Source: an uncultured Candidatus Saccharibacteria bacterium (GTDB lineage Bacteria > Patescibacteriota > Minisyncoccia > 2-02-FULL-40-12 > GWA2-44-9). From it: DNA of 64,000 nucleotides. Made by a program: the position numbers and the translations under genes. Numbering within the stretch: the stretch's first letter is position 1; the number at the start of each line of letters is the position of its first letter. The stretch spans positions 1,816-65,815 of the forward strand of contig CAYUJB010000001.1 in the NCBI GenBank assembly GCA_964444955.1, read 5' to 3'. This document shows positions 1-64,000 of this stretch, in pieces. Under the pieces are notes generated by a model. That model saw only the letters and a list, made by a program, of their open reading frames with translations, had not been told where the DNA came from and searched no databases.

Positions 1-768
1 AAGCTCCAGCGCCGCTGCAAGTCCGCAGGCACCGGCAACATCTTCGGTGCCCGCACGTCGTCCCCGCTCTTGGCTGCCGCCCCGTACGCGAGGTACTATC
101 TGTACCCCTCGCCGCACAAAAAGTGCCGCCGCCCCGTGAGGACCGTATGCTTTAGCTCCATTGAAGCTGAGCAAATCCACCCCGAGTGTCTGCCCATTCA
201 TCGGAAGTGTTGTGGTTGCCTGACACGCGTCCACGTGAAAGAGCGGGAACGCTGATTGATGCTCCTTACGCCACGTCGCGATTGCTCGTCCAATCTTTGC
301 GATGGGTTGAATGGTGCCGATTTCATTATTGGCATACATGAGCGAAACCAGGGTTGTATTCGGAGTGATGCGCGATACTACATCCTCCACTCGCACAACA
401 CCCGTGACGTCGACGGGAATCCACGCGGTTGTGTATCCCTCGCCGCGCAGTGAAAGCGCGGACTCCAAAACAGACAAGTGCTCGCTGGGTGCAGTCAGTA
501 CTGTTCCCTTACCTCGAGCGGTTGCGGCTCCCAGAATCGCTAGCGCATTCGCTTCAGATCCCGACGAGCAAAATACAACCTCATCGGATCGTGCATTCAA
601 AAAGCGCGCGACTGTAACGCGGGCCTCATCCAACAGAGCGGCCGCAGAACGCCCCGCATCATTAAATGACGATGGGTTACCGAAGTGCTCATAGGCGCGC
701 AGCATCGCACGGCGCGCCTGAGGCGCGAGCGGTGTTGCCGCTGCATTGTCCAGATAGATATCGTGCAT
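1..768 (-). CDS. iscS: cysteine desulfurase (IscS/NifS class I), N-terminal 256 codons; the 3' end runs off the window
   Basis: Minus-strand translation from the ATG at 766-768 reads MHDIYLDNAAATPLAPQARRAMLRAYEHFGNPSSFNDAGR...DEVVFCSSGSEANALAILGAATARGKGTVLTAPSEH (HFGNPSS and SGxTEAN motifs). The frame is open down to position 1. It is missing from the ORF track because it has no stop inside the window. Confidence 0.75.
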   Translation of the reverse strand, partial: MHDIYLDNAAATPLAPQARRAMLRAYEHFGNPSSFNDAGRSAAALLDEARVTVARFLNARSDEVVFCSSGSEANALAILGAATARGKGTVLTAPSEHLSVLESALSLRGEGYTTAWIPVDVTGVVRVEDVVSRITPNTTLVSLMYANNEIGTIQPIAKIGRAIATWRKEHQSAFPLFHVDACQATTTLPMNGQTLGVDLLSFNGAKAYGPHGAAALFVRRGVQIVPRVRGGSQERGRRAGTEDVAGACGLAAALEL

Positions 769-772
769 ACGT

Positions 773-1189
773 TTAGCTATAGCGACGCTGCGGCCAAAGC
801 ATGAGCGCCAAGAGGCCGCCGATAATGCCAATGTCATACGCGGCTATGCTGCTAAAGCCGGTGACGACTATGGATGCTGCCAGAAAGAGTGCGCCAGCAG
901 GTGCAAACCACTGCTCAAAGAATGCCGTGATAAGACTCGTCGCCACCAATACTTCGAAAATCCCTGTGAGCACAAAAACATTCGTTGCACTCATACCAAG
1001 AACATCGGCGGTGTGAATAATCCACTGCGGAGTAGTCGATCCTATCCACGAGTGCGGTTCCATAAACTTCTCGATACCCAGCCACAGAAATACGATTGCT
1101 AAACCCATGCGGAGAAAGAGGTGCGAGTAATAGTGCGACTGAAACATACAGGTAGTATACGAACCTCCGACACACATCACAACGTGCAC
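773..1189 (-). CDS. DoxX-family small membrane protein (start may be internal, at 1147)
   Basis: 138 aa ORF with 3-4 hydrophobic helices and an LRMGLAIVFLWLGIEKF DoxX-like motif. It sits directly upstream of iscS on the same strand. Confidence 0.5.
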   Translation of the reverse strand: MHVVMCVGGSYTTCMFQSHYYSHLFLRMGLAIVFLWLGIEKFMEPHSWIGSTTPQWIIHTADVLGMSATNVFVLTGIFEVLVATSLITAFFEQWFAPAGALFLAASIVVTGFSSIAAYDIGIIGGLLALMLWPQRRYS

Positions 1190-1194
1190 AACTC

Positions 1195-2475
1195 TTACTC
1201 CTTACACGTTTTTTCCAGATACGCGAGGGTACGATCTGTCAGCATACGCTCCAAGAGCGCACTGCGTAACCGCTGCGGGTCCATTTGCTCCTCCGTTGCC
1301 TGTCCTTGTCGAATAAGCTCCGCCACTGTTTGATTGAGCATTGCCTCGAGCTCCTCAGGCGACACGGCAATCTTTGCGGTCTTTGCCGTCTCACGCAGCA
1401 CCAGGCGAATCTTCACCTGGCGTTGCGCCTCTGCTGTCCAGTCGCGGCGCAAATCTTCCTCAGTCTTTTTCATGCGCGCAAGATACATACTCAGGTCTGT
1501 CCCCCGCTCCTGCAGATCGTGGCCGAATCGGTGCACCATGTCATCGAGCTCGGACTTCACCTGATCCTCAGGCGCCGGCACGCTGGCCTTCTCAATAATT
1601 GCATCGAGGATTGCGAGCCGCAGACGTTGCTGTTCTTTGGCATTCTTCTCTTTAGTAAGGCCATCGCGAAGACTCGTGCGCAAATCGGAGAGTGACGCAA
1701 ATGACCCGAGCGACGCAGCAAAGGCATCATCTGCCACTGGCTTGAGCACCGCCTGCACTTTACGCATCGTCACCGAGAAGTCCACCTTTTTTCCCGCAAT
1801 AGTCTTCTCGTAGTAGTCGTCTGGTGCGGTGAGAGAAAACTCTTTCGTTTCCCCCGCTGCAAGACCAACGAGCTGTTCCTCGAATCCTGGCATAAAGTTC
1901 TTGCCACCAATCACCAGGGGGTGATTGCGGCTGGAGCCACCTTCGATGAGTTTGCCATTCATCATGGCATCGAAGTCAACCTCGCACCGATCTCCCTCGA
2001 GCGCCGGCTCGGTCTTATCAAAGAATGTTGCGCGCATGTTCCGGACCGTATCGAGTGCCTCATCAATCTCGACAGCGCTCACGTCGACAGGTTTTGCAGC
2101 GATGCGAATATCGGCTAGCTCGGGCAAAGTAACCTTCGGCCACAGGTGTACCTGAATCGAATAGCGCAAACCCGTCGCGTCATTTTTCTCCACGTTCAGA
2201 TCGGTCGTGCGCACTACATCCCAACCCTCGCTCGTCACCGCATCACTAAAGCTCGCCTCCAACGCTAGTTCGAGCGCGGTGCTGCCGATAACTTCGGGCT
2301 TCACCTGCTTCTCGATGAGATGCTGCGGTGCTTTGCCCTTCCGAAATCCTTCCACGGTAACATCCTGAGCAATACGCTTCTTTGCTTCGTCGATAAACTT
2401 CTTGAGTTCATCTGCCTCCAGCTCGATATGCGCCGTGAGCGCGTACGGTGAAACCGTTGTGGTAGTAGTTTTCAT
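1195..2475 (-). CDS. tig: trigger factor
   Basis: 426 aa. Has an N-terminal ribosome-binding domain (GFRKGKAP), a central PPIase-like region and a C-terminal helical domain typical of trigger factor. Confidence 0.85.
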   Translation of the reverse strand: MKTTTTTVSPYALTAHIELEADELKKFIDEAKKRIAQDVTVEGFRKGKAPQHLIEKQVKPEVIGSTALELALEASFSDAVTSEGWDVVRTTDLNVEKNDATGLRYSIQVHLWPKVTLPELADIRIAAKPVDVSAVEIDEALDTVRNMRATFFDKTEPALEGDRCEVDFDAMMNGKLIEGGSSRNHPLVIGGKNFMPGFEEQLVGLAAGETKEFSLTAPDDYYEKTIAGKKVDFSVTMRKVQAVLKPVADDAFAASLGSFASLSDLRTSLRDGLTKEKNAKEQQRLRLAILDAIIEKASVPAPEDQVKSELDDMVHRFGHDLQERGTDLSMYLARMKKTEEDLRRDWTAEAQRQVKIRLVLRETAKTAKIAVSPEELEAMLNQTVAELIRQGQATEEQMDPQRLRSALLERMLTDRTLAYLEKTCKE

Positions 2476-2489
2476 CGATGAACACGTAA

Positions 2490-3755
2490 TTACTCAGCTG
2501 CAACGACTGTCTCTGAAGCGGACGCGAGCGCTTCTGCCTCAGCGAGTACCTCGTCGGATGACGCAACTTCTTTTGGACTACGCACATCAATCTTCCAGCC
2601 CGTAATCTTTGCGGCGAGGCGCACGTTTTGACCACCCTTGCCGATAGCAAGCGAGAATTGGTCGTCAGCTACTTCGGCGAGTGCAACCTTGTGCTCCTGG
2701 TCAGTGAGGTTCACCTGAAGAATCTTTGCGGGAGAAAGCGCATTGGCAATAAAGCGTGCTGCGTCGGTGTCGTGCTGGATAATATCAATCTTCTCACCAG
2801 CCAAATCATTGATGACGGTCTGTACGCGAACACCGCGTTGGCCCACCAGCGAACCAATGGGGTCCACGCCTTCTTGCGTCGATGCGACGGCGATCTTTGT
2901 GCGACTGCCCGGCTCGCGAGCGATGCCCATCACCGCCACTGCGCCGCTGTCGATTTCAGGAACCTCCATACGGAAGAGTTCGCGGACAAGATTTGGGTGG
3001 GCGCGCGAGAGCACAATCACCGGACCACGAGCGGCATCTTCTACTTTCATAATATAGAAGCGCAAACGCTGACCGATACGATAGTGGTCTGCGGGCATCT
3101 GCTCCGCCACCGGCAAAAGACCGTTAGTCTTTCCAAGATCGACAAACACCAGTGGGCCCTCGCGGCGCTGCACCATGCCGCTCACGAGTGTGCCTTCTTT
3201 TCCGCGATACTCTGCCATCACCGCGCCGCGCTCCGCTTCACGCAAACGCTGGATGACCACCTGCTTGGCGGTCTGTGCGGCAATGCGACCAAAGTCTTCT
3301 TTGGCCTCAAGCGCTTCAACCACTTCGTCACCGATCTCAATCTTCTTTTGCTTTTTCTTCGCATCCGCAAGAAGCATGTGCTTCTCGGGATTAAACTTCA
3401 CACGAATAGTGCCTTCGGCGGTAACCTCTTGGTCGCCAGTAATTGCTTGTCCCGCTTCACGCTGACGCTGCATATCGACGATATCGATACGGTCCTGCGT
3501 CACCTTCTCGGGCAGCGTTCCGGTGATGTATCCCTCCTCGTCAAAACCCTCCACAACGTAGTGGGTTTGCGTGATATCCATGGCGCCGGTTTCGGCATTG
3601 AGCTTCACTTTGATAATCTGTCCCTTCTTGCCGTAGTCACGCTTATACGCGGCCGCGAGTGCAGCTTCTACGGTATCCAGCACGCTCTCCTGCGCAATCC
3701 CCTTCTCTTCTGCAATCTGCTTGATGGCTGACATGAACTGCTTGATGTCGATCAT
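2490..3755 (-). CDS. nusA: transcription termination/antitermination factor NusA
   Basis: 421 aa. Has an N-terminal NusA domain, an S1 domain and KH1/KH2 domains (GPVIVLSRAHPNLVRELF, GQRGVRVQTV, IGKGGQNVRLAAKITGWKIDV). Confidence 0.9.
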   Translation of the reverse strand: MIDIKQFMSAIKQIAEEKGIAQESVLDTVEAALAAAYKRDYGKKGQIIKVKLNAETGAMDITQTHYVVEGFDEEGYITGTLPEKVTQDRIDIVDMQRQREAGQAITGDQEVTAEGTIRVKFNPEKHMLLADAKKKQKKIEIGDEVVEALEAKEDFGRIAAQTAKQVVIQRLREAERGAVMAEYRGKEGTLVSGMVQRREGPLVFVDLGKTNGLLPVAEQMPADHYRIGQRLRFYIMKVEDAARGPVIVLSRAHPNLVRELFRMEVPEIDSGAVAVMGIAREPGSRTKIAVASTQEGVDPIGSLVGQRGVRVQTVINDLAGEKIDIIQHDTDAARFIANALSPAKILQVNLTDQEHKVALAEVADDQFSLAIGKGGQNVRLAAKITGWKIDVRSPKEVASSDEVLAEAEALASASETVVAAE

Positions 3756-3919
3756 ACTTAAGTTGTTATTTAATTGTTACTCTCTACAATTCGAGGCCCA
3801 CTCTTCAGTGGACCTCGGTGTTAAAGACATAATAGCAAATCTGTTGAGAATGTCAACATATCCATAGGTCTCCAAAACTTTGTCCACAAAATCTCGTTTA
3901 CAAAAAGGCGCTCTCGCGT

Positions 3920-5608
3920 ATGGTACCTTCAGATATGGCAACGCCTCCCACTGACCCCAAAAAACGAGATGTAAATGCTGAACTCGAGGAAAAGTTGGCA
4001 TCCATTGGCCAGCACGAGCAAGAGTTGGCTGCGCAAACGCTCGCTACCGAACTCTCTCTCCCGTTTCTCAATCTCCAAGGCCTTCAAGTTGATCCCGCAG
4101 CACTCAAAGCAATCTCGGAGGACGAATCTCGCGCGTCTGGTGTTGCGCTTATCCAAGCTCACAGTGCAACTGGCGTTGCGGTGGCCCTTGATCCGCGAAC
4201 GCCCTCTGCGCAAGAAGTGCTGGCGCGCCTCAAAGATACATACGCCGATCTCAAGGTTGTCATTGTGTCCACCGAGACCATGCAATCGGTTTGGCAGCGC
4301 TATGCGACCATCAAGACGGTTGATGTGTTTGAGGTTGGTGCCATCGATGTCGATGACGCAGCGCTCGCAAACGCTACTGCATCTATCAAGAGCATCAACG
4401 ACATCAAGTCCAGGATGGATACCGTAGCAGTGACCGAGCTTTTTGAAATGCTCATCGCCGGAGCGCTCTCCACGCGCTCGTCGGATATTCACTTCGAGCC
4501 CGAGGCGGAAATTGTTCGCCTACGCTATCGCCTCGACGGACTCCTCCATGAAGTAGCCACGATCGATAAAGTGCGATACCAGCGCGTGCTCAATCGCGTC
4601 AAGGTACTCTCGAAGATGAAGCTCAACATTACCAAGGCGCCACAAGACGGACGCTTTACCATTCGCCAGAGTGATATCGCCATCGAAGTGCGCGTCTCGG
4701 TGCTCCCCAGCGAATATGGCGAGTCGATTGTGATGCGACTTCTCGACCCTCGCGGTATTCAGGCAAAACTCGAAGATCTCGGAATGCGCCCCGATGTGCT
4801 GGCAAAGGTCAAAGAGCTGCTCGCTCGTCCCCAGGGAGCTCTCCTCACCACAGGACCAACCGGCTCTGGAAAAACCACCACCCTCTACGCGTTTCTCAAC
4901 TTCCTCAACACTCCCGACATGAAGATCATTACAGTTGAGGACCCTATCGAATACCACATCACGGGAGTCAACCAAACACAGGTAGATCCATCGAAGGGTT
5001 ATACCTTTGCGGGAGGATTGCGTGCAATCGTACGCCAAGACCCCGATATCATTCTTATCGGAGAAATACGCGATCTCGAGACTGCCGGTATCGCACTTGA
5101 AGCAGCGCTCACCGGACACATGGTGCTCTCGACCATTCACACCAATGATGCAGCGGGCACCGTGCCACGTCTTATTGATATCGGTGTGCGTCCTGATACG
5201 GTCGCACCCGCACTCACTATGGCGATGGGCCAGCGCCTGGTACGAAAACTCTGCGAGGAGTGCAAAAAAGAAATCCCCTTGAGTGCTGCGGACAGTGAAA
5301 AACTTCAGGCCAGCCTCAGTGGACTCACTGAGCGCTTTGGACTGGCCTCGTTGACCGCCGGTCTTAAAATCTTCGGCCCCGTCGGCTGTGAGGCCTGCAA
5401 CCATATTGGATACAAGGGCCGCATTGGAGTGTACGAGGTATTCGAAGTTACCCGTTCGATGGAGCGCCTTATTCTTGATGCGGCATCCGTGACCGATATT
5501 CGTGACCTGGCTATCAAAGAAGGGATGGTCACGATGGTGCAGGACGGATACCTAAAACTCCTCAACGGAATCACGTCCATTGAGGAGCTCAGGAGAGTGT
5601 TGGGCTAG
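3920..5608 (+). CDS. pilB: type II secretion / type IV pilus assembly ATPase, GspE/PilB family
   Basis: 562 aa. Has a T2SSE_N-like N-terminus, Walker A GPTGSGKTT, Asp/His boxes, and a tetracysteine motif CEEC...CEAC typical of PilB/GspE. Confidence 0.85.
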   Translation: MVPSDMATPPTDPKKRDVNAELEEKLASIGQHEQELAAQTLATELSLPFLNLQGLQVDPAALKAISEDESRASGVALIQAHSATGVAVALDPRTPSAQEVLARLKDTYADLKVVIVSTETMQSVWQRYATIKTVDVFEVGAIDVDDAALANATASIKSINDIKSRMDTVAVTELFEMLIAGALSTRSSDIHFEPEAEIVRLRYRLDGLLHEVATIDKVRYQRVLNRVKVLSKMKLNITKAPQDGRFTIRQSDIAIEVRVSVLPSEYGESIVMRLLDPRGIQAKLEDLGMRPDVLAKVKELLARPQGALLTTGPTGSGKTTTLYAFLNFLNTPDMKIITVEDPIEYHITGVNQTQVDPSKGYTFAGGLRAIVRQDPDIILIGEIRDLETAGIALEAALTGHMVLSTIHTNDAAGTVPRLIDIGVRPDTVAPALTMAMGQRLVRKLCEECKKEIPLSAADSEKLQASLSGLTERFGLASLTAGLKIFGPVGCEACNHIGYKGRIGVYEVFEVTRSMERLILDAASVTDIRDLAIKEGMVTMVQDGYLKLLNGITSIEELRRVLG

Positions 5609-5838
5609 TAAGGACCTTTATAACCTGTAGGCAAAATCCGCAACCATAGGGCCGCGGGACAGGATAATTCCGAGGAGAGATCCAGTCGAAACCAAATCTT
5701 CCGAGCTAAGAGAGTATCCCGACTGAGTCGTCGTGCGTGGAGCATTGGACTCAGTTGCCTACAGATTATAGAGGTTCTTGCAGCTTCGTCACCCGACACG
5801 GGTTGCCAGCGACTGCTACTATTCTATTCTATTTTTAT

Positions 5839-6861
5839 ATGAATGTCAAGACCCCCACCACAGCCCCTTCGGGCGCCCCTGATGACCAGGTTTTAGACCT
5901 TACCCTTCGGCCAAGGGATTTTAATGAATATGTGGGGCAGGAAAAAACAAAGGAAAACCTGCGTATTGTGCTTGGAGCTGCCCGAAAACGCAACGAAACC
6001 CCTGAACACATCCTCTTTCACGGCCCTTCAGGACTAGGAAAGACCACCCTTGCCTACCTGGTAGCAAAAGAGCTCAACAGCAACCTCCGTATGACCTCGG
6101 GGACGGCTCTGGAGAAGGCCGGCGACGTCGGCTCTATCCTCACCGGACTTTCTGATGGCGACGTGCTCTTCATCGACGAGGTGCACCGCCTCAATAAGAT
6201 GGTGGAGGAGGTCATCTATCCCGCCATGGAGAACTTCAAGCTCGATATCGTCATCGGGAAGGGCAACGCCGCAAAAACACTCCAGATCGATCTTCCTCAC
6301 TTCACGCTTGTTGCCGCGACCACCAAGATTTCGATGCTCTCTGCGCCATTTCGTTCGCGCTTTGGATCTAACTTCCGTCTTGAGTACTACGAGACGCCCG
6401 AGATCGAACGCATCATCACCCGCTCCGCGCAGTTGCTGGGTCTCAACATCACCAAACCCTCACTGAGCTTGATTGCACGCTCTGCACGCGCAACTCCTCG
6501 CGTTGCCAATCGCCTCCTCAAGCGAGTACGCGACTATTCGCAGGTACACAACATTCCTGTTGTCGACGAAAGCACAACCGCCACCGCGCTTGAAATGCTC
6601 GAAGTAGACGCGCAGGGATTGGAGGAAACGGATCGCAAGATTTTGCGCACCATTGCGACTACATTTTCGGGCGGACCGGTGGGCCTCAAGTCAATCGCGG
6701 CAACCGTCTCCGAAGAGGAAAGCACCATCGAGGATGTCTACGAACCTTACCTCATGCGGCTCGGGTTTATCGCACGCACCACCAAGGGACGCGTCATCAC
6801 AAAAGCAGGACGAGATCACATTGGCGTCGCCGACCCCGACTCTCTCCATCTGGATTTCTAG
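5839..6861 (+). CDS. ruvB: Holliday junction branch migration ATPase RuvB
   Basis: Start corrected to ATG 5839 (MNVKTPTT...). The ORF-track start at 5737 adds an unconserved leader. Has the AAA+ motifs GPSGLGKTTLA and LFIDEVHRL and a C-terminal winged helix. Confidence 0.9.
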   Translation: MNVKTPTTAPSGAPDDQVLDLTLRPRDFNEYVGQEKTKENLRIVLGAARKRNETPEHILFHGPSGLGKTTLAYLVAKELNSNLRMTSGTALEKAGDVGSILTGLSDGDVLFIDEVHRLNKMVEEVIYPAMENFKLDIVIGKGNAAKTLQIDLPHFTLVAATTKISMLSAPFRSRFGSNFRLEYYETPEIERIITRSAQLLGLNITKPSLSLIARSARATPRVANRLLKRVRDYSQVHNIPVVDESTTATALEMLEVDAQGLEETDRKILRTIATTFSGGPVGLKSIAATVSEEESTIEDVYEPYLMRLGFIARTTKGRVITKAGRDHIGVADPDSLHLDF

Positions 6862-6888
6862 CGCCAGCTCAGGTATCCTAGGGACGCT

Positions 6889-7428
6889 ATGTCCGGACAT
6901 TCAAAGTGGTCCCAAATTAAACACAAGAAAGCACTTGCCGATTCTAAAAAGGGCAAGGCCTTTGGCAAGCTTGCGCAAGCAATCTCAATGGCGGCGCGCG
7001 CAAACCCCGATCCTGCAAAGAACCTCCGTCTCAAGGGCGAGATCGAGCGAGCCAGAGCGGTGAATATGCCCAATGAGAGTATTCAACGTGCTATTCGCCG
7101 CGTGAGTGAAAAAGATGCTTCGGCGCTCGTGGATATTCAACTCGAATTCATTGGCCCCGAAAACTCGGCGATCATTGTTTCTGCAATCACCGATAATAGT
7201 AATCGCACCATTGGTGATCTCAAAAAGATAGCGGCGTCATTTGGGGTGCATATGGTTGGTCGAGGCGCTGTATTGTGGATGTTCCAAAAAATTGACGGCG
7301 AGTTCGTACCATTTACTCCCCTCGATATCACCGATAGCACCGCGCGAGAACACCTTGAGAGCTTCTTGGAGGCGCTCGATGACCATGACGACGTGCAGGA
7401 GCTGGCAACGAATGTAAACCGCTCATGA
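6889..7428 (+). CDS. yebC: YebC/PmpR-family probable transcriptional regulator (short form)
   Basis: N-terminus MSGHSKWSQIKHKKALADSKKGKAFGKL matches the YebC signature. It is only 179 aa and lacks the usual central domain. Located between ruvB and ruvC as in many bacteria. Confidence 0.7.
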   Translation: MSGHSKWSQIKHKKALADSKKGKAFGKLAQAISMAARANPDPAKNLRLKGEIERARAVNMPNESIQRAIRRVSEKDASALVDIQLEFIGPENSAIIVSAITDNSNRTIGDLKKIAASFGVHMVGRGAVLWMFQKIDGEFVPFTPLDITDSTAREHLESFLEALDDHDDVQELATNVNRS

Positions 7429-7898
7429 CACGGTATCTAGGAGTCGACCCCGGCACAACGCGCATCGGCTACGGTATCATTGAAGAAGACCGCGGGTCAT
7501 TTCGTTCACTCGCCTGGGGGATCATCGATAATCCCGGAACGGACTCATCGAAAGATAAAGCTGCAACAGCAATACAACTCAAAGCGCTCATCGATGAATT
7601 CCACCCTACCAGCGCCGGCGTGGAGCGACTTTTTTTCATGAACAACCAGCGCACAGCTATGGCGGTGGCGGAGATGCGCGGTGTTATTATGCTCACTCTT
7701 CAGCAGTCGCAGATTCCGGTACACGAATTCACTCCGCAACAGGTGAAGCTCACCGTGTGTGGCCATGGACAAGCCACCAAACGACAGATGCAAGATATGA
7801 TACAAATGCTTCTGCACATCAAGGAGCGCGTATCGCCAGATGATGCAGCCGACGGACTCGCACTCGCCCTCTGCTGCGCCACCGCAAAATCATATTGA
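7425..7898 (+). CDS. ruvC: crossover junction endodeoxyribonuclease RuvC
   Basis: 157 aa, MTRYLGVDPGTTRIGYGII, RNase H-like fold with catalytic acidic residues. Start overlaps the yebC stop as ATGA. Confidence 0.85.
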   Translation: MTRYLGVDPGTTRIGYGIIEEDRGSFRSLAWGIIDNPGTDSSKDKAATAIQLKALIDEFHPTSAGVERLFFMNNQRTAMAVAEMRGVIMLTLQQSQIPVHEFTPQQVKLTVCGHGQATKRQMQDMIQMLLHIKERVSPDDAADGLALALCCATAKSY

Positions 7899-7946
7899 CA
7901 ACGATAGTCGTCTCGATACAATAACGCCATATATAACGTAAAACCT

Positions 7947-8102
7947 ATGGACGACGAAAAGAAACTACATATGTTCGCCGAGACAGAAGAGACTGAGGTA
8001 GAAGATCCCGACGAAGACGAAGAGGATGAAGATGATGAGGACGACGAAGATGAGGACGAGGAAGATGATGAGCTCGACGAGGATGAAGAGAAGCTCGTCT
8101 AA
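7947..8102 (+). CDS. hyper-acidic 51-aa small protein (hypothetical)
   Basis: ORF MDDEKKLHMFAETEETEVEDPDEDEEDEDDEDDEDEDEEDDELDEDEEKLV, followed at 8106-8127 by a canonical intrinsic terminator. Below the ORF-track size cutoff. Confidence 0.3.
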   Translation: MDDEKKLHMFAETEETEVEDPDEDEEDEDDEDDEDEDEEDDELDEDEEKLV

Positions 8103-8105
8103 TAT

Positions 8106-8127
8106 AAAATCCCCTTCGGGGGATTTT
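8106..8127. terminator. bidirectional Rho-independent terminator between the small acidic ORF (+) and tyrS (-)
   Basis: AAAATCCCC-TTCG-GGGGATTTT: a perfect 9-bp stem with a tetraloop, flanked by an A-run on one side and a T-run on the other. Confidence 0.5.
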
Positions 8128-9253
8128 ATATTACTTTAAACAATTTTCCCTTTCCGACGCGTATCTCGTCTCCGCGCTTCACTTCAACTCCCCACTGCTT
8201 TTCGAGTACTCCGTTCACCGAAACTGCGCCTTGATCTATGAGTGCCTTCGCTGTAGTCGAGGAAGACGCGACTCCATTATCCTTGAGAAATTGAACCAGT
8301 GTGCTGGCTGGAGCTGAAGGAATGGGCTCTGCCGCAGCCTCAACCGCTGCATCGCCTTGGTACATGCGCACCAATTCGGCGGCGAGCGCTTCTTTTGCTG
8401 TGCGGGGATCTTGAGCGCAAATCTCGTGAATATCCTGGATCGACTGTATGGTGCACAGCTCAAACATCTGAGCAATCATCGTATCGTCAATCGCGAGAAT
8501 TTTCCGACGTATTTCTTGCGCCGGATCATTGACCGCAATCAACGTCCCCTCGCTCTTGGCCATCTTCTTTCCCGATGACGCATCAACGAGCAATTTTGTG
8601 GCGAGAACAAGTTTATCCTTCCCGAGAATCTCGCGCTCCAATTCGCGACCCATGAGCATGTTGAATGTTTGGTCATTGCCGCCCACCTCGCCGTCGGTAC
8701 GCAGTGCGACCGAGTCGTATCCCTGCATGAGCGGATACAAGAACTCGTTGAGGTAAATGGGCTTCTCAGCTTTCAAGCGCTCTTGAAACATATCCCGCTG
8801 AATCATTTGTTGCACCGTCACCATACCGGTGAGGCGCAAAATCTCCCCCATAGTAAGCGCGCCAAGCCATTCACTATTATAGACGACTCGAAACGTACCG
8901 GGCTCGAGAATCTTTTCCACCTGCTGCACGTACGAGCTCATATTCGCTTCGATATCCTCAATACTCAGTGCAACACGAGCAGAACCCTTCCCTGTGGGAT
9001 CACCTATACGTGCTGTAAAATCACCAATGAGCAGTACAATGTCGTGACCAAGCACGGCAAGATCACGCAATACTAAGAGTGGGATAGTGTGCCCGAGATG
9101 AAGCTCGGATCCTGTGGGATCGATGCCGAGATAGAACGTAAGGCGCTCAGATCCAGCAAGGCGCGAAATCATCGCTTCGCGAGTTGGATACACTCCTTCA
9201 ACGCGTCGTGCAATGAATGCCTCTACAAATAGTGTTCGCTCTTGTGGACTCAT
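8126..9253 (-). CDS. tyrS: tyrosine--tRNA ligase
   Basis: HLGH (HIGH-class) and KMAKS (KMSKS) motifs, plus a C-terminal S4-like domain (ALIDQGAVSVNGV). Start moved to ATG 9253 (MSPQERTLFVEAF...). The longer 9388 start would overlap the PBP gene and its promoter. Confidence 0.85.
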   Translation of the reverse strand: MSPQERTLFVEAFIARRVEGVYPTREAMISRLAGSERLTFYLGIDPTGSELHLGHTIPLLVLRDLAVLGHDIVLLIGDFTARIGDPTGKGSARVALSIEDIEANMSSYVQQVEKILEPGTFRVVYNSEWLGALTMGEILRLTGMVTVQQMIQRDMFQERLKAEKPIYLNEFLYPLMQGYDSVALRTDGEVGGNDQTFNMLMGRELEREILGKDKLVLATKLLVDASSGKKMAKSEGTLIAVNDPAQEIRRKILAIDDTMIAQMFELCTIQSIQDIHEICAQDPRTAKEALAAELVRMYQGDAAVEAAAEPIPSAPASTLVQFLKDNGVASSSTTAKALIDQGAVSVNGVLEKQWGVEVKRGDEIRVGKGKLFKVI

Positions 9254-9281
9254 ATCAGTAGTATAGCGATTCACGAAATTA

Positions 9282-9310
9282 TTGTAAATACGTCTTTTTT
9301 GTGGTATAGT
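9282..9310 (+). promoter_or_regulatory. sigma70-like promoter for the PBP gene (-35 TTGTAA, 17-bp spacer, extended -10 TGgTATAGT)
   Basis: TTGTAA at 9282-9287 and TATAGT at 9305-9310, with TGG immediately upstream. The ATG at 9318 follows without a Shine-Dalgarno sequence, so the mRNA is leaderless or has a very short leader. Confidence 0.35.
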
Positions 9311-9317
9311 TTCACCT

Positions 9318-11408
9318 ATGCGTCGTCCCAAGAAGTCATGGCGTGTCTGGCTTACCCACGGATCCACCCTTTTGGCGTGGATTGTCACGCTGGGCGTTAT
9401 TGGTGTGTCTCTCTTTGTTTTGTACGCAAAAAGTCAGGTTCCTGACCCAGAATCCATCGTGTCGCGACAGATCAAAGAGTCCACCAAGATCTACGACCGA
9501 ACAGGCACTATCGTGCTCTACGACATCTACGACGAAGAGCGCCGTACGGTTGTTGATTTTGCGCATATCAGCGACAGCATCAAGAAAGCAACCCTTGCCA
9601 CGGAGGATAGTCGCTTCTACGAGCACAAAGGATTTGACCTCCGCGGTATCGCTCGATCGCTCCTCAACAATATCGAACAGGGGTTTGGTTCTGGTGGTGG
9701 TTCAACACTGACCCAGCAGTTGGTGGGTAATGCGCTTGTTGGTCGACAGAAAAATCTTACCCGTAAAGTGCAGGAGCTTATTTTAGCCATCGAAGTTGAG
9801 CAACGATACACCAAGGATCAAATCTTTGAGATGTATCTCAATCAAGTCCCCTATGGGGATAATGCGTACGGTGTTGAGGCGGCAAGCCAAACGTATTTCG
9901 GTGTTCCTGCTGCCGAGCTCTCGGTGGCGCAAGGTGCGTTATTGGCATCGCTCGTACAGCGACCATCGTACTACTCACCCTACGGCACACACCTCGACGA
10001 GCTCTTGGGACGCAAAGACTATGTCCTAGGGCGGATGCGCGATCTTGGATACATCTCTGATGATGCCCACCAATCAGCAAAAAACGAACAGCTCGTATTT
10101 AAAGAGAAGTCGAGCATTCTCGCTGCTCCCCATTTCGTGCTTATGGCGAGAGACTACGTTACGCAAAAGTATGGCAAAGACATTGTCTCATCGGGTGGGT
10201 TTAAGATTATTACCACCCTTGATGCTGACCTCCAAAAGAAAGCGGAGGAGCTCGTAGCTAAGTATGCAAAGATAAATAAAGAAAAATACAAAGCGTCGAA
10301 TGCATCACTCACGGCCATCGATCCAAAAACCGGCGAAGTGCGCGCGCTCGTTGGTTCTGCAAATTACTTCGATATCGAAAATGAAGGAAATTTTAATGTG
10401 GCTCTCGCACAGCGACAGCCGGGTTCAGCATTCAAACCATTTGCATATGCAGCCGCGTTTGCTAATGGATACACCGATAGCACCATCTTGTGGGATGTGA
10501 AGACCGAGTTTAATCCACTCTGCGCTCCCGACGCATCACAAACTAGAACTACGTCGGGACAAGCGTGTTATCACCCCAAAAACTACAGTAACACCTACTC
10601 TGGTCCGGTGACAATGCGCCAATCTATAGCTCGATCACTTAATACCACCTCGGTTAAAACGCTCTATCTCGCAGGTGTTGATACCGTTATTGATCTTGCG
10701 ACGCGCATGGGAATCACCACACTCACTGACCGATCTCGCTTTGGCCTCTCTTTGGTGCTCGGTGGCGCTGAAGTGCGCCCTATTGATTTAGTTTCTGCGT
10801 ACGGTGTGTTTGCAAATGATGGCATTCGGGTTCCGTGGGGTTTTATCCAAAAGATAGAGCTCAACAACGGGTCGGTGCTCGAAGAAAGAATACCGGCGCC
10901 TGAGCGTGTCCTCGGCGCCCAAACGGCAAGGCTTATGAATGACGTGCTTAGTGATAATAATGCTCGTGCTTCGGTTTTTGGCGTTAATAATTCTCTGTAC
11001 CTCCCCGGACGAGACGTTGCAGCAAAAACAGGTACCACCCAAGAAAATCGTGATGCGTGGGTAGTGGGCTACACCCCCTCTCTTAGCGTTGGTGTCTGGG
11101 TAGGGAACAATCGCAACCAGTCGATGACCGCTGCGGGTGCCGGTATAAGCGCCGCAGGACCTCTGTGGAACGCTTTTATGTCCGCAGCCTTGTCTGGTAC
11201 CTCACCTGAGTATTTCACCAGCCCCGACCCTGTGAGCACGTCGAAGCCAGTTCTCAATGGTGTGCCATCTGACCACACAATCCTCTACTCTGTTTCACGG
11301 GATAACCCCCTTGGCCCAGAGCCCTCTCAACCAGAAACAGATCCTCAGTTCAAGAATTGGGAGTGGGCGGTCCAACAACGGGTTGTGCCCGTGGGAGTTA
11401 GCGAGTAA
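9318..11408 (+). CDS. class A penicillin-binding protein (bifunctional transglycosylase/transpeptidase, PBP1A-type)
   Basis: N-terminal TM anchor. GT51 motifs EDSRFYEHKGFD and RQKNLTRKVQE. Transpeptidase motifs SAFKPF (SxxK), SxN and KTGTT. Confidence 0.85.
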   Translation: MRRPKKSWRVWLTHGSTLLAWIVTLGVIGVSLFVLYAKSQVPDPESIVSRQIKESTKIYDRTGTIVLYDIYDEERRTVVDFAHISDSIKKATLATEDSRFYEHKGFDLRGIARSLLNNIEQGFGSGGGSTLTQQLVGNALVGRQKNLTRKVQELILAIEVEQRYTKDQIFEMYLNQVPYGDNAYGVEAASQTYFGVPAAELSVAQGALLASLVQRPSYYSPYGTHLDELLGRKDYVLGRMRDLGYISDDAHQSAKNEQLVFKEKSSILAAPHFVLMARDYVTQKYGKDIVSSGGFKIITTLDADLQKKAEELVAKYAKINKEKYKASNASLTAIDPKTGEVRALVGSANYFDIENEGNFNVALAQRQPGSAFKPFAYAAAFANGYTDSTILWDVKTEFNPLCAPDASQTRTTSGQACYHPKNYSNTYSGPVTMRQSIARSLNTTSVKTLYLAGVDTVIDLATRMGITTLTDRSRFGLSLVLGGAEVRPIDLVSAYGVFANDGIRVPWGFIQKIELNNGSVLEERIPAPERVLGAQTARLMNDVLSDNNARASVFGVNNSLYLPGRDVAAKTGTTQENRDAWVVGYTPSLSVGVWVGNNRNQSMTAAGAGISAAGPLWNAFMSAALSGTSPEYFTSPDPVSTSKPVLNGVPSDHTILYSVSRDNPLGPEPSQPETDPQFKNWEWAVQQRVVPVGVSE

Positions 11409-11679
11409 TAATACGATCTACGCGCACATTTCGTGCGGTAAGGTAGGCACGAATCTCTCGCGCATTGAGTGTGAGCTCCCCGGCGAGTGTTTTTGAGGGA
11501 GTAGAAATAATCAAGAGACGATCATCTGTTTGATATCGGACACCCACACTCATTAAAGCGTCGGGGTAGTTTTCCTGAAGATACCCCTGCACCGCTTGTC
11601 GCACCAAAACACCAACACTGCTTTGTGTGGTAAGGGTCTCTTGTCGTTGTGTGAGAGGGCCTTTGATGGACTGAAACAT
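11398..11679 (-). CDS. DUF721/DciA-like small protein (possible replicative helicase loader)
   Basis: 93 aa, immediately downstream of dnaN. The C-terminal LLIISTPSKTLAGELTLNAREIRAYL pattern resembles DUF721 (SAWAQEL-type) proteins. The assignment is from pattern memory only. Confidence 0.4.
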   Translation of the reverse strand: MFQSIKGPLTQRQETLTTQSSVGVLVRQAVQGYLQENYPDALMSVGVRYQTDDRLLIISTPSKTLAGELTLNAREIRAYLTARNVRVDRIITR

Positions 11680-11690
11680 AGTGCGTACGA

Positions 11691-12782
11691 TTAACCCCGT
11701 AGTGGCATTATCAAATACACAATGCGCGACTCGTCGTCATTGGGACGTAAAACGAAGGGGCTCCCCTTTCCTGTATACTCCAGTACAACCTTTTCGCTCG
11801 GTAGTATCTTGAGTCCCTCAAGAAAATAGTGGTAATTCATGGAGACCTCGAATGACTCTCCCTTCATATTCGACTCGACCCCGGCGGTCGCTTCGCCCTT
11901 ACTTGAGTTCTTTCCGCTTATGCGAAGTTCATGTTCATCGCACTCAATTTTAATATCTGAAATACTCGAGGAAAAAAGTGCGGCCACTTTCGCTGCATTC
12001 TCGACTTCATCACGCCGCACCAAAACTCGCGTGAGCGAATGCTCCGGTATTATCTTTCGATAATCAGGATACTTTCCGTCGATAAGACGCGAGATAACCT
12101 CAAACTCGTCGTGGGTAAATGCTATTTGGTTTTCCGCTATCCGGATCTGCAACCGACCCTCGATATCGCTAAGAATCCTTCCTAGTTCAGTGATGGTTCC
12201 TCGAGGAATGATGGCACTACCTCCGTGCGCAAACGCGCCTGGAATCCGTTGCTCGGCAAGGCGAAATATATCAGTTGCCGCCATTGTCATACTATCCTCC
12301 TCGAAGCGCAGAAACGCACCTGCGAGCTCTGGTCGCGAGTCAGAGGCAGCAATAGAGTCTGCTGTCGACGTTAGCAGGCTTCGAAAGTCCTGGGCTGCAA
12401 CATCAAACTCGTTCCCTCCGCTAATCTTGGGGATGATTGGATACTCCCCTGCGTCAAAACAGAGTATGGTGGTTCTATATTTCCCAGCTCTCACGGTTAG
12501 TGTATTTTGCTTCAGCTCGAGTCCGATATTCTCCTCTGAAACACCCCGAATAAAGTCGGAGAGAGTTTTTGCAGGAACAGCAATGCGTCCCTCGTCTTCA
12601 ACTTTCGCTCCAATGAGAGAACTCACTCCAATCTCTAGATTGGTTGCGGAAACACGAAGGCGCCCATTCTCAGTCTCAAGTAAGATATTACTCAGAATGG
12701 GGAGTGTTGCGCTTCGGGATGTGACTCGCTCAACGAACCCCAACACTCGCTGAAGCCTGTCTTTGTGTACGGTGATCTTCAT
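11691..12782 (-). CDS. dnaN: DNA polymerase III beta sliding clamp
   Basis: 363 aa with a three-domain clamp pattern (MKITVHKDRLQRVLGFVERV...). Sits directly downstream of dnaA across oriC. Confidence 0.9.
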   Translation of the reverse strand: MKITVHKDRLQRVLGFVERVTSRSATLPILSNILLETENGRLRVSATNLEIGVSSLIGAKVEDEGRIAVPAKTLSDFIRGVSEENIGLELKQNTLTVRAGKYRTTILCFDAGEYPIIPKISGGNEFDVAAQDFRSLLTSTADSIAASDSRPELAGAFLRFEEDSMTMAATDIFRLAEQRIPGAFAHGGSAIIPRGTITELGRILSDIEGRLQIRIAENQIAFTHDEFEVISRLIDGKYPDYRKIIPEHSLTRVLVRRDEVENAAKVAALFSSSISDIKIECDEHELRISGKNSSKGEATAGVESNMKGESFEVSMNYHYFLEGLKILPSEKVVLEYTGKGSPFVLRPNDDESRIVYLIMPLRG

Positions 12783-13015
12783 CGGGATAGTATATTAAGA
12801 GGATATATAATACTACTACTTACTACTAAGGGTGTGGATATGGGGATAGAGGATTGAAAATACTGCTGGGTAGCGACGGAAGTGCTGTGGGGCTATGTGG
12901 ATAGTGTGGGGATAGTTGTGGGGTATCTGTGGAAGAATTTCGCCGGAGTGGCCTATGGTCTGATTTTATGCGAGATCATCAACACACCTATCCCACTCTT
13001 CTGCACAGGTTGCGG
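12783..13015. promoter_or_regulatory. chromosomal replication origin (oriC): DnaA-box cluster plus AT-rich unwinding element
   Basis: At least six TGTGGATA-like boxes lie within 110 bp (TGTGGATAT 12832, TGTGGGGCT, TGTGGATAG, TGTGGGGAT, TGTGGGGTA, TGTGGAAGA). An AT-rich stretch at 12788-12828 (tatattaagaggatatataatactactac) precedes them. The location between dnaN and dnaA is classical. Confidence 0.6.
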
Positions 13016-14398
13016 CTAGTGTTCGAATGAATCATAAATGCGCTGACGAATCATAGTAAGCTCATTTTTGAGGGGCTCATCGACAGCCTCTTCTCGCCGG
13101 ATTTTTTCACACGCGTGAATAACCGTAGAGTGATCGCGTCCCCCAAGCTTCTGACCGATTTCAGGAAATGAGAGCTTAATTTCTTCGCGGAGGAGATACA
13201 TAGCAATTTGCCGTGGCTTCACTACTTCTTTTTTACGGCTGCGCTTCGTGAGGTCAGCGGCTGGGATATTAAAGAAATCAGCGACTGTTTTAAGAATAAC
13301 CTGCGGAGATGTTTTCCGGTACGGAACGGCAAGGTATGCGTTGAGGATGTTTTTAACCTCCTTCGTGTCCGGGATACGATTATAGACTTGTGATATCGCA
13401 ATTACACGATTGAGCGCTCCCTCGAGCTCACGAACATTTTTTTGAATATGGGTAGCAATATAGGACAACACGTCGTCGTTGAGTGCACAGCCCTTTTCCT
13501 GACTTTTTGTCTTCAAGATCGCGAGCCGCGTTTCATAATCAGGCATATTAATCTCGGCGAGCATCCCCCCTTCAAGGCGGGACTGGAGTCGCTCGGTGAT
13601 TGCCGGGATCGCTTTGGGTGGCCGATCCGACGTGCATACCACCTGTTTGTTGCGGTTGTGGAGTTCATTGAAGATAGTGAAAACGATCTCCTGCGTCTTG
13701 TCTTTGCCCGCGATGTACTGGATATCGTCGATGATAAGGAGATCAAGTTTTGAGTACTGAGTCTTCACATCTTCTGCGGTGCGGTTCTTGATGGATTCGA
13801 CGATAGTTGCGGTGAGTTTTTCCCCCGTCGTGTAGAGCACTTTCTTATCCGACCACTGTTGGAGCACCTGGTTGCCGATAGATTGGATGAGATGTGTCTT
13901 CCCAAGCCCCACTCCCCCATACACAAAGAGGGGGTTATAGTTTTTCCCAGGGCTACTCGCGACCGCCTGGGAACATGCAAAGGTAAATTCATTAGAGCCA
14001 CCAACAATAAAGGTATCAAACGAGTATTTTTTATTGAGGTGAGTTACCTTATCAACGTCCTGACTCTGGTCATATAAGACTTGTTCTTGAAATTCCTTTT
14101 CACTTATTATTTTTGAGATATCCTGGCGCGTTGGTTCTAGTTTTGGTTGTCCGACGATATACTTCACTTCACGTATCTCGTTGGAGAGCTTGCGGATTGA
14201 GGTGAGGATTTGGCGATTGTATTTACTTTCGAGCCACTCTTTCACAAATCCATTCGGAACACTTACCGTTACGGAGTTTTGATCTCGCGTGACGACGTTG
14301 GTGTTTTTAAACCACGTCGTGAAATGGGCGCGAGAAAGTGAAAGTTCCATTTCTCCTAAAACTGTTTTCCAAATATCGTCAGGGGTAACAGAGGTCAT
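13016..14398 (-). CDS. dnaA: chromosomal replication initiator DnaA
   Basis: Walker A GGVGLGKTHL, sensor motifs, and a C-terminal DnaA-box-binding HTH (VIHACEKI). Start set to ATG 14398 (MTSVTPDDIWKTVLGEM). The ORF-track start at 14575 adds 59 unconserved residues. Confidence 0.9.
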   Translation of the reverse strand: MTSVTPDDIWKTVLGEMELSLSRAHFTTWFKNTNVVTRDQNSVTVSVPNGFVKEWLESKYNRQILTSIRKLSNEIREVKYIVGQPKLEPTRQDISKIISEKEFQEQVLYDQSQDVDKVTHLNKKYSFDTFIVGGSNEFTFACSQAVASSPGKNYNPLFVYGGVGLGKTHLIQSIGNQVLQQWSDKKVLYTTGEKLTATIVESIKNRTAEDVKTQYSKLDLLIIDDIQYIAGKDKTQEIVFTIFNELHNRNKQVVCTSDRPPKAIPAITERLQSRLEGGMLAEINMPDYETRLAILKTKSQEKGCALNDDVLSYIATHIQKNVRELEGALNRVIAISQVYNRIPDTKEVKNILNAYLAVPYRKTSPQVILKTVADFFNIPAADLTKRSRKKEVVKPRQIAMYLLREEIKLSFPEIGQKLGGRDHSTVIHACEKIRREEAVDEPLKNELTMIRQRIYDSFEH

Positions 14399-14586
14399 TG
14401 ATGGAGGGGTGTGCACGTGTCGCCAGTATACAGTCCTGTGAAACTCTCTCAAGCGAGCCAACATCACGAATACGTTGATAGAGTGTTTATAACAGGTGGA
14501 AAACTGTGGGTAAATATTGACTCGCACCATCAAACATAGTAGACTGCTCAGTGAAGCGTCGAAGAACGCACACATAAAAAGAACGT

Positions 14587-14724
14587 ATGAAAATTACACG
14601 ATTCAGACCAAAGAAGGTGAAGCGGAGCCGCAAACATGGGTTTCTCTCTCGCATGGTGACAAAGTCGGGACGAAAAGTCGTCGCTCGTCGCAGAGCAAAG
14701 GGACGAACTCGCCTCTCTGTATAG
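14587..14724 (+). CDS. rpmH: 50S ribosomal protein L34
   Basis: 45 aa, [45 protein letters not shown]. Below the ORF-track size cutoff; found by reading the sequence. Confidence 0.85.
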
Positions 14725-14776
14725 TCAACACCGCCCCGAAACGGGGCGGTGTTCTGTGCGCGCCCTCAAGAACCAT

Positions 14777-15124
14777 ATGGCACTCACCAAAAAACTTCGT
14801 CTCAAAGATGCAAAAAGTATTTCTCGTGTATTCCGCGAGACGCGCCCCCGTCACGAGGCTGGTCTTTCACTGCGCGCCTCCGACAGCAAGAATACACCGA
14901 CTGTTTTTGCCGTACTCGTCCCAACCAGTGTTGCCGCGCGCGCTCTAGCTCGTAATGCGCTGCGCCGGAAGGTCACCGAAGCTTTACGTCGCGTCTTACG
15001 CGCGCATGATGTTATTGTGGGAAAGAAGGTTGTTCTTACCGTTCGGAGCGTCCCTCCTATCGCACGCGATCTTGAGAAGTCGCTCGTGCTGCTGTTGAAT
15101 AAATCTGCTATCCTACAAAAGTGA
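14777..15124 (+). CDS. rnpA: RNase P protein component
   Basis: Basic 115-aa protein directly after rpmH (MALTKKLRLKDAKSISRVFRETRP...). The rpmH-rnpA-yidD-yidC-jag order is conserved. Confidence 0.7.
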   Translation: MALTKKLRLKDAKSISRVFRETRPRHEAGLSLRASDSKNTPTVFAVLVPTSVAARALARNALRRKVTEALRRVLRAHDVIVGKKVVLTVRSVPPIARDLEKSLVLLLNKSAILQK

Positions 15125-15351
15125 AACTCCTACTTCTCAAAATTATTCGCGCCTATCAGGATCTCACGCGTGCCGGTATTAGCACTCCGTTTTTTCTGGG
15201 GGCATACTCGGGATGCCGATCGTGGCCAACATGTTCTGAGTTCGCGTATGAGCAGATTACCACCCAAGGCGTCGTGGTAGGCGTCATGCACGCAACCAAG
15301 CGTGTACTTCGCTGCCACTCCTTTTCAGTAGCAACTACACACCACTCATGA
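15121..15351 (+). CDS. yidD: membrane protein insertion efficiency factor YidD
   Basis: 76 aa starting at a GTG. Has the conserved Cys motif CRSWPTCSEFAYE. Confidence 0.75.
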   Translation: MKLLLLKIIRAYQDLTRAGISTPFFLGAYSGCRSWPTCSEFAYEQITTQGVVVGVMHATKRVLRCHSFSVATTHHS

Positions 15352-16046
15352 GTTCTCTTTTCTCCCTCTTCATTTATAAGCCAATACTCAACCTCACCGT
15401 GGTGTTATATGCCACGATCGGGTTTCATGATCTCGGTATAGCCATTATTGCGATGACGATTCTGGTGCGCGCAGCACTTCTCCCGCTGTCTATCAGAACA
15501 GCTCGCTCGCAAAAAGCGATGGCGGAACTTGCGCCGCATATTGAGAAACTCAAAGAAACACATAAAGGAAACACCACTGCTCAGTCAGAGGCGGTGATGG
15601 CGCTGTATCGTGAGAAGGGCGTCAGTCCCCTCGCGGGTTGTTTACCACTTCTCATCCAGCTCCCCATTCTTATTGGCGTATATCAAGTCTTCTTAAAAAT
15701 ATTCCGCCCTGAAACGCTCAACCTTCTCTATAGTTTTATTCCACACCCGGGTGAGATTTCTCATATTATGTTGGGACTCCTTGATATCAGCGCCCCTAGT
15801 CCGGTGCTTGCAGTGATCGCTGGCGCAGCACAATTTTTCCAAGCGCGCGCGGCTATGGCGCAGCAGGCGGCATCGCCGCAGGCTGCTGCAATAGGAAAAC
15901 AAATGATGTACATGCTCCCGGTGATGATTGTGGTCATCAGTTGGAGCTTGCCTGCCGGCCTCGCACTCTACTGGATTACCACATCGCTGTGGTCGATCGG
16001 AGAGCAGTTGTATTTGCGCCGATCTTCGGGCATACTGGCGAAATGA
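15348..16046 (+). CDS. yidC: membrane protein insertase YidC (short Oxa1-type)
   Basis: 232 aa, five TM helices, conserved amphipathic region and a C-terminal basic tail. Start overlaps the yidD stop as ATGA. Confidence 0.8.
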   Translation: MSSLFSLFIYKPILNLTVVLYATIGFHDLGIAIIAMTILVRAALLPLSIRTARSQKAMAELAPHIEKLKETHKGNTTAQSEAVMALYREKGVSPLAGCLPLLIQLPILIGVYQVFLKIFRPETLNLLYSFIPHPGEISHIMLGLLDISAPSPVLAVIAGAAQFFQARAAMAQQAASPQAAAIGKQMMYMLPVMIVVISWSLPAGLALYWITTSLWSIGEQLYLRRSSGILAK

Positions 16047-16501
16047 GCCAGCAGGATACTGCCACTATCGAAGAATTTATTCGGCAAGCAACACAGTATA
16101 TGCAAATCCCCTGTGATATCACGGTGTCTCGTGAAATCACAGGTGCCATGACTGTTGCACTACAGACCAACGAAGATGGCCGTCTCTTAATTGGCAAAAA
16201 TGGACAAAACCTCAAGGCGCTCGAGCATATTGTGCGGCTCGTTTCGATACGTCAAAATCCTGAGCACCACCCCGTGCTTATTGATGTAAATAATTATCGC
16301 GCAGAACAGAAACAGCAGCTCGTCGAGATGATCCGTGCCACGGCAGAGCGCGTGCAACAAACGCAACGCTCAGAGGCGCTTGAACCGATGACATCGTACC
16401 AGCGACGTGTGGTGCACACTGAACTTGCTGCATATAGTGGACTCGCCACAGAGAGTGTGGGACAGGATCCCCATCGCCGCGTCGTCATCAAACCACTCTA
16501 G
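16043..16501 (+). CDS. jag: Jag/SpoIIIJ-associated RNA-binding protein (KH + R3H domains)
   Basis: Start at ATG 16043, overlapping the yidC stop. Has a KH-like IGKNGQNLKALEHIVRL and a C-terminal R3H region YQRRVVHTELA. Confidence 0.7.
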   Translation: MSQQDTATIEEFIRQATQYMQIPCDITVSREITGAMTVALQTNEDGRLLIGKNGQNLKALEHIVRLVSIRQNPEHHPVLIDVNNYRAEQKQQLVEMIRATAERVQQTQRSEALEPMTSYQRRVVHTELAAYSGLATESVGQDPHRRVVIKPL

Positions 16502-16507
16502 AGCAGA

Positions 16508-17650
16508 CTAGTGCAATGGGAGTGCGTAGAGTCTGCTATCAAACATATTCGTGAAAACGAAATAGTCTCCTGACGAAGACATAAGTGGCGCGGTGACTCC
16601 TAGGAGTGTTCCTTGGACGCCCGTATAATTTCTCGTCCGTTCTCCACTCGTAAAATCGAGTGTTTCTATATGATCAACTGTTGCAGTGCGATCGGCCGGC
16701 ACATCTCGCGTGAGGGTGTTTTGCATCGGCACACCACACGTAATAGACATACTGTCAGTTGCCCACGCGCACTTCGCGGCGCTTGTCTCTATCGCAAGAG
16801 GGGTGCTCTCCCCGGATGAAATCCTGTAGTGCCAAAGGGAGATTCCCGTTTCTGGGGTAAAGTACGATATAAGTGCCTGCGTTCCATCGGGAGACCAAGT
16901 GGTTTCGAGATTTTCGCGATTTGTCAGAATGGTAGTTATCTTCCCTCGTTGATCGACGAGCGAGAGATCCCGACCTGGTCGATCGGGGCGCTGGGTCAGC
17001 AGCGCGAGCGTCGAGTCGTCGATCCACTGCACCACGGCACTCTCGGTGCGAGTAGCGAGTATGGTGGCGCCGTTCTCTCCGCTTGAATCTGCAATTCTCA
17101 ACACTGAACCGTCATCACTTGGAGTGAAATAGGCGATACTTTTTCCGTTGGGTGAAGCGGTGGCTCCGGTGAACTCGCTACTCATCCGTTCTGCTGTCGG
17201 TCGCGTATAATTCCGATGATACCACTGTGTCCCCTTCGGTGTCTGAACAGAATAGAGTGACTGCTGTGCTTGGGGGATCCAGAGCGCACCTTGGAAGCCG
17301 AGAATCTTCTCAGATGAAACGCTTGTTGTTTTTTGCGTACGTACGTTCACGGAAAATGCCTTCCCTGTTCCCTCTTCGAAGTAACGGATCTCGTCAGATG
17401 ATATACCGAGTGCAGCGACTCGTATTTTATTCTCACTTACAGCGCGTGGTTGCGTTGTCACGTGGGGTACGATAGTTGGTGATGGTGTTGCGAGCGTATC
17501 GGCAATGGTAGCTGTGGTTGCACCGCCGCGATACAACAGCGCCGATCCCATCACTACGCACCCCAGCAGCGCCACAAAGGTTCCCGCCTGGAGTAGGCGA
17601 AGGTTGGTGGAGTGGCGAGGTATGAAGTTGAGGTTGTTAGCTTTGCGCAT
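16508..17650 (-). CDS. TolB-like beta-propeller protein with an N-terminal membrane anchor
   Basis: PD40/WD40-like repeats (SPNGKSIAYFTPSDDG, SPDGTQALISYF) after an N-terminal TM helix. Last gene of the T4SS-like operon. Confidence 0.5.
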   Translation of the reverse strand: MRKANNLNFIPRHSTNLRLLQAGTFVALLGCVVMGSALLYRGGATTATIADTLATPSPTIVPHVTTQPRAVSENKIRVAALGISSDEIRYFEEGTGKAFSVNVRTQKTTSVSSEKILGFQGALWIPQAQQSLYSVQTPKGTQWYHRNYTRPTAERMSSEFTGATASPNGKSIAYFTPSDDGSVLRIADSSGENGATILATRTESAVVQWIDDSTLALLTQRPDRPGRDLSLVDQRGKITTILTNRENLETTWSPDGTQALISYFTPETGISLWHYRISSGESTPLAIETSAAKCAWATDSMSITCGVPMQNTLTRDVPADRTATVDHIETLDFTSGERTRNYTGVQGTLLGVTAPLMSSSGDYFVFTNMFDSRLYALPLH

Positions 17651-18551
17651 ACGACTGAGAAATTACAGCGAGCCGCGTTTTATAGAGCGAATCGGTGAGG
17701 CCAACAACTTCTTGTTTTCCGGTGGAGTAGCTTTGCAGTACTCCTTGCGCCTCACGCCAATCTGCTCGGTGTGATATGTAGGTCGCAAAAGCACCAATTG
17801 TCCACCAGGGCATAATATTCCATAAAGGAATTGATTCACTAATACGAGTGAAGATTGGGTTCCGTAGCCATTTTAACCACTTTGACTCATTGACGAAGAT
17901 TGCCGCCTTTCCTGAATATTTAATGAGATTTGTTTTTTTTGCGAGAGCTCCAGCTTTTACCAGTAAGGCGCCGCCCTGCTCAGCAAGTTGAGGGAATTGA
18001 TTTTTCGCGTTGCCTATCCATGTCAGGAGGTTGTTGTATTCTTGACGCACTATCTGCACGTCACGTGAGAGATCTTTCCCCCTCTCTTGGAGTTCGTCGC
18101 GATGTTCCTGAACCTGTTTTGCGTATTTGCCTAGTAAAACGCGCGAGCCGATCCACATGACAATAGTCACAAATAGAGTCGCAGCAATCCCGAGTATAAT
18201 ACCAATGCCAAAAACCTCCGTTAGTGCAAAGCCACCTGAAATGAGAGCGGCACCAGCGGTGTCGGCGACAACGCATAGAAGTCCGAAAAGGAAATATCGG
18301 GTCTTTGAGGGTTCTTTTATTTTTTTAGCACTTTCCACGTTAACATCGGATAACTCACGCGTATGTTTATTGCGCGTTTTTGCGTATGCCTGCGTAACCG
18401 TTTGGTGGGCTGATTGCAGAGCTTGTCGGAGTGCACTGACACGAGCAACGCCATCAGCGTGGAGTTGCTGAAGTGGAATTCGTTGCACCACAGCGCGCGC
18501 AACTGGTGGTGGCGCTATATCGCGGACGGTTGTGGATGTCGTTGCGGGCAT
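17637..18551 (-). CDS. two-TM membrane protein with a coiled-coil domain (T4SS-like operon component, function unknown)
   Basis: 304 aa. Two adjacent TM helices (YFLFGLLCVVADTAGAALISGGF, FGIGIILGIAATLFVTIVMWIGSRVLL) followed by a charged helical domain. Coding regions overlap both neighbours. Confidence 0.4.
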   Translation of the reverse strand: MPATTSTTVRDIAPPPVARAVVQRIPLQQLHADGVARVSALRQALQSAHQTVTQAYAKTRNKHTRELSDVNVESAKKIKEPSKTRYFLFGLLCVVADTAGAALISGGFALTEVFGIGIILGIAATLFVTIVMWIGSRVLLGKYAKQVQEHRDELQERGKDLSRDVQIVRQEYNNLLTWIGNAKNQFPQLAEQGGALLVKAGALAKKTNLIKYSGKAAIFVNESKWLKWLRNPIFTRISESIPLWNIMPWWTIGAFATYISHRADWREAQGVLQSYSTGKQEVVGLTDSLYKTRLAVISQSYAQS

Positions 18552-18554
18552 GGG

Positions 18555-20309
18555 TTACGCTGTTGTTTGTCCTATTTTTGCCCACTCTTGCTTTGCCTTT
18601 TCGATCTCCAGAAGCTGCTTAGGGTCAGAGGTAATGATTTGATCTTCTGCGTATGCCGCCATCACACGTAGACCGACGTGGTTTGAGCCAAGGAAGAACA
18701 AACCGAACCCAACGCGTGCCTCGAGGAGGTAGTACTTTTCTGAGTCGGTGAGATTGAACGTCTGCTGGATGATGTCGATCGCTGCCGTTGATTGCTTCAT
18801 GAGCATTTGCATCGAGGAGTTGGTCACAATCGCCTTTCCCTGCGGGCTCGACATAAAATCAGGAATGTCTTGGCTGATGGTGGAGAGGCCGCAGTAATAT
18901 TTGCGGCCACGCTTGGCGATGTTGAACAAAAATTCAGCGCCCGTCTGGTATTTCATGAGCACCCACGCCTCATCCACCACGAGGAGTCGTTTTTTGCGCT
19001 CTCGACGTACTTGCGCCCAGATGTAGTTGAGCACCGAATACATCGCGATGGGGCGTAGCTCGTCTTCCAGATCACGCAAACCAAAGACGATGAGTTGGTT
19101 ATCGAGCGGAATATTGGTCGGATGGTTGAGAAATCCCGCAAAAGTTCCGGTGGTGAATTTCTCAAGTCGTACCGCCATACGCTCTGCACCCGTGATGCCC
19201 GAGAGGATGTTCTGGAGATCGCTCAGGACTGGCGGAGGAAGTTTTGAGAAGTCAGCATCGGGCACGATATCTTTAATCGCGTACGTTTGGATGAGCGCCT
19301 GGTCCAAAAGCGACTCTTCCTCGGGCGTGAGTCCCCCACCCATGATGAGCTTCACGAGGCCGGCCAGGTTGAGCACGTGGGAGTTGAATGCATCCGCCCA
19401 CGTCTCTTCATCTTTGGGCGTGGGGAGATCAAACGGATTGATGTGCTGGTCAGAATTGATGGAGATTTTGATCGATGTTCCTCCGACGGTATCGGAGAGG
19501 AAGCTATATTCGTTTTCGGGGTCGATGACCATGATTTGTGTGCCCAGGTACAGGTAGCGCAAGAGTTCGAGTTTGACGGTGTAGCTTTTACCGGCACCAG
19601 ATTTTGCGAACATGACTGAATTAGCGTTCTCCAGTGAGAATCGGTCAAAGATGACCATACTGTTGTTGGTGGTGTTGATGCCGTAGAGAACACCCGAATT
19701 CGAGGTAAGGTCACTGGAGACAAACGGGAACATCGATGCGATGGGTTGCGTGTTCAGTGGCGTCAGCGATAAGATGCGATCGTCAGCGAGTGGTGAGGTG
19801 GTGAGAAACCCTTCCAGCATACGAAACGATGTCTGCTTGGGGATCACGAGGAGTCCGTCGAGCATGCTTTTGATCTTGCCTTCGGTTTCATCGAGGTCGT
19901 GGAGTGAGTTTTCGTAGAGCGTGACGTAGAGACCAACTTGAAAGAATCGCTCGGTCCCCTGCTGAAGCTCGTCACGGAGTGCCTCCAAGTCTCCCACAGC
20001 CGTCTGGAGCACCGGATTACGTACCTTACCCGCTGCCTCTTCTTCCATGAGCTGTGCCTGTACCCTGGTGAGCTGGTCGCGCAGCTGCTTGAGCACCTCC
20101 GATGTCTCTTGGGGTGAGACAAAGATGGCAATATCGAGCACTTTGTCGAGGTTTACAATCGGTGAGAGCCAGTTCGCGTTCAGAAAGCGCGGATAGGTTG
20201 CAATAAAGATAGTGCGTGCAAACTTATCCCCTACTTGGATGTAGTTGGAAGATATTTTGATTGCTGATGGTGCCAGTGTTGTGGATGCTCCGACAGGGGT
20301 TGGTTCCAT
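18555..20309 (-). CDS. VirB4/TraC/TrbE-family type IV secretion ATPase (C-terminal ATPase module)
   Basis: Walker A AKSGAGKSYT, Walker B RLLVVDEAWVLM and an arginine finger region, in a DUF87/AAA-like domain organisation. Confidence 0.75.
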   Translation of the reverse strand: MEPTPVGASTTLAPSAIKISSNYIQVGDKFARTIFIATYPRFLNANWLSPIVNLDKVLDIAIFVSPQETSEVLKQLRDQLTRVQAQLMEEEAAGKVRNPVLQTAVGDLEALRDELQQGTERFFQVGLYVTLYENSLHDLDETEGKIKSMLDGLLVIPKQTSFRMLEGFLTTSPLADDRILSLTPLNTQPIASMFPFVSSDLTSNSGVLYGINTTNNSMVIFDRFSLENANSVMFAKSGAGKSYTVKLELLRYLYLGTQIMVIDPENEYSFLSDTVGGTSIKISINSDQHINPFDLPTPKDEETWADAFNSHVLNLAGLVKLIMGGGLTPEEESLLDQALIQTYAIKDIVPDADFSKLPPPVLSDLQNILSGITGAERMAVRLEKFTTGTFAGFLNHPTNIPLDNQLIVFGLRDLEDELRPIAMYSVLNYIWAQVRRERKKRLLVVDEAWVLMKYQTGAEFLFNIAKRGRKYYCGLSTISQDIPDFMSSPQGKAIVTNSSMQMLMKQSTAAIDIIQQTFNLTDSEKYYLLEARVGFGLFFLGSNHVGLRVMAAYAEDQIITSDPKQLLEIEKAKQEWAKIGQTTA

Positions 20310-20315
20310 GGGTGG

Positions 20316-20954
20316 TTAGGCGTTAGGTTGAGTAGGAGCTGGTACTACGGGGTTGTAGACATCATTGAACAGCTGCACGAGTTCTTCCTGGCCGAGCATC
20401 GCTCCGCGAAGTCCCATGCCTGATAGGCCACCGATAATGAGATCGGCGCGCTGCTGGAGCTGTGTCTTGTAACTGGCAAGCTGCTCTGGCGGAATGCCAT
20501 GTGCGGTTGGCGCTTTCTTGAACATATCCTTAATACCCGCAAAAAATCCTTTGCTCTCTTTGGTCGCCACGACCATGAGTGGGAGGACGACATAAAAATT
20601 CTTCTGCATGATGTTGGCAAGATCGGAAAGCTCACCCACAAACCGCATGTATTCGGTCGCCTGAATCTTGAGCAGGTCGTTGGTGAGCTGGTCAGCTGCG
20701 GTGCGCACAGATGCCAGGTACGTGGAGATGTCGTAGCGGCGTGAATGCGCAACCATCTGGATGGGAAAGTCGATGGAATTAAGAAACGCCCCAAATTGCT
20801 GGAGTATCCCCTGCTGTTCGTCGGATGAGCGCAGCTCAAAATTAATTGCCGATACCTTCACAACCGCGCGAAGCGAGCCGTCTTTGAGAAGGAGTACACC
20901 TTCGGTGAGTTCCTGAATTTGAATCAGGTCTGCGGTTGATGGTTCATTTGCCAT
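20316..20954 (-). CDS. hypothetical protein, possibly the separated N-terminal domain of VirB4
   Basis: 212 aa soluble protein immediately upstream of the VirB4-like ATPase on the same strand. Combined length 212+584 matches full-length VirB4 proteins. This is positional inference only. Confidence 0.35.
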   Translation of the reverse strand: MANEPSTADLIQIQELTEGVLLLKDGSLRAVVKVSAINFELRSSDEQQGILQQFGAFLNSIDFPIQMVAHSRRYDISTYLASVRTAADQLTNDLLKIQATEYMRFVGELSDLANIMQKNFYVVLPLMVVATKESKGFFAGIKDMFKKAPTAHGIPPEQLASYKTQLQQRADLIIGGLSGMGLRGAMLGQEELVQLFNDVYNPVVPAPTQPNA

Positions 20955-21294
20955 TGCCAGGAAGGTTAAATTGATTGTCGTTGGGTTTTATTTTGTAGAT
21001 TGCACGCTTCGCGCCGAGACTATACGCCAACATGTAGGCAAGATAATTCAACAATGGTTGCCCATCTACCCTCACGAAAGCGAGCGAACCAAAGAAGCTC
21101 AAGATGACAATTGCAGCGACGAAAAAAAAGATTCCGTTGAGCACAATCCATGCCACAGCCGTCATACTCACGCCACCAGCCACAAACAAAAACTGCATGA
21201 GTGTGAGCGGCCCCACAAGTTTTGTCTCCGTCTGAATAAATTGTGGCACTTGAAATCTCATCCCGTTAGAAGCGACAGGGCAACATGCTACCAC
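20944..21294 (-). CDS. small two-TM membrane protein, VirB3-like by position
   Basis: 116 aa with two hydrophobic helices (LMQFLFVAGGVSMTAVAWIVL, IFFFVAAIVILSFFGSLAF). Size and position upstream of VirB4 match VirB3/TrbD-type subunits. Confidence 0.35.
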   Translation of the reverse strand: MVACCPVASNGMRFQVPQFIQTETKLVGPLTLMQFLFVAGGVSMTAVAWIVLNGIFFFVAAIVILSFFGSLAFVRVDGQPLLNYLAYMLAYSLGAKRAIYKIKPNDNQFNLPGNGK

Positions 21295-21363
21295 CTAGTG
21301 GCAGAAAATGCGCTTGTCCTTTTGTTATTATGACATACATTAGTTGTTCGCTTCTAACGGGAC

Positions 21364-21834
21364 TCATGCGGTTGGTTTGTTTCGTAAGTCTATTGTATTA
21401 CGCGGGAGGGTCGGTGCGCTAGGAGGAAGTGGTGGGATCGGGGTCGGAGCTTGTTGCTGCGCTTCAACTTCTTCATCATCAATAAATATTTCAGTCATAT
21501 TCAAGATTTCTTGCATCAGTTGGGCGATAGATGATTCAGGGATGCCAATGCCCGTTAAGAGTTGCGCAATAGATTCTCGTAGTGACGGATCTTCAAGGGC
21601 GATCATCCCGATAAGCTTTGAGATCGCGAGCGCGTGAGTCTCAGGCAAGAGTCCGCTCGAAATCCAACTCCGAATAGTATTGAGTGTTCCTTCTCCAACG
21701 AGAATATCCTGGACATGGTCGTCAAGCGACAGAAATACCGACGAAAGAATGTATTGCTCGTCTTCATCCCTCCCTAATATCAAAGCCATGTAGGGCGACT
21801 GAATCGCTGAAGTTTGTTCGCTTTGATCCATCAT
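21364..21834 (-). CDS. acidic cytoplasmic hypothetical protein
   Basis: 156 aa, acidic, with a Pro-rich C-terminus (APTPIPPLPPSAPTLP). Coding region overlaps the upstream gene. Confidence 0.35.
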   Translation of the reverse strand: MMDQSEQTSAIQSPYMALILGRDEDEQYILSSVFLSLDDHVQDILVGEGTLNTIRSWISSGLLPETHALAISKLIGMIALEDPSLRESIAQLLTGIGIPESSIAQLMQEILNMTEIFIDDEEVEAQQQAPTPIPPLPPSAPTLPRNTIDLRNKPTA

Positions 21835-24542
21835 GATTGTGTTGTTTCCTTCCTTAATTTCTGCAAGTCTCCATTCATGTCACTGCGACGACTTTCAAGA
21901 TCTTCGATCCATGCATCTAATCGTTTCTTCATCTTCTTATCGGTAGTTTTGTCTTGCTTTTTTCTGAGCCGTTTGATTCCTTGATTAAATTTCCGATCTT
22001 TTGCCTCTAACTCTTTGATATTTTTTCTTGCCGCTGAGCTTTTGATTTTTATGTTCGCGTACTCGTCTAAAATGCGTAGTTGCTGTTCAGGACTAGATAC
22101 ATTTCGGAGTATCTTCCCGAACTTTTCAGGCTTTTTAAGAGATTCTTTTAGCTTCTTTTGCAATTCATCGGGCATTTTTTCTTTTGTGGTGCCAACGGGC
22201 AGTGCTGCGTTCCTCTTCGCTAGCTCGTCTTCAAAATCGAGGACATCGAGATCGGAAAGAGAATCTGCACGATCTGACATTGCTTCGGCGGTAGTAACTT
22301 TCTTTCCATTTCTATCAGTTATAAGACCCATTCCGGCCATGAGTTCAATAGAAGCTACCTTGCTTCTGCCGTTTTTGGATGTTGCTTCAAGAAATGCTCG
22401 CTGATCCTCCGGGCTTTCCTTCATGAGTTCTGTAAGTTTGGTGAGTTGCGATTGATCAAATTTTGCTTTATTGCCAACTTCACCGCGCATAGCGGCATCC
22501 AAAAATTTGCGCACATCTTCTGGCTTGCCCGCACTTTTTGCTGCAGCGGCAAACTTATCAAATTCGAAATCTCCACTAGTGGGATCGAGATAAGTATCCC
22601 AAGCATTAGCCGAGCCCTTTTGAAGTTGCTCGGTAAGGCGCTTTTGGAATTCTTTGCGTGCGACAGGCGATACATCTCCATATTTCTTCAGAAGTAGTTG
22701 CCGTTCTGGTTCCGAGAGCTTGCCCTGCTTCATAAGTATCTCTCCTGCGGCGAGTGCGGCATCTCGATTACCGCTATTGAATTGCGAGCGCAAGTACGCT
22801 TCCTTCTTATCTTTATCAGTGATCTTGTTTGCCGCCGCCTCGATCATCCCCTTCTGCGCCTCAATACGCTTCTGCGCTAGCTTATCAACTTCGGCATCAG
22901 CACCACGAACACCATACTGCATCTTTTTATAGGCAACCGCTTCTTCCTGTGAACGAAATAGATTTGGCGCTCGTCCCTTGATGTTAGCCCCCATGTCTCC
23001 GAATGTCTGCGCCCCGCTGGCCTTAAGAGCTTCGTATGATGAAGTCATGCCGAGTTTATTCGCTACCGCATTAAATCCAAAGTTCGCCTTCTCCCCTACG
23101 CCAAGAGAGTCCGCGGCACCCCCGACATATTTCTTCAGGGAGTCGCTGAGAGAGAACGCATATTTCCATGCAGCGCCAGCTCCGCCGATAAATATCGAAC
23201 CAGCGAGCATGTAAAAAAGTCCAATACCGAAAACTCCAGCAAATGCCCCGGCATCTTTGAGGCCCGAAAGGAGCGAGTTCTGCTGACTCAAAACAAACAT
23301 TCCGATATAGATTACAAAGAGATAGAGTGGCGAAAAAATATTCCAACCAACCATGTTTCCGAACCACTCTTTATGCACCTTCGAACCGGGTACGCCGATA
23401 CTAAAGAATGCGAGGGCGGATAGTGATAGATAGAACCAGGTTACCGGAATTCGCACCACCATAACCACAACAGCGGTAACAAAAGAAAATGCGAGCACAC
23501 CCAAGAAGAAGTTGTTGATGAATAAGCTCAAGATCTTGAGCGCTTGCTCCGATGGCGAGGCGTGCCCTGCTTCTGTGGGCGGCGGCAATGATTGGGCGCT
23601 AGCCCAGGCTCCTTTTGCTGCTCCACTTAATACGCCAGTTCCAAATACGTAGCCCTCCGCGGCACCCGCTACGCCCCCTTTTGCGTTGTTTATCCAGTAA
23701 TTCCCCGCATCTTTTAACGTATCCCACCAACCAGGAGACGTACTCAGCCGCTGTATTTCCTTGTCGATAGCGGCGCTCGTTATAGGTGCTTGTACGCGCG
23801 CAGCTCCTGCGCTACACGCTGACATATTCTGACCAGATGCAAGGCAGTCTTCAAAATATTTCTTTGGCGCGCCAACATATCCTCTCTTTGCTACAAGTTG
23901 CGCAGGATCGAGTTGGTCATCAGGCACACTTGATAGCGGTGCCGCCACTAATGAAAGTCCATTACTACCTGCTGCGACCTGAAGCAGTTGTCCCTGCACC
24001 AAAACGGTGTCAGCGATGTCGATACTCTTACCATCGAGGCCCTTTCCCGTCATAAGACCTGCAACGAGCGAACTCGCTTGGTTTCCAGCCCAGATAATAA
24101 TCTGACCGATGGGAAGACTGAAATTAATAAGGAGAGCGGCGAGGATGACTCCTTTGAGCGCGCTGCTGTAGTAGTATGCTTTTGCCCCTTTTGGTGCGAT
24201 CGAATTGAAAATGGTGCTAAATGCAATAAGGATAAAGAAAATAATAAAGAGCGAGTTGCATATATCGCGAAATACTTTCCAGACGTTATAGACGGCGGCT
24301 CCTCCGTAATTAATCTCGCTTCCAATAATCCAATTTATTAGTTGTCCTCCCCAGACAATGATTTGAACGATTATGTCATGAACGGTCTCTAGGAGCCCGA
24401 CAAAAAGACCAAGAATATCCGATGCTATCCCGTCGCCGGCTGCGTGCGCAGGTGTCGGAACCAGCACGACGAGCGTCGTAATGATAAGGAGCGCAACGAT
24501 TGTAGAGCGATAGGATTTCATCATTGAACACCTTCGGTACAT
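21831..24542 (-). CDS. large polytopic membrane protein with a Lys/Glu-rich coiled-coil tail (VirB6/TrbL-like candidate)
   Basis: 903 aa. Signal-like N-terminus, two blocks of multiple TM helices, and a C-terminal roughly 350-aa charged helical region (KKMKKRLDAWIEDLESRRSDMNGDLQKLRKE). An alternative start at 24524 is possible. Confidence 0.5.
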   Translation of the reverse strand: MYRRCSMMKSYRSTIVALLIITTLVVLVPTPAHAAGDGIASDILGLFVGLLETVHDIIVQIIVWGGQLINWIIGSEINYGGAAVYNVWKVFRDICNSLFIIFFILIAFSTIFNSIAPKGAKAYYYSSALKGVILAALLINFSLPIGQIIIWAGNQASSLVAGLMTGKGLDGKSIDIADTVLVQGQLLQVAAGSNGLSLVAAPLSSVPDDQLDPAQLVAKRGYVGAPKKYFEDCLASGQNMSACSAGAARVQAPITSAAIDKEIQRLSTSPGWWDTLKDAGNYWINNAKGGVAGAAEGYVFGTGVLSGAAKGAWASAQSLPPPTEAGHASPSEQALKILSLFINNFFLGVLAFSFVTAVVVMVVRIPVTWFYLSLSALAFFSIGVPGSKVHKEWFGNMVGWNIFSPLYLFVIYIGMFVLSQQNSLLSGLKDAGAFAGVFGIGLFYMLAGSIFIGGAGAAWKYAFSLSDSLKKYVGGAADSLGVGEKANFGFNAVANKLGMTSSYEALKASGAQTFGDMGANIKGRAPNLFRSQEEAVAYKKMQYGVRGADAEVDKLAQKRIEAQKGMIEAAANKITDKDKKEAYLRSQFNSGNRDAALAAGEILMKQGKLSEPERQLLLKKYGDVSPVARKEFQKRLTEQLQKGSANAWDTYLDPTSGDFEFDKFAAAAKSAGKPEDVRKFLDAAMRGEVGNKAKFDQSQLTKLTELMKESPEDQRAFLEATSKNGRSKVASIELMAGMGLITDRNGKKVTTAEAMSDRADSLSDLDVLDFEDELAKRNAALPVGTTKEKMPDELQKKLKESLKKPEKFGKILRNVSSPEQQLRILDEYANIKIKSSAARKNIKELEAKDRKFNQGIKRLRKKQDKTTDKKMKKRLDAWIEDLESRRSDMNGDLQKLRKETTQS

Positions 24543-26143
24543 GCTGCGACGGGTGATCCTCCATCTGTACGGACAAACCCATCACCCGTGATGACATCAA
24601 AGGAGGTAGAAATGCCTGAATCACCCAGCACGATTTCATCATCTTGAGCAGGATGTAGATGACATACTCCTGCGCCGATGATGTCGCAGATGGCCTGCAG
24701 CACCAGTCGGAAGTCTACCCCAGGAGCGATCTTGCTAGTTCCGCTCTCAAACAGAGCAGGTTGATTTTGCATGACCGATGCGATCACTTGAGATATCACC
24801 CCCGAGGCAACAGCCCGCGCGGTGGGATCATCTTTCACACAGGTGCAGCGGGCGTCACCGCCAGTGCATGCTGGATCGTTGGGCGATGTCTCTCCTGGCG
24901 CCGGCGTCGGTGTGGGTTCTGGCGTGAAGTTGGCTGGGTCTCGCTCGGGGCCGAGCTCGAGCTTGAATGGTAGTGGAGCGTTGGAGAGGTCGAGAATACG
25001 TGTTTGGATGCGCGCCGCGATATCATCCATGAGTCCGCCATCACCGATGGCTACGGTCATGCGCGAGTAGTAGCCCTCGAGGTCGGACTTGATGATATCG
25101 CGCACGGCGCCTGGGACTTGCTTCATGACACCATCGTCAATACATTTTCCGTCGGGGTCTTTTGAGCACTCACCGCGAGTTCCTGAAAATCCCCCACCCG
25201 CAAGAGCCTCTGTGTAAGCTTCTGCAACGCGCGTGGATTTGAGCGTTTCAAATTCAGCGAGCGCCATAGCCTCAAAGTCGCGCCAGTTATTTTGGGGCTG
25301 CTCCATCAAGGCCAAAAACATGTAGCCACTATTTTTCCCCTCCTGATCAGGATCGGTACTCGTCACATCGAAACTCTCGGGAAGCGTGCATTTTGCGCGT
25401 AACTCGAAGGGCGCCCGCTCATCAGTTCGAAATCCAGCGATAGTAATATTAGGCGGACTGTCGCGATATGATTTCGGCACACCGAGATCGTTGAGCACTT
25501 TGTCTCGAAAGGCGGGGCAGATATCAGTGTTAGCCAAGAGCGCCCACCATTGTCGCTGCGCCAATTCTGCTGGGCGTACATTCAGGAAACGAGACCAGTC
25601 GGTTGCTGCGGCAATTCCCCCATCCAACCCCTGCGTTTGGAGCATAGTCGTCGCAGTTTCTGTGACGATGTTCTGCATGACGGTCGTGGTGCAGTTCACC
25701 AAGAAGTTTGATTTGAGGCGCGCTTTAAATTCAGTTTTCAGCTCTGCCTTTGCATCGGAAATTGGTACTTGCACGCATTCAATGGCAAGCGCTTTCCCAA
25801 CAAGAGGGATTTGTTTAATCAGCCCATTGAGCTTGCACATCGCATTTCCAACGGCAATATTCTTCGTCATCTGAAGGAGATCGTTGATCGTGTCCTGTGC
25901 CCAGTTTTTTACCTGCTGCGCTAGTTGGCCATTAAAAAGATTGAGCAGGTTGCCGCGGCACTCGGAGTATTTTGATCCATTAATCCCCTGCTCTTCAGAG
26001 ATTACTTGTACATCTACACTCGCTGGTCGGCGAATACCTAAGTCATTGAGGCTGATAGCTCGACTCACCGTGCCCACGAGAAGCAAGCCCGTGAAGACGA
26101 GTTCAGCGACGAGTAGTGCGGTTGTTAGACGTGGGAGTTTCAT
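24521..26143 (-). CDS. secreted Cys-rich protein (T4SS-like operon component)
   Basis: 540 aa. N-terminal hydrophobic signal/anchor (LLVAELVFTGLLLVGTV), many cysteines, and a PT-rich linker (PEPTPTPAPGETSP). Confidence 0.45.
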   Translation of the reverse strand: MKLPRLTTALLVAELVFTGLLLVGTVSRAISLNDLGIRRPASVDVQVISEEQGINGSKYSECRGNLLNLFNGQLAQQVKNWAQDTINDLLQMTKNIAVGNAMCKLNGLIKQIPLVGKALAIECVQVPISDAKAELKTEFKARLKSNFLVNCTTTVMQNIVTETATTMLQTQGLDGGIAAATDWSRFLNVRPAELAQRQWWALLANTDICPAFRDKVLNDLGVPKSYRDSPPNITIAGFRTDERAPFELRAKCTLPESFDVTSTDPDQEGKNSGYMFLALMEQPQNNWRDFEAMALAEFETLKSTRVAEAYTEALAGGGFSGTRGECSKDPDGKCIDDGVMKQVPGAVRDIIKSDLEGYYSRMTVAIGDGGLMDDIAARIQTRILDLSNAPLPFKLELGPERDPANFTPEPTPTPAPGETSPNDPACTGGDARCTCVKDDPTARAVASGVISQVIASVMQNQPALFESGTSKIAPGVDFRLVLQAICDIIGAGVCHLHPAQDDEIVLGDSGISTSFDVITGDGFVRTDGGSPVAACTEGVQ

Positions 26144-27060
26144 TTGCTATTGAGTGTTGTAGCCATGCGGTGTTGGAACGCAAGCGTGAGGTCGAGAGGC
26201 GTTTCGGAGGTGAGCGTGTTGAGCACCTGAAGAGATATCACTCCCATAAGTGGGTCACTGGCAATATTTTTTACCGCGCGATAGCGCTGCTGCGTTCCAC
26301 GGAGATACAAAATGAGAGATCGATGGAAATCAACCATGGGTGTCGGTACTCGAATGCTCTTGAGTGTGCGGATACGATCTTCGAACGCTACCGCTTCCGA
26401 ATCGGCAGACGCTACGAACGCTTGGAAGACTGATGGTTGTGTAGTGTTGAGTTTTGGGAGATCGGCCAGCGATGCGTTCCCCGCTGTTGCAAGAAAAGCG
26501 CGGTAGTTAGCACTAATCTCAGTAAACATAGGCGCGAGGATGCTTGCCATCTTGAAGCTGTACGCCATCAAGTTGTCTCTGCTGGTGGACGCGACAGCAA
26601 TCGAGTCTAATTCTGAGGCGACATTGGTGGTGTACTGATTGAATATTTCATCGACGAGGTCATCGACGGAGGTGTTGTAGGTTGGATTTTTCGGATCAAG
26701 GTTGCCGGCAGCCACGCCACCCATCAAGAGTGTTGACGCGCGTTGGGTGAGGTTGCGCTTGTTGTCGAGGAAATCATTCGGGCCGGCTTTGGCGGGATCG
26801 TGGCCGGAGAGCACCTCTTCCCCATCCTTATACCCATCACCATCAGTGTCGGGATTTTTGAAGTCGGTATTCCAGTAGGTCTCGTCGTAGTCGCACAGAC
26901 CGTCACCATCTTGATCGTTGCAGTTCGCTGGCGTGGGGGTGGGTTGCGTGATGCTATCGGAGATGGTGGCAGTGGTGAGTGTTGAGCGGAGAGCGTACCA
27001 AAAAGACAAGCCGGCACCCACGGCCAAAACAGCGAGCAGGAATTTAAGTCTTCCACTCAT
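26140..27060 (-). CDS. secreted protein with thrombospondin-type-3-like Ca-binding Asp repeats
   Basis: Start corrected to ATG 27060 (MSGRLKFLLAVLAVGAGLSF), with a GAGG 7 nt upstream. The ORF-track start at 27081 is a GTG lying inside the promoter. Repeats include DQDGDGLCDYDE and NPDTDGDGYKDGEE. Confidence 0.45.
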   Translation of the reverse strand: MSGRLKFLLAVLAVGAGLSFWYALRSTLTTATISDSITQPTPTPANCNDQDGDGLCDYDETYWNTDFKNPDTDGDGYKDGEEVLSGHDPAKAGPNDFLDNKRNLTQRASTLLMGGVAAGNLDPKNPTYNTSVDDLVDEIFNQYTTNVASELDSIAVASTSRDNLMAYSFKMASILAPMFTEISANYRAFLATAGNASLADLPKLNTTQPSVFQAFVASADSEAVAFEDRIRTLKSIRVPTPMVDFHRSLILYLRGTQQRYRAVKNIASDPLMGVISLQVLNTLTSETPLDLTLAFQHRMATTLNSK

Positions 27061-27071
27061 AGATTGCCTCA

Positions 27072-27080
27072 ATTCTACCA
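27072..27080 (-). promoter_or_regulatory. extended -10 promoter element (TGgTAGAAT) for the T4SS-like operon
   Basis: Minus-strand sequence gtggtagaat lies 12 nt upstream of the ATG at 27060. The same TGgTAGAAT element precedes the tRNA-Ser pair at 38991-39000. Confidence 0.4.
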
Positions 27081-27118
27081 CGTTTGAGGCGCAGAAAATC
27101 TACACTTCGTGTGTATAT

Positions 27119-27886
27119 CTAATTGAGCGAGGCGGCGAGTCTTCGCCACTCCTCTACCGAGAGCTCCTGGGGACGCACCGTGGGGGTAATTCCAGCGCGC
27201 GCGAGCGTCTCGGCGGCTATGGTTGCAGTCAGTTGCTTACGTTTTTGACCAAATGCTGGCTTAGCGAGTGCAAGTATCTGTTTGTTTCTTTCTCGCTCCT
27301 CACCCCTTACCGCTACAAGCTTCAGTGACACTACCGCCGAATCCACGTCGGGCATAGGGCGGAAGCTACCCGGCGATACCCGCATAACGATGGAGGGTGT
27401 GGCATAGAGTTGCACTGAGAGGGCTAGTAGATTCATATCCGGCGGCGTGGCGAGCATGCGCTGAGCAACTTCATATTGCACCATGAGTATTGCGAGCGAT
27501 GGCGATGGCCACGACTCGAGCATGAGGCGGATGAGGTGTGAGGTCAGGTAATACGGAATGTTAGCGACGACTTTGTACGCAGAAGGGGTAAGCGTGAAGG
27601 GGTAAGCGTGAAGATCAAGAATATCCCCTTCGATAATCGAGACATTAGGTGTTTGCGCGAATTCGTCACGGAGTGGCTCGATGAGGCGCCTATCTTTTTC
27701 GATGGCGATCACCGTAGCGCCCGTTGCCGCAAGGCGCCTCGTCAGCGCTCCTGTCCCCGGCCCCACCTCAACGATAGTATCTGTAGGTGAAATGTCTGCA
27801 GCTACAATAATACGATCGAGCACGCCCTCGTTGACGAGGAAATTTTGTCCCAATGATTTCTTCGCGTGTACTTTGATGTCAGTCAT
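27119..27886 (-). CDS. rsmA: 16S rRNA (adenine1518/1519-N6)-dimethyltransferase
   Basis: 255 aa. SAM-binding motif VVEVGPGTGALT and a KsgA/Dim1 family pattern. Confidence 0.85.
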   Translation of the reverse strand: MTDIKVHAKKSLGQNFLVNEGVLDRIIVAADISPTDTIVEVGPGTGALTRRLAATGATVIAIEKDRRLIEPLRDEFAQTPNVSIIEGDILDLHAYPFTLTPSAYKVVANIPYYLTSHLIRLMLESWPSPSLAILMVQYEVAQRMLATPPDMNLLALSVQLYATPSIVMRVSPGSFRPMPDVDSAVVSLKLVAVRGEERERNKQILALAKPAFGQKRKQLTATIAAETLARAGITPTVRPQELSVEEWRRLAASLN

Positions 27887-29843
27887 CGTAGAGAATGCGT
27901 TCTTCGCGGTCGGGCATGTCGTCGAGTTCGAGCTTGTGCCACGAGAGCAATCGCGCAGGTATTTCGTCGAGGAACCGCGAAGGAATGTTCGCGTGCCGCG
28001 ATCCGTAGATGGTACGCCATTTTGCCATGCTCACATAGAGTTTCTCTTTTGCGCGCGTCACTGCCACATAGCAAAGGCGGCGCTCCTCTTCGAGCTCATG
28101 GGGCGCATAGATGGTTCTACTGTGCGGGAAGAGCCCCTCTTCCATACCGGCAATGAACACCACCGGAAACTCAAGCCCTTTTGCCGCATGCATGGTCATG
28201 AGGGTGACCGCCTTATCCCCCACGGCGAGCGTGTCGGTGTCTTGCAAGAGCGCGACTTCTTCAAGGAGCTGTCCCAGTCCCGCCGGCCCGGCGGCGTCGT
28301 ATTTCTTTGCCACGGTGAGTAGTTCACGAACGTTTTCGATGCGCTCCTCGGCGTTGTCTGCTTCGGCATTTTTAGGCGCGCGCAGGTACTCTTCGTACTT
28401 GGTGACTTTGAGAATTTCGCCCAGCAGCTCGCTCGGCTTCCTCTCATGGGCAAGGCGCGACAGGCGCACCAACAGTGCGTGGAGTCCCGACAGCGCCTTA
28501 CCTGCGCGACTAGTAGGCGGATAGTCTTGCGCGAGGATGCCGATGGCTGAGATGCGATCAGGTGCTTCGATGCTTGCTAAGCGATCGACGGTTGCTTTGC
28601 CGATGCCACGCGTTGGTACATTGGCAATGCGCTCGAGACTCACCACGTCAGCGCTGTTATTGAGCAGGCGCGCATAGGCGAGCAGGTCTTTGACTTCGCG
28701 ACGTTCATAGAAACGAATGCCACCTACAATGCGATACGGCACTCCTTCGCGTACGAGTTGTTCTTCAAGCGCGCGACTCTGGGCGTGGGTGCGATAAAGT
28801 ACCGCGACATCCGAGAGCGTGTAGCGTTGTTTTTGGAGTTTGCGAATCGTTTCAATCAGGTGTTGCGCCTCGTGGCGTTCGTTGATGGTCTCGGTAACTG
28901 CGATGAGGTCCCCCTCCGTGTTGTGTGTCCACAGATCTTTGGGGATCTGTGCCTTGTTATTTGAAATAACTGCCTGCGCTGCCGCAAGAATTGTTTTCGT
29001 GGATCGATAATTTTGCTCAAGCAGGATTATTTTACCCTTCGGCCAGTCGCGCTGGAAATTCAGAATGTTGCGAATGTCAGCTTGGCGAAAAAGGTAGATG
29101 GATTGCGCGTCATCGCCGATGCAAAACAGATTGCCGTGCTGCGCGGCCAGCATGCCGATGAGCGTGTACTGGTCGTGGCTGGTATCTTGGTATTCGTCTA
29201 CCAGGAGGTATCGCCACTGATCCTGGTAGCGCGCCAAAACGTCGGGATGCTCGCGAAAGAGTCGCACCGGCAGCATGATAAGGTCGCCAAAATCCACCGA
29301 GTTCATCGATTCGAGCTTCGATTGATAGGAGTGATATACACGAGCGACAATTTTTTCTGTGTAGCTCGAGCCCACATAGTCGTGTGACCGCACCAGTTCG
29401 GTCTTGAGTTTCTGTACTTTACTGAGCATCCCTCCCGGCGTGTGTCGCTTGGGGTCCAGTTCGAGTTCGGCAATCACTCGTCGCATGAGCGCAATCTGAT
29501 CACTTGAATCTATAATGGTGAAATTGGTTCCATAGCCAAGCTTTTCCGCATGACGTCGCATGATGCGCAGTCCCACCGAGTGAAACGTTCCCAGTGTCGG
29601 CTGTGATGTACGCGTGCCCAAAAGCTTGTGCACGCGTTCGCGAATTTCTGCCGCGGCTTTGTTGGTAAACGTGACTGCGAGAATTGATGACGCAGGGATG
29701 CCCGAGGTAATCAGGTGTGCAATGCGATGCGTGAGCGCGCGCGTTTTTCCTGAGCCGGGCCCCGAGATAACCAAAACAGGCCCTTCCGTTGTGGTGACGG
29801 CCTCAATTTGCTTCTCATTGAGACCCTCAAGAATAGAATTCAT
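27879..29843 (-). CDS. pcrA: ATP-dependent DNA helicase, UvrD/PcrA family
   Basis: 654 aa. Superfamily 1 helicase motifs (GPGSGKT, DEYQDT, and motifs III-VI). Confidence 0.85.
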   Translation of the reverse strand: MNSILEGLNEKQIEAVTTTEGPVLVISGPGSGKTRALTHRIAHLITSGIPASSILAVTFTNKAAAEIRERVHKLLGTRTSQPTLGTFHSVGLRIMRRHAEKLGYGTNFTIIDSSDQIALMRRVIAELELDPKRHTPGGMLSKVQKLKTELVRSHDYVGSSYTEKIVARVYHSYQSKLESMNSVDFGDLIMLPVRLFREHPDVLARYQDQWRYLLVDEYQDTSHDQYTLIGMLAAQHGNLFCIGDDAQSIYLFRQADIRNILNFQRDWPKGKIILLEQNYRSTKTILAAAQAVISNNKAQIPKDLWTHNTEGDLIAVTETINERHEAQHLIETIRKLQKQRYTLSDVAVLYRTHAQSRALEEQLVREGVPYRIVGGIRFYERREVKDLLAYARLLNNSADVVSLERIANVPTRGIGKATVDRLASIEAPDRISAIGILAQDYPPTSRAGKALSGLHALLVRLSRLAHERKPSELLGEILKVTKYEEYLRAPKNAEADNAEERIENVRELLTVAKKYDAAGPAGLGQLLEEVALLQDTDTLAVGDKAVTLMTMHAAKGLEFPVVFIAGMEEGLFPHSRTIYAPHELEEERRLCYVAVTRAKEKLYVSMAKWRTIYGSRHANIPSRFLDEIPARLLSWHKLELDDMPDREERILYDD

Positions 29844-29930
29844 ACTGGCGCTGAGTATAGCAGAAAAACGCTTATAACAAAGAAAAAAAGACGAGCATTG
29901 TTGCTCGTCTTGTCGAGGGGGCCGCCTCCC

Positions 29931-30212
29931 TCACCGCCCGCTCACCTTTTCAAGCGTCTGGCGGATCTCGTGCGGATCCTGTGTGGTGCACACCCGAAAG
30001 TTCATCATCATGATTCCGTCATGATAAGCGGGGCCAGCCCACACGAACACGCACGCCGGCTTCTCCATGCTACTCAGATAGGCCTGGACTGCCCTGAACT
30101 GCTTCCAGTTGAGACTGAGCTCGATCATAGTGTTTTTCACGACGGCTCCTTTTTCTCGAGTTGCTGCTGTTGCGTTGTTGGCGCATCCTGAACCGTCAGG
30201 AGTATGGCCCAC
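29931..30212 (-). CDS. small hypothetical ORF (uncertain)
   Basis: 93 aa ORF with no recognisable motif. It borders the ORF-free structured region and could be non-coding. Confidence 0.2.
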   Translation of the reverse strand: MGHTPDGSGCANNATAATREKGAVVKNTMIELSLNWKQFRAVQAYLSSMEKPACVFVWAGPAYHDGIMMMNFRVCTTQDPHEIRQTLEKVSGR

Positions 30213-30683
30213 CCCGCGATTTTATCGAGTAGTGCTACGGTCTCTTTGTCGCCGGTATGCTTTTTGAGTAGCTCCTGAAGGCTCCGCTCAATAATACTCC
30301 AGGCTTCTTTCTGCGTTTCCACGATGCTTCTACTAAATAATTATGAGTTGTAAAGGTGAATCTCTACAAGGTCTCGAGATAGTCTCAAGAGCTTGAGTGA
30401 GTGGGCGATAATTGGTCACAAGGTATCGCCCCTATCCTCGGGTCTGCGTGCGGGATTACTCCCCCACCAGTTGCCAGAACAACTCCTCCGCCTCCTTCTC
30501 CTTCCCTTCTCTGAAGAGTCGGTTGAAGACTGCATCGAAGTTGCGTCTCGCCTCTTCCGGGAGCGAGACCTGGGGCTCCCGGACGACACGTCCGGTAGTC
30601 CAGCTGTACGCACCAACACGCTCGCCGTCAATCTTGACTAGCTCCATGACACCCTCCTTTAGGGTTGCGGGCGAAATGCCCGA

Positions 30684-30737
30684 TTTCTGTTTCGGCCTGC
30701 TGGCCTCATCAGTCGGAGCGAATACTCCGAGACAGAG
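30684..30737. repeat. 54-nt structured element, copy A
   Basis: ttctgtttcggcctgCtggcctcatcagtcggagcgaatactccgagacagaga. Folds as an outer 10-bp stem (ucuguuucgg/ccgagacaga with one G-U pair) enclosing the hairpins GGCC-ugcu-GGCC and CGGAG-cgaaua-CUCCG. Confidence 0.5.
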
Positions 30738-31099
30738 AGGAAGTTTAAAGAGATTCCTCAGCTCGTATTTTCAGGTTTCCGTTGTAGCGGATTCCCGACT
30801 AACATTGCGATGTGGGTATAACGAACCCTCCATCCAACGCTCTTGCATTAGCTTGACTGCAAGAGAGGCGTGCCGAGGGAAAAGCGTCCCCCGACTTTAG
30901 GCCCTTATAAACTAAACAGAAGTTTATAGCCTACCCGTTCGGATTATGAATGACGTATCACTCATAATATGGGCTCTCCTTCGACGGGAATACCCGATGA
31001 TACGTGCCCCAAGCTGGCACGGGATGGAGTCTCTACAAAGACTCCGGTTGATGCGCGTTTCCCTCGCGGCTGGTGTTCGACACCAGCCGCCATCAACTC

Positions 31100-31153
31100 T
31101 TCTGTTTCGGCCTGTTGGCCTCATCAGTCGGAGCGAATACTCCGAGACAGAGA
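31100..31153. repeat. 54-nt structured element, copy B (53/54 identical to copy A)
   Basis: Direct repeat of copy A, 416 bp downstream, with one C/T difference. Both lie inside the 1.85 kb ORF-free region. Confidence 0.5.
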
Positions 31154-32170
31154 CTGTTAAGGGTGGTCATCCCATCGATTTGTTGACTCGGCCGATACCG
31201 AGCATGCATTTTCTGTTCCCAGGACTGCGATGACACCCCGGCGCGCTGCATTTCAGCAGTCGCAGGATTCGTAGGCGGCCCTTCCATAAAGCAGGGTCTC
31301 GGGGGGCTTCCCAGGCATCTTGCGAGAACACTGACTGCCGTTCAAGCCGGGATTGCTGGATCTCACCCAGCAATGCCCCAAGAGATAGTGCCTTCTCGAA
31401 ATCTGCCTCGAGCGGCGGCTACCCCGGATAAGCTCCTCGGAAGACTTCCAGAACTTCGTGCCTGTCCTAGAGGAATACCCTCCGCGCCTACTAGAGTCGT
31501 TGCCCTGGAGACGCACTTCTTCGGTGCTGCCCTTGCGTCGCACAGTCAACTTTCTAGTATAGTATACTGTTGCCATGTCCCCTCCTAGGGAAAATTGTGC
31601 GGGATTATGCCCGCATCGGAGCGTCCAATAACATTAGGCGCTTTGATGTGGGACCCAGTAGGAAAACTGGGTTGGGGAAGTTTTGTGAGATTCCCCAGCT
31701 CACGGAAGTAGAAGATGAGCGTGACCCCCATTGTGGAATAGCAAGTCCTTCTACTGCCAAAGTTTATGTGAGTTCGGGTTTTTTGTCGGACAGCACGACG
31801 GCATGTCGGACTTTTTAACATTTACCGCGTCTCCCACTCGGGGGGACGGTACCATGTTCCCACTGGGCTATGTAATTATCCCCCTCAAACTTTTCAGCGA
31901 GGAAAGACCCGACCATAGCTTGACTCCCATTTTCGAAGGACTTTGACCTCCGCTTAACTTCAGACATGAGTACTCTTGACTACTTCCAAGAGATCATCTA
32001 TGTCCTCCCACGCTCACTTACCAGTATACGCGTGATTCCATTGACAGAGAAGTATTGACGGTTTCTAATATGTTCTAAGTAAAGAAAATGGCTTAGTACA
32101 AGGTGAATTTATCCACTTTTGTATGTCGAAAAAACTTGACAGATTGGTCTGTTTTTGATAAACTACCCCT

Positions 32171-33007
32171 ATGAACGGTGAAAAAGCACTCGATATTCTC
32201 AAGTTATCCAACAACGAACAGCGGGTACTCCAAGCTGTTCAAGAAGGTTTGGGTACCCCGCTGGCTATTTCGCGCAGTTCAGGTGTTTCCCGAACGACCA
32301 TCTACACTGTACTGGAGAGCCTGAAGGAGCGCGGCCTCGTTAAGTCGACGATTCAGGAGGGACGCAAATCGTGGATTGTCGCTCCTGAACAAGCTATCTC
32401 CGAGGCGACTCGGCATGTTCGTCAGGGGCTATTCACTCAATCCCCCGTCGGGAGAGAGGTTGGTGGCGTCACTGCCACTTCGGACGCCGCGGTAGTTGCC
32501 TACCGTGACGCGCGCGACATCAAGGCGCTTCTCCTTAAGATGCTTTCAGAGCATTCACAGGAAAAACTCTACATCCTCCAGGGCGATACTGCGACAATCG
32601 GGTGGGATAAGATATTCAGCGTTGAGGAGACCAATGCTCTCAATGCTATTATCAAAAAAAACGATATCGTCGTGGAAGCATTTTTACCGCCCGGATGGTT
32701 CGAAAAACATTTTGAACTTCTTGGTAAAGAGTGGGCAACAGAGTTTCATGGTCGTGCTACGCGCGCCAACATTATCCCCGCTGAGTACTTCAAACATGGC
32801 GGTCAAGTTTATGTGTTTAAAGATGCAACCTATTTTCTCGCGCTCCACGATGAGCTCGTTGTTGAGATAAAAAATCCCGATATTCAAAAAGTTATCCTCT
32901 CTTTGTTAGAGTTTCTCCAAGAACATTCCCGGCCTATCGATGTGAACGCTACGCTGCGAAAGTTAGCAGGCATTGGGGAGTACAGAACGAATGATGATAC
33001 AATTTAG
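32171..33007 (+). CDS. winged-HTH transcriptional regulator (TrmB/MarR-like N-terminus) with an uncharacterised C-terminal domain
   Basis: N-terminal LSNNEQRVLQAVQEGLGTPLAISRSSGVSRTTIYTVLESLKERGLV is a typical wHTH. 278 aa. Confidence 0.5.
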   Translation: MNGEKALDILKLSNNEQRVLQAVQEGLGTPLAISRSSGVSRTTIYTVLESLKERGLVKSTIQEGRKSWIVAPEQAISEATRHVRQGLFTQSPVGREVGGVTATSDAAVVAYRDARDIKALLLKMLSEHSQEKLYILQGDTATIGWDKIFSVEETNALNAIIKKNDIVVEAFLPPGWFEKHFELLGKEWATEFHGRATRANIIPAEYFKHGGQVYVFKDATYFLALHDELVVEIKNPDIQKVILSLLEFLQEHSRPIDVNATLRKLAGIGEYRTNDDTI

Positions 33008-33012
33008 GAGTT

Positions 33013-33543
33013 ATGAAGTTGTTTGTAACACGACACGGGATAACCAAAGATAATGAGAACGCTATTATTTCGGGGTGGCGCCCCGGAGAATTAAGCGAGG
33101 TCGGCAAAGCGCAGATGGAGCGTGTTGCCATGCAACTTCGGGACGTCCATATCGATGTAATCTACTCGAGCGACCTTGCTCGATGTCGTGACTCTGTGGC
33201 TATCATCAATACGTTTCACAATGCCCCTGTTGAGTATTTAGAGTTGCTTCGGGAGTTGAGCTCGGGCGAATTCGATGGCCGAGTGGCCGCAGATATGCAG
33301 GCAGCACTACGAGAGCATAAAGGTGAACGTGACCTCTTTGAACCTGAGGGTGGTGAGAGTATGGTCGCGTTTCGTGAGCGTGTTTTGCAATTTCGCACGT
33401 TTCTTGCGAGGGAATCAGAAAAGTTCAAGGATAAAACGATTCTTATCTGTTCGCATAGTACTTGGGTTAGAATATTCCTTGAGCTCGACGAAATGGACCC
33501 CATTGCATTAGAGCTGGTCGAGTATATTGATCCACAAAAATAA
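33013..33543 (+). CDS. histidine phosphatase family protein (phosphoglycerate mutase-like)
   Basis: RHG catalytic motif (LFVTRHGITKDN) and a second His region (ICSHSTWVR). 176 aa. Confidence 0.7.
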   Translation: MKLFVTRHGITKDNENAIISGWRPGELSEVGKAQMERVAMQLRDVHIDVIYSSDLARCRDSVAIINTFHNAPVEYLELLRELSSGEFDGRVAADMQAALREHKGERDLFEPEGGESMVAFRERVLQFRTFLARESEKFKDKTILICSHSTWVRIFLELDEMDPIALELVEYIDPQK

Positions 33544-33572
33544 TAGGCATCGCTAGATACAAGAAATACAGC

Positions 33573-33597
33573 AAAAGCCCCTCTCGGGGCTTTTGCT
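33573..33597 (+). terminator. Rho-independent terminator
   Basis: AAAAGCCCC-TCTC-GGGGCTTTTG immediately after the histidine phosphatase gene. A second long hairpin (acacttggccagccactc...gagtggccaagtgt, 33628-33680) follows and abuts the 3' end of the minus-strand tRNA-Ala. Confidence 0.55.
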
Positions 33598-33680
33598 GGC
33601 GGTAGTCCTGCGCGCCTATGCGCTTGAGGACACTTGGCCAGCCACTCTCTTATGAATGCAGAATAAGGAGTGGCCAAGTG

Positions 33681-33751
33681 TGGACCTGGGGAGAATCGAA
33701 CTCCCGCCTCAGCAATGCGAATGCCGTGTAATGCCACTTTACTACAGGCCC
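33681..33751 (-). tRNA. tRNA-Ala (anticodon CGC), CCA not encoded
   Basis: Hand-folded cloverleaf. Acceptor GGGCCUG/CAGGUCC with the G3:U70 Ala identity pair. D-stem GTAA/TTAC. Anticodon stem CGGCA/TGCTG with loop TTCGCAT. T-arm GGGAG-TTCGATT-CTCCC. Confidence 0.8.
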
Positions 33752-33856
33752 GAAACTTCAAGAAAATACCACAAAACTGGCGTTTCTGCTAGTGCGGTAA
33801 GGATTTGGCTCCTGCTGCGTCTTACGTAGTGTAACAACTTCATATATACTCCTCAC

Positions 33857-34459
33857 ATGAACAAACACCTCGTAGCCATCGTAACCCTCGGTGCAGTGAT
33901 GGGCGGTTCGGTAATGCCAGCGCTTGCCAAGGAAGGTTCCGGAATGTCTCGCGCATCATTTAAAGAAGTTCGCCAAGAACGACAGGATCAGCGTGAGATG
34001 AACGGCATTAAGAATCAAGCCAATCGCGACGCACTCCGCACCACCCTCGATGCCAAGCGTGCACAGCAGAGCAAGGATCGCGTCTCGAAGTTTTGGAGCA
34101 AATCGTCCGCACAGCTTCAGAAGTTGATCGATCGTGAAACGAAAATGTCGGCAAAAATTGCCGAGCGCCTCGCGAAGTTCAAGGCAGCCGGCAAGAATAC
34201 GTCCAGCCAAGAGGCATTGCTCGCGACCGCGAACGCATCGATAGCAACTGCGCAAACTGCCCTCACGAATGCACGTGTAACTATCCAGGCGATGATTACC
34301 GCCAATGCGTCACCAGCTGATATTACCGCGAAGACGCGCGAACTCCATAAGGATGTCACCACGAAGATTCGCGCTGCGCACAAGGCGCTTGTCGATGTGA
34401 TTGTTGCTACACGTGGCATGTCTGCAACAGCGACGCCCTCGGTAACCCCTACGCCGTAA
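33857..34459 (+). CDS. secreted all-helical protein (hypothetical)
   Basis: Signal peptide MNKHLVAIVTLGAVMGGSVMPALA, then a Lys/Ala/Gln-rich helical region and a PT tail. Sits upstream of the ECF sigma factor gene. Confidence 0.4.
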   Translation: MNKHLVAIVTLGAVMGGSVMPALAKEGSGMSRASFKEVRQERQDQREMNGIKNQANRDALRTTLDAKRAQQSKDRVSKFWSKSSAQLQKLIDRETKMSAKIAERLAKFKAAGKNTSSQEALLATANASIATAQTALTNARVTIQAMITANASPADITAKTRELHKDVTTKIRAAHKALVDVIVATRGMSATATPSVTPTP

Positions 34460-34465
34460 GCACGT

Positions 34466-34963
34466 ATGACAGAAACTGTGGAAGAGCGGTTCGTATCGGC
34501 CTATGATCAGCATGGCGACGCCATCTTCCGTTTCTGTTACGCACAAACCGGGCGACGTGAGCTTGCGCTCGATCTGACGCAAGACACGTTTGCCCGGGTG
34601 TGGCGCCACCTCGTACAAGGCAAGACAATCACTGATATACGTCCCTTTCTCTATACGACGGCTCGTCACGCCATCATCGACAATGCTCGACGTGGATCAG
34701 CTCAATCGCTGGATGCACTGCGTGAAGAAGGATTTGATGTAGTCGATGAACGTGCAGCTGATCCCCTACTGTCGGCTTCCGCAACTCACGCGCTCCGCGT
34801 GCTCGGCAAACTTGAGCCGATGTATCGCGAAGCAGTCACGCTTCGCTACGTCGACGATCTGATGCCGCGAGAGATTGCTGGGATCACCGGTGAAAACGAA
34901 AACACTATTTCAGTACGCATCACCCGCGGCCTCACACAGCTCAAAGAACTTCTCCACCTATGA
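34466..34963 (+). CDS. ECF-type RNA polymerase sigma-70 factor
   Basis: 165 aa. Sigma region 2 (FRFCYAQTGRRELALDLTQDTFARVW) and region 4 HTH (REAVTLRYVDDLMPREIAGITGENENTISVRITRG). Confidence 0.8.
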   Translation: MTETVEERFVSAYDQHGDAIFRFCYAQTGRRELALDLTQDTFARVWRHLVQGKTITDIRPFLYTTARHAIIDNARRGSAQSLDALREEGFDVVDERAADPLLSASATHALRVLGKLEPMYREAVTLRYVDDLMPREIAGITGENENTISVRITRGLTQLKELLHL

Positions 34964-35481
34964 CAAACCCCGAAAACAATCTAGCTGAACTTCGCACCGT
35001 TGCACTCACCGACAGTGAACGCAGTGCTATGCGCCAGCAACTCCGCGCGTTTACTTCTCCGCATATCGCCTCTCGCGCTCCGTCCTTTTTTGCTCGCCAC
35101 AGCGCCCTGGCATTGGGTATGGCGGTGATACTCATCGGTGGCGTCACAAGCGTCTCGGCAAACTCAGCAAATCCTGGCGATGCACTGTATGGATTTCGTA
35201 CTCACGTGAATGATCGGGTACAAACCGCATTAACTCTTGATGATGAGCGGCGCCTTGATGTTGAGCTCGAGCAAATCCAACGCATGATTGACGGAGAAGA
35301 TTCGTATCGTATGGATGAATTGAGTGTCTCCGCCGACGACGAAACCGATGCCGTCGAAACCGAAGATCGCGAAGATACTCCCGATGAAACCATAGAAGGC
35401 GCGGATGATTTTGATCGTGAGCTCAAAGGTATTGAGCACGATCTCAACGTCGAGTCAGACTCCGGTATCGAGCTGGAATAA
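34960..35481 (+). CDS. putative anti-sigma factor (single TM, acidic C-terminus)
   Basis: Start overlaps the sigma factor stop as ATGA. One TM helix (ALALGMAVILIGGVTSV) and a very acidic extracytoplasmic tail. Assignment is positional inference. Confidence 0.4.
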   Translation: MTNPENNLAELRTVALTDSERSAMRQQLRAFTSPHIASRAPSFFARHSALALGMAVILIGGVTSVSANSANPGDALYGFRTHVNDRVQTALTLDDERRLDVELEQIQRMIDGEDSYRMDELSVSADDETDAVETEDREDTPDETIEGADDFDRELKGIEHDLNVESDSGIELE

Positions 35482-35485
35482 AGGA

Positions 35486-36226
35486 CTATCCTTTTAGGAT
35501 TCCAAGTTTGTTTTCAAGGGATTGTTGAGGATAGAGGTCTGATGGATAAAGCTCGATGAGTGCAATCTTATAAGCTTGGCAGATTTCCTGTTTCTTTTTC
35601 ACTGAGTGATCGTAGCGCGGACTATCTTTCGCGAGACCGAAGTACTCGATGAATGTGTCCCCTACACGCCAATCAGCCCGATGCTTTGTGGTGGGGTAGC
35701 GGGCATCTCTTTCGTGAGGAATGTCATGCTGAGTAAGCCAATTATCTATTAGTGCCTCGGATATGGAATCGCAGATATGTCCATCGCGCGCCTTTGTTTT
35801 TGTTCGGCGATACATCTGACTATCGTGAGAGCGATTTGGTAGGAGACCTACTTCTTGCAGAAGAGCATTCCACGAACCATACTCACGGATTGCAGCGTAC
35901 GAAATACTTCCGAGTTCTCGACGGGAAGGAGTCCTCTTGAGAGTCTCCGAAAGCTTCTTTACTTCATTTATTATTTGCAGGGAAGTGTATTTTTGTTTTC
36001 CGAGTTCTCGACATGCAACTGAACAAAAAATACTCTTCGCGGTCTTACGAAATGTAATCCCGCAGGAGGCGCAAGTCTTTTCAGGCGCGGGTCTTTTGGG
36101 GTAGCGTTTGTTGTTAACGCTAGCTGAACACGAGCGTGAGCAATAATTGTGGAGTGAAATTGCAGAATCGGGACGTAAAAATGTCTTCCCACAGCTCGCA
36201 TTTTCACACGTGAGCATTTGATTCAT
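35486..36226 (-). CDS. zinc-ribbon protein with an uncharacterised C-terminal domain (hypothetical)
   Basis: Three CxxC/CxxxC pairs in the first 75 aa (CENASCGKTF...CSRSC, CASCGITF...CSVAC). The C-terminus has a DSISEALIDNW...ADWRVGDTFIEYFG pattern, possibly nuclease-like. Embedded among tRNA genes. Confidence 0.4.
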   Translation of the reverse strand: MNQMLTCENASCGKTFLRPDSAISLHNYCSRSCSASVNNKRYPKRPAPEKTCASCGITFRKTAKSIFCSVACRELGKQKYTSLQIINEVKKLSETLKRTPSRRELGSISYAAIREYGSWNALLQEVGLLPNRSHDSQMYRRTKTKARDGHICDSISEALIDNWLTQHDIPHERDARYPTTKHRADWRVGDTFIEYFGLAKDSPRYDHSVKKKQEICQAYKIALIELYPSDLYPQQSLENKLGILKG

Positions 36227-36232
36227 AAATTG

Positions 36233-36304
36233 TCAGGCTGCCGGGATTTGAACCCGGAGTCTCACCGACCCGAACGGTGCGTGTTACCGTTACACTACAG
36301 CCTG
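36233..36304 (-). tRNA. tRNA-Pro (anticodon CGG), CCA not encoded
   Basis: Acceptor CAGGCUG/CAGCCUG with C1:G72 as in bacterial tRNA-Pro. D-arm GTGT-AACGGTA-ACAC. Anticodon stem CACCG/CGGTG with loop TTCGGGT (G37). T-arm CCGGG-TTCAAAT-CCCGG. Confidence 0.8.
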
Positions 36305-36435
36305 TTGTATCTGCACAGTATACTGCATTTTACTTGATATTACTAGCATTCTAAGCTCCAGCAGCGCGAGCGCGATTATAAAAAAAACCGAGCACTTCAG
36401 TGCTCGGTTTGGCGTTACTAATTTCTTCCGTCCAG

Positions 36436-37872
36436 CTATACGTAGTATTTTTTCATACGCTCCTGCTCCTCGTCGTCGAGGGCTTTTTTAATGCGCTCAA
36501 GGGCGGTCGCCAGCTCCTCTGGCGTCTTGGCGTCGAGTTTTTTGGCGCGAGCTAAGAGCGTCTCTTTTTCGTTGAGCGTGGGATCGTCGAGCACTTCTGC
36601 CAGCAGCGAGCTCAGGATTAGTCCGAGTTTGGGGCCAGGCGGCATCGCCAGTGCTTCCATAATGTCTTTGCCGTCCACCTTGAGCATCTTCACCGAGATG
36701 GCGTCGTGGCTCACTTTGTCGATCATGTACTTGAGGTGGCGGAGCTTGTACGGTACGGCCTTGGGTGTGCCAGAGCCAATGCGATCCCCTTCTCGCAGTC
36801 GCAACAGGTCGTCGATATTTTCGAGACCAACGTTGGCGATGAGGCGGCGCACGGATGATTCGGTGACTTCACCGACGCTGTAGTAGAACATATGGTAGCG
36901 CACTAAGAGCGCGACTTTATCGCTCAGGTCTTTGGGAAACTTCAGTCGCTCCATGATTTTCTTGGTCATCGTGCCACCGACGGCATCATGCGCATAAAAA
37001 GTGCAGTGACGTCCCTCGCCCCGCTTGGTGCGAGGTTTACCCACATCGTGGAGCAGACACGCCATGCGAACAGCAAACGAGTATTTCTTGTCGGCCGCGT
37101 ACTTCATGGTGCGCAAGTTGTGTTCCCAGACGGAATAGATGTGGTGGAGGTTTTGCTCAACGCCCAATCCTTCGCGCAGTTCAGGGAGAATGTATTTGAG
37201 CAAACCGACATCTTCGAGCAATTGGATGCCCTCGAATGCGCGCGGTGCATCGATAATTTTAATGAGCTCATCGCGCACGCGCTCAATAGAAATTTCCTTG
37301 AGCGCATCGGCATGGGCGATGAGCGCCTTGAGTGTCGCGTCTTCGATGGTGAAATCAAGCGACGTCGCAAACCGCACTGCGCGCATCATGCGCAGCGCAT
37401 CTTCGCCAAATCGTTCCGTTGCTTCCCCTACCGCGCGCAGGGTGCGCGCCTCGATATCGCGCTGCCCGCCATAGGGATCAACGATATCCCCATTACTTCG
37501 TGCCGCGATGGCGTTGACGGTGAAATCGCGGCGCGACAAATCTTCTTCGACGGTCTTTGCAAAGGTAATTGAGTCGGGGTGCCGTTTGTCGGTGTAGCCT
37601 CCTTCGGTACGAAACGGTGTTACCTGCACGGTGCGCACGATAGGGTCATCATCACGCGTCTTGATAGTGACTGTACCGAACGCATTGTCATAGAAATGAT
37701 CAGGAAAGAGCTCCTGGATTTTTTCTGGTGCTGCACCGGTGGTGATATCCCAATCGGTGGGGTGGCGACCCATCAACATGTCGCGCACGCATCCGCCTAC
37801 TATATAGGAAGGGTATCCCGCGTCTTCGAGCGTTTGCAATATCCCGCTTACTTTCGGATGAATTTCTAGCAT
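36436..37872 (-). CDS. cca: CCA-adding tRNA nucleotidyltransferase with an HD domain
   Basis: Pol-beta head YIVGGCVRDMLMGRHPTDWDITT, an HD motif (LLHDVGK), and a C-terminal tRNA-binding region. Confidence 0.8.
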   Translation of the reverse strand: MLEIHPKVSGILQTLEDAGYPSYIVGGCVRDMLMGRHPTDWDITTGAAPEKIQELFPDHFYDNAFGTVTIKTRDDDPIVRTVQVTPFRTEGGYTDKRHPDSITFAKTVEEDLSRRDFTVNAIAARSNGDIVDPYGGQRDIEARTLRAVGEATERFGEDALRMMRAVRFATSLDFTIEDATLKALIAHADALKEISIERVRDELIKIIDAPRAFEGIQLLEDVGLLKYILPELREGLGVEQNLHHIYSVWEHNLRTMKYAADKKYSFAVRMACLLHDVGKPRTKRGEGRHCTFYAHDAVGGTMTKKIMERLKFPKDLSDKVALLVRYHMFYYSVGEVTESSVRRLIANVGLENIDDLLRLREGDRIGSGTPKAVPYKLRHLKYMIDKVSHDAISVKMLKVDGKDIMEALAMPPGPKLGLILSSLLAEVLDDPTLNEKETLLARAKKLDAKTPEELATALERIKKALDDEEQERMKKYYV

Positions 37873-37877
37873 TCGTG

Positions 37878-37952
37878 TGGTGCCCCCGAAAGGAATCGAA
37901 CCTCCATCGTACCCTTAGGACGGGTCTGCTCTATCCGTTGAGCTACGGGGGC
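37878..37952 (-). tRNA. tRNA-Arg (anticodon CCU), CCA encoded
   Basis: Acceptor GCCCCCG/CGGGGGC plus discriminator A and CCA. D-arm GCTC-AACGGATA-GAGC. Anticodon loop GTCCTAA. The anticodon stem has one G27-A43 mismatch. The T-stem GGAGG/CCTTT has two G-U pairs. Confidence 0.65.
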
Positions 37953-38095
37953 GACGGATTACCAAATACCTTGCTAGAGTACCCTTTTTATGATATTTTT
38001 TCAAACGCATTCATTACGAAATGGGCCCATATGAATACATATAGGGCCCGGCGCTCACATCCATAAGATTTAGACAATCTTCTGTATGCTCACTT

Positions 38096-38169
38096 GGGCC
38101 CATAGTGAAGCGGTATCACGCATCCATGGCATGGATGAAGTCGGGGTTCGACTCCCCGTGGGTCCACCA
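38096..38169 (+). tRNA. tRNA-Ala (anticodon GGC), CCA encoded
   Basis: Acceptor GGGCCCA/UGGGUCC with G3:U70. D-arm GTGA-AGCGGTA-TCAC. Anticodon stem CATCC/GGATG with loop ATGGCAT. T-arm CGGGG-TTCGACT-CCCCG. Confidence 0.8.
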
Positions 38170-38218
38170 ACACACAAACGCTCCGCATCGCGCGGAGCGT
38201 TTGTGATATACTCTTGGT

Positions 38219-38950
38219 ATGGATGAAGAGAAGAAGGGTTCAATGAATCTCCCGGAATCGAAGTTGCCCCTGGAGAATGAGATGAAGGATATGCCACTCG
38301 ACTTTCGTTCCAGTTTTCACTGGCGTGTTTTTCGTATCATGGCGGAGTTTGTCGATGGATGGCAGTTTATCACCGACTATAAGAACACGGTCTCTATCCT
38401 CGGTTCAGCCCGTTTTACCGAAGAGAATAAATGGTACCAGGTAGCGCGTGAGTTAGGCGGCTTACTGGCAAAACAGAAAATTGGTGTCGTCACTGGCGGC
38501 GGGCCAGGCATCATGGAGGGCGGCAATCGCGGCGCCTATGAAGCCGGTGGCGAAAGCATCGGCATCACCATTCGCCTCCCCTTCGAGCAGCGCACCAACG
38601 CCTACATCACCAAGAGCCAACCATTCTACTATTTCTTTGTGCGCAAAGTGATGCTCTACTACACCGCGCAGGCGTACGTGTTTTTCCCTGGTGGATTTGG
38701 CACTCTCGATGAATTTTTTGAGCTGGTCACACTGGTGCAGACACACAAGGTAGACCGTGGCTCAGTGCCGATCATTCTGGTGGGCAAGGATTTTTGGGCT
38801 CCCCTGCTCGCCTTCATCAACGACACCGTTTTAGAAAAATATAAAACGATCGATAAAGATGATATGGCGATCTACCACCTCGTCGATACCGCGCAAGAAG
38901 CATTCGATATCATCGCGAAGTACCCGCCTCGCAAGGAGATCTATTACTAG
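38219..38950 (+). CDS. LOG family protein (cytokinin riboside 5'-monophosphate phosphoribohydrolase-like, TIGR00730-type)
   Basis: GGGPGIMEGGNRGA and PGGFGTLDEFFE motifs. The true start may be an internal Met (MNLPESK or MKDMPLD). Confidence 0.75.
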   Translation: MDEEKKGSMNLPESKLPLENEMKDMPLDFRSSFHWRVFRIMAEFVDGWQFITDYKNTVSILGSARFTEENKWYQVARELGGLLAKQKIGVVTGGGPGIMEGGNRGAYEAGGESIGITIRLPFEQRTNAYITKSQPFYYFFVRKVMLYYTAQAYVFFPGGFGTLDEFFELVTLVQTHKVDRGSVPIILVGKDFWAPLLAFINDTVLEKYKTIDKDDMAIYHLVDTAQEAFDIIAKYPPRKEIYY

Positions 38951-38971
38951 TTTCTCGTTCGTCCCAACTAT

Positions 38972-39000
38972 TTGATAAAAGCCGCCAAAAGTGGTAGAAT
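38972..39000 (+). promoter_or_regulatory. promoter for the tRNA-Ser pair (-35 TTGATA, 17-bp spacer, extended -10 TGgTAGAAT)
   Basis: TTGATA at 38972-38977 and TAGAAT at 38995-39000 preceded by TGG. The first tRNA starts at 39012. Confidence 0.45.
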
Positions 39001-39011
39001 TTGCGGCTGAA

Positions 39012-39098
39012 GGAAGCGTGGCTGAGTGGTTGAAGGCACCACACTCGAAATGTGGCATGGGGGTAACCCCATCGGAGGTTCGAATCCTCCCGCTTCCG
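39012..39098 (+). tRNA. tRNA-Ser (anticodon CGA), long variable arm
   Basis: GGAAGCG...CGCUUCC acceptor with discriminator G. Anticodon stem CCACA/TGTGG with loop CTCGAAA. 18-nt variable arm CATGGGGGTAACCCCATC. T-arm GGAGG-TTCGAAT-CCTCC. Confidence 0.8.
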
Positions 39099-39104
39099 CA
39101 GGTA

Positions 39105-39191
39105 GGTGGGGTGGCCGAGTGGTTGAAGGCACCGCTCTTGAAAAGCGGCATACGGGTAACCGTATCGTGAGTTCGAATCTCACCCCCACCG
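39105..39191 (+). tRNA. tRNA-Ser (anticodon UGA), long variable arm
   Basis: GGTGGGG/CCCCACC acceptor with discriminator G. Anticodon stem CCGCT/AGCGG with loop CTTGAAA. Variable arm CATACGGGTAACCGTATC. T-arm GTGAG-TTCGAAT-CTCAC. Confidence 0.8.
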
Positions 39192-39218
39192 CAGTGAAAT
39201 TGGTGTATACTTGCCGAT

Positions 39219-39842
39219 ATGAGTAATGTGCTTGATTTGAAGGATCATCAGCCGGGCGATGCGGTGCCCGAGCAGTTAGTTGCCGAAGTTGCGCCACTCG
39301 CGATTGCGCAGACCACATCGATCGACGAGATGGGTGAGATGCAAAGCGAAGGGTTGCCGCCAGCGACGTTGGCCGGTTTTCATTTTCCCACCGCCACTGA
39401 ATGGACGGCGCATCATCCTCTCCAGGGTTCAGCGCGCAAGCGCCACATGCTTTTCTCTGGGCTCATCGTACTGTTGGGCGTTTTGATTTCACTCTGGCAG
39501 CGCAGTCCCGCAGCGTTTATCGTGCTTCTTATCGGTGCTGGTGTACTCGAGCTACGCGAGCATATGAGTAAGCCCATGACCGTTGGCGTCGATGATCGTG
39601 GCATCAAGATTGATGATCATCGCTATGACCACGCGTCGTTTTCGTCATTTCACATTCACCGTATGCCAGATGATACGCTCGAGTTGAGTCTCCGTTCAGA
39701 TCAGCGCTTCCTCCCCCATCTACGCTTGCCGCTGGGCCAGCAGGATCCTCATCAGCTCCACGCTATTCTTACCCAGTACATTCCCCAGGGCGATCACAAG
39801 ATCCCGCTGGTGGACTACCTGATTCGGAAGCCGCGGGAGTAG
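39219..39842 (+). CDS. membrane protein, possibly a bacterial PH (bPH_2-like) domain protein
   Basis: 207 aa. Two adjacent TM helices (LFSGLIVLLGVLISLW, AAFIVLLIGAGVLEL) followed by a roughly 90-aa soluble domain. Confidence 0.35.
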   Translation: MSNVLDLKDHQPGDAVPEQLVAEVAPLAIAQTTSIDEMGEMQSEGLPPATLAGFHFPTATEWTAHHPLQGSARKRHMLFSGLIVLLGVLISLWQRSPAAFIVLLIGAGVLELREHMSKPMTVGVDDRGIKIDDHRYDHASFSSFHIHRMPDDTLELSLRSDQRFLPHLRLPLGQQDPHQLHAILTQYIPQGDHKIPLVDYLIRKPRE

Positions 39843-39998
39843 CGCACTCGGTAGGACGCTCGCTCCGCTCTCAGTAAAGCGGTTGTGCTCTCGGTATGCG
39901 GACATACCGAGCGACCTCGCTCGAAAGCAAAAGGAACGCGACGCGTTCCTTTTGCTTCACTCACTCAGTGCTCTCGGTAGGACGCTCGCTCCGCTCGC
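39843..39998. repeat. direct repeats derived from the 3' end of tRNA-Arg(GCG), plus palindromic hairpins
   Basis: Copy C3 (39966-39996) shares gtgctctcggtagga with the tRNA 3' end at 40176-40190, and shares ctcggtaggacgctcgctccgctc with copy C1 (39846-39870). A partial copy at 39884 (gtgctctcggta) runs into the palindrome CTCGGTATG-cgga-CATACCGAG. Confidence 0.5.
39929..39953. terminator. bidirectional intrinsic terminator hairpin
   Basis: AAAAGGAACGCG-a-CGCGTTCCTTTT: a perfect 8-bp GC-rich stem flanked by an A-run and a T-run. Confidence 0.5.
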
Positions 39999-40138
39999 TA
40001 TCTCACGCGAGTCGGGCTCGATTGCCTATGGCTATTCTCGCCCTCACTTTCTGAAACCATGCGGTTTCAGTTCTTCCACCACGGGAGAGACTTTCTCTCC
40101 CGACCCCTCTCTGTTCGATTCCTGCCCAGGACGAGTAA

Positions 40139-40170
40139 CAACAACGCCCAGATATATCTGGGCGTTGTTG
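40139..40170. terminator. perfect 32-nt palindrome hairpin at the 3' end of tRNA-Arg(GCG)
   Basis: CAACAACGCCCAGATA|TATCTGGGCGTTGTTG ends 8 nt from the tRNA 3' end, so it is a likely tRNA transcript terminator. Confidence 0.5.
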
Positions 40171-40177
40171 TACCTGT

Positions 40178-40248
40178 GCTCTCGGTAGGAATCGAACCTA
40201 CATTGCTAGCTCCGCAAGCTAGCGTCCTATCCATTGAACGACGAGAGC
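40178..40248 (-). tRNA. tRNA-Arg (anticodon GCG by hand fold), CCA not encoded
   Basis: Acceptor GCTCTCG/CGAGAGC with discriminator A. Anticodon stem CTAGC/GCTAG is perfect, with loop TTGCGGA. T-arm GTAGG-TTCGATT-CCTAC. An Arg GCG anticodon is unusual, so the identity call is moderate. Confidence 0.65.
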
Positions 40249-40391
40249 GTTCGTAGCCGAGCCAGCATACCTGATTATTCCCCTATTTACAATACTGTGT
40301 CGTAATCTTACGACGCGGAAAAGCTTGACTAATTTACAATAATAATGTAGTATAGTGTACGTTCCACTACGTTCTTTACCAAGGAGAAGTC

Positions 40392-41495
40392 ATGAAATAC
40401 ACATCAGTCGTTGCCGTTTTCGCCGTTGTATTGACGGCCTCTGTCGCTTCGGCGCAGCCGCCGGTCAAGCCGATCGTCTTTGCTGGTCCGTCCGGCAAAC
40501 AGCTGTGCGCCGCCGCTCTCGCATCCGGCAATTACCGGGTGTACGAGCCGACGTACTTCAATCTCCACGACCGAAATCCCACCAACGGGATGGATCGGAT
40601 TCGTGTGCAGCTCGAAGTCGACATGTGTATCAAGATGCGCATTGTCGGCGGCGTGCAGTTCGTCGTGCAGCGTGCCGGGACCTGGTTTCGTGCTCTGAAA
40701 ATGAGCGACGGTTCCTTGGCCCTCTACGCTCGCGATGATTGCGGCAACGAAGTTTTCGATGTCAGCTTTCCCGCTCCCCCGCTCCCAGTTGAGCCCCAGC
40801 GGTTGGTCATTCCGGAAATCGTATCGCAACCCGAGCGTCCTCGGCAGTTGATGACGCCGGTTGTGATCCAACCGCCTCCCCCTCCTGACGACGAAGAGGA
40901 GAGCGAGGGCGATTCTCGCTGGGGCATCACGGCTGGTGCAATGCTCGGCGAGTTTGACTCCGTTCCTATCGGGCGTGCAATCAACAGGATCTCGGGCCGC
41001 ACCGTATGCATGAAGGGTCGCGAGTTTGATCTGGGCGTGGCGCACGGTGACGTCGAGTCATCGGTGTGGCGACTCACCTTCGCTCTCAAATCGATCCGCG
41101 AAGGATCGTTTACCCAGCGTGACTGTCCCAACTGTGGTGAAGAGGTCAAAACGATTGCATCATCGGGGGTGCACGTCCTGGGAGTTCAACTCGAACGGCA
41201 ATTCCGCATCTCAGTACACGAAGGTCGTGGCATCCAGCCCATGGTGGAAGTCCACGTGGGTGCTGGCCTCATCAGTGGTAAAGCGCACGAGCAAACGCTC
41301 CGCAATTCCGTTGTCACCGCAACGCGAAATGTGGATGCAAGCGCGCTGATGAACTCCAAGGTCTTCCCCATCGCAGGGGCGGGTGTCGGCTTCATGGGTG
41401 CACTCAGTGACCATGTCGGCTATGCCGTCACGGTGGCAGGCATTGAGTATCCCGGTCGGTACTACGGGCGCATCGCGCTCACGTACTGGCCGTAA
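40392..41495 (+). CDS. secreted protein with a poly-Pro/acidic linker (hypothetical)
   Basis: Signal peptide MKYTSVVAVFAVVLTASVASA, then a PPPPPDDEEESEGD segment. The C-terminus ends in the aromatic TYWP. Followed by a terminator at 41518-41545. Confidence 0.5.
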   Translation: MKYTSVVAVFAVVLTASVASAQPPVKPIVFAGPSGKQLCAAALASGNYRVYEPTYFNLHDRNPTNGMDRIRVQLEVDMCIKMRIVGGVQFVVQRAGTWFRALKMSDGSLALYARDDCGNEVFDVSFPAPPLPVEPQRLVIPEIVSQPERPRQLMTPVVIQPPPPPDDEEESEGDSRWGITAGAMLGEFDSVPIGRAINRISGRTVCMKGREFDLGVAHGDVESSVWRLTFALKSIREGSFTQRDCPNCGEEVKTIASSGVHVLGVQLERQFRISVHEGRGIQPMVEVHVGAGLISGKAHEQTLRNSVVTATRNVDASALMNSKVFPIAGAGVGFMGALSDHVGYAVTVAGIEYPGRYYGRIALTYWP

Positions 41496-41517
41496 CGCAG
41501 TATCGTTCCTTTTCCAC

Positions 41518-41545
41518 GGGGCCTCTTCGGAGGCCCCATTTTTTT
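41518..41545 (+). terminator. Rho-independent terminator (GGGGCCTC-TTCG-GAGGCCCC plus a T-run)
   Basis: Perfect 8-bp GC stem with a TTCG tetraloop and seven T. Paired with a minus-strand terminator at 41549-41592 (GAGGGAGAGT...ACTCTCCCTC preceded by an A-run). Confidence 0.6.
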
Positions 41546-41598
41546 GTATAAAAAAAGAGGGAGAGTCGCCGGGCGGTGGCGAACTCTCCCTCGAAGAC

Positions 41599-42156
41599 TT
41601 ACCGCGTTGCCTGCACGATCGTTATGGTCTTGCCGGCAATCATTCCCGTGACCGTTCGAGCAGGTCCCGAGTTTCCCGATATGAAGAAGTTCGTACTTCC
41701 CTTCCCCAACCCAGACGCCCCACTCGTGATGATTACCCATCCTGGGTTTGAGTTCAGGCTTGCGGTCCACGGACAGTCGGCTCTCGACGCAGTTACCTGG
41801 AGGACTCCGGGCCCTCCTTGATATCCGATTGTGAGCGTAGGATCAACCTTGAGCGTACACGCAAGTGTCGGCGTCGGCGTTGGTGGTGCTGGGGGTGGCG
41901 TCGACTGTGGAGGCGCCACGGTCGGCGTAGGAGCCGGCGGCCGAGGCGTCGGCTGTGGAGGCGCCGGCGTAGGCGCAACCGTCGGAGGTCGCGGCGTCGG
42001 GGTTGCTGTCACTGACGGCCCTGATGGTGTACCGCAGCCGTCCTTGTCGCACCCGCATCCGGGCACGACGACAACGACACAAAGAACGATGATGAGACTG
42101 ATTGTTCGGAATAGACGTGAGATCACGGGCTTCCCTCCTGGGTTGTTAAAAAGCAT
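41599..42156 (-). CDS. secreted protein with a Pro/Thr-rich linker and a C-terminal beta-rich domain
   Basis: N-terminal TM/signal (ISLIIVLCVVVVVP), a roughly 60-aa PT-rich linker (PTPRPPTVAPTPAPPQPTPRPPAPTPT), and a 100-aa C-terminal domain. Confidence 0.5.
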   Translation of the reverse strand: MLFNNPGGKPVISRLFRTISLIIVLCVVVVVPGCGCDKDGCGTPSGPSVTATPTPRPPTVAPTPAPPQPTPRPPAPTPTVAPPQSTPPPAPPTPTPTLACTLKVDPTLTIGYQGGPGVLQVTASRADCPWTASLNSNPGWVIITSGASGLGKGSTNFFISGNSGPARTVTGMIAGKTITIVQATR

Positions 42157-42245
42157 TGCTAGAGCTTTGAGATAATACTTTACTCCTAATTCAAACCGAT
42201 GTCAATATGTACAAAAAACAAAGATGAAGGGATGATGAAGGACTA

Positions 42246-42274
42246 TTGACAAAAAATAATCAGTAGTATATACT
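42246..42274 (+). promoter_or_regulatory. candidate promoter (-35 TTGACA, 17-bp spacer, -10 TATACT) in an AT-rich leader
   Basis: TTGACA at 42246-42251 and TATACT at 42269-42274, roughly 60 nt upstream of the surface-protein gene at 42335. Confidence 0.3.
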
Positions 42275-42334
42275 ATATATACCTAAGAAAAGTACTTGTG
42301 CGCAGGGGCGTATTAATGTAGAAAACTAACTATT

Positions 42335-43615
42335 ATGAACATAAAAACCTCGTTTTTGCAGGGTTTCCGAGTATCAACCGTTATGGGACTTTTGAGCCTT
42401 CTTTTACTGTCTCCGCTCATGTTCGTGCCCCAAGCTAACGCCGACACTCTTTTGGTGTCTGCTGGGCTGACCGCTTCCCCTGGTACGATATGTATCGGCC
42501 AGTCGACGCATTTGAACTGGACATCTACGAATGCCACAAGCATCGTCATCAGCCCAGGGGTTGGCTCTGTTAACCCGTACGGAGGATTGGATGTGTATCC
42601 TACTCAGACTACGACATATACCATCACCGCGAGCAACACTACGGGCGGATATGGTTCATCGAACACCGGATCGGTTACGGTGTACGTCACTGGTTCTTGC
42701 GGCACCCCCACCCCTACTCCGTACAACAACGCACTCTACTGCTCGGCTACCTACTCCTACGCAAACTCTGGTGACCTCGTTTCCTTCAACGCATGGGGTG
42801 GTAACGGTACCTTCTCGTGGAATGCGACCGATGGTACCCCTTCGTACGGTTACGGTTCTTCCTTTTCGTCCCGCTTCTACAACCCGTCCTGGTACTCGGT
42901 GAGCCGTATGGTGACGGTCACGAGTGGCTATCAGACTGCCAACTGCAATGTGACCATCTATGCCGGTGGTACGACATGGACACCAACCCCAACGCCCTGG
43001 GTGAATCCCGCAGTTGATCTTGCGTTAACACAGGTTGGCCGCAACGTGACCCGTGGGCAGAGTGGTGAGTATGCTTCTTTGACGGCTCGCGGTGGCGACA
43101 CACTCGACCTGATCGTGCGCACGCGCTCGGTGAACAACTCGTACCTCTACAACACCTTTGTGACTGAGCAGCTCCCTACCGGTTTCAACTACATCCCTGG
43201 TTCTACCACGGTCAATGGGTATGTTGTTGCCGATGGTATCACCTCGACCGGCATCAATGTGGGTACTGTTGCTCCGTATGCACAGACAACCATCAAGTTC
43301 TCGGTTCGCGTTGATGGTGCCTACGTTCCTACCTGGGGCACTACGACCGTCAACAGCATCGCACAGGCACGCGCCGACAATGTTGTGACGCGCTCGGTAT
43401 CCTTGCCGATTACCCTCGGATCAAACGCGAGTATCGCAAACATTTCTTCCGTGAAGACCGGTCCTACCGACTCGCTCTGGCTCGCCCTCATGGTTGCCTT
43501 TTTGGCAACGGGTGCTTACGCCGTGTACCTGCGCACTGATCGTTTCGGTCGCCGCATGGCGCTCGCCGAAGTCGCTACACTCGCTCGCACCTCCGGTCCG
43601 AACTTTGTGAAGTAA
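42335..43615 (+). CDS. cell-surface protein with an Ig-like domain, a DUF11-like domain and a C-terminal VKTGP-TM sorting signal
   Basis: Signal peptide. Cys-bracketed Ig-like domain (CSATYSYANSGD...ANCNVTIYAG). DUF11-like block (RGGDTLDLIVRTRSVNN...EQLPTGFNYIPGSTTVNGY). C-terminus SSVKTGPTD, then TM LWLALMVAFLATGAYAVYL, then RTDRFGRR. Confidence 0.6.
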   Translation: MNIKTSFLQGFRVSTVMGLLSLLLLSPLMFVPQANADTLLVSAGLTASPGTICIGQSTHLNWTSTNATSIVISPGVGSVNPYGGLDVYPTQTTTYTITASNTTGGYGSSNTGSVTVYVTGSCGTPTPTPYNNALYCSATYSYANSGDLVSFNAWGGNGTFSWNATDGTPSYGYGSSFSSRFYNPSWYSVSRMVTVTSGYQTANCNVTIYAGGTTWTPTPTPWVNPAVDLALTQVGRNVTRGQSGEYASLTARGGDTLDLIVRTRSVNNSYLYNTFVTEQLPTGFNYIPGSTTVNGYVVADGITSTGINVGTVAPYAQTTIKFSVRVDGAYVPTWGTTTVNSIAQARADNVVTRSVSLPITLGSNASIANISSVKTGPTDSLWLALMVAFLATGAYAVYLRTDRFGRRMALAEVATLARTSGPNFVK

Positions 43616-43636
43616 CTCGCGAGATTCTCGCAAAAC

Positions 43637-43669
43637 AAAACCACCCACTCTACGGGGTGGTTTTGTTTT
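43637..43669 (+). terminator. Rho-independent terminator (AAAACCACCC-actctacg-GGGTGGTTTT plus gtttt)
   Basis: 10-bp stem followed by a T-run. A TATACT -10-like hexamer at 43672-43677 follows directly, ahead of the sortase gene. Confidence 0.5.
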
Positions 43670-43683
43670 GGTATACTACGTCT

Positions 43684-44340
43684 ATGCGTCTTCACCATCG
43701 CGGGCGGACGATTGCTATTCGCTTGTTTGTTATTTTCATTATTACCTTTGCCGGAGCGTTTTTCTTGTTGAACATTAAGTTTGTCGAAAAGAACGTGCAG
43801 TACATTCTGGCGCCCAGCACCATCACGTCGCGCGACACGCTCGGTGACGCAATCCGCCTCCTCCCCCTCTCTGAGAAGATCGAAGAGAAACCACTTTCCA
43901 ACAAGGCGACACTCGTGATTGATAAGCTGGGCATTCGCGCGCCCATCGTGTTCAATGTTGCCAACGACAACGACACCATCTACAAGCAGCTGGAGCAAGG
44001 TGTGGTGCATTATAGCGACACCGCCAAGCCGGGACTCCCCGGTGTGTCCATTGTGCTGGGGCACAGCTCTGCTTACCCGTGGTACAAGGGCGACTACGGT
44101 GCGGTCTTTGCGCTCTTGAGCAAGCTCGCTGTGGGCGATCGTTTCTATGTGCAGTACGACGATAACCGCACGTTCGTGTATGAGATGACGCAGTCGCTCA
44201 TTTTCAACCCCTTCGTCAAAGACGATCGCCTCACCGCACTTGAGAACGCACCAGGAAGCACTCTGCTTTTGATTAGCTGCTACCCGGTGGGAACGAACTA
44301 CAAACGTATTGCGATTCAGGCGATACTAGTGAAGATATAA
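43684..44340 (+). CDS. sortase (class uncertain)
   Basis: N-terminal TM anchor. Catalytic His in SIVLGHSSAY, Cys in the TLxTC-like STLLLISCYPVG, and Arg in YKRIAIQAILV. Start set to ATG 43684 because the ORF-track start at 43657 lies inside the upstream terminator. Confidence 0.75.
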   Translation: MRLHHRGRTIAIRLFVIFIITFAGAFFLLNIKFVEKNVQYILAPSTITSRDTLGDAIRLLPLSEKIEEKPLSNKATLVIDKLGIRAPIVFNVANDNDTIYKQLEQGVVHYSDTAKPGLPGVSIVLGHSSAYPWYKGDYGAVFALLSKLAVGDRFYVQYDDNRTFVYEMTQSLIFNPFVKDDRLTALENAPGSTLLLISCYPVGTNYKRIAIQAILVKI

Positions 44341-44366
44341 GACATGGAGCATGGTACACTATACAT

Positions 44367-46421
44367 ATGAATGAGCGCCTCGAGAGTATTCGAGAATTTT
44401 TTCGAGAAAATCCACGCATGTGGATTGTGGCTGTTGGCGCGGTGCTCATCGCCGGTGGCGTCGCGTGGTATGTATTCCGTGGAACGTCGGTTGATCTTGG
44501 TAAATCGAATGCCCAACAGAGTGGCGGAGTTTGTGGTGACGGGGTGTGTGATGTAACAGAAGATAGCACATGCCCATCAGACTGTGGTCCCGGAACAGGC
44601 GGGGGTGGAGGCGTTGTTTGTAGTGCGACATTTCGATCGTGCCAAGGCACCGATGTGTTTCAGCACTACTCAAATTGCAACGGAGCTATCATCGAGCAGT
44701 GTGCAAGCGGGTGCAATCCGGGTAACGCCGATAACACCGCGGCTTTCTGTATCGGATCTTCGACGACACCGGGAATCACGCCGAAGGCTACACCCCCAAC
44801 CCCCCCACCTCCTACTCCGAGCGGCGACTGCACCAAGGGAGCAGATGGGTTGTGGTACTGCAAAAACCTGTCCTGTGGTCTAGCGGGCAATGGCTCCAAT
44901 CCCCCTGCAGGCCCGGCCAGTAGTATCCAGGTAGTCCAGTACCGCACCGTGTGTGACGACGTCGAGGGTCCTAATAATCCTCAAGTTGGGTGCAAGATCT
45001 TTATGGATGCGACGCCAAAGATTGGCGGACAAGAAGGATATCCACCACGAGATCCGTCCTGGAGCTGCACCAACTCGATGACCATCCCCGAGACCGACGG
45101 TCGCTACTGCTACACGCCATTTGGGAAAACAACCGTCACGGGTCCGGTGACCTGCTGCGCCAACACGGGACTACCGGGTGATTGCGTTTCATTTACCGTG
45201 CAACCCCGGTCGGGAGGCACCACGTCCCCCACCGCCAGCCCTGCGCCTGCGCTGCTGAAAGTCTCGTGCAGCGCAAACGCGGCAACGCTCACGTGGAATA
45301 TTCCTGCGCGTGCAAACTCGAATGCCGTGCAGCGTATGGTCCCCGGTGGTACGTGGACATGGGTGCTCCAAGACGCTACGGGAGCGCAAACTAGCTTTGT
45401 TGATTCGCCCTTGATCGCGGGTGCGCAGTGGCGCGTGAAGTCTGCGCCAAGCGTCGCGTCCAATGTGGTTTCCTGCGCTGGTCCGGTGAGCACACCCATT
45501 TCTGGTATTCCGCCCGCACAAGGCGATCCGGTTGAGTGTTTTCCCGCTCGTCAATCAGTGAGTCTCAATGAGACTGCACATCTGCAGGCGCAAGGCGGTA
45601 CGAATGTGTTCACGTGGAATGTGACGCAAGGAGGAGCAATTCAGGAGGGTGGCAACGAGTACATCGGTGTGTCATATCGTACATCTGGATTGAAAACATT
45701 ACGCGTCAGTAGTGGCGGCACGAGCGCAACGTGCACGATCGATGTGGCCGGAAGCATCGCGGGTGGTTCGCCGACGCCAACGCCTTCAAGTACCGTTGCC
45801 CCAGGACAGGCGTCATTGGTAGTTGAGAAGACCGCGCAAAATACTACTACCGGAGATCCCGTTGAGCGATCAGCCGTTACGGTTTTTCCTGGTCAAACGG
45901 TACAGTTTCGAGTCCGAATTACCAACGTGGGGTCGGCGCCCGCTATCGGGGTGAGCGCAGAGGATACGCTCCCTGCTGGTATGAGTTTTGTACCAGATTC
46001 AACCACGTTGAATGGGCAGACCGTTTCGGATGATTCGATTATCTTTGGCGGGCTTACTGTAGGAACGGTCGCACCTGGAGCGTCTACCATTGTCGAATGG
46101 TCAGCTGTTGCCGATCAGGCGGCTACACTTGCTTCGGGTCCCAATCGATCTACGCCCGAAGTGGTGGTGACCACGGATAATACTGATACCGGTGGAACCG
46201 ACAAGACGCGGGCGCAGATGCCGGTGGTGGTGTATGGTGCCGGCTCATCGGCGGGTGCCGGCGAAGTTCCAACGGGTCCGGGAGGTGCAGTAATCGTGGC
46301 GCTTATGACGGCCGCTGCTCTCACCCTTCTCTACAGCGGCTACACACGCTCCCCTACGTATCGACGTCGTGAGGCAGAGGACGTGAGCGAAGATCCGGGC
46401 CCACTCGATTTTCGTAGCTAA
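44367..46421 (+). CDS. large surface protein (Cys-rich module, PT linker, Ig-like and DUF11-like domains) with a C-terminal EVPTGP-TM-YTRSPTYRRREAEDVSEDPGPLDFRS signal
   Basis: 684 aa. N-terminal TM (MWIVAVGAVLIAGGVAWYVF), PT linker (ITPKATPPTPPPPTPSGD), Cys-bracketed Ig-like repeat (CFPARQS...CTIDVAG), DUF11-like block (TVFPGQTVQFRVRITNVGSAPAIGVSAEDTLPAGMSFVPDST). Confidence 0.6.
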   Translation: MNERLESIREFFRENPRMWIVAVGAVLIAGGVAWYVFRGTSVDLGKSNAQQSGGVCGDGVCDVTEDSTCPSDCGPGTGGGGGVVCSATFRSCQGTDVFQHYSNCNGAIIEQCASGCNPGNADNTAAFCIGSSTTPGITPKATPPTPPPPTPSGDCTKGADGLWYCKNLSCGLAGNGSNPPAGPASSIQVVQYRTVCDDVEGPNNPQVGCKIFMDATPKIGGQEGYPPRDPSWSCTNSMTIPETDGRYCYTPFGKTTVTGPVTCCANTGLPGDCVSFTVQPRSGGTTSPTASPAPALLKVSCSANAATLTWNIPARANSNAVQRMVPGGTWTWVLQDATGAQTSFVDSPLIAGAQWRVKSAPSVASNVVSCAGPVSTPISGIPPAQGDPVECFPARQSVSLNETAHLQAQGGTNVFTWNVTQGGAIQEGGNEYIGVSYRTSGLKTLRVSSGGTSATCTIDVAGSIAGGSPTPTPSSTVAPGQASLVVEKTAQNTTTGDPVERSAVTVFPGQTVQFRVRITNVGSAPAIGVSAEDTLPAGMSFVPDSTTLNGQTVSDDSIIFGGLTVGTVAPGASTIVEWSAVADQAATLASGPNRSTPEVVVTTDNTDTGGTDKTRAQMPVVVYGAGSSAGAGEVPTGPGGAVIVALMTAAALTLLYSGYTRSPTYRRREAEDVSEDPGPLDFRS

Positions 46422-46494
46422 AATGTTGATATGTCGGTGTATAAGAAATCTCCCAGGGTGTATACTCAAGGGAGATTTTCTTAATCGTATATCC

Positions 46495-46932
46495 ATGAAT
46501 ACACGGCAAACCATTCTCGTATCGATTGCAATTCTTCTTGTCGCTGTACTAGCTCTCTGGTGGTACTTCGGATTTTCGCTTGAGTTTATGAAATTCTTTG
46601 CCGCCGATTCAGCAACAACCAATACTGCCACCACGAGTGCGTCCCCTACAGTTTCACCATTGGGAGATAATTCTACCGCAAGTGTAGTAGTTGCCTGCTC
46701 GCCGCGCCTACAGAGTGTAAAGACCGGTGTGGCTGCGCAGTTCACCGCCAGTGGTGGATCTGGCAGCTATGAATGGTTCGCACCAAGTGGCACGCCAGAT
46801 ACCGGAACCGCGAAAGACTTTTCGGTAGTGTATACAGTGGCGGGTACCAAGAAGGTCACGGTGCAAGCTGCGCGGGGAGATGATTCAGGGAAAGTAGACA
46901 GCGTTGAGTGCACGGTACAAGTGGCCCCATAA
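46495..46932 (+). CDS. small anchored protein with the GFSLEFMKFFAA N-terminal motif and one Cys-bracketed Ig-like domain
   Basis: Start at ATG 46495 (MNTRQTILVSIAILLVAVLALWWYFGFSLEFMKFFAAD). Single domain CSPRLQSVKTGVAAQFTASGGSGSYEWFAP...VECTVQVAP. A TATACT hexamer lies at 46461-46466. Confidence 0.5.
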   Translation: MNTRQTILVSIAILLVAVLALWWYFGFSLEFMKFFAADSATTNTATTSASPTVSPLGDNSTASVVVACSPRLQSVKTGVAAQFTASGGSGSYEWFAPSGTPDTGTAKDFSVVYTVAGTKKVTVQAARGDDSGKVDSVECTVQVAP

Positions 46933-46939
46933 TGTGAAC

Positions 46940-49021
46940 ATGCAATCACCCCTCTCAGTAATCGCGGCATTCTTTCGTGCTAATAAGACATTCTTTACGA
47001 TTCTCTTGGGAGTCGTATTCGTGACCGCCGGATACTTTTGGTGGCAGGCAGGATTCACGCTGGATGTGAGTCGTTTCTTTGCGGCAGGTTGCGATGCTGA
47101 GCAGCTCAACGGTACATTTCGTCGCGGGCAAGTTTCGATCGTCAATAATAATGATTCCACGTGTGATGTGCACGTAACGGTGTGGGAGGTGTATTACCCG
47201 GCATCTGATCCACGTTTTATTAGTACCCAGGTGCTTTTCGATCAGGCATATGAGGGGTCGGTGGCACCCGGAGCCACTGCCACATTATCAGTGGATATCC
47301 CGGACTGTGTGTACCAGTATGATATTGGAACCGGAACGCCGCGCAGTACCCTCCCCTACGGATACGATCTTATCGATAGCGGTATCGTTTCACCCACCGG
47401 CTTGTACTGCGGCGAAACGGGTCCGACTCCAACCCCAACTCGTACCCCAACCCCATCCGTGTCTCCGACCCCGACACCTATAGCACTTGCGTGTGCAGTG
47501 GTACCGACGCAAGTTGTCGTGGGTTCGCCTGCAACCGTTACAGCAACGGGCGGCACCGGCGCGTACACCTGGTCTGCACCTGGCGGCACACTATCTTCGA
47601 CTACTACAAATCCTGCCAATGTCTCCTATGCAACTGCGGGCAGTAAGACGGTGACTGTGACAAGCGGTGGCAATCAAAACACCTGCTCGGTCGTGGTTGT
47701 TGCCGTGACGTTACCAACTCCTACGCCATCTGTTTCTGCATCGCCGTCTCCGACGGTTTCCCCACTCACGTGCGCTCCTTCGAGTCAGACAGTGGCTATT
47801 GGAGCTCAGGTACAAGCCGCGTCATCTGGCGGCGGAACGCAGATCTATAGTTGGTCTGCACCTGGAGGAAATCCGAGTACGTCCACGAATACCGGCTCTT
47901 TGTTTACCACATCGTATGGTGCCGCGGGCAGCTTCATAATTACTGTTACTGGTGGCGGGCAGAGCGCTACGTGCGCAGTGACGGTGCAGGGCCCCACGGC
48001 ATCCCAGCCGCATATCTTACTAACGAAACTTGCAAGAAATATCACCCATGGCTCCAATGAAGCCGACAGCGTTACCGCTTCACCGGGTAATGATATCGAG
48101 TTCTCGCTCCGCGTTCTCTCTGATGGTGTCGGCACGGTGGTGGGAGCAACCATTCGCGACGCTCTTCCGGCAGGCCTGACCTACGTTCGGGGATCAACGA
48201 GAATTGATTCCGCAACTGCCGCGGACGGCATCGTTTCCACAGGACTCGCCCTGGGCGATATAGCAGCCGGGCGCGCAATCACGATTCGATTCCGCGCCCT
48301 CGTATCCCCTGCTTCGTTCTTTGCTGCCGGAACCAGCGTGCTCACCAATACTGCGTATGCGCGCGGCACGAATACGCCAGAAGTGAGTGATGTCGCGTTT
48401 GTTTCAGTGATGAACGCTCCAGCGCAGCTAAGTGCTTCTCTTGCCAAGATGGGCCGTAACACCACGCGCGGTGAAACTGGTGAGCATTCGCCCGTTCGAT
48501 CCTCTCCAGGTGAGACGATTCAATTTGTATTACGAGCTCGCAATACGTCCTCGGGGACACTAACCAACGTTCTACTACGAGATATTCTTCCTTCGGAGAT
48601 TACGCTTGTTCCGGGTAGCGTTCGTATTGGCACCACGACTGCTTCAGACACGCTCGTGACCACAGGTGCATCATTGGGAACGCTCGTGCCAGGACAGGAG
48701 GTGCTCGTTACCTTTTCCGGAGTCGTAGCTGCAGCCGGAGCTCTTCCTGCAGGAGCTACTACGGTGCTTAATACTGCAACGCTTATGGGAACCGGAATCG
48801 GTACTATTACCGCGCAGCTGCCAGTCGTGATTACGAATGGTGGCGTTGCGGTGCCACCCGTGAACACTGGCCCCGCTGAAACCACTATGCTTGCACTTAT
48901 CATTTCCGCAGTCGTTACACTGCTCTACGTGGGGTATACGAGTACGGATACGTATCGACGACACGAAGCGAGCATACTCGCACAAGAGTCGCGCAACGAG
49001 CCATCTGATTTTAATTCCTAA
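46940..49021 (+). CDS. large surface protein: GFTLDVSRFFAA N-terminal motif, PT linker, two Ig-like repeats, DUF11-like domains, C-terminal PVNTGP-TM-YTSTDTYRRHEA signal
   Basis: Start at ATG 46940 (MQSPLSVIAAFFRANKTFFTILLGVVFVTAGYFWWQAGFTLDVSRFFAAG). PT linker PTPTPTRTPTPSVSPTPTP. Two Cys-bracketed repeats (CAVVPTQ..., CAPSSQT...). Tail SILAQESRNEPSDFNS. Confidence 0.6.
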   Translation: MQSPLSVIAAFFRANKTFFTILLGVVFVTAGYFWWQAGFTLDVSRFFAAGCDAEQLNGTFRRGQVSIVNNNDSTCDVHVTVWEVYYPASDPRFISTQVLFDQAYEGSVAPGATATLSVDIPDCVYQYDIGTGTPRSTLPYGYDLIDSGIVSPTGLYCGETGPTPTPTRTPTPSVSPTPTPIALACAVVPTQVVVGSPATVTATGGTGAYTWSAPGGTLSSTTTNPANVSYATAGSKTVTVTSGGNQNTCSVVVVAVTLPTPTPSVSASPSPTVSPLTCAPSSQTVAIGAQVQAASSGGGTQIYSWSAPGGNPSTSTNTGSLFTTSYGAAGSFIITVTGGGQSATCAVTVQGPTASQPHILLTKLARNITHGSNEADSVTASPGNDIEFSLRVLSDGVGTVVGATIRDALPAGLTYVRGSTRIDSATAADGIVSTGLALGDIAAGRAITIRFRALVSPASFFAAGTSVLTNTAYARGTNTPEVSDVAFVSVMNAPAQLSASLAKMGRNTTRGETGEHSPVRSSPGETIQFVLRARNTSSGTLTNVLLRDILPSEITLVPGSVRIGTTTASDTLVTTGASLGTLVPGQEVLVTFSGVVAAAGALPAGATTVLNTATLMGTGIGTITAQLPVVITNGGVAVPPVNTGPAETTMLALIISAVVTLLYVGYTSTDTYRRHEASILAQESRNEPSDFNS

Positions 49022-49022
49022 T

Positions 49023-50807
49023 ATGCAAATTCCGCAAAAATTGAAAGATGCATTCGGTGTGGTGCAGCAGAAATTCTCCAGTGTATTTGATGCAACGCTG
49101 CGTTTCTATCGAGCCAACACTGCGATATCACTGAGCGCATTTACGATTTTTAGCGTATTGCTGATCATGTGGGCACGCATCGGATTTACCTTTGACGTGA
49201 GTCGCTTCTTCGCAGCAGAGGTGCATACCCCATCGGCACTCAACGTGCAGTGCGGTGCAACGCAGAATGTACTTACCTGGACACTGCCCGCGGGACATGA
49301 TTCCAATAGCATCATTCGAAACGTCGATGGTGGCACTGGTGTCTGGGTGTGTGGTGGGCCAAGCAATATCGCTCCCTGCACAACGCTCTCGGTGGCAACC
49401 TATACTGATAGAAATATCCAACCAGGACACACGTATGCCTATCGACACAAGGCGTGGGCGGATACGCCGTCAAACACCGTGACCTGTTCGACGGTTACTG
49501 CACCCACCCCGACTCCTTCCACAACTAGTACACCGACGCCGACGCCATCGCTTACCCCCACTCCCACACCACTCATTCCTCCCGCGGGGACCATTCTTGG
49601 CGCTTGTACTGGTGGTCGAAATCCAGTTATTACGGTACGTTACAGTAAGTTTCCTCCCCCAGGCGGAGATCAGACCGTCAACAGCAATGGCATGAACAAG
49701 ACCACCACTCCATTGGGTGGCACACCGACCGTGGTGCAATTGCCAGATTATAATCCTGTCGATCGAGGGCAATATTGGGAATTTCAGGATTCGCAAGTCA
49801 TCAGCGGCTATACCTATTCGTATCGAGCCAAATACACGCCAGCAGTGGGCACGAATACCATTACGTTTGTCGCATCAGAAGCGAATTGTGGTCCGTCGCT
49901 TCCTCCTCCGAGTCCCACGCCGTCTACAACCCCGACACCGATCTCCACACCGACACCGAGCGCAACACCCACTCCCTCCCCCACGCCACTGGTGTGCGCA
50001 CCCGCAACCCAGACAGTAGCGGCAGGCCAGGTGTTCTCGCTCACTGCGCAGGGTGGTACCGGGGTATATCAGTGGACCTACGGTGCATCGCAGACTGCTA
50101 CCGGAGCGGCATTGGTGACATCGCTCGCCACACCGGGGACGAGTGGGATTACACTCACATCTGGCGGTCAGTCGACAACCTGCCAGGTAATTGTACAGCC
50201 GGCGGTTGTAGCTCGAGGTACTGCAGCAGTTTCTAGTACGGGAAAGAACGTCTCAACGAATGGTGTCGAGTCTTCTTCAGTTCAGGTTCGTACCGGCCAG
50301 CAACTTCAGGTGCTGATACGCGCTCGGAATGCGGCAACACAAGCAAATATTACTGGCGTTCTGGTGCGCTCGCAGCTCCCCGAAGGTTTAGTATATGTAC
50401 CCGGATCAACGCTTATCGCAGGAGTTGCGGCAGGAAGCGACGTAATCGTCACCACGGGGCTACCCCTTGGCGCTATTGGTCCTGGTCAAGAAATTCTCGT
50501 AACGTATCGCGCGACAGTGAATGCCGCTGCCTTTGCGGTTGGTACGACAGGCGTACGCGTGCAATCATCCGTGCAAGCCACTGACGTGCCAGGTGCAAGC
50601 GATGATCTTGATGTTGTCGTGACAAAGCCGACGCCCGGCACATCGGGGACGGTCCAAACTGGTCCCGGCGATGCGCTCTTGGCGGCATTTCTGGTCTCGT
50701 CAATCATCACACTGCTCTACGTCTCCTACACGCATACATCGACATACAAGCGTCACGAGATTGGGGCGATTACTGAAGATCGTGACCCCCTCGACTTCAG
50801 AAGCTAA
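49023..50807 (+). CDS. large surface protein: GFTFDVSRFFAA N-terminal motif, PT linkers, Ig-like repeat, DUF11-like domain, C-terminal TVQTGP-TM-YTHTSTYKRHE...DPLDFRS signal
   Basis: Start at ATG 49023 (MQIPQKLKD...) one nt after the upstream stop. The ORF-track start at 48891 overlaps the previous gene. Motifs TFDVSRFFAAE, PTPTPSTTSTPTPTPSLTPTPTP, CAPATQTVAAGQ...CQVIVQP. Confidence 0.6.
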   Translation: MQIPQKLKDAFGVVQQKFSSVFDATLRFYRANTAISLSAFTIFSVLLIMWARIGFTFDVSRFFAAEVHTPSALNVQCGATQNVLTWTLPAGHDSNSIIRNVDGGTGVWVCGGPSNIAPCTTLSVATYTDRNIQPGHTYAYRHKAWADTPSNTVTCSTVTAPTPTPSTTSTPTPTPSLTPTPTPLIPPAGTILGACTGGRNPVITVRYSKFPPPGGDQTVNSNGMNKTTTPLGGTPTVVQLPDYNPVDRGQYWEFQDSQVISGYTYSYRAKYTPAVGTNTITFVASEANCGPSLPPPSPTPSTTPTPISTPTPSATPTPSPTPLVCAPATQTVAAGQVFSLTAQGGTGVYQWTYGASQTATGAALVTSLATPGTSGITLTSGGQSTTCQVIVQPAVVARGTAAVSSTGKNVSTNGVESSSVQVRTGQQLQVLIRARNAATQANITGVLVRSQLPEGLVYVPGSTLIAGVAAGSDVIVTTGLPLGAIGPGQEILVTYRATVNAAAFAVGTTGVRVQSSVQATDVPGASDDLDVVVTKPTPGTSGTVQTGPGDALLAAFLVSSIITLLYVSYTHTSTYKRHEIGAITEDRDPLDFRS

Positions 50808-50895
50808 GCATCTTCGTCTCGTGTTTCGTGTCTCATGTCACATGATGCGTGGCCCGCTTTCTTTCGTGATGCTGCCGTGGTATTGATACTAGGAC

Positions 50896-53058
<2,163 letters not shown>

Positions 53059-53135
53059 AAATTGACAAGATGCATTATTAGTACTAAATGTAGATATTCG
53101 CTCACTGACAATTCAACTTTGAGAAAGGAGTTTGT

Positions 53136-53813
53136 ATGGCTGAAAAAACGGCTCAACAGAGCCAGATGGTGCAGATTTACGAAACCCTCATGGGTGCGGT
53201 TCCTGATCTGACCGAAGCTCAGGCTGGCAATCTGCAAGGCAACCGACACAAGCTTGCGAGCAGCGTGCGCGCGCTTCTCATGACGATGGCCGGAGGGCAC
53301 TTCAATCAACTACTAGAGTGGGAGAAGCTCTATCGAGAGATCGATCTTCCCATTGATCTCTCGCATATGCATGTTCCCCTACGACAAGATGACGCATCTA
53401 CCCTCGTTGTAGTGCATCCAGCGTTTACGATCGAGAAGCTCTTGTTCATTTGTTCGCGATTCTTTCCTGTTTGGCGCTGGACTGAAGAGTGCCTGGACAC
53501 GATTACATTCTCCGACAGAGTGGTAGAACTCGACCCGTATGCCATCTGGATTCGTGAAAGCACAAGCGCTACTCCCGACGCTGGCCGGAGAGTCGACGAA
53601 GTTCTTGATGGTTACCGCGTCGGCGGGAGCACACTCATGGAGCGCATCCTGTACGAATTCAAGCGTTGCCACGAGTCTCAATCGCCTCAAGATACAAGTA
53701 CTATTACGTTGTGTCGGGGCACGCGGGACGTTGAGGGAGGAATCCCGGGTGTTAGCTGGATTGATGGTGCGCTCTGCATTCATCCGTTTGTGCCGCCACC
53801 GAATGCAGAATGA
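53136..53813 (+). CDS. hypothetical protein
   Basis: 225 aa with no recognisable motif. Has a good Shine-Dalgarno sequence (AAGGAG 8 nt upstream) and is followed by a terminator. Confidence 0.4.
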   Translation: MAEKTAQQSQMVQIYETLMGAVPDLTEAQAGNLQGNRHKLASSVRALLMTMAGGHFNQLLEWEKLYREIDLPIDLSHMHVPLRQDDASTLVVVHPAFTIEKLLFICSRFFPVWRWTEECLDTITFSDRVVELDPYAIWIRESTSATPDAGRRVDEVLDGYRVGGSTLMERILYEFKRCHESQSPQDTSTITLCRGTRDVEGGIPGVSWIDGALCIHPFVPPPNAE

Positions 53814-53830
53814 GTTTTCGAAGTTCACTT

Positions 53831-53856
53831 CCCGACCAAAAGGTCGGGATTTTTTT
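53831..53856 (+). terminator. Rho-independent terminator (CCCGACC-aaaa-GGTCGGG plus T7)
   Basis: 7-bp GC stem followed by seven T, 18 nt after the stop of the preceding gene. Confidence 0.55.
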
Positions 53857-53925
53857 GGGCAATAAAAATCCCCCACCCCAACGACGTGTCTGTCGGTAGG
53901 CAGGGGTCCGAGCGATCTTTCCTCG

Positions 53926-54049
53926 TTGACGCAGAACATCGTGTGCTTGGTAGAATGTCCTCCCCTCTCCGGACCGCCAGATTCGGATGGGATTCAAGGC
54001 GCGAACGAGTCGTCTTGTTTGACGCAGAACATCTTGCGCTTGGTCGAGT
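53926..54049. repeat. two 31-bp direct repeats (ttgacgcagaacatcKtgYgcttggtMgaRt) spaced 93 bp apart
   Basis: Copy 1 at 53926-53956 and copy 2 at 54019-54049, with 27/31 identity. They lie in the convergent intergenic region between the hypothetical gene and the GT2 gene. Confidence 0.45.
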
Positions 54050-54158
54050 TCGAGGCGCGAGTGAGGACTAAACCGAACCGTATGGAGTATACGGTGAGGG
54101 AGGACTGGAGCGAGCAACGAAGAAATCGACCAAGCCCGAAGGGCGGGTAAGCCATCAA

Positions 54159-55733
54159 TTAGAGTGATGGTTCCCGCGCAGGTGTTCTGGACTTGGGGGT
54201 TACCCAGAAACCCATATATCTTCCAAGCATCAGCCGCGTCTGCGCATCCAGCGCAGGAATAGACCCGAAAAGAATGAAGTTGATGGGAAAGAGGAGCCAC
54301 TGAAGCACCATCCACACAAAGCGAAAACGACCGAAATTGGGTGGGCGTGGTGGTAGCATTACCAACGAGATTGCCGCAGATGAGATGAGCCCGACCATCG
54401 CCAAGAGCATGATGGTTTTGGTGATGTGAGGAAGATTATAGGAAAGAACATTCGCGCCGAAATGACCTGTGCCGATGGTCACGGGTAGCCATCCCAACAA
54501 GAAGATGATCAGAGCGTTGGTGGCACTGGAGTGTGTTTTTTCCATCATGTTGAACGCGTGGTGAAGTTTTGTGCGCCACGGGATGCGTGCATTGCGAATG
54601 AAGCCAAACAAGAAGTAGGGGTTATTTTCCACACCATAGTGCCAGCGGCGGATTTGTTTGTATTGATTCACCAGCGTCCCCCAGAAGGTGGGTGCGACGT
54701 TAGCGTCCATGTAGACGGGATAGTGCAGCGGTACCGTGCGCCAATCGCCATCGTAGCGGAGGAGGCACTTCCAGAAGATTTGCGAGTCTTCAGACACCAC
54801 ATTGACCTGCCAGAAGTCGACATCGACGAGGGCGGTGAGGCTGATGGATTGGCTCGAAAAAGTCACCAGCTGCTCAGGGCGTGCTTGCTGGATCATTTGC
54901 CAGAAGGTTGTGGAAAATGCGAACACGCGAGCAAACGCGGGAGCGTGCCAGATATTGTTACTGAAAATAGGAATGGGCTGATAGGAAGACCGGAGTGGGT
55001 GCTCTGCCGTGAGGTAGTGCCAGGTGAGGCAGGCAAAGAAATCATGGGGCGCGACGGTGTCGACATCGAAGACAGACACGATTACTCGTTCGTGCGGGAT
55101 GCCCAGGGCATTGATTTCGGCGAGCGCTTGTCGTCCCGCCCAGGATTCGTTGGATCCCTTACCGCGGAGCTCGCCTGCGATAGTATCGGGGTGTTCGGAA
55201 ATAATGAGGCGCAGAAATGCCTGTCCGAATTCTTCTTTGATGCGCATGGCGATGGCGCGCGCCGATTCCCCTACCCGACCCTCAATGGCGAGAACGACAA
55301 TCATCTTCTCGCGAGGCCAGGTAGTTTTCATGAGTCCCTCAAAACTCTCGCGCACGACTTCGTACGGCTCGGTTGCCATAGGGAGAATTACCAAGTGGCG
55401 GATATCATTGTGAGTGGTGCCGGGGAGTTTGGGAGATACGGGGCGCTCGGTCTCGAGGCGCTTCATCCAATCGATACGTTGCTGCGCGCGCATCGCACGA
55501 TAGGTGTGACTCATGTGCACCGACAAGAATATGGTCTTAATCAACCAGTAGATATCGAAGCCGATAATAAAAATGGACGCGGCTACGGGCAGCCAGTAGG
55601 CAGATGCGACCACTGCTAACAACGTCCCCCACGTAAAAAGCCCTGGCTGGAGCTCCAGGAGGCGGTAGAGGCGTCGATCACGGGGGTCTGCAATCTCAGA
55701 TGCTCGTCCGTACGAGAGGTATGGGTGCGGCAT
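54159..55733 (-). CDS. membrane-bound family-2 glycosyltransferase, processive type (cellulose/chitin-synthase-like)
   Basis: N-terminal TM pair, a GT-A domain with D, DxD and QIRRWHYGV (QxxRW) motifs, and C-terminal TM helices. Confidence 0.65.
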   Translation of the reverse strand: MPHPYLSYGRASEIADPRDRRLYRLLELQPGLFTWGTLLAVVASAYWLPVAASIFIIGFDIYWLIKTIFLSVHMSHTYRAMRAQQRIDWMKRLETERPVSPKLPGTTHNDIRHLVILPMATEPYEVVRESFEGLMKTTWPREKMIVVLAIEGRVGESARAIAMRIKEEFGQAFLRLIISEHPDTIAGELRGKGSNESWAGRQALAEINALGIPHERVIVSVFDVDTVAPHDFFACLTWHYLTAEHPLRSSYQPIPIFSNNIWHAPAFARVFAFSTTFWQMIQQARPEQLVTFSSQSISLTALVDVDFWQVNVVSEDSQIFWKCLLRYDGDWRTVPLHYPVYMDANVAPTFWGTLVNQYKQIRRWHYGVENNPYFLFGFIRNARIPWRTKLHHAFNMMEKTHSSATNALIIFLLGWLPVTIGTGHFGANVLSYNLPHITKTIMLLAMVGLISSAAISLVMLPPRPPNFGRFRFVWMVLQWLLFPINFILFGSIPALDAQTRLMLGRYMGFWVTPKSRTPAREPSL

Positions 55734-55783
55734 ACGAAGTACTTAGAATACCACAAAAAACGCTACTTGCAAAGATGCGCTGC

Positions 55784-56707
55784 CTAGAGCGCGAGCACCA
55801 CCGCGAAGAGCCCGTCGGTCATATCCATGCGCCCGTCTTTCGCTCCCCTATCCAATAAGGAGAGTGCAATGTGTGCGCGGCTGAGACGCTGAGCATCTGC
55901 GGTGCGAGCTCCGGCGAGCGTTTTGGAAATCACAAAAGGATGCAGTCCCGTGGCCTTGGCAATGCTCGCTGATGGCTGCTGGCGAGACGTGAGATCTTTG
56001 ACCATGAGGAGATTGCGCATTCCTGCAGCGAGCGAGCCCAAGAGCATCTGCTCGGGACTCCCCTCCTGGAGCTTGCGCCAGAGTGCAGCGATGACGGCGC
56101 GCTTGTCATAGGATGCGACGGCATTGGAAAGCTCCCACTCATCACGCTCGATGCGTGGTGGGGTGAGTGTGTGGATCATCGCTGCGGTGATTTGTGTGCT
56201 GCGCGCATATGCAATCAACTTGTCGAGTTCATTGGTGAGTGCGTGTGCATCTCCACCGACTCGTTGTGCAAGAAGCTTGGCAACATCGGGTGCGATTGTG
56301 CCGCTTTGCCCCGCACAGTATGACTGTATCCATGCCACCAGCTCGGCACCTGCTCGTGGTGTGGGCTCCGTGGTGGTGACTGCCTGTTTTTCGAGTCGCG
56401 TGAGTGCTTTTTTGTCGTAGCCTTTCTGCGCAGTATCTTGGATTGCGATGAGTACGATGTCGGCGATCTGATCGATGGCAAACTCATCGAGTACTTCGCC
56501 CATGGATTCATAAGCAGCGTTGGAGGCAACAATAATGCGGGTATCGCCAAAAAACGATGGATACTTCAGGTGGCGTCGAAGATCGTCGGCGGCCGTTTCA
56601 TCGTTGCAGTCGACGCGGATGACTTCAGACCCTGGGTAGCCCGCGATCAAATTCGCAGTTGCCTCGCGGAGTCTATAGGAGTCGTTGCCGTAGATAAGGT
56701 GGAGCAT
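55784..56707 (-). CDS. holA: DNA polymerase III delta subunit
   Basis: Start set to ATG 56707 (MLHLIYGNDSYRLREATANL...). The N-terminal pattern and a length of about 307 aa match HolA. Moderate confidence. Confidence 0.55.
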   Translation of the reverse strand: MLHLIYGNDSYRLREATANLIAGYPGSEVIRVDCNDETAADDLRRHLKYPSFFGDTRIIVASNAAYESMGEVLDEFAIDQIADIVLIAIQDTAQKGYDKKALTRLEKQAVTTTEPTPRAGAELVAWIQSYCAGQSGTIAPDVAKLLAQRVGGDAHALTNELDKLIAYARSTQITAAMIHTLTPPRIERDEWELSNAVASYDKRAVIAALWRKLQEGSPEQMLLGSLAAGMRNLLMVKDLTSRQQPSASIAKATGLHPFVISKTLAGARTADAQRLSRAHIALSLLDRGAKDGRMDMTDGLFAVVLAL

Positions 56708-56711
56708 ACGA

Positions 56712-57725
56712 TCATGGCGTTGGAAGCGGGGCGTCGATGAGTACCCAGATGGTGCCTGGCTCAAGCGCTATGGCCGTTCCTTTGCTATCAGTGAAAGTGA
56801 GCGTATCAGTTGCCTGCGCTTTCTTCCAGAGTGCACTGATACGCTGGCCACCTTGCCAGATGGTCGCTACCCCGGTGCCGAGCGTTCGCACATGGATGTA
56901 CTGATCGTGCAAGAATGTGGCCTCGGTCTGCATGATAATGACCACAGAGGCGCGCACCTGCGTGTTGGTGCTTTTGTCGTACTCGGGTGTGCCGCCGCGT
57001 GAGCGCAGGTAGGTATTGGTTGCGCCGTCATAGGTGAACTGTGCCGCCATCCCCTGCGGCCAGGCGACACCCGCACTGGTGGCGAGCGATCCCAGATTAC
57101 GCCCGGGCTTGGTGGCTTGGTGAGGATAGAATGCAAGGCTTGTGGTCGCGCGGTAGCCGAGCTCATCGATGCGCTTGGTGAGGAGCGAGCTCGAGGTAAA
57201 ACCGTTGTGTGGCTTCGGCGTACCTACCCTGCGAAAGAATGTGCTCCCTTCATATTTGAGCGCATCGATATTGTCGATGACGCCCCCATTGAGCGCGTCG
57301 AGCGCATCTTTTTCTCCTCCCCAGTGCACGAGAATCGCATCAAGTCCTTGCGCGAGCGCAATAAAATCCCCTCGAGCAGAGCGAATGGAGCCAAGCTCTT
57401 TCGGTTGATTGCACTGAAAGACAGCCATCATGCGGGTAATCCCATTAGGAGTAACGGGCATTTCAAATACCATATCAGCTTGGCCGATTGATGAGAGTGG
57501 TCGCGCTTCCGCATCAGAAGAGAGCATCACTGCCAGGGGGCGTCGCTGAGCGCCGTCGCAGATCTGGCCGCTGAGGCCACTGGTTTTTTGCGCGGCGAGC
57601 TTCTCGTTGTTGATGACAATCTCTTGGCCGTGAAATACCCAGTAGATGAGGGCGATGCCAACGAGTGCGGCGCAGATGAGTGCTGCCCCGACGACGCCAT
57701 TGAGTGATGGGATGCGTAATTTCAT
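56712..57725 (-). CDS. DUF3048 (YerB-like) secreted/lipoprotein family protein
   Basis: TM/signal (VVGAALICAALVGIALIYW) followed by a DUF3048-like core (RPLAVMLSSDAEARPLSSIGQADMVFEMPVTPNGITRMMAVF). Start chosen at MKLRIPSL (57725). Confidence 0.5.
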   Translation of the reverse strand: MKLRIPSLNGVVGAALICAALVGIALIYWVFHGQEIVINNEKLAAQKTSGLSGQICDGAQRRPLAVMLSSDAEARPLSSIGQADMVFEMPVTPNGITRMMAVFQCNQPKELGSIRSARGDFIALAQGLDAILVHWGGEKDALDALNGGVIDNIDALKYEGSTFFRRVGTPKPHNGFTSSSLLTKRIDELGYRATTSLAFYPHQATKPGRNLGSLATSAGVAWPQGMAAQFTYDGATNTYLRSRGGTPEYDKSTNTQVRASVVIIMQTEATFLHDQYIHVRTLGTGVATIWQGGQRISALWKKAQATDTLTFTDSKGTAIALEPGTIWVLIDAPLPTP

Positions 57726-60373
57726 ACCGTGGAAGTGTGTTCTATCGGTTTCAGATCCGTCCAATTGGGGCCAGCTTTTGCTTCAACTACCAGTGGCACA
57801 TCGAGGCTTACGACTTGCTCCATAGTGCGTGCAATATCGTGGGCAAGTGCAGGTAAGCTTCCCTCGGGCACCTCAAGGACAAGTTCATCGTGCACTTGCA
57901 GGAGTAGGCGCACACCACTCGTGGATCCGAGCTGCTGTATCTGTGCGTCAACCGCCACCATCGCCAATTTCACAATGTCGGCCCCGGCACCCTGGAGCGG
58001 GTGGTTGATGGCCATGCGTTCGGATTGTGCCTGCAGCTGCGGCATGGTGCTGCGAATATCGGGAAGCGGACGGCGGCGCCCCATGAGTGTGGTCACATAA
58101 CCCTTCTCGAATGCGGATTGCTTGGTTTCCTCCATGTAGCGTGCCACGCCCGGGAATCGTGCGAAGTATTCTTCGATGAATTTTTTGGCCACATCGCGAG
58201 AGACGCCAGCGGCGCGGGCGAACCCGAGCGTGCCCATACCGTAGATGATGCCGAAGTTGAGCACCTTTGCTTGGCGGCGCATATCTTTGGTGACCGCAAT
58301 GGGAGCAACACCGAAAATCTCTGATGCGGTGCGGGTATGAATATCTTCGCCATTACGAAATGCTTCTAGCATGGTCTCGTCGTGTGCGACGTGCGCTACC
58401 AGGCGAAGCTCGAGCTGGGAGTAATCGAGCGACAGAAGTTGGAACCCCGGTGGCGCAATAAAGGTAGCGCGAAAACGCTGCCCCAGCTCGGTGCGGGTAG
58501 GAATATTTTGGAGGTTGGGGTTGGATGACGAGAGTCGCCCCGTGGCCGCACCGGCTTGATTGTAGGTGGTGTGAATGCGACCATCGGCACCCACCAGCGA
58601 CGGAAATGGCTCGATGTAGGTGGTCTTGAGCTTGTTGAGCTCGCGGTACTGTAAGATGAGCTCGATGATGGGGTGTTCGTCGCGCAGCTTCTCGAGCTCG
58701 GCAGCCGCCGTGGAAAGCGCTCCCCCACCCGTGCGACGCACCTTCCCGCGTAGTCCAAGGGTGGTAAACAACACATCGCTGAGTTGTGAGGGTGAATTGA
58801 TATTAAAGGTGACGCCCGCGCTCTTGTAGATTTGTTCTTCGAGTGATGAGACTTCTCGATTGGCCATCGTGAGAAGTCCATCTATTTGTTCTGTGTCGAC
58901 GAGGATACCGGCACGCTCCATGGCGGCCAAAATTGCCACGAGTGGCATTTCGAGTTTGGTGAACACGTCCATGACCTCCATAGCGCGCATGCGCTCAAGC
59001 ATCAGCGGGTGGAGCTTTCCGATGGCACGCACCATATCGGTGGGGTCATCGGAAATCGAGATACCCGCGATGTCGTAGGCGATGCGACCAAGTTCGTACT
59101 CGCGTTGCTCGGGATTAACCAGCCACGCCGCAATACGGGTATCAAAGAGAGTGTGCCCCACCACATCGGTGGGATTAGCGAGCGCCTTGAGAATCGGCTT
59201 GAGGTCGTGACCAATGATGGTGGTGTAGCGAGTGAAAACGGCCAGCAGCTGCCCCGGCGTTGGTTTGCCCATGCGTGCCACAGCCTGCCCATCGGTGCTC
59301 AGGTAGAGCGCTTCGACGATGTCGCCACTCAGCTGCCCCCACACCACCATTTGGGATGCGTCGGGTAGCTCAGTTGCGCTTTTGATCTCTTGCACAGGTG
59401 ATGCGGAACGTGCAGGCGCAGCATCGAAATCGAGCGTCTGTACCGCGGCGGCTTTGATGGCAGGGTTGAGTGTTGTGGCAATGCGTTTGACGAGCGAGTA
59501 AAATCCCAATTCTTTGCACAATTCTTCGAGCGCCACCATATCCACGTGCGATCGCCAGTCGGCCGCTTCGATATCAAATGTCACGGGTACATCGCGGATA
59601 ATGGTCGACAATTTCTTACTAAAAAACGCCATGTCCTTTTGGTCCAGGAGCTTTGCCTTGAGTTTTTCGGAGATGCCCGTTGGCTTGCCCACGACGAATT
59701 CCGGCTTTTCCAGCTCTTCATAGAGGTGCTCGAGGGTTTCGTAGTTTTGGATGAGCATTGCGGCTGTTTTCTCACCAATACCACTCACGCCGGGAATGTT
59801 ATCGCTCTGGTCTCCCTTGAGTCCCTTGAGGTCGGCGACTTGCTCGGGTGCGATGCCGTAGCGTTCGTGTACGCCATCTTCGTCGTAGGTGACGGTATCG
59901 GTCATCCCCTTGCGTAGGGTGAACACCACAACTTTCTTGCCGTGCACGAGTTGGAGTGTATCGAGGTCGCCGGTGACGATGATGGTCTGGATATCGGGAA
60001 GTTTTTGCGTCTGCGCGCTGATGGTGCCAATGACATCATCAGCTTCGAAGCCCGCGTGTTCGAGAATGGGCACGCCTAACACGCCCAGCATGCGTTTCAC
60101 ATCCGGGATCTGCTCGTAGAGTTCATCGGGCGCTTTGACCCGGTGCGCTTTATATTGATCGTATTCGTCGTGGCGGAAGGTGGGACCTTCCAAATCAAAT
60201 GTCGCCACCATGTAGTCGGGCTTGAGATCACTGATCATTTTCAGGAGCACCGAGGTGAACCCGTAGACCGCATTGGTTTGTTTGCCCGTGGGTGACGAGA
60301 GTGGTGGGAGCGCGTGAAAAGCGCGGTGGACGAGCGCGTTGGAATCAATGAGGACGAACTTTTTCTGGGTCAT
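57722..60373 (-). CDS. polA: DNA polymerase I (5'-3' exonuclease, 3'-5' exonuclease-like and polymerase domains)
   Basis: 883 aa. Polymerase motif A DYSQLELRLVAH, motif B RRQAKVLNFGIIYG, motif C VHDELVLE, and an N-terminal FEN-like domain. Confidence 0.9.
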   Translation of the reverse strand: MTQKKFVLIDSNALVHRAFHALPPLSSPTGKQTNAVYGFTSVLLKMISDLKPDYMVATFDLEGPTFRHDEYDQYKAHRVKAPDELYEQIPDVKRMLGVLGVPILEHAGFEADDVIGTISAQTQKLPDIQTIIVTGDLDTLQLVHGKKVVVFTLRKGMTDTVTYDEDGVHERYGIAPEQVADLKGLKGDQSDNIPGVSGIGEKTAAMLIQNYETLEHLYEELEKPEFVVGKPTGISEKLKAKLLDQKDMAFFSKKLSTIIRDVPVTFDIEAADWRSHVDMVALEELCKELGFYSLVKRIATTLNPAIKAAAVQTLDFDAAPARSASPVQEIKSATELPDASQMVVWGQLSGDIVEALYLSTDGQAVARMGKPTPGQLLAVFTRYTTIIGHDLKPILKALANPTDVVGHTLFDTRIAAWLVNPEQREYELGRIAYDIAGISISDDPTDMVRAIGKLHPLMLERMRAMEVMDVFTKLEMPLVAILAAMERAGILVDTEQIDGLLTMANREVSSLEEQIYKSAGVTFNINSPSQLSDVLFTTLGLRGKVRRTGGGALSTAAAELEKLRDEHPIIELILQYRELNKLKTTYIEPFPSLVGADGRIHTTYNQAGAATGRLSSSNPNLQNIPTRTELGQRFRATFIAPPGFQLLSLDYSQLELRLVAHVAHDETMLEAFRNGEDIHTRTASEIFGVAPIAVTKDMRRQAKVLNFGIIYGMGTLGFARAAGVSRDVAKKFIEEYFARFPGVARYMEETKQSAFEKGYVTTLMGRRRPLPDIRSTMPQLQAQSERMAINHPLQGAGADIVKLAMVAVDAQIQQLGSTSGVRLLLQVHDELVLEVPEGSLPALAHDIARTMEQVVSLDVPLVVEAKAGPNWTDLKPIEHTSTV

Positions 60374-60831
60374 ACGCCGGAAATAATAATAGAGCGCTTG
60401 TCGCCGCCGGAATGTTCAAAATGAATCTCTATGTGGTCGCGTGGCACTCCCTCCCCTATTTTCTCTGGCCACTCGATGAGCACGATGTTGGTGGGAACCT
60501 CAAAGATGTGATGCAGGTCGAGGGTGACAAGATCTTGGTGGCCAGTGAGGCGGTAGCAGTCCAGGTGCCACAGAGCGTAGGAAGTGGTAGGTATGGAGTA
60601 TTCTTTGGCGAGTAAAAAGGTAGGACTCTTAGGCATTTGCGTGATGCCAAGTGCATGGGAGAGCCCTTGGGTAAAGGTGGTCTTACCCGCGCCCAGATCG
60701 CCTCGTAGGGCGATGACGAGTGCTGAAGTACGCCCGGGCATTTGGGCGCGAATGGTATCGGCGAATTTGGTAGCAATCGCGCGCGTATCGTCGGCGCTCT
60801 GGGAGATCAAGTGCATCCCTTTAGAAATCAT
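60370..60831 (-). CDS. tsaE: tRNA threonylcarbamoyladenosine biosynthesis protein TsaE
   Basis: 153 aa. P-loop LRGDLGAGKTTFTQGL, YjeE family. Coding region overlaps polA by 4 nt. Confidence 0.8.
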   Translation of the reverse strand: MISKGMHLISQSADDTRAIATKFADTIRAQMPGRTSALVIALRGDLGAGKTTFTQGLSHALGITQMPKSPTFLLAKEYSIPTTSYALWHLDCYRLTGHQDLVTLDLHHIFEVPTNIVLIEWPEKIGEGVPRDHIEIHFEHSGGDKRSIIISGV

Positions 60832-61082
60832 CGAGCAATACGTTTTCTCTCAACGTGAGAATGGACGCATGTTCGCCAATTAAATTACAACTTATTTTCG
60901 TTTGATTTCTAACGGGATGCATACACTCATGGTAGCTGGATATCGCGACAATTTCAATGAAACTCAGAATTGCTTAAGTCGCTGCGCGACTGCAATTCTG
61001 CCTATTTTGCTTTTGTTCGTACAAAAGCAAAATAAAAGCCCCGTAGCCCGACTCCTTGAGGGAGACGAACTACGGGGTTGCC

Positions 61083-61574
61083 CTACTGCCTGCCGCAGCA
61101 GGGCCCGGTGCCGATGTCGCGGGCGATCGGCGGGGTCGGAATGTTCACGGGCGCCGGCGTTGGCGGCAGGACACGCACGATGGGCGTTGGGCAGTAGAGC
61201 TTCGGATTGGCGACAATGCGCTCCACCTGCTTCCTGGTAATCGGCTGCAGCTCCACTCCGAGAGCGGGATGAAAGCCCTTACCATTGAAGCACTCCAGGT
61301 ACAGATTGGGGTATTCGTAGGTGTAGTACCTGGCCTCCTGCGTGACCCGATCGAACGCCTCCTGATAGATGTCGCCGCACTCGACGCGCTGGGCGGCGAC
61401 AGCGTTGACGATGTCGGCCGCCTTGCGCTGTTCGACGATTGCCGCTGCCTTCATCTTTGCGACTTCGACGGCGGTAGCGATGTGCGGCGCCGGCGGCGGC
61501 GCCTCCGGACCACCGCAGCCGATGGTGCTGACGACCGCGAGTGCGGCGACGAGAACGACGATACTCTGCTTCAT
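61083..61574 (-). CDS. putative lipoprotein (hypothetical)
   Basis: Signal peptide with lipobox VSTIGC. Pro-rich C-terminus. Strong Shine-Dalgarno sequence (AGGAGAAG) upstream. Terminator hairpin CCCCGTAG...CTACGGGG plus a U-run downstream. Confidence 0.45.
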   Translation of the reverse strand: MKQSIVVLVAALAVVSTIGCGGPEAPPPAPHIATAVEVAKMKAAAIVEQRKAADIVNAVAAQRVECGDIYQEAFDRVTQEARYYTYEYPNLYLECFNGKGFHPALGVELQPITRKQVERIVANPKLYCPTPIVRVLPPTPAPVNIPTPPIARDIGTGPCCGRQ

Positions 61575-61589
61575 AATGACTTCTCCTAA

Positions 61590-62228
61590 TTACTGGTTGA
61601 GGGGTTTAGTGGTGATCTCGTCAGGTGTTGCTCTGAGACTCGCGAGCGTGACCTGCCTGTGGGCGCCGAGGTAACTCCCCGGCGGTCCGATTTCCACGCC
61701 TCTAACGAAGACGCGGACCGGATAGTCGGTGTTGTTGCATAGTACCGATCCGTCCTTAATGAAGACTTCCTTTGGCCACGATACTTCGGGCGTCATGGCT
61801 TGAGGCGACGGCGGAACCGGGGTGTACGACAACTCTCGTTGAACTTGAGTCGCCACGGGCGTATTACCCGTGCAATAGGCCAGAATCGCTTGCTGGTCAA
61901 TCGCAGTGCCTTTTGGCGACGCGTCCTTGAGGGCCTTGGCGGCCTTCTTGACGCAATCGCCGGGCTTTTCGCGATTGTCCCGGTGAATAACGATTCCGCC
62001 GCCGAATCCGAATCGGCGAGCGAGCCCTGCCCTGTACTGGTCGGGGAACGTGTCGTAGCTGCCGTACCGACCCCGCGTCGCCAGGTCATACGCTTCCAGC
62101 AGCGGATCCGTTGCGGTGCGCAACAGATTCCTTCGAGCTCGCTGGAAGTCATCCTGCGCGCTGGCCGGAATGGCCAGAACGAACGAGACGACGATGGCCA
62201 CGAGGGCCAAAGAAATTGCCTTTTTCAT
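61590..62228 (-). CDS. secreted hypothetical protein
   Basis: Signal peptide MKKAISLALVAIVVSFVLAIPASA. 212 aa. Strong Shine-Dalgarno sequence (AAGGAGAA). Confidence 0.45.
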   Translation of the reverse strand: MKKAISLALVAIVVSFVLAIPASAQDDFQRARRNLLRTATDPLLEAYDLATRGRYGSYDTFPDQYRAGLARRFGFGGGIVIHRDNREKPGDCVKKAAKALKDASPKGTAIDQQAILAYCTGNTPVATQVQRELSYTPVPPSPQAMTPEVSWPKEVFIKDGSVLCNNTDYPVRVFVRGVEIGPPGSYLGAHRQVTLASLRATPDEITTKPLNQ

Positions 62229-62367
62229 TGGTATTCTCCTTGAATTGTGAAGGGGCTACTCACCTCCACTTGACCCTATAAGTATAGCATATCCATAAGA
62301 AAAAGTCAAGCGTCGCAGAAGCGCGAAAAATGGCGTAATATATGTGTTTATTGCGTGTTGGCGTCGA

Positions 62368-63216
62368 TTACCCTCGGATTTCCTTAAGTTTCGCTACGTC
62401 GTCTGCTCTGCCTTCTGGCTCGGTTTCAAGTATCCAGCTGATGCCGCGAAATGCCGGAGTGTCCAGGAGTGCCGCAAGACCGGCCTGGCCGACGTGCCCA
62501 GCGCCGATGTGTTCATGGCGGTCTTTGTTGCCACCCAGTGGCGTTTTGCTGTCGTTGACGTGGGAGAGCTTCAGCCAGGAAAGCCCGATAGTGGCATCGA
62601 AGGCATCGAGCATTATTTGTGCCTTTGCGGCATCAGTGTAGTCGTAGCCGGAGGCAAAGGCGTGACAAGTATCAAAGCAGACACCGCCAAAGCCCGGCGC
62701 CCCTTTGGCATCGCGTATGATCTCGGCTACTTCTTCAAACGTGTCCCCTAGCACGTCGCCTGCTCCCGCAGAGATCTCCACCAGCATCTTGCAGGTGCCG
62801 GTGTATCCATCGAGGATGGCGGAGAGTGATGTGCGCGCGTCGGCAATCCCTTCCTCGCGGGTGCGGCCTTTATGCGAGCCGGGGTGGTACATGACGTATG
62901 CCGCTCCCAGCGTGCTGCCACGCTCCAGCTCTTCACGTAGGATGCGGATGCTGGACTTGAGGATGCGTGCTTCGGTCGAGGCGGTGTTGATGTAGTAGGG
63001 GGCGTGAATGACAAAGGTGTTGATGCCCGCGTCGCGCATCCCCTGCTTAAATGACGCCACCAGCTCGGGGGTCAGGGGTGCAGCGGGTCCGCCTTGGGGT
63101 GAACGGCTAAAACACTGGAAGGTTTCCAGGCCTTCGGCTGCTGCACGTGCGGGTGCTTTGTCGATGCCACCAGCGATGCTGACGTGGGCGCCGATACGGG
63201 TAGTGTGGTTGATCAT
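62368..63216 (-). CDS. nfo: deoxyribonuclease IV (endonuclease IV, AP endonuclease)
   Basis: TIM-barrel xylose-isomerase-like. CFDTCHAFASGYD matches the Nfo metal-binding motif CIDTCHAF. Confidence 0.85.
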   Translation of the reverse strand: MINHTTRIGAHVSIAGGIDKAPARAAAEGLETFQCFSRSPQGGPAAPLTPELVASFKQGMRDAGINTFVIHAPYYINTASTEARILKSSIRILREELERGSTLGAAYVMYHPGSHKGRTREEGIADARTSLSAILDGYTGTCKMLVEISAGAGDVLGDTFEEVAEIIRDAKGAPGFGGVCFDTCHAFASGYDYTDAAKAQIMLDAFDATIGLSWLKLSHVNDSKTPLGGNKDRHEHIGAGHVGQAGLAALLDTPAFRGISWILETEPEGRADDVAKLKEIRG

Positions 63217-63623
63217 GTGATGTGTTCGAAATGCTCAAACTGCAGCTCGCTTCCCTTCATGATAACGGAGATTACATCAATCTGCCATTCGGTGTCGGGG
63301 TCGTAGTGGTGGGCGGCAAGCCAGCTCCGGGCGGTACGCTCTACTTTGTGCATCTTCGTGGCTCCTGCGCGCAGGTAGGGCTCAAAGCCGTCGGTGCGCT
63401 TCTCGGACGCCTTCACTTCGATGACATGGATGACCCCGTCTTTGTCGGCGACGATGTCCAGCTCGCCCCAGGGGCGCCGCCAGTTGCGATCGAGGATGCG
63501 GTACCCCAAGGTTTCCAGCCAGTGGCAGGCATGGGACTCGGCTGTGGCACCGAATGTTGACCAGGAAGAAGGCATTGACCGTTGGGTATCAAAAATGGTA
63601 TCCTCACCCGGTGATTCTCGCAA
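63213..63623 (-). CDS. yraN: YraN-family (UPF0102) endonuclease
   Basis: 136 aa. WLETLGYRILDRNWRRPWGELDIVADKDGVIHVIEVK, a PD-(D/E)xK-type motif. Confidence 0.75.
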   Translation of the reverse strand: MRESPGEDTIFDTQRSMPSSWSTFGATAESHACHWLETLGYRILDRNWRRPWGELDIVADKDGVIHVIEVKASEKRTDGFEPYLRAGATKMHKVERTARSWLAAHHYDPDTEWQIDVISVIMKGSELQFEHFEHIT

Positions 63624-63760
63624 GAGAATTTTTGCTTTATAGAGCGGGAATGCAAGGAAACCAGTGTATCTAAGGGTTTTCGCTCTATCGGCCTATTCGT
63701 ATATTACCCTCGATAATCAGTCCTGAGATCCGCAGGCGCATCGCCAGCAGTCGGGTCGGG

Positions 63761-64000
63761 ATGATCATACAGGCAATAGTGGATAATCGCTCCCTAGAGC
63801 TCTACGGGGCTATTTTTGCCGCTCTCACCGTTTTAGTCTTCTATGGCTCCACCAGTGATGGGCAGGCATCATTTTTTGGCTCGTGGATGCAGGGGCGCAG
63901 CGAGGACAGGACGCTCGCTCCTGTCGTACGGCAGCAGCCCTCCTATGCGCAGATGGCCGACATCAATAGTATTTACGCGGGCAGCACGGGCATTGGTTCC
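63761..64000 (+). CDS. hypothetical membrane/secreted protein, 5' fragment (continues beyond the window)
   Basis: ATG at 63761. The frame is open to the window end: MIIQAIVDNRSLELYGAIFAALTVLVFYGS..., an N-terminal hydrophobic segment. Confidence 0.3.
   Translation, partial: MIIQAIVDNRSLELYGAIFAALTVLVFYGSTSDGQASFFGSWMQGRSEDRTLAPVVRQQPSYAQMADINSIYAGSTGIGS

Follow-up and report, generated by a model that had tools for sequence, protein, structure and literature searches.

A candidate replication origin with a Bacillus-type unwinding module in the dnaA-dnaN spacer of an uncultivated Patescibacteria lineage

The window, i.e. the whole 64-kb stretch of DNA that was analysed, carries dnaA and dnaN on its minus strand. 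The dnaN gene (11691-12782) encodes a sliding clamp of 363 aa (TIGR00663, E = 4.1e-77). For dnaA (13016-14398, 460 aa; TIGR00362, E = 4.6e-150) the mechanical ORF extends to 14575, the TIGR00362 profile begins at ORF residue 69 and the ATG at 14398 is the true start. The best PDB match of this DnaA is B. subtilis DnaA (8BTG). On the plus strand, rpmH, rnpA, yidD and yidC follow from 14587 and are divergent from dnaA and dnaN, so that the gene context at the locus is rnpA-rpmH / dnaA-dnaN. The spacer between the two minus-strand genes, 12783-13015, is the entire 233-bp gap from the dnaA stop codon (13016-13018) to the dnaN ATG (12782). These are exactly the coordinates which the first-pass annotation had assigned to it, and an independent gene caller returned the same DnaA of 460 aa and the same gap of 233 bp. 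A Shine-Dalgarno-like GGAGG is absent 5' of the start codons of dnaN (12783-12800) and dnaA (14399-14415). Before both genes CCTC(C/T) is found on the coding strand, and at dnaN an AT-rich DNA unwinding element (DUE) reaches the ATG. Directly downstream of dnaN lies a 93-aa ORF (11398-11679, minus strand) without NCBIfam match; this is a common position for recF or for a small S4-like or DUF721 gene.

The dnaA-dnaN spacer is base-for-base identical in two other independent public assemblies and is therefore not an assembly artefact. The closest DnaA sequences were obtained from Patescibacteria/CPR metagenome-assembled genomes. The organism belongs to the Patescibacteria/CPR and is related to Candidatus Yanofskybacteria: within the genome collection the best match is a MAG of this group (L001, 82%), and three metagenome contigs (L081, L153 and L084) encode a DnaA that is 95-96% identical to that of the window. 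The order rpmH, dnaA, dnaN is kept in 72 Patescibacteria loci of the genome collection, where the dnaA-dnaN spacer has a median length of 227 bp. In most related Patescibacteria this spacer has a G+C content of about 25%, and the window as a whole has about 52%. The lineage of the window is thus unusually GC-rich within its group, which makes an AT-rich DUE all the more conspicuous. The spacer was also scanned for a sigma-70-like promoter and a terminator, neither of which was detected, and it gave no match in an Rfam search. Promoters, terminators and Rfam RNAs therefore offer no alternative explanation for it.

The density of 9-mers with at most two mismatches to the DnaA-box consensus TTATCCACA has its maximum for the whole window in this spacer. 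Two of the sites have no more than one mismatch, namely ATATCCACA (12833-12841) and CTATCCACA (12896-12904). Altogether at least seven box-like 9-mers are found at 12833-12936, where an oriC is expected to hold at least three DnaA boxes with a mean spacing below 100 bp. On the plus strand, TGTGG cores start at 12833, 12886, 12896, 12905, 12917 and 12928. All six have the same orientation and fall within 104 bp, the last five at a spacing of 9-12 bp, next to a stretch with 77% A+T. This bears out the first-pass annotation, which had described at least six DnaA-box-like 9-mers in about 110 bp beside an AT-rich element. In 200 Markov-simulated sequences of 64 kb the largest same-strand cluster of TGTGG cores had 2-3 members, and the next best cluster of the real window has 3.

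Read on the minus strand from dnaA towards dnaN, the spacer consists of a distal box-like site, an array of five sites, a gap, a box pair, a CCC cluster and triplet repeats within AT-rich DNA, which runs up to the dnaN ATG. The upstream box of the pair, CTATCCCCA (12841-12849, minus strand), has two mismatches to TTATCCACA and a TCCCCA core of the W-box type. The orthologous site reads ATCCCCA in L082, L083 and L001 and ATCCACA in L153. The downstream box, ATATCCACA (minus strand), belongs to an invariant alignment block and has one mismatch to the consensus. Both boxes overlap by one base, which results in a tandem pair of 17 bp (12849-12833). Between this pair and the triplets lies the GC cluster CCC (12830-12832, minus strand). 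The DnaA-trio-like repeats (12810-12829) read 5'-A TAC TAC TAC T TAC TAC TAA-3' on the plus strand. Seen outward from the boxes, on this strand with its distal 5' end, the sequence corresponds to 3'-AAT CAT CAT (T) CAT CAT CAT-5', i.e. three triplets in frame beside the GC cluster followed by a break of 1 nt. On the minus strand the CCC is followed by TTAGTAGTAAGTAGTAGTAT, then by further AT-rich DNA and the dnaN ATG. The triplet element AGTAAGTAGTAGTATTATAT is identical in L153, and GTAGTAAGTA, including the 1-nt frame break, is kept in L153, L082 and L083.

The AT-rich DUE (12786-12829) overlaps the triplets and abuts the dnaN start codon. It ranks in the top 0.08% of all 40-bp windows for A+T, at an A+T content of about 48% for the whole window, and it provides the AT-rich unwinding element that is expected adjacent to the boxes of an oriC. 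Among the 40-mers of the 64 kb, the one at 12788-12827 ranks second in duplex instability, with a dG of -40.1 compared to a mean of -58.2 (sd 4.2), which is more than 4 sd away. The least stable 40-mer (42251-42290) is found in a divergent intergenic region between the genes at 41599-42156 (minus strand) and 42335-43615 (plus strand). No site with up to one mismatch to the DnaA-box consensus was detected within 42251-42290.

The arrangement of these elements was compared with published rules for the basal unwinding system (BUS; Richardson 2016/2019, Pelliciari 2021). The relaxed rule (PMC8287927) asks for a box with at most two mismatches, located at most 16 bp from the trios and facing them, and for 3'-NAN-5' triplets, three or more in succession, on the strand that has its 5' end away from the box. 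Here, the distance to the first triplet is 11 bp for CTATCCCCA (two mismatches) and 3 bp for ATATCCACA (one mismatch), and 3'-AAT CAT CAT-5' has the form of the required triplets. Since 35/167 (21%) of the box-like sites in the window pass this rule, it is too permissive and weak on its own, and a stricter composite pattern was used, in which a box pair and a GC cluster had to be followed by three or more in-frame triplets and an AT-rich tail. A scan of both strands gave a single match in the window (12849, minus strand), and 60 simulated sequences gave none. A strict form of the triplet rule, 3'-[G/A]A[T/A]-5' after a GC cluster, is quoted in PMC7561715. The cluster is present in the window and the first triplet, AAT, fits this form, whereas the next two are CAT. 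The triplets of L153 and L082 begin with GAT, and L001, the closest relative in the genome collection, has only two triplets in frame.

A close known counterpart is the BUS of B. subtilis incC, which comprises boxes 6/7, a GC cluster, DnaA-trios and an AT-rich 27-mer, and which agrees with the window in gene context and in the order of its elements towards dnaN. On the equivalent strand the B. subtilis module reads TTATCCACA-AATCCACA-GGCC-CTACTATTACTTCTACTA (Table S1 of PMC8287927, Pelliciari et al. 2021; PMC10201434). Both modules start with a 17-bp pair of boxes sharing one base, CTATCCCCATATCCACA in the window and TTATCCACAAATCCACA for boxes 6/7 of B. subtilis (PMC8287927). In both, a GC cluster of 3-4 bp follows (CCC in the window, GGCC in B. 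subtilis), then triplets, carried by the strand that has its 5' end distally, and an AT-rich region. However, unlike in B. subtilis, the lead box of the window has a TCCCCA core, and the triplets in frame are only three, AAT CAT CAT, where B. subtilis has GAT GAT AAT. At the equivalent place, C. difficile carries CACC TAC TAC TAT TAC TAC TAT (PMC7561715). The DUE and the trio-like repeats of the window are confined to the spacer downstream of dnaA, as in C. difficile.

Comparison with relatives suggests that this module is the part of the spacer which is under conservation. Between the window and L153, whose DnaA is 96% identical, the 85 nt of the spacer proximal to dnaN are 80% identical, whereas the distal 148 nt reach only 54% at a shuffle level of 49%. 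In six relatives with DnaA identities from 96% down to 67%, an invariant block is made up of box pair, GC cluster and first triplets. The unwinding module thus appears to be the only conserved part of the dnaA-dnaN spacer in these relatives, and the distal boxes seem to evolve quickly. The module is also found in distant Patescibacteria, among many others in L045 (TTATCCCCATATCCACA-AGGC-TTATTATTACTATTAG), L054, L058, L065, L067 and L080. When 87 spacers were anchored on a strong box, a T was observed at every third base from +14, which leaves a spacer of about 12 bp. A triplet periodicity starting at +14 is the published spacing of the BUS and its canonical arrangement (PMC8287927). By sequence, the Bacillus-type unwinding module therefore seems to extend to Patescibacteria. 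In the same publication, a BUS was reported in 85% of predicted origins.

GC skew was analysed within the 64-kb window. The cumulative G-C minimum of the window is at 12635, within 150 bp of the spacer. Skew blocks to the left of it have a mean of -31.6 per kb and those to the right of it a mean of +10.6 per kb (Mann-Whitney P = 0.0007), and a minimum as deep as this one arises in 0.65% of block shuffles (P = 0.0065). The sign change beside the spacer is thus as expected for the origin which the first-pass annotation had placed here, as local evidence only. The skew is noisy in the 64-kb window and partly follows gene orientation, and it is therefore consistent with an origin and not decisive. 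The gene-strand bias around the spacer is weak and gives no help. In curated genomes, CPR included, skew inflections were found near dnaA together with a small repeat array, and for curated CPR genomes it is routine to set the start near dnaA, where the skew inflects (PMC7111523).

Taken with the boxes, the DUE and the synteny, the module and the skew make the spacer the best candidate for oriC in the window. We consider it very likely that the dnaA-dnaN spacer serves as the origin of chromosome replication, or at least as its unwinding part, with a Bacillus-type BUS. This agrees with the first-pass annotation as to the place of the origin. The annotation had also contrasted this place with one upstream of dnaA, and the position is not an unusual one: a dnaA-dnaN spacer that serves as origin or as its unwinding half is an established arrangement, exemplified by B. 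subtilis incC and C. difficile oriC2 (PMC4285127, PMC7561715). A literature search for oriC or DnaA boxes in Patescibacteria found no paper dissecting such an origin. Together with the known arrangement of the spacer, this makes the locus one more case of a known design; it does not represent a new type of origin.

Alternatively, the spacer might only be a DnaA-binding site for regulation or titration, e.g. for the expression of dnaN, and the origin might lie elsewhere, as in E. coli. DnaA boxes do double as transcriptional operators, and no more than 64 kb of the genome are visible, with a noisy skew. However, the spacer is without a sigma-70-like promoter. In addition, the extremely unstable AT-rich stretch comes right after the box pair, the GC cluster and the triplets, which is the geometry needed for unwinding, and the skew minimum of the window lies less than 150 bp away. 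The conservation of the module across the phylum, in which the ancestral rpmH-dnaA-dnaN context is kept, also speaks against a purely regulatory role, which we regard as very improbable.

What is observed is how the candidate origin is built, that it is statistically unique and conserved, and that the skew switches locally; from this, DnaA binding, unwinding and helicase loading can be proposed as follows. Domain IV of DnaA would bind the 17-bp pair CTATCCCCA/ATATCCACA. An ATP-DnaA oligomer nucleated at this pair would then extend over the CCC onto the plus strand, which has its 5' end on the side away from the boxes, and would engage the triplets 3'-AAT CAT CAT-5' on that strand. In consequence the adjoining unstable stretch at 12786-12829 would be stretched and melted, and the helicase would be loaded there. 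The five phased, mostly degenerate boxes at 12886-12936 and the distal site in reverse orientation probably recruit DnaA with low affinity and aid the formation of the oligomer. For an uncultivated lineage of CPR/Patescibacteria this model of the origin is concrete and can be tested, and it places box pair, triplets and DUE at exact positions. Such a model could be useful for defining genome start points, for metagenome replication-rate estimates and for the design of replicating vectors for CPR bacteria. The understanding of how origins work is left unchanged by it; a side interest might lie in the lead box with its TCCCCA core and in the changed residues for single-strand contact.

The five sites of the array (12886-12936, minus strand) are TCTTCCACA, TACCCCACA, ATCCCCACA/CTATCCCCA, CTATCCACA and AGCCCCACA. 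At a spacing of 9-12 bp they are helically phased, and a gap of 36 bp separates them (12936-12886) from the box pair (12849-12833). Likely, this is a low-affinity region for DnaA oligomerisation. The left half of E. coli oriC (R1, tau1, R5M, tau2, I1, I2) likewise consists of phased and mostly degenerate boxes of the same orientation leading towards the DUE (PMC5742627). The context of E. coli oriC is gidA-mioC, unlike the dnaA-dnaN context of the window, and an IHF site was not identified in the window. Also unlike the E. coli left half, the array of the window is not conserved even in L153 with its 96%-identical DnaA. Further towards dnaA, near its stop codon, lies a weak distal box-like site of opposite orientation, CTATCCCAC (12988-12996, plus strand). 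A related element, GGGATAG(G/C)TGTGTTG / TCTGGATAA, is found in L153, L083 and L001, again close to the stop codon of dnaA. By analogy, this reverse-oriented element may be a distal looping box like that of B. subtilis incC.

Within the phased array, a tandem repeat with a period of 11-12 is found at 12899-12932. A recent private duplication seems to have produced it, as the relative with the 96%-identical DnaA has different boxes in both orientations. Three exact CCCCACA heptamers (TGTGGGG on the plus strand) occur in this repeat within 40 bp. Altered DnaA-box specificity is known in lineages such as Thermotoga or cyanobacteria. From the variant TGTGGGGNT, i.e. ANCCCCACA, the first-pass annotation had concluded that the preference of DnaA for its boxes is shifted, so that half of the origin boxes would represent a new consensus. 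This reading draws on the three heptamers, on T435S, a replacement which the window's clade carries in its recognition helix (other Patescibacteria keep T435), and on the cores CCCACA and TCCCCA, which are commoner across the phylum than the control cores ACCACA, GCCACA, TCCGCA and TCCTCA. The evidence against it makes a shifted preference very unlikely. The base contacts known from E. coli are R399, P423, D433, H434, T435 and H439 (PMC7561715, PMC5742627). When these domain IV residues were compared, as the annotation had proposed, R399, P423, D433, H434 and H439 all proved to be conserved and only T435 was found changed, to Ser. In L153 the DNA-binding helix-turn-helix is identical to that of the window including the Ser, yet its spacer has 0 copies of CCCCACA, and 0 copies were also counted in the spacers of close relatives. 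The heptamers belong to a private repeat, in the half of the spacer where the identity between close relatives is at random level. In 123 spacers across the phylum, canonical TCCACA is still the commonest core with 126 copies, followed by TCCCCA with 53, and CCCCACA has 10. For a lineage-specific DnaA box, changed contact residues and a variant that dominates orthologous origins would be expected, and neither pattern is seen. Furthermore, degenerate boxes of low affinity are normal in origins, such as the W-box TCCCCA of Caulobacter (PMC4285127).

Recurrent across the phylum is another variant, T(T/A)TCCCCA, often as the lead box of the unwinding module. A TCCCCA core is present in 23/70 spacers compared to 1.4 expected, and its 53 copies share the strand bias of the 126 copies of TCCACA; the control cores TCCGCA and TCCTCA are rare. 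A link between T435S and the use of TCCCCA was considered and rejected, since this core is about equally frequent in lineages with Ser (2/4) and with Thr (13/31). In Caulobacter crescentus Cori, the very weak W-boxes have TCCCCA as their consensus and are used beside stronger canonical boxes (PMC4285127), so that TCCCCA belongs to a known class of weak box. The hexamer core is the same and differs from TCCACA at the same position. Unlike in Caulobacter, TCCCCA stands here and in many Patescibacteria within the full 9-mer T(T/A)TCCCCA and often takes the place of the lead box.

In B. subtilis, the residues that capture the bases of the DnaA-trios, in contact with their G and A, are N187, R202 and E228 (PMC10721633). 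In the DnaA of the window these are A, K and I, so that the capture residues of the B. subtilis BUS are replaced at all three positions. Among 81 Patescibacteria DnaA proteins, position 187 is N, S or G, position 202 is mostly K, and position 228 is E except in the window's clade. In this clade (L001-L003, L081) N187 is changed to A or S, R202 to K and E228 to I or V. Recognition of the single strand may therefore differ from that in B. subtilis. These changes seem to lower the claim of identical chemistry and not that of the same architecture. It is conceivable that the code by which the initiator of the window's clade reads its origin has drifted together with the origin, which would make the locus a natural variant of BUS recognition. 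R202K, E228I/V, N187A/S and T435S, the conserved CAT triplets of the expected strand with perfect 5'-TAG TAG TAA-3' opposite to them, and the W-type lead box T(T/A)TCCCCA, which is widespread in Patescibacteria, point in this direction, and we rate such a drift as unlikely. The less ordinary features, i.e. a TCCCCA core in the lead box, CAT instead of GAT triplets and N187A/R202K/E228I, would allow for a modest variant of the recognition code, an unlikely but testable reading.

At 12810-12829, the strand opposite to the expected trio strand carries perfect 5'-TAG TAG TAA-3' repeats, i.e. the trio consensus on the 'wrong' strand. Top-strand triplets are TAG/GTA in the window and CTA/TAC in Firmicutes. 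Canonical 5'-TAG-3' trios on the top strand were rejected as the default reading, because in B. subtilis, E. coli and C. difficile the trios are placed on the strand that has its 5' end distally and read TGTGGATAA. In the phylum-wide profile the periodic base on the top strand is T, which also argues against top-strand TAG trios. The longest run of NTN or NAN was tried as a test for the strand and was uninformative, since repeats of the (TAA)n type satisfy both. An arrangement with swapped trio strands would be the less likely version of a drifted recognition code.

DnaA-box-like sites are also found on the other side of dnaA. For the rpmH-dnaA spacer the first-pass annotation had counted one such site. 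One is indeed the number with at most one mismatch, TTACCCACA (14505-14513), and as a count of all sites it is too low: TTTTCCACC (14495-14503), TTATAAACA (14484-14492) and CTATCAACG (14473-14481) follow in the same orientation. Together they form an array of four sites (14473-14513, minus strand), which are spaced 10-11 bp and helically phased. The array is conserved in L081, L084, L083, L082, L001 and L090. It is located between two divergent promoter-like sites, TTGAGA-16-TATACT for dnaA (14425-14452, minus strand; 10/12 matches) and TTGACT-17-TAGACT for rpmH (14517-14545, plus strand). Both promoter-like sites are conserved in relatives, and the whole block is kept in six of them.

By its sequence and position, this array fits autoregulation of dnaA, a Firmicutes-like bipartite origin, or both. 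In the bipartite case, which would refine the main model and not replace it, DnaA would loop the array at 14473-14513 to the dnaA-dnaN spacer, and unwinding would take place in the latter. Such a design was described for B. subtilis, C. difficile and H. pylori (PMC4285127, PMC7561715), and the bipartite origin of C. difficile/Firmicutes likewise has boxes on both sides of dnaA, with oriC1 upstream and oriC2, which includes trio and DUE, in the dnaA-dnaN spacer. The window shows the corresponding layout, with two box clusters flanking dnaA (14473-14513 and 12833-12936) and a DUE-grade AT-rich stretch in the downstream spacer only, and the four upstream sites are conserved in six relatives. Across the phylum both spacers are enriched in boxes: in the 72 Patescibacteria loci 6.4 boxes per kb were counted in the dnaA-dnaN spacer and 4.8 in the upstream spacer, compared to 0.46 in the dnaA coding sequence. 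However, the upstream boxes lie directly upstream of the conserved dnaA promoter-like site, and plain autoregulation of dnaA explains them equally well. We therefore propose the bipartite origin only tentatively, as a possible extension of the unwinding module in the dnaA-dnaN spacer. The array probably autoregulates the dnaA promoter, and it may loop to the dnaA-dnaN spacer as in bipartite origins. Among relatives, the upstream block is more conserved than the distal half of the dnaA-dnaN spacer.

Follow-up and report, generated by a model that had tools for sequence, protein, structure and literature searches.

The nine minus-strand open reading frames at 16508-27060 of the 64-kb window (the whole stretch of DNA analysed here) raise the question of what kind of type IV secretion system (T4SS) they encode and what such a machine might move. 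A sequence-only reading had seen in them a minimal T4SS-like machine of the CPR type, which fits both the organism names of the homologues (Paceibacterota, Yanofskybacteria or Patescibacteria) and the published accounts of such systems (PMC12102498, PMC10633639, PMC12857230). We consider it very probable that the region is a vertically inherited chromosomal T4SS of an ultrasmall member of the Paceibacteria (Parcubacteria, CPR/Patescibacteria), belonging to a Patescibacteria-specific clade that arose from monoderm conjugation machines of the MPF-FATA type (pCF10/pGO1-like). The system as such is already known, having been described in 2025 (Quinonero-Coronel et al., PMC12102498); five of the nine genes are conserved but unassigned accessory genes.

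All nine open reading frames were recovered at their previously reported positions, except that the starts of genes 1 and 5 were revised. The coding regions had been described as overlapping or abutting throughout. This holds for most junctions, with overlaps of 4, 22, 4, 11 and 14 nt and gaps of 6 and 3 nt, but not for genes 4 and 5, which are separated by a single 102-nt gap that the earlier description did not contain. This spacer (21262-21363, minus strand) folds into a strong hairpin with a minimum free energy of -42 kcal/mol and a z score of -4.5, and none of 200 shuffled sequences was equally stable. In its 16-bp closing stem, the bases after the gene-4 stop codon pair with those just before the gene-5 ATG. 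Of 14 relatives that were folded, 13 have no comparable structure ahead of gene 5; the remaining one (L011) gave a z score of -2.7 with a sequence unrelated to the spacer. Gene 5 itself most likely starts at ATG 21261; the resulting 105-aa version contains the PrgI domain in full (profile positions 2-90 of 91).

For gene 1, the start proposed earlier, GTG 27081, gave way to ATG 27060, which is the most likely start (306 aa) and the one used in the public gene call. The longer frame from GTG 27081 would enclose the putative promoter, an extended -10-like element TGGTAGAAT at 27072-27080 on the minus strand, which was read from the sequence and by motif scan and lies 11 nt upstream of the ATG. 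Across the window, the motif occurs four times against 4.9 expected, that is, not above chance. All four copies are intergenic, and three of them precede the start of a gene or tRNA by 10-12 nt. Among 40 related loci, at least 10 also have an element of the type TGnTAnAAT 6-12 nt ahead of the gene-1 start codon. This recurrence in relatives supports the earlier proposal that the element is a real promoter, presumably with a very short leader. The nine genes thus make up an operon-like block with a promoter of its own.

Four of the nine genes provide the cytoplasmic-membrane core of a monoderm T4SS: two for a VirB4 that is split into an N-terminal domain (212 aa) and a motor (584 aa), one for a PrgI/VirB3 protein and one for an extended VirB6/TrbL of 903 aa. 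The motor is encoded by gene 7 (18555-20309, minus strand), whose translation carries both a Walker A motif (AKSGAGKSYT, residues 235-244) and a Walker B motif (LLVVDEAWVLM, residues 441-451). It matched the NCBIfam model NF045971 conju_CD1110 with 350.2 bits (cutoff 325), with further matches to TraC (TIGR02746), VirB4_CagE (TIGR00929) and the Pfam families PF19044 and PF12846. The protein aligns with residues 228-772 of pCF10 PrgJ at 25% identity (E 8e-38). Its score with PrgJ, an MPF-FATA protein, is 136 bits, above the 38 bits reached with Tn916 Orf16 (MPF-FA), whereas a comparison with the coupling protein PcfC revealed no similarity. An FtsK/HerA ATPase was considered and rejected, as the NCBIfam search returned VirB4 models and no FtsK match; the assignment to the VirB4 family thus stands. 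The best 120 of 8000 scored homologues of gene 7 have lengths of 564-591 aa and share 67-100% identity with it, and the named ones among these 120 all come from Patescibacteria lineages.

The neighbouring gene 6 (20316-20954, minus strand), noted before simply as a 212-aa protein, stops 6 nt before virB4 and can now be described more precisely. In NCBIfam it matched VirB4 models over their N-terminal 100-230 positions (E 4e-8), a TrsD match (E 7e-7) falls below the TrsD cutoff of 200, and PF26593 (TraC-like) is precomputed on an identical public protein. Together, genes 6 and 7 make up 212 + 584 = 796 aa, which is the length of PrgJ, and they are colinear with it. Gene 6 is a detached, TrsD-like VirB4 N-terminal domain, and its family forms a separate open reading frame in 77 related loci. 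Gene 5 (20944-21261, minus strand), previously described as a VirB3-sized two-TM protein, indeed has two TM segments and matched PF12666 PrgI with 36.8-37.2 bits (cutoff 27); its family is present in 76 of 80 related loci. The 903-aa product of gene 3 (21831-24542, minus strand), a polytopic membrane protein with a hydrophilic, K/E-rich C-terminal domain of about 430 aa, is the predicted VirB6/TrbL channel. This assignment, which agrees with the original one, draws on transitive homology and a medium-confidence structure model (pLDDT 65.5).

The composition of this core points to the MPF-FATA systems. The order VirB6, VirB3, VirB4 is that of pCF10 PrgH-PrgI-PrgJ, except that the small gene 4 separates VirB6 from VirB3 here; the ATPase is a CD1110-family VirB4, the separate TrsD-like protein has its counterpart in pGO1 (TrsD and TrsE), and outer-membrane core parts are absent from both. 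In contrast to the MPF-FATA systems, the present locus lies off any mobile element, has a VirB6 of 903 aa compared with 266 aa in PrgH, and is without relaxase, PcfC/VirD4, PrgK-type hydrolase, detectable PrgL/VirB8-like protein or LPXTG adhesins. The locus also agrees with the Patescibacteria clade (PMC12102498), including the T4SS of Southlakia epibionticum (PMC10633639). Shared features are PrgI/VirB3, VirB6, a VirB4 accompanied by a separately encoded TrsD-like protein, the lack of a linked relaxase or coupling protein, a chromosomal, origin-proximal position and a monoderm host. Across 2,407 Patescibacteria assemblies, VirB4 forms a monophyletic clade with TrsD, VirB3 and VirB6 encoded nearby and almost no relaxases, and in Paceibacteria virB4 is adjoined by dnaA, dnaN, ksgA and rnpA (PMC12102498).

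Given that the VirB4 is of the conjugative CD1110/PrgJ type and the core follows the pCF10 gene order, the block could in principle belong to an integrated conjugative element, either as a relic or as a working portion of it, with the relaxase and coupling protein encoded beyond the window. The genomic setting makes this very improbable. In all 32 related loci, which were selected for a ksgA match on one side and a jag match on the other, the cluster is flanked in the same order by ksgA and uvrD and by jag, yidC, rnpA and dnaA, beside the replication origin. The housekeeping flanks identified here are uvrD, ksgA, jag, yidC, yidD, rnpA, dnaA and dnaN, and the minimum of the cumulative GC skew falls at 14-16 kb, adjoining dnaA. 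No integrase, repeat boundary, relaxase, VirD4 or TcpA coupling protein was found in the window, the chromosomal position is fixed in the 32 loci, and the GC content of the block is like that of its flanks. In addition, the VirB4 motor is conserved like DnaA (80-95% identity to the nearest relatives), and its identity tracks that of DnaA across relatives, as expected for vertical descent. Transfer of T4SS between classes is also rare (PMC12102498).

Of the 32 related Paceibacteria loci having both flanks, 23 carry the complete set of nine families in the same order; the other nine loci are without one or two families by the present calls. Unlike the motor, the envelope and secreted parts are fast-diverging, at 22-49% identity.

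What, then, does the machine move? The earlier reading had found no relaxase, VirD4, VirB11 or pilin. Likewise, our Pfam search, which covered the 44 open reading frames of at least 150 aa that are not nested in a larger annotated gene, as well as several shorter ones, detected no relaxase, VirD4 coupling protein, VirB11 or VirB2 pilin in the 64-kb window. The sole PF00437 ATPase (3920-5608) was considered as VirB11 and rejected, being a 562-aa PilB-type protein. In most Patescibacteria genomes, VirD4 homologues are encoded at a distance from virB4 (PMC12102498), and a VirD4-like protein, a relaxase or VirB2 pilins may likewise be encoded beyond the 64 kb of the present genome covered here. 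Epibiotic growth of Southlakia requires its T4SS genes SEML1_0006-0019, among which no coupling protein or relaxase is recognisable (Wang et al. 2023, PMC10633639), and this essentiality is independent of ComEC (PMC12857230). Given this ComEC-independent requirement of the Saccharibacteria counterpart for growth on the host, and the lack of a linked relaxase or coupling protein here, the machine would most likely move proteins or other macromolecules between epibiont and host rather than conjugating DNA. A VirB4 hexamer may dock on VirB3 and VirB6 and power the passage of substrates across the membrane.

The missing relaxase and coupling protein would also suit a machine for DNA import, as in the ComB system of Helicobacter and the Ced system of the archaeal Sulfolobales, both of which have VirB4-type ATPases and work without a relaxase. 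Such a machine would draw host or environmental DNA into a cell unable to make nucleotides. The window also contains recG, ruvABC-type genes, polA and uvrD, and in the class ABY1 comF, recG and radA adjoin the T4SS (PMC12102498). However, the matches of the ATPase to CedB (NF041017, 31 bits) and CedD (14 bits) are weak compared with cutoffs of 700 and 600, and Pfam and NCBIfam searches gave no match to other Ced or ComB families. ComB moreover requires the diderm components VirB7, 9 and 10, which are absent here. Southlakia instead needs type IV pili and ComEC for competence, and deletion of comEC is non-lethal whereas the T4SS is essential (PMC12857230). We therefore regard DNA import as unlikely and favour macromolecule transfer between epibiont and host.

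The five remaining genes (1, 2, 4, 8 and 9) appear tied to this T4SS by conserved gene order, and none has a VirB assignment. They are also what sets the present cluster apart from the Patescibacteria-clade systems described so far, as they add five conserved Paceibacteria-specific genes (TSP3, Cys-rich, acidic, two-TM and TolB-type propeller), whereas the VirB2-like pilin array and VirB1-type hydrolase of the Saccharibacteria locus have no recognisable equivalent here. We found no discussion of these five genes in the results, discussion or supplements of PMC12102498.

Genes 1 and 2 encode the two proteins that had been described as secreted and Ca-binding or Cys-rich, and both descriptions proved apt. 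Gene 1 (26140-27060, minus strand; 306 aa) has an N-terminal signal anchor with a TM segment at residues 5-23, Ca-binding TSP3 repeats (PF18884 TSP3_bac, 33.3 bits; cutoff 25) and a C-terminal domain of no assigned family. Matches of its family profile to the PDB are confined to Ca-binding repeats, and the family keeps its cluster position in 41 related loci. Gene 2 (24521-26143, minus strand) encodes a secreted or anchored 540-aa protein of an orphan family with 14 Cys, a Pro/Thr linker and a C-terminal Cys domain, for which the structure model is of low confidence. Some of its homologues carry Ig-like and peptidoglycan-binding domains.

Such domains, together with the fast evolution of these two secreted or anchored proteins, are compatible with a machine that mainly assembles a pilus or adhesive fibre holding the epibiont on its host, with the Ca-binding and Cys-rich proteins as exported building blocks and no cargo entering the host. 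VirB4 drives pilus biogenesis in other systems, and Patescibacteria clusters often include VirB2-like pilin arrays, which are essential in Southlakia (PMC12102498, PMC10633639). Yet no VirB2-like pilin was detected in the cluster or the window, and the products of genes 1 and 2 have N-termini of the Sec type and can thus be exported independently of the T4SS. A role confined to assembling such a fibre thus seems improbable to us compared with macromolecule transfer.

Gene 4 (21364-21834, minus strand) encodes the acidic protein noted before, with 23 D+E against 7 K+R in 156 aa. It has no TM segment, is presumably cytoplasmic and gave no Pfam or PDB match, and its family holds the same position in 53 related loci. 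The second two-TM protein of the earlier reading corresponds to gene 8 (17637-18551, minus strand; 304 aa), with two central TM helices at 87-105 and 113-131. It showed no significant match in Pfam, the PDB or the pCF10/Tn916 proteins, and lies immediately after virB4 in 62 related loci, making it a positional candidate for a VirB8-like role. Among the nine proteins, no VirB8-like match was obtained by Pfam, PDB profile search or hhalign against PrgL, and no VirB1-like component was detected in the cluster. VirB8 is almost confined to the class ABY1 (PMC12102498).

Gene 9 (16508-17650, minus strand) encodes a 380-aa protein anchored by an N-terminal TM segment (residues 17-40) and carrying a TolB-type (PD40) beta-propeller. 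The propeller recognised previously is borne out by the family profile, which matched the propellers of TolB structures in the PDB (E 1e-19 to 1e-20) over TolB residues ~225-350; PD40 was found in 27 of 56 family members. Orthology with TolB was rejected, given a TIGR02800 score of 17.8 bits (cutoff 343) and a match to the propeller alone. Gene 9 has a membrane anchor in place of the TolA-binding N-terminal domain, and the Pal, TolA, TolQ and TolR context of Tol-Pal is missing from this monoderm organism. The propeller and the Ca-binding protein had been regarded as unusual additions. Instead, each is present in 30 of the 32 related Paceibacteria loci with both flanks, and gene 9 closes the T4SS block in 30 of these 32.

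The two-TM protein, the TolB-type propeller and the Ca-binding and Cys-rich secreted proteins may form or decorate the wall-crossing, host-touching part of the machine. We tentatively propose, as a reading that is rather less than an even bet, that genes 1, 2, 4, 8 and 9 supply the envelope half otherwise missing from the Paceibacteria T4SS, as a previously undescribed wall-spanning, host-contact module replacing VirB8, VirB1 and the Gram-positive adhesins. If so, the fast divergence of the five accessory genes (22-49% identity, compared with 80-90% for VirB4) would reflect adaptation to particular hosts.

Elsewhere in the window, two hammerhead ribozymes at 30684-31153 lie on either side of a highly structured 415-nt RNA. 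This arrangement is unrelated to the T4SS block and is the more unusual of the two.

All nine minus-strand open reading frames that the sequence-only reading placed at 16508-27081 are present, and the Walker A and Walker B motifs, the 14 cysteines of gene 2, the acidic character of gene 4 and the predicted transmembrane segments all match its description (genes are numbered 1 to 9 in the direction of transcription). The claim that the coding regions overlap or abut held for overlaps of 4, 22, 4, 11 and 14 nt and gaps of 6 and 3 nt; it failed between genes 4 and 5, which are separated by a 102-nt spacer.

To begin with the motor, the assignment of gene 7 (584 aa) to the VirB4 family was borne out by a score of 350 bits against the NCBIfam model conju_CD1110 (cutoff 325). 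In the NCBIfam search, gene 7 also matched TraC-F-type and VirB4_CagE; an FtsK match was absent and CedB was marginal only. Pfam identified P-loop_TraG and AAA_10. Among Gram-positive conjugation systems, gene 7 aligned with PrgJ of pCF10 over residues 228-772 (25% identity, E 8e-38) and was far nearer to PrgJ than to Orf16 of Tn916. It was unrelated to the pCF10 coupling protein PcfC. The product of gene 6 (212 aa) matched TrsD and, otherwise, only the N-terminal parts of VirB4 models, and a public protein identical to it is annotated as PF26593, TraC-like. Genes 6 and 7 are both colinear with PrgJ, and their combined length (212 + 584 aa) equals the 796 aa of PrgJ. This indicates that VirB4 is divided between two genes just as it is in pGO1 (TrsD plus TrsE), an arrangement kept in 77 related loci. 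The two-transmembrane gene 5, proposed to be VirB3-like, matched PrgI/VirB3 above the Pfam threshold. Together with the 903-aa VirB6/TrbL-like product of gene 3, this confirms three core parts of a type IV secretion system (T4SS): VirB4 (two genes), VirB3 and VirB6.

The most likely start of gene 5 is the ATG at 21261, since the resulting 105-aa version holds the whole PrgI domain. Directly ahead of it, the operon's only real intergenic gap is filled by a predicted minus-strand hairpin (21262-21363; -42 kcal/mol, z -4.5), the closing stem of which terminates at the gene 5 start codon. One possible role of this hairpin is to couple or restrict the translation of the VirB3/VirB4 half. A comparable structure was absent in 13 of the 14 relatives that were folded; the exception, related locus L011, has an unrelated hairpin (z -2.7).

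Patescibacteria, which live attached to other microbes, account for a large part of bacterial diversity. Few machines have been shown to be essential for this life style, and the T4SS is one of them, in Saccharibacteria: Wang et al. (2023) reported that the T4SS genes of Southlakia are essential for growth as an epibiont and include none recognisable as encoding a coupling protein or a relaxase (PMC10633639). Of 3,035 Patescibacteria genomes, 2,417 carry VirB4, with most copies forming one clade nested in MPF-FATA (PMC12102498). Quinonero-Coronel et al. (2025) found TrsD, VirB3 and VirB6 near virB4 in Patescibacteria, just 109 relaxases, and coupling-protein homologues mostly far from virB4; in Paceibacteria, dnaA, dnaN, ksgA, rnpA and rpmH adjoin virB4 (PMC12102498). 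This match to published features supports the interpretation as a minimal T4SS-like machine of the CPR type and makes the locus a typical member of a described system (PMC12102498, PMC10633639). The T4SS of the window is thus already known and is no new kind of system. Consistent with the initial observation, Pfam searches of the open reading frames of the 64-kb window detected no member of a relaxase, VirD4/TcpA, VirB11 or VirB2 family. Its sole PF00437 ATPase (3920-5608, plus strand) is a 562-aa PilB/GspE-type protein with a weak MshEN N-domain. The gene is solitary and adjoins ruvB, a YebC-like gene and ruvC; no other gene related to type IV pili was seen in the window.

The remaining genes were less readily assigned. 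Gene 1 encodes Ca-binding TSP3 repeats and a C-terminal domain without assignment. The product of gene 9 is a membrane-anchored PD40 propeller whose family profile retrieves TolB structures (E 1e-19 to 1e-20), with PD40 matched in 27 of 56 family members; it is not a TolB equivalog, as the TolB N-domain is lacking and the TolB score is 17.8 vs 343. For genes 4 and 8, PDB profile searches and hhalign comparisons with all pCF10 Prg/Pcf proteins and Tn916 Orf13-17 gave no match above 13% probability, so that a VirB8 or PrgL identity of gene 8 is unsupported. The five-gene Paceibacteria set was not found in the main text or supplements of PMC12102498, and PD40, TolB and TSP3 are unmentioned in its supplementary tables. 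These five conserved, unassigned partners (the TSP3, Cys-rich, acidic and two-transmembrane proteins and the TolB-type propeller) are candidates for the missing wall-spanning and host-contact components, and the locus cleanly defines the T4SS of Paceibacteria as a set of nine genes.

To compare the operon across genomes, 80 related loci were collected by scanning species-representative genomes. Most of the records are named as Paceibacteria lineages (Yanofsky-, Giovannoni-, Sung-, Moran-, Niyogi-, Portnoy- and Nealsonbacteria) or plain Patescibacteria; about 30 automated MAG records labelled otherwise (uncultured Saccharibacteria, Bdellovibrionales, one Gammaproteobacteria) have an identical gene order. 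Iterated profile searches recovered each of the nine families in 40-79 of the 80 loci. Synteny was likewise retained: among the 32 loci having both flanks, 23 carry all nine families in the same order, and one or two families are missing in the calls of the other 9. In more distant relatives, two or three additional genes lie between genes 8 and 9. A gene of 500-550 aa stands between ksgA and gene 1 in L008, L011, L017, L021, L022, L026, L028, L029, L031, L032 and L033 (handles of related loci) and is absent from the window; in L008 (1800-3290), the one locus on which the identity rests, it is apolipoprotein N-acyltransferase-like (CN_hydrolase and LNT_N).

Upstream, the operon is flanked on the same strand by uvrD/pcrA and ksgA; on the other side lie jag, yidC, yidD and rnpA, convergent with it, followed by dnaA and dnaN. 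Given the cumulative GC skew minimum at 14-16 kb, the operon lies within ~2 kb of the likely origin, towards which it would be transcribed. Within 13016-27886, gene order and GC skew put the origin near 14.6 kb, between dnaA (minus) and rnpA (plus). The T4SS operon, ksgA and uvrD, right of this predicted origin, are all on the minus strand, an arrangement kept in related loci, so that their transcription would be head-on to a rightward replication fork.

With the three nearest relatives, VirB4 shares 80-90% identity and DnaA 79-95%, whereas identity falls to 22-49% for the products of genes 1-4 and to 38-47% for that of gene 9. A tblastn match to gene 8 was obtained in only one of the three (60% identity). 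The fixed position, the housekeeping flanks and a motor as conserved as DnaA point to vertical inheritance. They argue against the locus being the remnant of a mobile element, a reading that we dismissed on the flanks fixed in related loci and regard as very improbable.

Starting from the observed core identities, operon layout and conservation, we propose that a VirB4 hexamer on a VirB3/VirB6 membrane platform would power translocation. The anchored propeller, the two-transmembrane protein and the two secreted proteins may build or decorate a wall-crossing, host-facing part. As cargo, proteins or other macromolecules exchanged with the host would be likelier than DNA in conjugation. That the machine instead imports DNA seems unlikely to us; a 2025 review states that T4SS essentiality is not via ComEC (PMC12857230). 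Pure surface-fibre assembly appears equally doubtful.

The operon start is marked by a conserved, predicted short-leader promoter. Gene 1 had been given a GTG start at 27081, which would place the proposed promoter within the gene; the ATG at 27060 (306 aa) is most likely, and the public annotation of the identical contig has the same start. The putative extended -10 element TGGTAGAAT (27080-27072, minus strand) then lies 11 nt ahead of the ATG. A TGnTAnAAT-type element stands 6-12 nt ahead of the gene 1 start codon in at least 10 of 40 related loci, and several further loci have TATAAT without TG at this position. The proposal of a real promoter with a very short leader thus has good comparative support. 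Four matches to TGNTANAAT are present in the window vs 4.9 expected, a count no more than chance; all four copies are intergenic, and three are positioned 10-12 nt upstream of a start, namely of gene 1, a histidine-phosphatase gene at 33013 and tRNA-Ser at 39012. On the plus strand the nonamer (TGGTAGAAT or TGATACAAT) is found at 32995-33003, 38992-39000 and 53948-53956. This suggests that very short leaders are common in the source genome. A generic -35/-10 sigma-70 consensus scan was uninformative, returning fewer promoter-like sites than shuffles and missing the extended -10. For the fourth copy, within the 53813-54159 gap, no downstream gene was identified. A promoter-like segment of ~30 nt occurs twice in this region (53925-53956 and 54017-54048), and an unannotated small RNA is possibly encoded near 53960-54150.

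Elsewhere in the otherwise densely packed genome, ~2.3 kb upstream of uvrD (29844-32170) contain no open reading frame above 162 aa and nothing that reaches an Rfam gathering score. Two type III hammerhead ribozyme motifs lie there on the minus strand, one at 31099-31153 with 46.3 bits and the other at 30684-30738 with 44.4 bits (E ~1e-8); both scores are slightly below the gathering score of 48.5. The motifs are 98% identical and 415 nt apart, and the catalytic core of each is intact. From one predicted cleavage site to the other, the 415-nt unit (30731-31145) has a folding energy of -168.5 kcal/mol (z -7.4 vs shuffles), and its flanks within the region are also somewhat more stable than shuffles (z -2.3 and -3.5). 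Further copies were found in none of IMG/VR, JGI metagenomes, related loci and phage records. By its sequence and predicted fold, the unit resembles a structured RNA, possibly circular, that ribozymes would excise and that is encoded on a CPR chromosome.

At 35486-36226 (minus strand), a 246-aa protein with a homing-endonuclease-associated HNH repeat is encoded, with tRNA-Pro and the gene for an ECF-type sigma factor as neighbours. Finally, 43657-50807 (plus strand) holds a sortase gene followed by three large proteins (684, 705 and 638 aa), two of which carry DUF11 and PKD domains; the region is probably a locus for surface or fibre proteins anchored by sortase.

Follow-up and report, generated by a model that had tools for sequence, protein, structure and literature searches.

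A pair of near-identical predicted hammerhead ribozymes brackets a strongly folded 415-nt unit upstream of small genes in a Candidatus Saccharibacteria chromosome

What occupies the 1.85 kb at 30323-32170 of a 64,000-nt window (the whole stretch of DNA analyzed here, from an uncultured Candidatus Saccharibacteria bacterium)? An initial annotation had described this interval as free of ORFs, dense in hairpins, and not AT-rich, and had proposed that it holds a large structured noncoding RNA or a degraded mobile element. Its borders are as described, a 61-amino-acid (aa) ORF at 30137..30322 on the minus strand and a TrmB-type HTH regulator gene at 32171..33007 on the plus strand, in a chromosomal context near dnaA where the neighbors are uvrD, ksgA, the TrmB-like regulator gene, a histidine phosphatase gene, and tRNAs. 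With a GC content of 0.52 to 0.54, as in the rest of the window, the interval is indeed no AT-rich desert. It is not free of ORFs, however, since the minus strand carries a 63-aa gene and a 107-codon ORF and the plus strand a 162-codon ORF with a TTG start, the last of which is probably spurious. A predicted minus-strand transcription unit of small genes has its 5' portion in the flagged interval, which contains the following ORFs.

30456..30647, minus strand: conserved 63-aa protein gene with a strong Shine-Dalgarno sequence, inside the flagged interval
31253..31576, minus strand: 107-codon ORF, rich in Arg, Ser, and Gly, with a strong Shine-Dalgarno sequence, AGGAGGGG
30412..30900, plus strand: 162-codon TTG ORF, antisense to the 63-aa gene

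Folding in the interval goes far beyond chance, but only locally. In a folding scan with 200-nt windows, the minus strand gave z = -5 to -6.6 at 30700-31200 and a weaker peak of z = -3 to -4.5 at 31500-31800. From 31200 to 31500 and from 31800 to 32170, folding was ordinary (z about 0 to -1.5); unremarkable folding energies extend over ~700 nt of the interval. The four hairpins quoted in the initial annotation are all present, both in the sequence and in the minimum-free-energy fold, and all four lie within a 415-nt unit (31145..30731). RNase P RNA, tmRNA, and SRP RNA were not detected with Rfam and ARAGORN, in agreement with the earlier check by eye; ARAGORN reported neither a tRNA nor a tmRNA in the region, and the segment GAGGAAAGACCCG (31900-31912), which had been called loosely P4-like, matches nothing. 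At gathering thresholds, Rfam returned only tRNAs from the whole window, all of them outside the flagged region. The cmscan run against all Rfam models that had been suggested as a check is therefore empty for this region at default settings, but a search by E value recovers ribozymes there. Hammerhead_3 was the only Rfam family to match, even at E <= 10, and it matched two sites.

31099..31153, minus strand: HHR2, type III hammerhead ribozyme (Rfam RF00008, 46.3 bits, E = 2.3e-8, full-length model match)
30684..30738, minus strand: HHR1, second copy of the HHR2-type hammerhead (Rfam RF00008, 44.4 bits, E = 7.9e-8, full-length match)

Both scores fall below the RF00008 gathering threshold of 48.5 bits, which is curated and conservative, and default cmscan accordingly misses both hammerheads; the shortfall arises because loop II is short and loop I longer. 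A type III hammerhead is recognized by the core C3-U-G-A-N-G-A9 and G12-A-A14 with an NUH cleavage triplet, by loop-closed stems I and II and an open stem III, and by intact core-adjacent pairs. Both copies read GUC/...CUGAUGA...GAAA, with zero core substitutions; both have a stem I of 6 bp and a stem II of 4 bp, each closed by a loop, and an open stem III of 5 bp, and the core-adjacent pairs G10.1-C11.1, U1.1-A2.1, and A15.1-U16.1 are all in place. The window contains the core pattern CTGATGAG-N8-20-CGAAAC two times, with 0.03 occurrences expected by chance. In an alignment of seven related copies from five sources, 98% of the cells in the three helices are paired and there are 7 compensatory pairs, although five of the seven copies were retrieved through the stem I pattern, so that the covariation of stem I comes from a single sequence; none of 500 shuffles matched the pairing and compensation of this alignment. 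As judged from sequence, both copies appear to be real hammerhead ribozymes in which the defining chemistry-related features are all present, and self-cleavage is predicted after C31146 in HHR2 (GUC/U, 31146/31145) and after C30731 in HHR1 (30731/30730).

HHR1 and HHR2 differ at a single base, in loop II, and together constitute a 54-nt direct repeat (98% identity, 415 nt start to start). The initial annotation had overlooked this repeat. The locus is identical in the independent assemblies L001 and L002; the window sequence recurs unchanged in L142 and L143 as well, up to the point where these end inside HHR2, at the repeat. The pair is not an assembly artifact, given the identical independent assemblies and the one-base difference between the copies. 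The hammerheads have the same orientation as the 63-, 61-, and 69-aa genes, uvrD, and a minus-strand terminator; Rfam detected no plus-strand ribozyme in the region at E <= 10, and the window contains this one ribozyme pair only.

The repeat is exactly the 54-nt ribozyme, and its flanks diverge at the first and last base. Comparison with related strains places breakpoints at the same edges. Strain L139 is ~99% identical to the window through the last base of the ribozyme; past it, the leader and gene cannot be aligned (~44-50% identity at the protein level), and identity of 93-99% then resumes. The sequences of L136 and L139 are unrelated ahead of the ribozyme and, from its first base on, 95% identical, and L003 carries an orthologous 63-aa gene without a ribozyme. 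Relatives have only separate modules of the region in common. In tblastn searches with all ORFs of the related loci, only the 63-aa gene, its 3' untranslated region (UTR), and the ribozymes were matched. These alignments suggest that the 54-nt ribozyme behaves as an exact cassette boundary, with the neighboring sequence being exchanged between strains.

The rest of the transcription unit consists of small genes with structured leaders and spacers. The elements that delimit it, together with the divergent promoter on the other strand, are listed here.

31610..31697, minus strand: conserved structured two-hairpin leader, immediately 5' of the 107-codon ORF's Shine-Dalgarno sequence
30648..30683, minus strand: short leader from HHR1 to the 63-aa gene, with the hairpin CGGGC-AUUUC-GCCCG followed by the Shine-Dalgarno sequence AAGGAGGG
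30323..30455, minus strand: structured 3' UTR or intergenic spacer after the 63-aa gene (z = -2.4 to -2.7)
29888..29911, minus strand: intrinsic terminator closing the small-gene operon (63-, 61-, and 69-aa genes), a 10-bp stem followed by a U-tract
32136..32164, plus strand: divergent promoter of the TrmB-like regulator gene, TTGACA-17-TAAACT, 10/12 matches, extended TG

The homologues of the 63-aa protein are P0002 (79% identity), P0003 (57-59%), and a 62-aa allele in L136 and L139 (~44-50%); three other variants of the family are known, with no relative in IMG/VR, and the protein has no Pfam, PHROG, NCBIfam, or PADLOC match. Its AlphaFold model comprises three strands and two helices at low confidence (pLDDT 66), too low for a fold search. 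The ATG of the gene lies 42 nt past the GAAAC of HHR1, and alignments of 83-88% identity continue from the gene into its 3' UTR in L003, L136, and L139. The leader at 31610..31697 is composed of a GGGGAA/UUCCCC hairpin and then a 6-bp ACCCAG/CUGGGU hairpin that abuts a long interrupted hairpin. It has no Rfam match and is homologous to a direct repeat in L003, where two copies lie 250 nt apart and the second directly precedes the 63-aa homologue; across the three copies the leader is 97% paired with 5 compensatory pairs, and it folds with z = -3.6. The TrmB-like regulators beside the window locus and beside L003 are not orthologues. It is doubtful that the 107-codon ORF encodes a real protein, as its translation matches only itself in the database and no Pfam, PHROG, or NCBIfam family, and the folding z-score over it is ordinary. 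The 69-aa protein has one close relative and weak repeat-like matches in giant proteins. The terminator sits just upstream of uvrD. A promoter scan of the minus strand gave no convincing candidate; the two sites proposed, 32051..32023 and 31789..31761, match at only 8/12 positions. On the plus strand, the ATG of the regulator gene is 6 nt past the end of the -10 hexamer, and its mRNA is therefore probably leaderless.

Between the two predicted cleavage sites lies the sole strongly overfolded stretch of the interval.

30731..31145, minus strand: 415-nt unit between the two predicted cleavages, branched, 62% paired, without a credible ORF

The minimum free energy of this unit is -168.5 kcal/mol (z = -7.39), and none of 100 shuffles was as stable; it holds several perfect 8-11-bp stems. 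Its plus strand folds almost equally well (z = -6.3), so that strand-symmetric palindromes account for part of the signal. In the predicted fold, the two ends of the unit pair, which restores stem III, and the 5' part and the 3' end together re-form a complete hammerhead. A rod-like, viroid-type fold was considered and rejected, the circular fold being branched. Only two sense ORFs are present, of 44 and 66 aa, neither with a PHROG or NCBIfam family match, and exact look-ups of the spurious ORFs within the unit returned no records. Of the large structured noncoding RNA envisaged at the outset, there is a predicted highly structured, apparently noncoding RNA, but one confined to the 415 nt between two hammerheads and not extending over 1.85 kb.

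Essentially a single sequence represents the interior of the unit, and its structure is accordingly a thermodynamic prediction without covariation support; no homologue that would permit a covariation test was found in the collections scanned. No match was obtained in a distant-mode blastn search of 50,697 phage records, and two exact patterns from inside the unit gave only chance matches in IMG/VR, in unrelated coding DNA. The stem-I-specific hammerhead pattern was found in no viral sequence, one genome, and three metagenomes, and none of these carries the unit. The last 100 nt of the unit are 99% identical in L139. A greater conservation of the unit than of its flanks was considered and dropped, as L139 is simply a close strain (~99% identical outside the swapped cassette). 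Complementarity of the unit to possible antisense targets within the window was limited to chance-level 10-13-mers. In the Parcubacteria metagenome-assembled genome L131, a hammerhead with the same stem I is followed by ~470 nt of noncoding sequence that folds even more strongly (z = -11.3), a hint that structured RNAs launched by ribozymes could be a recurring feature of this group.

The reading that we favor, and that we hold to be probable, is that the twin hammerheads process a polycistronic transcript of the small genes and release a noncoding 415-nt RNA, with cleavage as predicted. Transcription of the minus strand would start upstream of the structured leader, at ~31700-32050, proceed through the leader, the 107-codon ORF, HHR2, the 415-nt unit, HHR1, and the 63-, 61-, and 69-aa genes, and end at the terminator (29911..29888). 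Each ribozyme would then cleave itself after its GUC, at 31146/31145 and 30731/30730, to give three products: an upstream fragment, a heavily folded noncoding RNA of 415 nt with a 5'-OH and a 2',3'-cyclic phosphate, and an mRNA of the three small genes. At its start, this mRNA would have the two ribozyme hairpins and a further one, 42 nt ahead of the ATG, and would gain a context-independent, structure-protected end bearing a 5'-OH. With a hairpin at its end, and with two ends that rebuild a hammerhead, the 415-nt product would be a discrete, stable RNA that ligation could possibly turn into a circle. A further step, which we regard as unlikely, is that the ribozyme or an RtcB-type ligase closes this RNA into a stable circle with its own function; the locus would then be a chromosomal cassette for a circular or end-protected RNA in a candidate-phyla-radiation bacterium, a prokaryotic counterpart of retrozyme and viroid-like circular RNAs.

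The strongest competing account, to which we give a modest chance, is that an ordinary small protein gene once located between the hammerheads, like those in phage and prophage arrays, has degenerated, leaving a functionless 415-nt by-product whose hairpins arose by coincidence or survive from intercistronic stabilizer hairpins. Hammerhead-hammerhead intervals usually hold a gene: sense ORFs lie between the ribozymes in 8/8 viral-contig intervals examined, and in 6/8 an ATG-initiated sense ORF starts 42-47 nt after the GAAAC, a range that includes the 42-nt spacing from HHR1 to the 63-aa ATG. The HHR2-HHR1 interval lacks such a gene and could therefore be a decayed cassette. Its 44-aa ORF begins 8-11 nt past HHR2, the adjacent 107-codon ORF is likewise an orphan, which suggests decaying or new sequence, and neither exact-pattern scans nor searches of cultured-phage and viral-contig DNA turned up the unit in a second context or as a diverged homologue. 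Decay does not readily account for z = -7.4 and perfect 8-11-bp stems, given that coding sequences of the window have z about 0 +/- 1.5. Nor could a frameshifted remnant be detected in comparisons with Pfam, PHROGs, NCBIfam, and the proteins of related loci: pseudogene remnants were absent from Pfam searches of the four small minus-strand ORFs and from PHROG, NCBIfam, and PADLOC searches of ORFs on both strands, results that also speak against the degraded mobile element of the initial annotation. Finally, a second strain whose neighboring cassette has been replaced retains the unit (its last 100 nt) at ~99% identity.

It is distinctly improbable, in our view, that the ribozyme-unit-ribozyme block is instead an integrated small circular element analogous to a retrozyme, which would have recombined into a hammerhead already present there and would be excised as circular RNA. 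The architecture is that of a retrozyme or viroid monomer, with tandem, near-identical ribozymes bounding a compact noncoding unit whose ends rebuild the hammerhead (PMC4918200); L136 looks like a single-ribozyme site with different upstream sequence, and the recombination breakpoints fall exactly at ribozyme edges. The direct repeat is only 54 nt, however, with no long terminal repeats (LTRs) of 300-400 bp and no visible target-site duplication, and the opposite polarity has no ribozyme. There is one pair of copies only in the window, no reverse transcriptase or integrase among the neighboring genes examined, and no other context for the unit in the collections scanned. A single large ornate RNA of the GOLLD, ROOL, HEARO, or OLE-like kind spanning all 1.85 kb, as the long gene-poor region and its two separate overfolded stretches might have suggested, is scarcely credible, since the Rfam models of large RNAs find nothing in the region, either at gathering score or at E <= 10, a conserved protein gene lies inside the interval, ~700 nt fold no better than ordinary sequence, two predicted self-cleavage sites would cut such an RNA up, and relatives share only separate modules.

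Bacteria and phages abound in hammerhead ribozymes. With processing by the twin ribozymes as the preferred reading, this locus offers a clean natural case in which one 54-nt ribozyme is predicted both to insulate a small-gene leader and to bracket a strongly folded noncoding RNA, and in which strain comparisons show the ribozyme as the exact edge of exchanged cassettes. It also points to a likely occurrence of hammerheads in candidate-phyla-radiation bacteria, a link that did not appear among the matches listed in a full-text literature search. If the excised RNA proved to be circular or functional, it would tie bacterial genomic hammerheads to the circular-RNA biology of plants, animals, and viroid-like agents. 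A practical lesson is that Rfam default thresholds miss these ribozymes by ~2-4 bits.

Processing by clustered hammerheads is already known from prophages; the present case would place it in a bacterial chromosome with a noncoding cargo. Perreault et al. (2011, PMC3088659) described such clusters flanking genes in prophages and bacterial genomes and cleaving transcripts of 2 kb in vitro. The locus resembles them in having several co-oriented hammerheads in one transcription unit, bounded cassettes that vary in content between genomes, a ribozyme ~40 nt upstream of a start codon, and a predicted cutting of polycistronic RNA into defined pieces; a hairpin just 5' of the cleavage site is found in 8/9 contexts. 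It differs from those clusters in that its inter-ribozyme interval is a 415-nt strongly folded sequence with no credible gene, in that the neighbors scanned include no integrase or phage genes, in that its small ORFs have no PHROG match, and in its host, probably a candidate-phyla-radiation (Parcubacteria-like) bacterium as judged only from the stem I shared with a ribozyme of a Parcubacteria metagenome-assembled genome. Plant retrozymes have LTR-like direct repeats of ~300-400 bp, each with a hammerhead, along with 4-bp target-site duplications, a PBS, and a PPT (PMC4918200), and retrozyme hammerheads are of type III in plants and type I in animals (PMC4918200, PMC7229834). Here too, two direct-repeat hammerheads bound a noncoding unit of a few hundred nucleotides, and the monomer is predicted to be highly structured with ends that re-form the ribozyme; unlike retrozymes, the locus is prokaryotic and single-copy, its repeat is 54 nt, and it has neither LTRs nor a target-site duplication at its outer edges. 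The comparison with Avsunviroidae and viroid-like circular RNAs runs along similar lines. At 415 nt, the unit is in the viroid size range, with a type III hammerhead and a compact branched fold (62% paired). Unlike those RNAs, it is encoded in chromosomal DNA, on a contig assembled from DNA, it has a ribozyme in one polarity only where Avsunviroidae have them in both, and it gives no sign of the RNA-templated replication by which such RNA-only agents multiply. The small-gene leader also has an engineered parallel. In the RiboJ insulators of synthetic biology, the sTRSV hammerhead and a hairpin are placed upstream of the ribosome-binding site. The order of HHR1, a short hairpin, and a Shine-Dalgarno sequence gives a natural locus this insulator layout, and the predicted cleavage of HHR1 would likewise strip away the upstream context and leave a structured leader with a 5'-OH.

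The interval 30323-32170, initially annotated as a 1.85-kb ORF-free region, is real but was misread; it consists of leader and cassette sequence punctuated by ribozymes. Its borders were placed correctly, with a 61-aa ORF (30137..30322, minus strand) at the left and a TrmB-type helix-turn-helix regulator starting at 32171, and its GC content (0.52-0.54) is that of the window. It is not free of ORFs, since it holds a 63-aa gene, a 107-codon ORF and a plus-strand TTG ORF. In sliding 200-nt folds, beyond-chance folding was found mainly at 30700-31200 on the minus strand (z = -5 to -6.6), with a weaker second peak at 31500-31800 and ordinary folding at 31200-31500 and 31800-32170.

Features of the region, minus strand from 5' to 3', then plus strand
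31697..31610, minus: structured leader
3' of the leader, minus: Shine-Dalgarno sequence of the next ORF
31576..31253, minus: 107-codon ORF, AGGAGGGG ahead of its start
31153..31099, minus: HHR2, upstream hammerhead ribozyme, predicted cut between 31146 and 31145
31145..30731, minus: 415-nt unit
30738..30684, minus: HHR1, downstream hammerhead ribozyme, predicted cut between 30731 and 30730
Between HHR1 and the 63-aa gene, minus: small hairpin and Shine-Dalgarno sequence
30647..30456, minus: 63-aa gene with a strong Shine-Dalgarno sequence; homologues at 79 %, 57-59 % and about 44-50 % identity
After the 63-aa gene, minus: conserved structured 3' UTR
After the 3' UTR, minus: 61-aa and 69-aa genes
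29911..29888, minus: intrinsic terminator, with uvrD beyond
Within the interval, plus: TTG-initiated ORF of 162 codons, antisense to the 63-aa gene

A direct-repeat search revealed that a 54-nt sequence at 31100-31153 recurs with 98 % identity at 30685-30738; Rfam searches by E-value identified both copies as full-length type III hammerheads on the minus strand (46.3 bits, E = 2e-8, for HHR2; 44.4 bits, E = 8e-8, for HHR1). The Rfam scan proposed in the initial annotation gave no match in the interval at default thresholds because both ribozymes score slightly below the gathering score of 48.5 bits. The sequence common to both copies is UCUCUGUC/UCGGAG-UAUUCG-CUCCGA-CUGAUGA-GGCC-ARCA-GGCC-GAAA-CAGAA, and neither copy has a defect in the catalytic core, the GUC cleavage triplet or the three core-adjacent pairs. 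A generic core pattern has two matches in the window (0.03 expected), and no further ribozymes were found in its 64 kb. HHR1 and HHR2 were aligned with five related copies, found in a Parcubacteria MAG and on three metagenome contigs. Pairing across the three helices is 98 %, and seven pairs are changed on both sides, which none of 500 shuffles matched; the five relatives were retrieved by their stem I pattern, so independent covariation lies mostly in stem II. HHR1 and HHR2 are ordinary members of the type III class. Their duplication is real: independent assemblies give the same sequence here, and a single loop base distinguishes the two copies. Two Logan contigs, L142 and L143, end at window position 31124, inside HHR2, where short-read assembly breaks because the 54-nt ribozyme is repeated. 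Systematic fragmentation, and hence under-detection, of twin-ribozyme loci of such layout is to be expected in short-read assemblies.

The 415-nt unit contains all four hairpins quoted in the initial annotation. Its minus-strand fold (-168.5 kcal/mol, z = -7.4; plus strand, z = -6.3) is 62 % paired and branched rather than rod-like, and its only sense ORFs, of 44 and 66 aa, lack family matches. In the predicted fold, ACAGA, which follows the ribozyme hairpins at the 5' terminus, pairs with the unit's 3' end (..UCUGUC), suggesting that an excised monomer would rebuild a complete hammerhead. The 415-nt product is possibly a functional, perhaps circular, RNA; alternatively, it may be a dead cassette, essentially one sequence being known for the unit interior. 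Of the large structured noncoding RNA proposed initially, what stands is an over-folded noncoding interval of 415 nt between the two ribozymes rather than an RNA of 1.85 kb. The suggested large ornate classes (GOLLD, ROOL, HEARO and OLE-like) gave no match in Rfam searches, and a degraded transposon drew no support from family or related-locus protein searches.

Orthologues of the small genes were traced by exact-protein look-ups. L139, a contig from a different sample that begins inside the unit, matches the window at about 99 % identity over the final 100 nt of the unit and through the ribozyme; alignment is lost exactly past GAAACAGAAA, where L139 has its own leader (about 130 nt) and a 62-aa allele sharing only about 44-50 % of residues with the 63-aa protein, and identity returns to 93-99 % from the 3' UTR on. 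A second contig, L136, carries the ribozyme with 54 of 54 bases the same and the L139-type cassette, but is unrelated upstream right to the ribozyme's first base. L003, a related locus with the 79 % orthologue, has neither ribozyme nor unit. These flank comparisons indicate that the 54-nt ribozyme is a discrete module, found in at least four flank contexts, whose edges coincide with recombination breakpoints. Near-identical strains thus carry divergent 62/63-aa alleles and unrelated leaders (window 30456-30683, minus strand; L139 158-471; L136 145-458), the replacement being limited exactly by the hammerhead 3' end on the left and ending near the stop codon on the right; the pattern resembles an exchange of cassettes or the effect of diversifying selection on a very small protein. 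The 3' UTR (30340-30455, minus strand) aligns at 83-88 % identity in L003, L136 and L139 and contains hairpins, including a UUGUAG-loop hairpin that has a similar counterpart inside the unit (31026-31045, minus strand).

The leader has homologues in L003, where they form a direct repeat (7767-7831 and 8013-8081, plus strand; 250 nt apart); the second copy directly precedes the orthologue of the 63-aa gene, mirroring the twin-hammerhead layout. Across the three copies it forms two adjacent hairpins (97 % paired, five compensatory pairs): the first, ACCCAG/CUGGGU, directly adjoins the second, which is long and interrupted and ends in ..GUGCGGGA. No Rfam family matched the leader, whose long stem might serve for RNase III-type processing or for protein binding. 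A further relative of the 63-aa gene, in L010, encodes 67 aa at 57-59 % identity and also has a direct repeat upstream (80-121 and 343-384, plus strand; 42 nt; 263 nt apart; copies 86 % identical). The repeat comprises a GC hairpin and then an AT-rich palindrome, and its sequence is unrelated to the hammerhead and the L003 motif. Repeat-unit-repeat arrangements therefore lie upstream of this gene family in all three lineages.

A search with the stem II pattern relaxed matched at least 120 contigs in IMG/VR, several with two or three copies. An ATG-initiated sense ORF begins 42-47 nt after GAAAC in six of eight intervals between hammerhead copies on these contigs, and the 42 nt from HHR1 to the ATG of the 63-aa gene is this standard geometry; a hairpin lies just upstream of the cleavage site in eight of nine contexts. 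Contigs with the same stem I include phage-like L134, cellular L132 (rpsP, trmD) and a Parcubacteria MAG. In the last (JBBQLO010000005.1, 7300-7830, minus strand), about 180 nt are known upstream of the hammerhead, and some 470 nt of noncoding sequence follow it (z = -11.3), in which CGATTCCTGACAGGAATCG motifs recur and a very long, imperfectly paired hairpin occurs, ending at a convergent tRNA gene.

The window is bacterial chromosome near the replication origin, encoding DnaA, a PilB-like ATPase, PBP1, a VirB4/TraG-like ATPase, the CCA-adding enzyme, RecG, PolA, UvrD, KsgA and seven tRNAs, and no prophage context was detected at the locus. A possible candidate-phyla-radiation host is suggested by the stem I shared with the Parcubacteria MAG hammerhead. 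All seven tRNA genes fall in a 6.6-kb stretch (33681-40248), distributed over both strands, interleaved with the CCA-adding enzyme gene (36436..37872) and including two adjacent 87-nt tRNAs (39012-39098, 39105-39191). A minus-strand run (16508-27081) holding the VirB4/TraG-like ATPase (18555..20309), a bacterial TSP3-repeat protein and large 903- and 540-aa proteins without Pfam match may be a type IV secretion/pilus-like module or an integrated element. Only 6 nt separate a plus-strand promoter, TTGACA-17-TAAACT (32136..32164), from the ATG of the TrmB-like regulator, and the regulator mRNA is therefore probably leaderless; L003 has a similar promoter with the same ACCCC behind it (about 6721-6755), after its own non-orthologous TrmB-like gene.

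Both hammerheads are co-oriented with the operon, and we infer that its transcript would self-cleave at both sites. The small-gene mRNA would so gain a context-independent, hairpin-protected end with a 5'-OH, and a 415-nt RNA would be freed with a 5'-OH, a 2',3'-cyclic phosphate and both ends in one helix, which could persist as a stable linear RNA or be ligated into a circle.

Hammerhead clusters in bacterial and phage DNA are already known: in prophages, multiple hammerheads flank genes and 2-kb transcripts are cleaved, and circular products were sought and none found (Perreault et al. 2011, PMC3088659). Here the cargo between the ribozymes is structured and noncoding in place of a gene, outside any detected prophage. 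None of the top full-text matches linked hammerheads with Patescibacteria, CPR or Parcubacteria, and the host lineage is probably one in which they have so far gone undiscussed. Retrozymes have a similar layout, but their defining LTRs and target-site duplications are absent here. Strictly speaking, the locus is not viroid-like: it is encoded in DNA, and only one polarity carries the ribozyme. The processed, hairpin-protected end proposed for the small-gene mRNA resembles that produced by the engineered RiboJ insulator.

Follow-up and report, generated by a model that had tools for sequence, protein, structure and literature searches.

Genomic context

The window, by which we mean the whole 64-kb stretch of DNA that was analysed, comes from an uncultured Candidatus Saccharibacteria bacterium and carries two 54-nt direct repeats within a row of small genes between tRNA-Ala and uvrD. 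On the minus strand the order was a promoter-like motif, a leader, ORF107, the first repeat (copy B, HHR-B), an interior segment (W-RNA), the second repeat (copy A, HHR-A), ORF63, ORF61, ORF69, a terminator and uvrD. The features of the locus are as follows.

29844..33679, no strand: strain-variable island of 3.8 kb, from the 3' end of tRNA-Ala(cgc) to the uvrD start codon
33013-33543, plus strand: histidine phosphatase gene inside the island, divergent from the hammerhead unit
32171..33007, plus strand: TrmB-like winged-helix regulator (Pfam PF01978), divergent from the hammerhead unit
32023..32046, minus strand: promoter-like motif TGTCAA-N12-TATACT, recognized by eye; putative promoter
31577..32019, minus strand: leader of the inserted segment, about 440 nt, with a paralogue of the W-RNA 3' hairpin at 31701-31676
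31253..31576, minus strand: ORF107, an Arg/Ser-rich orphan lying upstream of HHR-B and preceded by a strong ribosome-binding site
31099..31153, minus strand: HHR-B (copy B), RF00008 at 46.3 bits, E 1.2e-8, model positions 1-54 complete
30739..31098, minus strand: W-RNA, the putative structured non-coding RNA of the interior, about 360 nt with roughly ten hairpins
30943..30968, minus strand: hairpin 4 of W-RNA, AUUAUGAGUGA-UACG-UCAUUCAUAAU, its best-supported helix
30731..31145, minus strand: predicted excision product of 415 nt, with 5'-OH at 31145 and 2',3'-cyclic phosphate at 30731
30684..30738, minus strand: HHR-A (copy A), RF00008 at 44.4 bits, E 4.2e-8
30456..30647, minus strand: ORF63, the first gene past HHR-A, ribosome-binding site AAGGAGG
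29931..30322, minus strand: ORF61 and ORF69, the distal genes, overlapping by 4 nt
29911-29888, minus strand: terminator after ORF69, just before uvrD

In L003 an identical tRNA-Ala was followed 2 nt on by the uvrD start codon, and L004, L005 and L006 had other, shorter contents at the tRNA/uvrD junction, from which we take 29844-33679 to be a variable island. UvrD identities at the closest uvrD-anchored GTDB loci were 89%, 87%, 79% and 77%; none of the island genes occurred in 80 uvrD-anchored loci, and no hammerhead was found in the syntenic uvrD loci of GTDB relatives. The island neighbours were uvrD, ksgA and tRNAs. Inside it we found no integrase, recombinase or PHROG structural or lysogeny genes, and its borders had no att-like repeat and shared no k-mer of at least 10 nt. 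Against 50,697 phage records there was no similarity in DNA searches, nor in a protein search with the regulator.

All TrmB-type loci (see below) kept the TGTCAA-N12-TATACT motif ahead of their hammerhead units; a sigma-70 scan did not call this minus-strand promoter. Between 29.7 and 33.8 kb only two minus-strand terminator-like sites were present, at 29911-29888 and, past tRNA-Ala, at 33598-33569; none lay between HHR-B and HHR-A. ORF107 matched only itself in an exhaustive search of 1.84 billion representatives and had no Pfam or PHROG match. The small ORFs of the window gave nothing significant against Pfam and PHROGs, and a concatenated ORF63, ORF61 and ORF69 protein query returned no homologues. 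HHR-A ended 37 nt before the ORF63 start codon, in an interval holding a small hairpin and the AAGGAGG, and no change in the accessibility of this ribosome-binding site was predicted upon cleavage.

Two type III hammerhead sequences

A repeat search and a sequence search both found exactly two copies of the 54-mer in the window, at 30685-30738 and 31100-31153, which were identical at 53 of 54 positions (the sole mismatch being C at 30700 and T at 31115) and spaced 415 nt start to start, with 361 nt between them; no match arose in 100 shuffles of the window. Identity between the copies ended exactly at the edges of the 54-nt module. An earlier, sequence-only reading of this DNA had the identity and the position of copy B right, placed copy A one nucleotide too low (30684-30737), and gave a spacing of 416 and an interval of 362, which are here corrected. 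It had also set aside a CRISPR array, and we agree, as such an array needs at least three regular repeats with 25-50-nt spacers, here there are two copies with a 361-nt interval, and an Rfam scan of the window found no CRISPR family.

The closed three-helix junction described in that reading was recovered, on the opposite strand: the plus strand had been read, so that the CUGAUGA...GAAA hammerhead core was missed. RNAfold of plus-strand copy A gave the same 10-bp outer stem and two inner hairpins (-23.9 kcal/mol, z -2.5), a fold that is the mirror image of the functional minus-strand fold. In the latter, the inner hairpins correspond to stems I and II of the hammerhead, and one half of the 'outer stem' complements nucleotides of the catalytic core. 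A permissive Rfam scan, an analysis the earlier reading had proposed, aligned each copy over its full length to Hammerhead_3 (RF00008, clan CL00010), and did so on no strand but the minus, with whole-window E-values of 5.7e-7 (HHR-B) and 1.9e-6 (HHR-A). Scanned in gathering mode, the window yielded no hammerhead, because both copies score 2-4 bits below the RF00008 gathering score of 48.5 bits, a cut-off that is operational and not a biochemical requirement. The phage hammerheads of L083 and L084 likewise scored 39-47 bits. We attribute the sub-threshold scores mainly to the short 4-nt stem II loop and to a stem III of only 5 bp.

Read on the minus strand, the repeat is UCUCUGUC-UCGGAG-UAUUCG-CUCCGA-CUGAUGA-GGCC-ARCA-GGCC-GAAA-CAGAA. 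In HHR-B, stem III is formed by UCUCUG on the 5' side and CAGA on the 3' side, stem I by UCGGAG(U)/(G)CUCCGA and stem II by GGCC-AACA-GGCC, with CUGAUGA and GAAA as core; the single difference between the copies maps to the stem II loop, AGCA in HHR-A and AACA in HHR-B. The cmscan alignment showed the invariant core (C3 U4 G5 A6 N7 G8 A9, G12 A13 A14) to be complete in both copies, which also had the G10.1-C11.1 and A15.1-U16.1 pairs, a non-G nucleotide at the cleavage site and the triplet GUC. Stems I and II were capped by loops and stem III was open, as in the type III topology. The minimum free energy fold of minus-strand copy A had 7 bp in stem I, 4 bp in stem II and 5 bp in stem III, and loop sizes of 4-6 nt (loop I) and 4 nt (loop II) were typical. 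Minus-strand cuts are predicted at 31146|31145 for HHR-B and at 30731|30730 for HHR-A.

When the two copies were aligned with 14 related hammerheads (16 sequences in all), 89.6% of cells were paired, compared with 64.4% after shuffling (0 of 500 shuffles reached the observed value) and 35-42% in slid registers. Both sides had changed at 13 of the 18 pairs, and stems I and II were 96-98% paired. These compensatory changes strongly support the hammerhead helices, with strong covariation across the three stems. With a covariance model made from these 16 sequences, HHR-B scored 69.7 bits, which is high by construction. Uniqueness to this locus without compensatory conservation, which the sequence-only reading had named as evidence against itself, was not what we found, as related loci carry homologous hammerheads with compensatory stem changes. 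On its sequence and predicted fold, each repeat is thus a minus-strand type III hammerhead self-cleaving ribozyme, with cleavage predicted, and the suggestions that the repeats are protein-binding motifs or copies of an sRNA become needless.

Association with a TrmB-like regulator

Homologues of the TrmB-like regulator fell into five clusters (P0001-P0005), and loci were examined for all of them. L087, L088, L089 and L090, whose regulators are 43-49% identical to that of the window, each had, on the strand divergent from the regulator, a single type III hammerhead (Rfam 44-46 bits). No hammerhead was found within the 2.1 kb of L094, and in total four of the five more distant regulator-homologue loci had one. 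Across 1.0 Mb (the window and 91 loci) the covariance model located hammerheads only in L087-L090, the window, L096 and L098, the best other match reaching 17 bits; the 80 control loci, about 0.9 Mb in all, had none. The association with the regulator is therefore specific. In L087 a tRNA-like sequence lay 60 nt past the hammerhead, a feature the window lacks.

One or two hammerheads in close strains

In L091, L092 and L093 the TrmB-like protein was 91% identical to that of the window, and the divergent region was common to the window up to 32020, where homology to L091/L092 ended, to resume at about 31097. In these three contigs the first bases of the interior RNA, AGTTGATG..., came 7 nt past TATACT. 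L098 shares its sample with L091 and has a 13-nt overlap with L092; it carries on through the 3' part of the RNA at 98.7% identity, after which come one hammerhead that matches HHR-B at 100% identity, a different 5' UTR and a homologue of ORF63. The single hammerhead of L096 was also 100% identical to HHR-B, and in both L096 and L098 it was followed by ORF62, the ORF63 homologue (49% amino acid identity for L098). The order in the relative strain, pieced together from L091/L092/L093 and L098, was therefore promoter-like motif, W-RNA, one hammerhead and ORF63 homologue. The window has a surplus of about 920 nt, made up of leader, ORF107 and HHR-B, the right edge of which coincides with the 3' edge of the ribozyme module. 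Close strains thus offer a natural comparison, sharing the structured RNA with either one or two hammerheads.

As every outgroup had just one hammerhead, the ancestral state was probably a single copy, and HHR-B probably arrived with an insertion of about 920 nt; the polarity of the difference (insertion, not deletion) rests on these single-hammerhead outgroups. The two-hammerhead haplotype was present in several independent assemblies (L001, L002 and L095). L095 is a Logan contig, 100% identical to the window, that starts at 30730, directly past the predicted HHR-A cut. We considered this start as evidence of cleavage in vivo and rejected it as an assembly artefact, since the two copies differ only at 30700, the first 31-mer unique to copy A therefore starts there and a k=31 assembly graph must break at that point; we found no mention of the L095 run accession in the literature. 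The earlier suggestion of a small non-autonomous element, with the two copies as its terminal direct repeats, is unsupported, as in the closest relative strain this interior RNA is accompanied by one hammerhead only, and we found no target-site duplication and no further copies in the window. The other suggestion, that the repeats mark the boundaries of a putative non-coding RNA, fits the evidence.

Segment identities between the window and the relative were patchy (63-98%): 83% for TrmB, 82% for the 5' part of the RNA, 98.4% for its 3' part with the hammerhead, 63.5% for ORF63 and 98.4% for ORF61. Such patchiness indicates recombination, and the 98% identity of the 3' part could reflect a recent event, as ORF61 is equally conserved. 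The identical 54-nt block followed three different 5' contexts (the ORF107 trailer, W-RNA and, in L096, an L090-type RNA) and preceded three different 3' contexts among close strains, with breakpoints exactly at its edges. The RNA before the L096 hammerhead was homologous to the pre-hammerhead RNA of L090, and its hairpin adjoining the ribozyme showed a compensatory change.

A possible explanation for this pattern, though one we think rather less likely than not to hold, is that the 54-nt hammerhead is a portable junction for the exchange of cassettes by recombination, its duplication being a by-product of stacking. The identical module, TCTCTGTC...GAAACAGAA, in three 5' and three 3' contexts, the breakpoints at its very edges and the patchy segment identities would all be accounted for. 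However, neither a recombinase nor a target-site duplication nor an att-like repeat was found, few contigs bear on the question, and breakpoints at the edges are also expected from ordinary homologous recombination or from selection on the block. The proposal moreover addresses origin and not function, and is compatible with the transcript processing that we favour below.

The RNA between the hammerheads

W-RNA folded with a minimum free energy z-score of -6.8 in one run and -6.05 in another, compared with -1.2 to +1.3 for controls in the window (ORF107, ORF61-69, uvrD and ksgA) and -2.1 for ORF63. Its 3' end is a hairpin, GAGGAA-UCUCUUUAAAC-UUCCUC, that abuts HHR-A. Neither an Rfam family nor a tRNA (ARAGORN) was recognized in it, on which grounds a CRISPR, a tRNA-like RNA, a riboswitch, RNase P and an intron were rejected for the interior. 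W-RNA had no sequence similarity to the non-coding stretches of L087, L089, L090 and L094, the only likeness in that comparison being the 26-nt hairpin paralogue in the window's own leader. Very structured gene-free stretches also adjoined the hammerheads of other TrmB-type loci (z -5.8 in L090 and -10.9 in L087), and a hairpin abutted the 5' strand of stem III in every type (window, L090/L096 and L087/L089), an arrangement that fits a protected 3' end on the predicted upstream product.

W-RNA was conserved in L091/L092/L093/L098, which together with the window give only two distinct versions of it, that of the window and that of the relative, differing in 32 alignment columns, mainly in the 5' 170 nt. 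The RNAalifold consensus of the two had 108 pairs, with two double changes, four wobble-compatible single changes and no broken pair. Hairpin 4 read AUCAUGCAGCGA-UACG-UCGCUACAUGAU in the relative strain, where two U-A pairs had become C-G, one G.U had become G-C and each arm had gained a 1-nt insertion; the same changes destroy an overlapping micro-ORF. When the minimum free energy fold of each version was projected onto the other, 10 pairs were broken, chiefly in hairpin 1, which is replaced outright, and the relative's version was less structured (z -3.6). Covariation in W-RNA is thin because only two distinct versions exist.

Could the interior instead be a small or decayed protein gene without RNA function, in an ordinary hammerhead cluster of the phage type? 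It contains ORFs of 43-44 and 66 aa, similarly spaced hammerheads in L085 and L086 enclose ORFs of 95-109 aa, and in L083 every hammerhead precedes a gene. None of the interior ORFs, however, is conserved in the relative strain, in which the 43-aa ORF is truncated to 20 aa and a 13-aa micro-ORF to 7 aa while hairpin arms change symmetrically; they have no ribosome-binding site, and a strong 11-bp hairpin spans codons 2-10. The z-score of the interior also lies far past that of most hammerhead-bounded coding intervals in comparator contigs (mostly -1.5 to -2.9, with one at -4.75), and the other TrmB-type loci too have the structured gene-free stretches noted above. We consider a gene-based explanation very unlikely.

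Still less credible, in our judgement, is that the interior hairpins act at the DNA level, as protein-binding palindromes or an origin-like element, with the hammerheads incidental. Most of the helices are perfect Watson-Crick palindromes that fold alike on either strand (the plus-strand interior has z -5.8), and compensatory changes are strand-symmetric, leaving the strand control nearly tied: alifold energies of -118 kcal/mol on the minus strand and -109 on the plus strand express a weak preference for minus. Yet the island has no replication or recombination gene, the region is part of a ribozyme-bounded transcription unit, ribozymes being active only as RNA, and single-sided G.U-compatible changes number four on the minus strand and one on the plus. 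As the plus-strand control is only slightly worse, an RNA-level reading of the covariation is supported, but thinly. That the interior is structured and non-coding is shown by its fold and its unconserved ORFs.

A model for transcript processing

Hammerhead cleavage leaves a 5'-OH and a 2',3'-cyclic phosphate. We propose, as the probable function of the locus, that the double hammerhead cuts the minus-strand transcript and releases a 415-nt structured non-coding RNA; here we infer transcription and cleavage in vivo. A single transcript would run from the motif divergent from the TrmB-like gene to the terminator before uvrD, each ribozyme folding during transcription and cutting after GUC (31146/31145 and 30731/30730). 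Three pieces would result: a leader-ORF107 RNA, the 415-nt non-coding RNA and an ORF63-ORF61-ORF69 mRNA. The last would carry a 5'-hydroxyl, with the stable hairpins of stems I and II next to it, and the upstream products would end in a hairpin-protected 2',3'-cyclic phosphate, which may stabilise them. Ancestrally, the structured RNA probably had a single hammerhead at its 3' end; a segment of about 920 nt would then have come to lie between the promoter-like motif and that RNA, with HHR-B giving it a defined 5' end again. The model draws on what was observed of ribozyme identity, strand, fold covariation, interior structure, comparative architecture and regulator association, and from these we infer in vivo processing, end stabilisation and any role of the released RNA. 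Polycistronic processing has already been proposed for clustered bacterial hammerheads (PMC3088659; PMC6765202), and its extension to non-coding cargo is the best-supported account of this locus.

The predicted product would comprise 46 nt of HHR-B, W-RNA and, from HHR-A, the 5' strand of stem III (8 nt). As a linear molecule it folded at -168.5 kcal/mol (z -7.39) with its termini paired as stem III, such that the HHR-A stem III 5' strand would pair with the HHR-B stem III 3' strand to make a complete, nicked hammerhead. An addition to processing, compatible with it and in our view improbable, is that the product is ligated into a circular RNA, by hammerhead self-ligation or an RtcB-type ligase. 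Two same-sense type III hammerheads yield the 5'-OH and 2',3'-cyclic-phosphate ends that ligation needs, the excised termini are predicted to form a ligation-competent nicked hammerhead, and the circular fold would still be very stable (z -6.0); for hammerhead clusters in bacteria, circular products had already been suggested as possible (PMC3088659). Against this, no outgroup has more than one hammerhead, nor does the relative strain, so that the ancestral form could not be circularised in such a manner, Perreault et al. sought circular products of bacterial clusters and found none (PMC3088659), and the RNA is branched, not rod-like. We give equally little credence to a broader speculation, in which this strain's double hammerhead turns an ancestrally linear RNA into a 415-nt covalently closed circle and, in CPR bacteria, the 54-nt hammerhead is a joint at which cassettes, both of RNA and of genes, are shuffled under a TrmB-like regulator. 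If true, it would be a chromosome-encoded bacterial hammerhead circular RNA, a prokaryotic counterpart of retrozyme and viroid-like monomers without reverse transcription.

Because close strains differ in hammerhead number, and because across related lineages a hammerhead stays beside a regulator homologue though its neighbouring RNAs and ORFs differ, the idea that hammerheads define the ends of a non-coding RNA and insulate adjacent cistrons becomes directly testable here. The locus places canonical hammerheads in Saccharibacteria chromosomes, and it flags unusually structured, unclassified RNAs in the window, L087 and L090.

Comparison with known systems

Searches for counterparts in mobile elements were negative: viral contigs had no matches for a near-exact hammerhead pattern, for a tandem pattern or for three motifs of the interior and relative RNAs, and neither phage nor plasmid collections matched the unit, the whole transcription unit or the regulator by BLAST. 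A metagenome scan for tandem hammerheads returned two matches, L085 and L086, which were rejected as relatives of the window pair, both being classic gene-flanking clusters unrelated to the interior RNA. A literature search found no paper linking hammerheads to Saccharibacteria or Patescibacteria.

The ribozymes resemble the known type III hammerhead (RF00008) in their complete core, GUC triplet, capped stems I and II, open stem III and covariation, and differ in scoring 2-4 bits under gathering and in being hosted by a Saccharibacteria (CPR) chromosome. As in the clustered hammerheads of Perreault et al. 2011 (PMC3088659), same-strand paralogues lie within a few hundred nt of each other in one polycistronic unit, and HHR-A sits just upstream of a small gene, as hammerheads do in L083 and L085. 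Unlike in those clusters, the interval is occupied by a highly structured, non-coding RNA and not by a gene, so that only HHR-A precedes a gene and the gene-flanking arrangement of prophage-type clusters is absent; there is also no phage context, and in several lineages the module is linked with a TrmB-like regulator.

Retrozymes and viroid-like RNAs (PMC4918200, PMC7761336) offer a closer likeness in form, since two direct-repeat type III hammerheads bracket a structured non-coding RNA of a few hundred nt, and the excised monomer would rebuild one hammerhead across its ends. Retrozymes, however, have repeats that are LTRs of about 350 bp, where the repeat here is the 54-nt ribozyme alone, and there is no primer-binding site, polypurine tract or target duplication. 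Retrozymes are also recognized by many genomic copies, whereas this is a single bacterial locus, with no copies found in related loci and with a relative strain carrying one ribozyme. The HDV-like theta ribozymes found by phage tRNAs (PMC10879173) are similar in that a small self-cleaving ribozyme is placed at the end of a structured non-coding RNA and not of an mRNA, though both the ribozyme class and the cargo are different. The ribozyme class and the clustering of hammerheads are thus already known; new are the host group, the non-coding cargo between two copies, and the conserved linkage to a TrmB-like regulator with a natural polymorphism of one versus two ribozymes.

The tRNA-Ala/uvrD junction and its surroundings

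The junction between tRNA-Ala(cgc) and uvrD is a hotspot whose cargo differs among Saccharibacteria genomes.

Window 29844-33679: strain-variable stretch from the 3' end of tRNA-Ala(cgc) to the uvrD start codon

At the uvrD loci of related genomes, the cargo ranged from none (L003) through approximately 490 nt (L006) and 750 nt (L005) to a 380-aa ORF together with a 256-aa histidine-phosphatase-like gene (L004), while the window's own cargo comprised 3.8 kb. Neither an integrase nor an att repeat was seen at this junction. Seven tRNA genes (Ala x2, Pro, Arg x2, Ser x2) were found on both strands within 6.6 kb (window 33680-40248), the two tRNA-Ser genes lying side by side (39012-39192). Elsewhere, a series of large minus-strand ORFs (window 18555-27081) included a 584-aa HerA/TraG-type P-loop ATPase, which also matched a PHROG terminase family, as well as a protein of 313 aa that carried a bacterial TSP3 repeat; 903-aa and 540-aa proteins of the same run had no match in Pfam or PHROG. 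Possibly, the run forms a module for secretion, a pilus or transfer.

ORF107, the leader and small repeated motifs

ORF107 (window 31253-31576, minus strand) encoded a very basic, Arg/Ser-rich product and possessed a strong ribosome-binding site. A search for relatives among 1.84 billion representatives returned zero; ORF107 could have arisen as a gene very recently, or may be no gene. Within the leader preceding it, a hairpin GGGGAA-UCUCACAAAAC-UUCCCC (31676-31701, minus strand) was a paralogue of the 3' hairpin GAGGAA-UCUCUUUAAAC-UUCCUC (30765-30743) of W-RNA, the structured non-coding RNA bracketed by the two hammerheads HHR-B and HHR-A, with a compensatory A-U to G-C change between them. 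No hammerhead followed the leader hairpin.

A YUGUAGAGA motif occurred within or beside hairpin loops at several sites in the window and in L087, one of the TrmB-like regulator homologue loci.

YUGUAGAGA sites
Window 31030-31036, minus strand: W-RNA
Window 30361-30367, minus strand: ORF63-ORF61 spacer, kept in L096-L099
L087 about 2746-2752, minus strand: pre-hammerhead RNA

The related sequence GUAGAGACUCAA was present in L092 (a close relative strain) and in L090 (a regulator homologue locus). We also observed a 19-nt direct repeat (plus strand, GTGCGGGATTA..CCC.CA), located 5' of the ORF107 ribosome-binding site (31597-31615) and across the ORF63 stop codon (30448-30466). A similar, small hairpin (30667-30681) separated HHR-A from the ORF63 ribosome-binding site.

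Non-coding RNAs beside hammerheads in related loci

Immediately 3' of its hammerhead, L087 carried a gene-free stretch of 787 nt (1768-2554, minus strand; fold z -10.9). Sixty nucleotides past the ribozyme was a tRNA-like sequence, called tRNA-Arg (tcg) by ARAGORN (2420-2493) and scoring 36 bits, below threshold, with the Rfam tRNA-Sec model. L087 and L089 shared a conserved motif of approximately 70 nt adjoining the hammerhead (...GGAGUUYGGCAACCUCCAAAUAAAGUUGCC), of which L089 had a second copy without a ribozyme. Pairing of its loop GGCAAC with the downstream GUUGCC could possibly form an H-type pseudoknot. Among L089, L090 and L094, non-coding sequence 3' of the post-hammerhead ORF (ORF112 in L089 and L090, ORF164 in L094) was 64-86% identical and included the hairpin GGUAGAUACGCUUAGACUACC.

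Conserved non-coding sequences, all on the minus strand
L087 2610-2680; L089 5485-5560 and about 5700-5770: GGAGUUYGGCAACCUCC motif
L089 4718-5057; L090 173-380; L094 1-470: post-ORF sequence

Hammerheads in viral and metagenome contigs

In the metagenome hit L086, a hammerhead pair (397-866, minus strand) with cleavage triplet GUA flanked a 95-aa ORF, approximately 190 nt away from a CRISPR repeat match (188-217, plus strand; RF01315, 41.7 bits, above the gathering score). Type III hammerheads were also found on two IMG/VR viral contigs, L083 (689-2044, plus strand) and L084 (334-388, minus strand); in L083, three consecutive hammerheads were followed by a phage ATPase and an HNH endonuclease. 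The viral hammerheads closely resembled those of L087 and L089 in their stem I loop (UGUGUG) and whole sequence, a hint that these bacterial loci may have taken part in exchange with phages.
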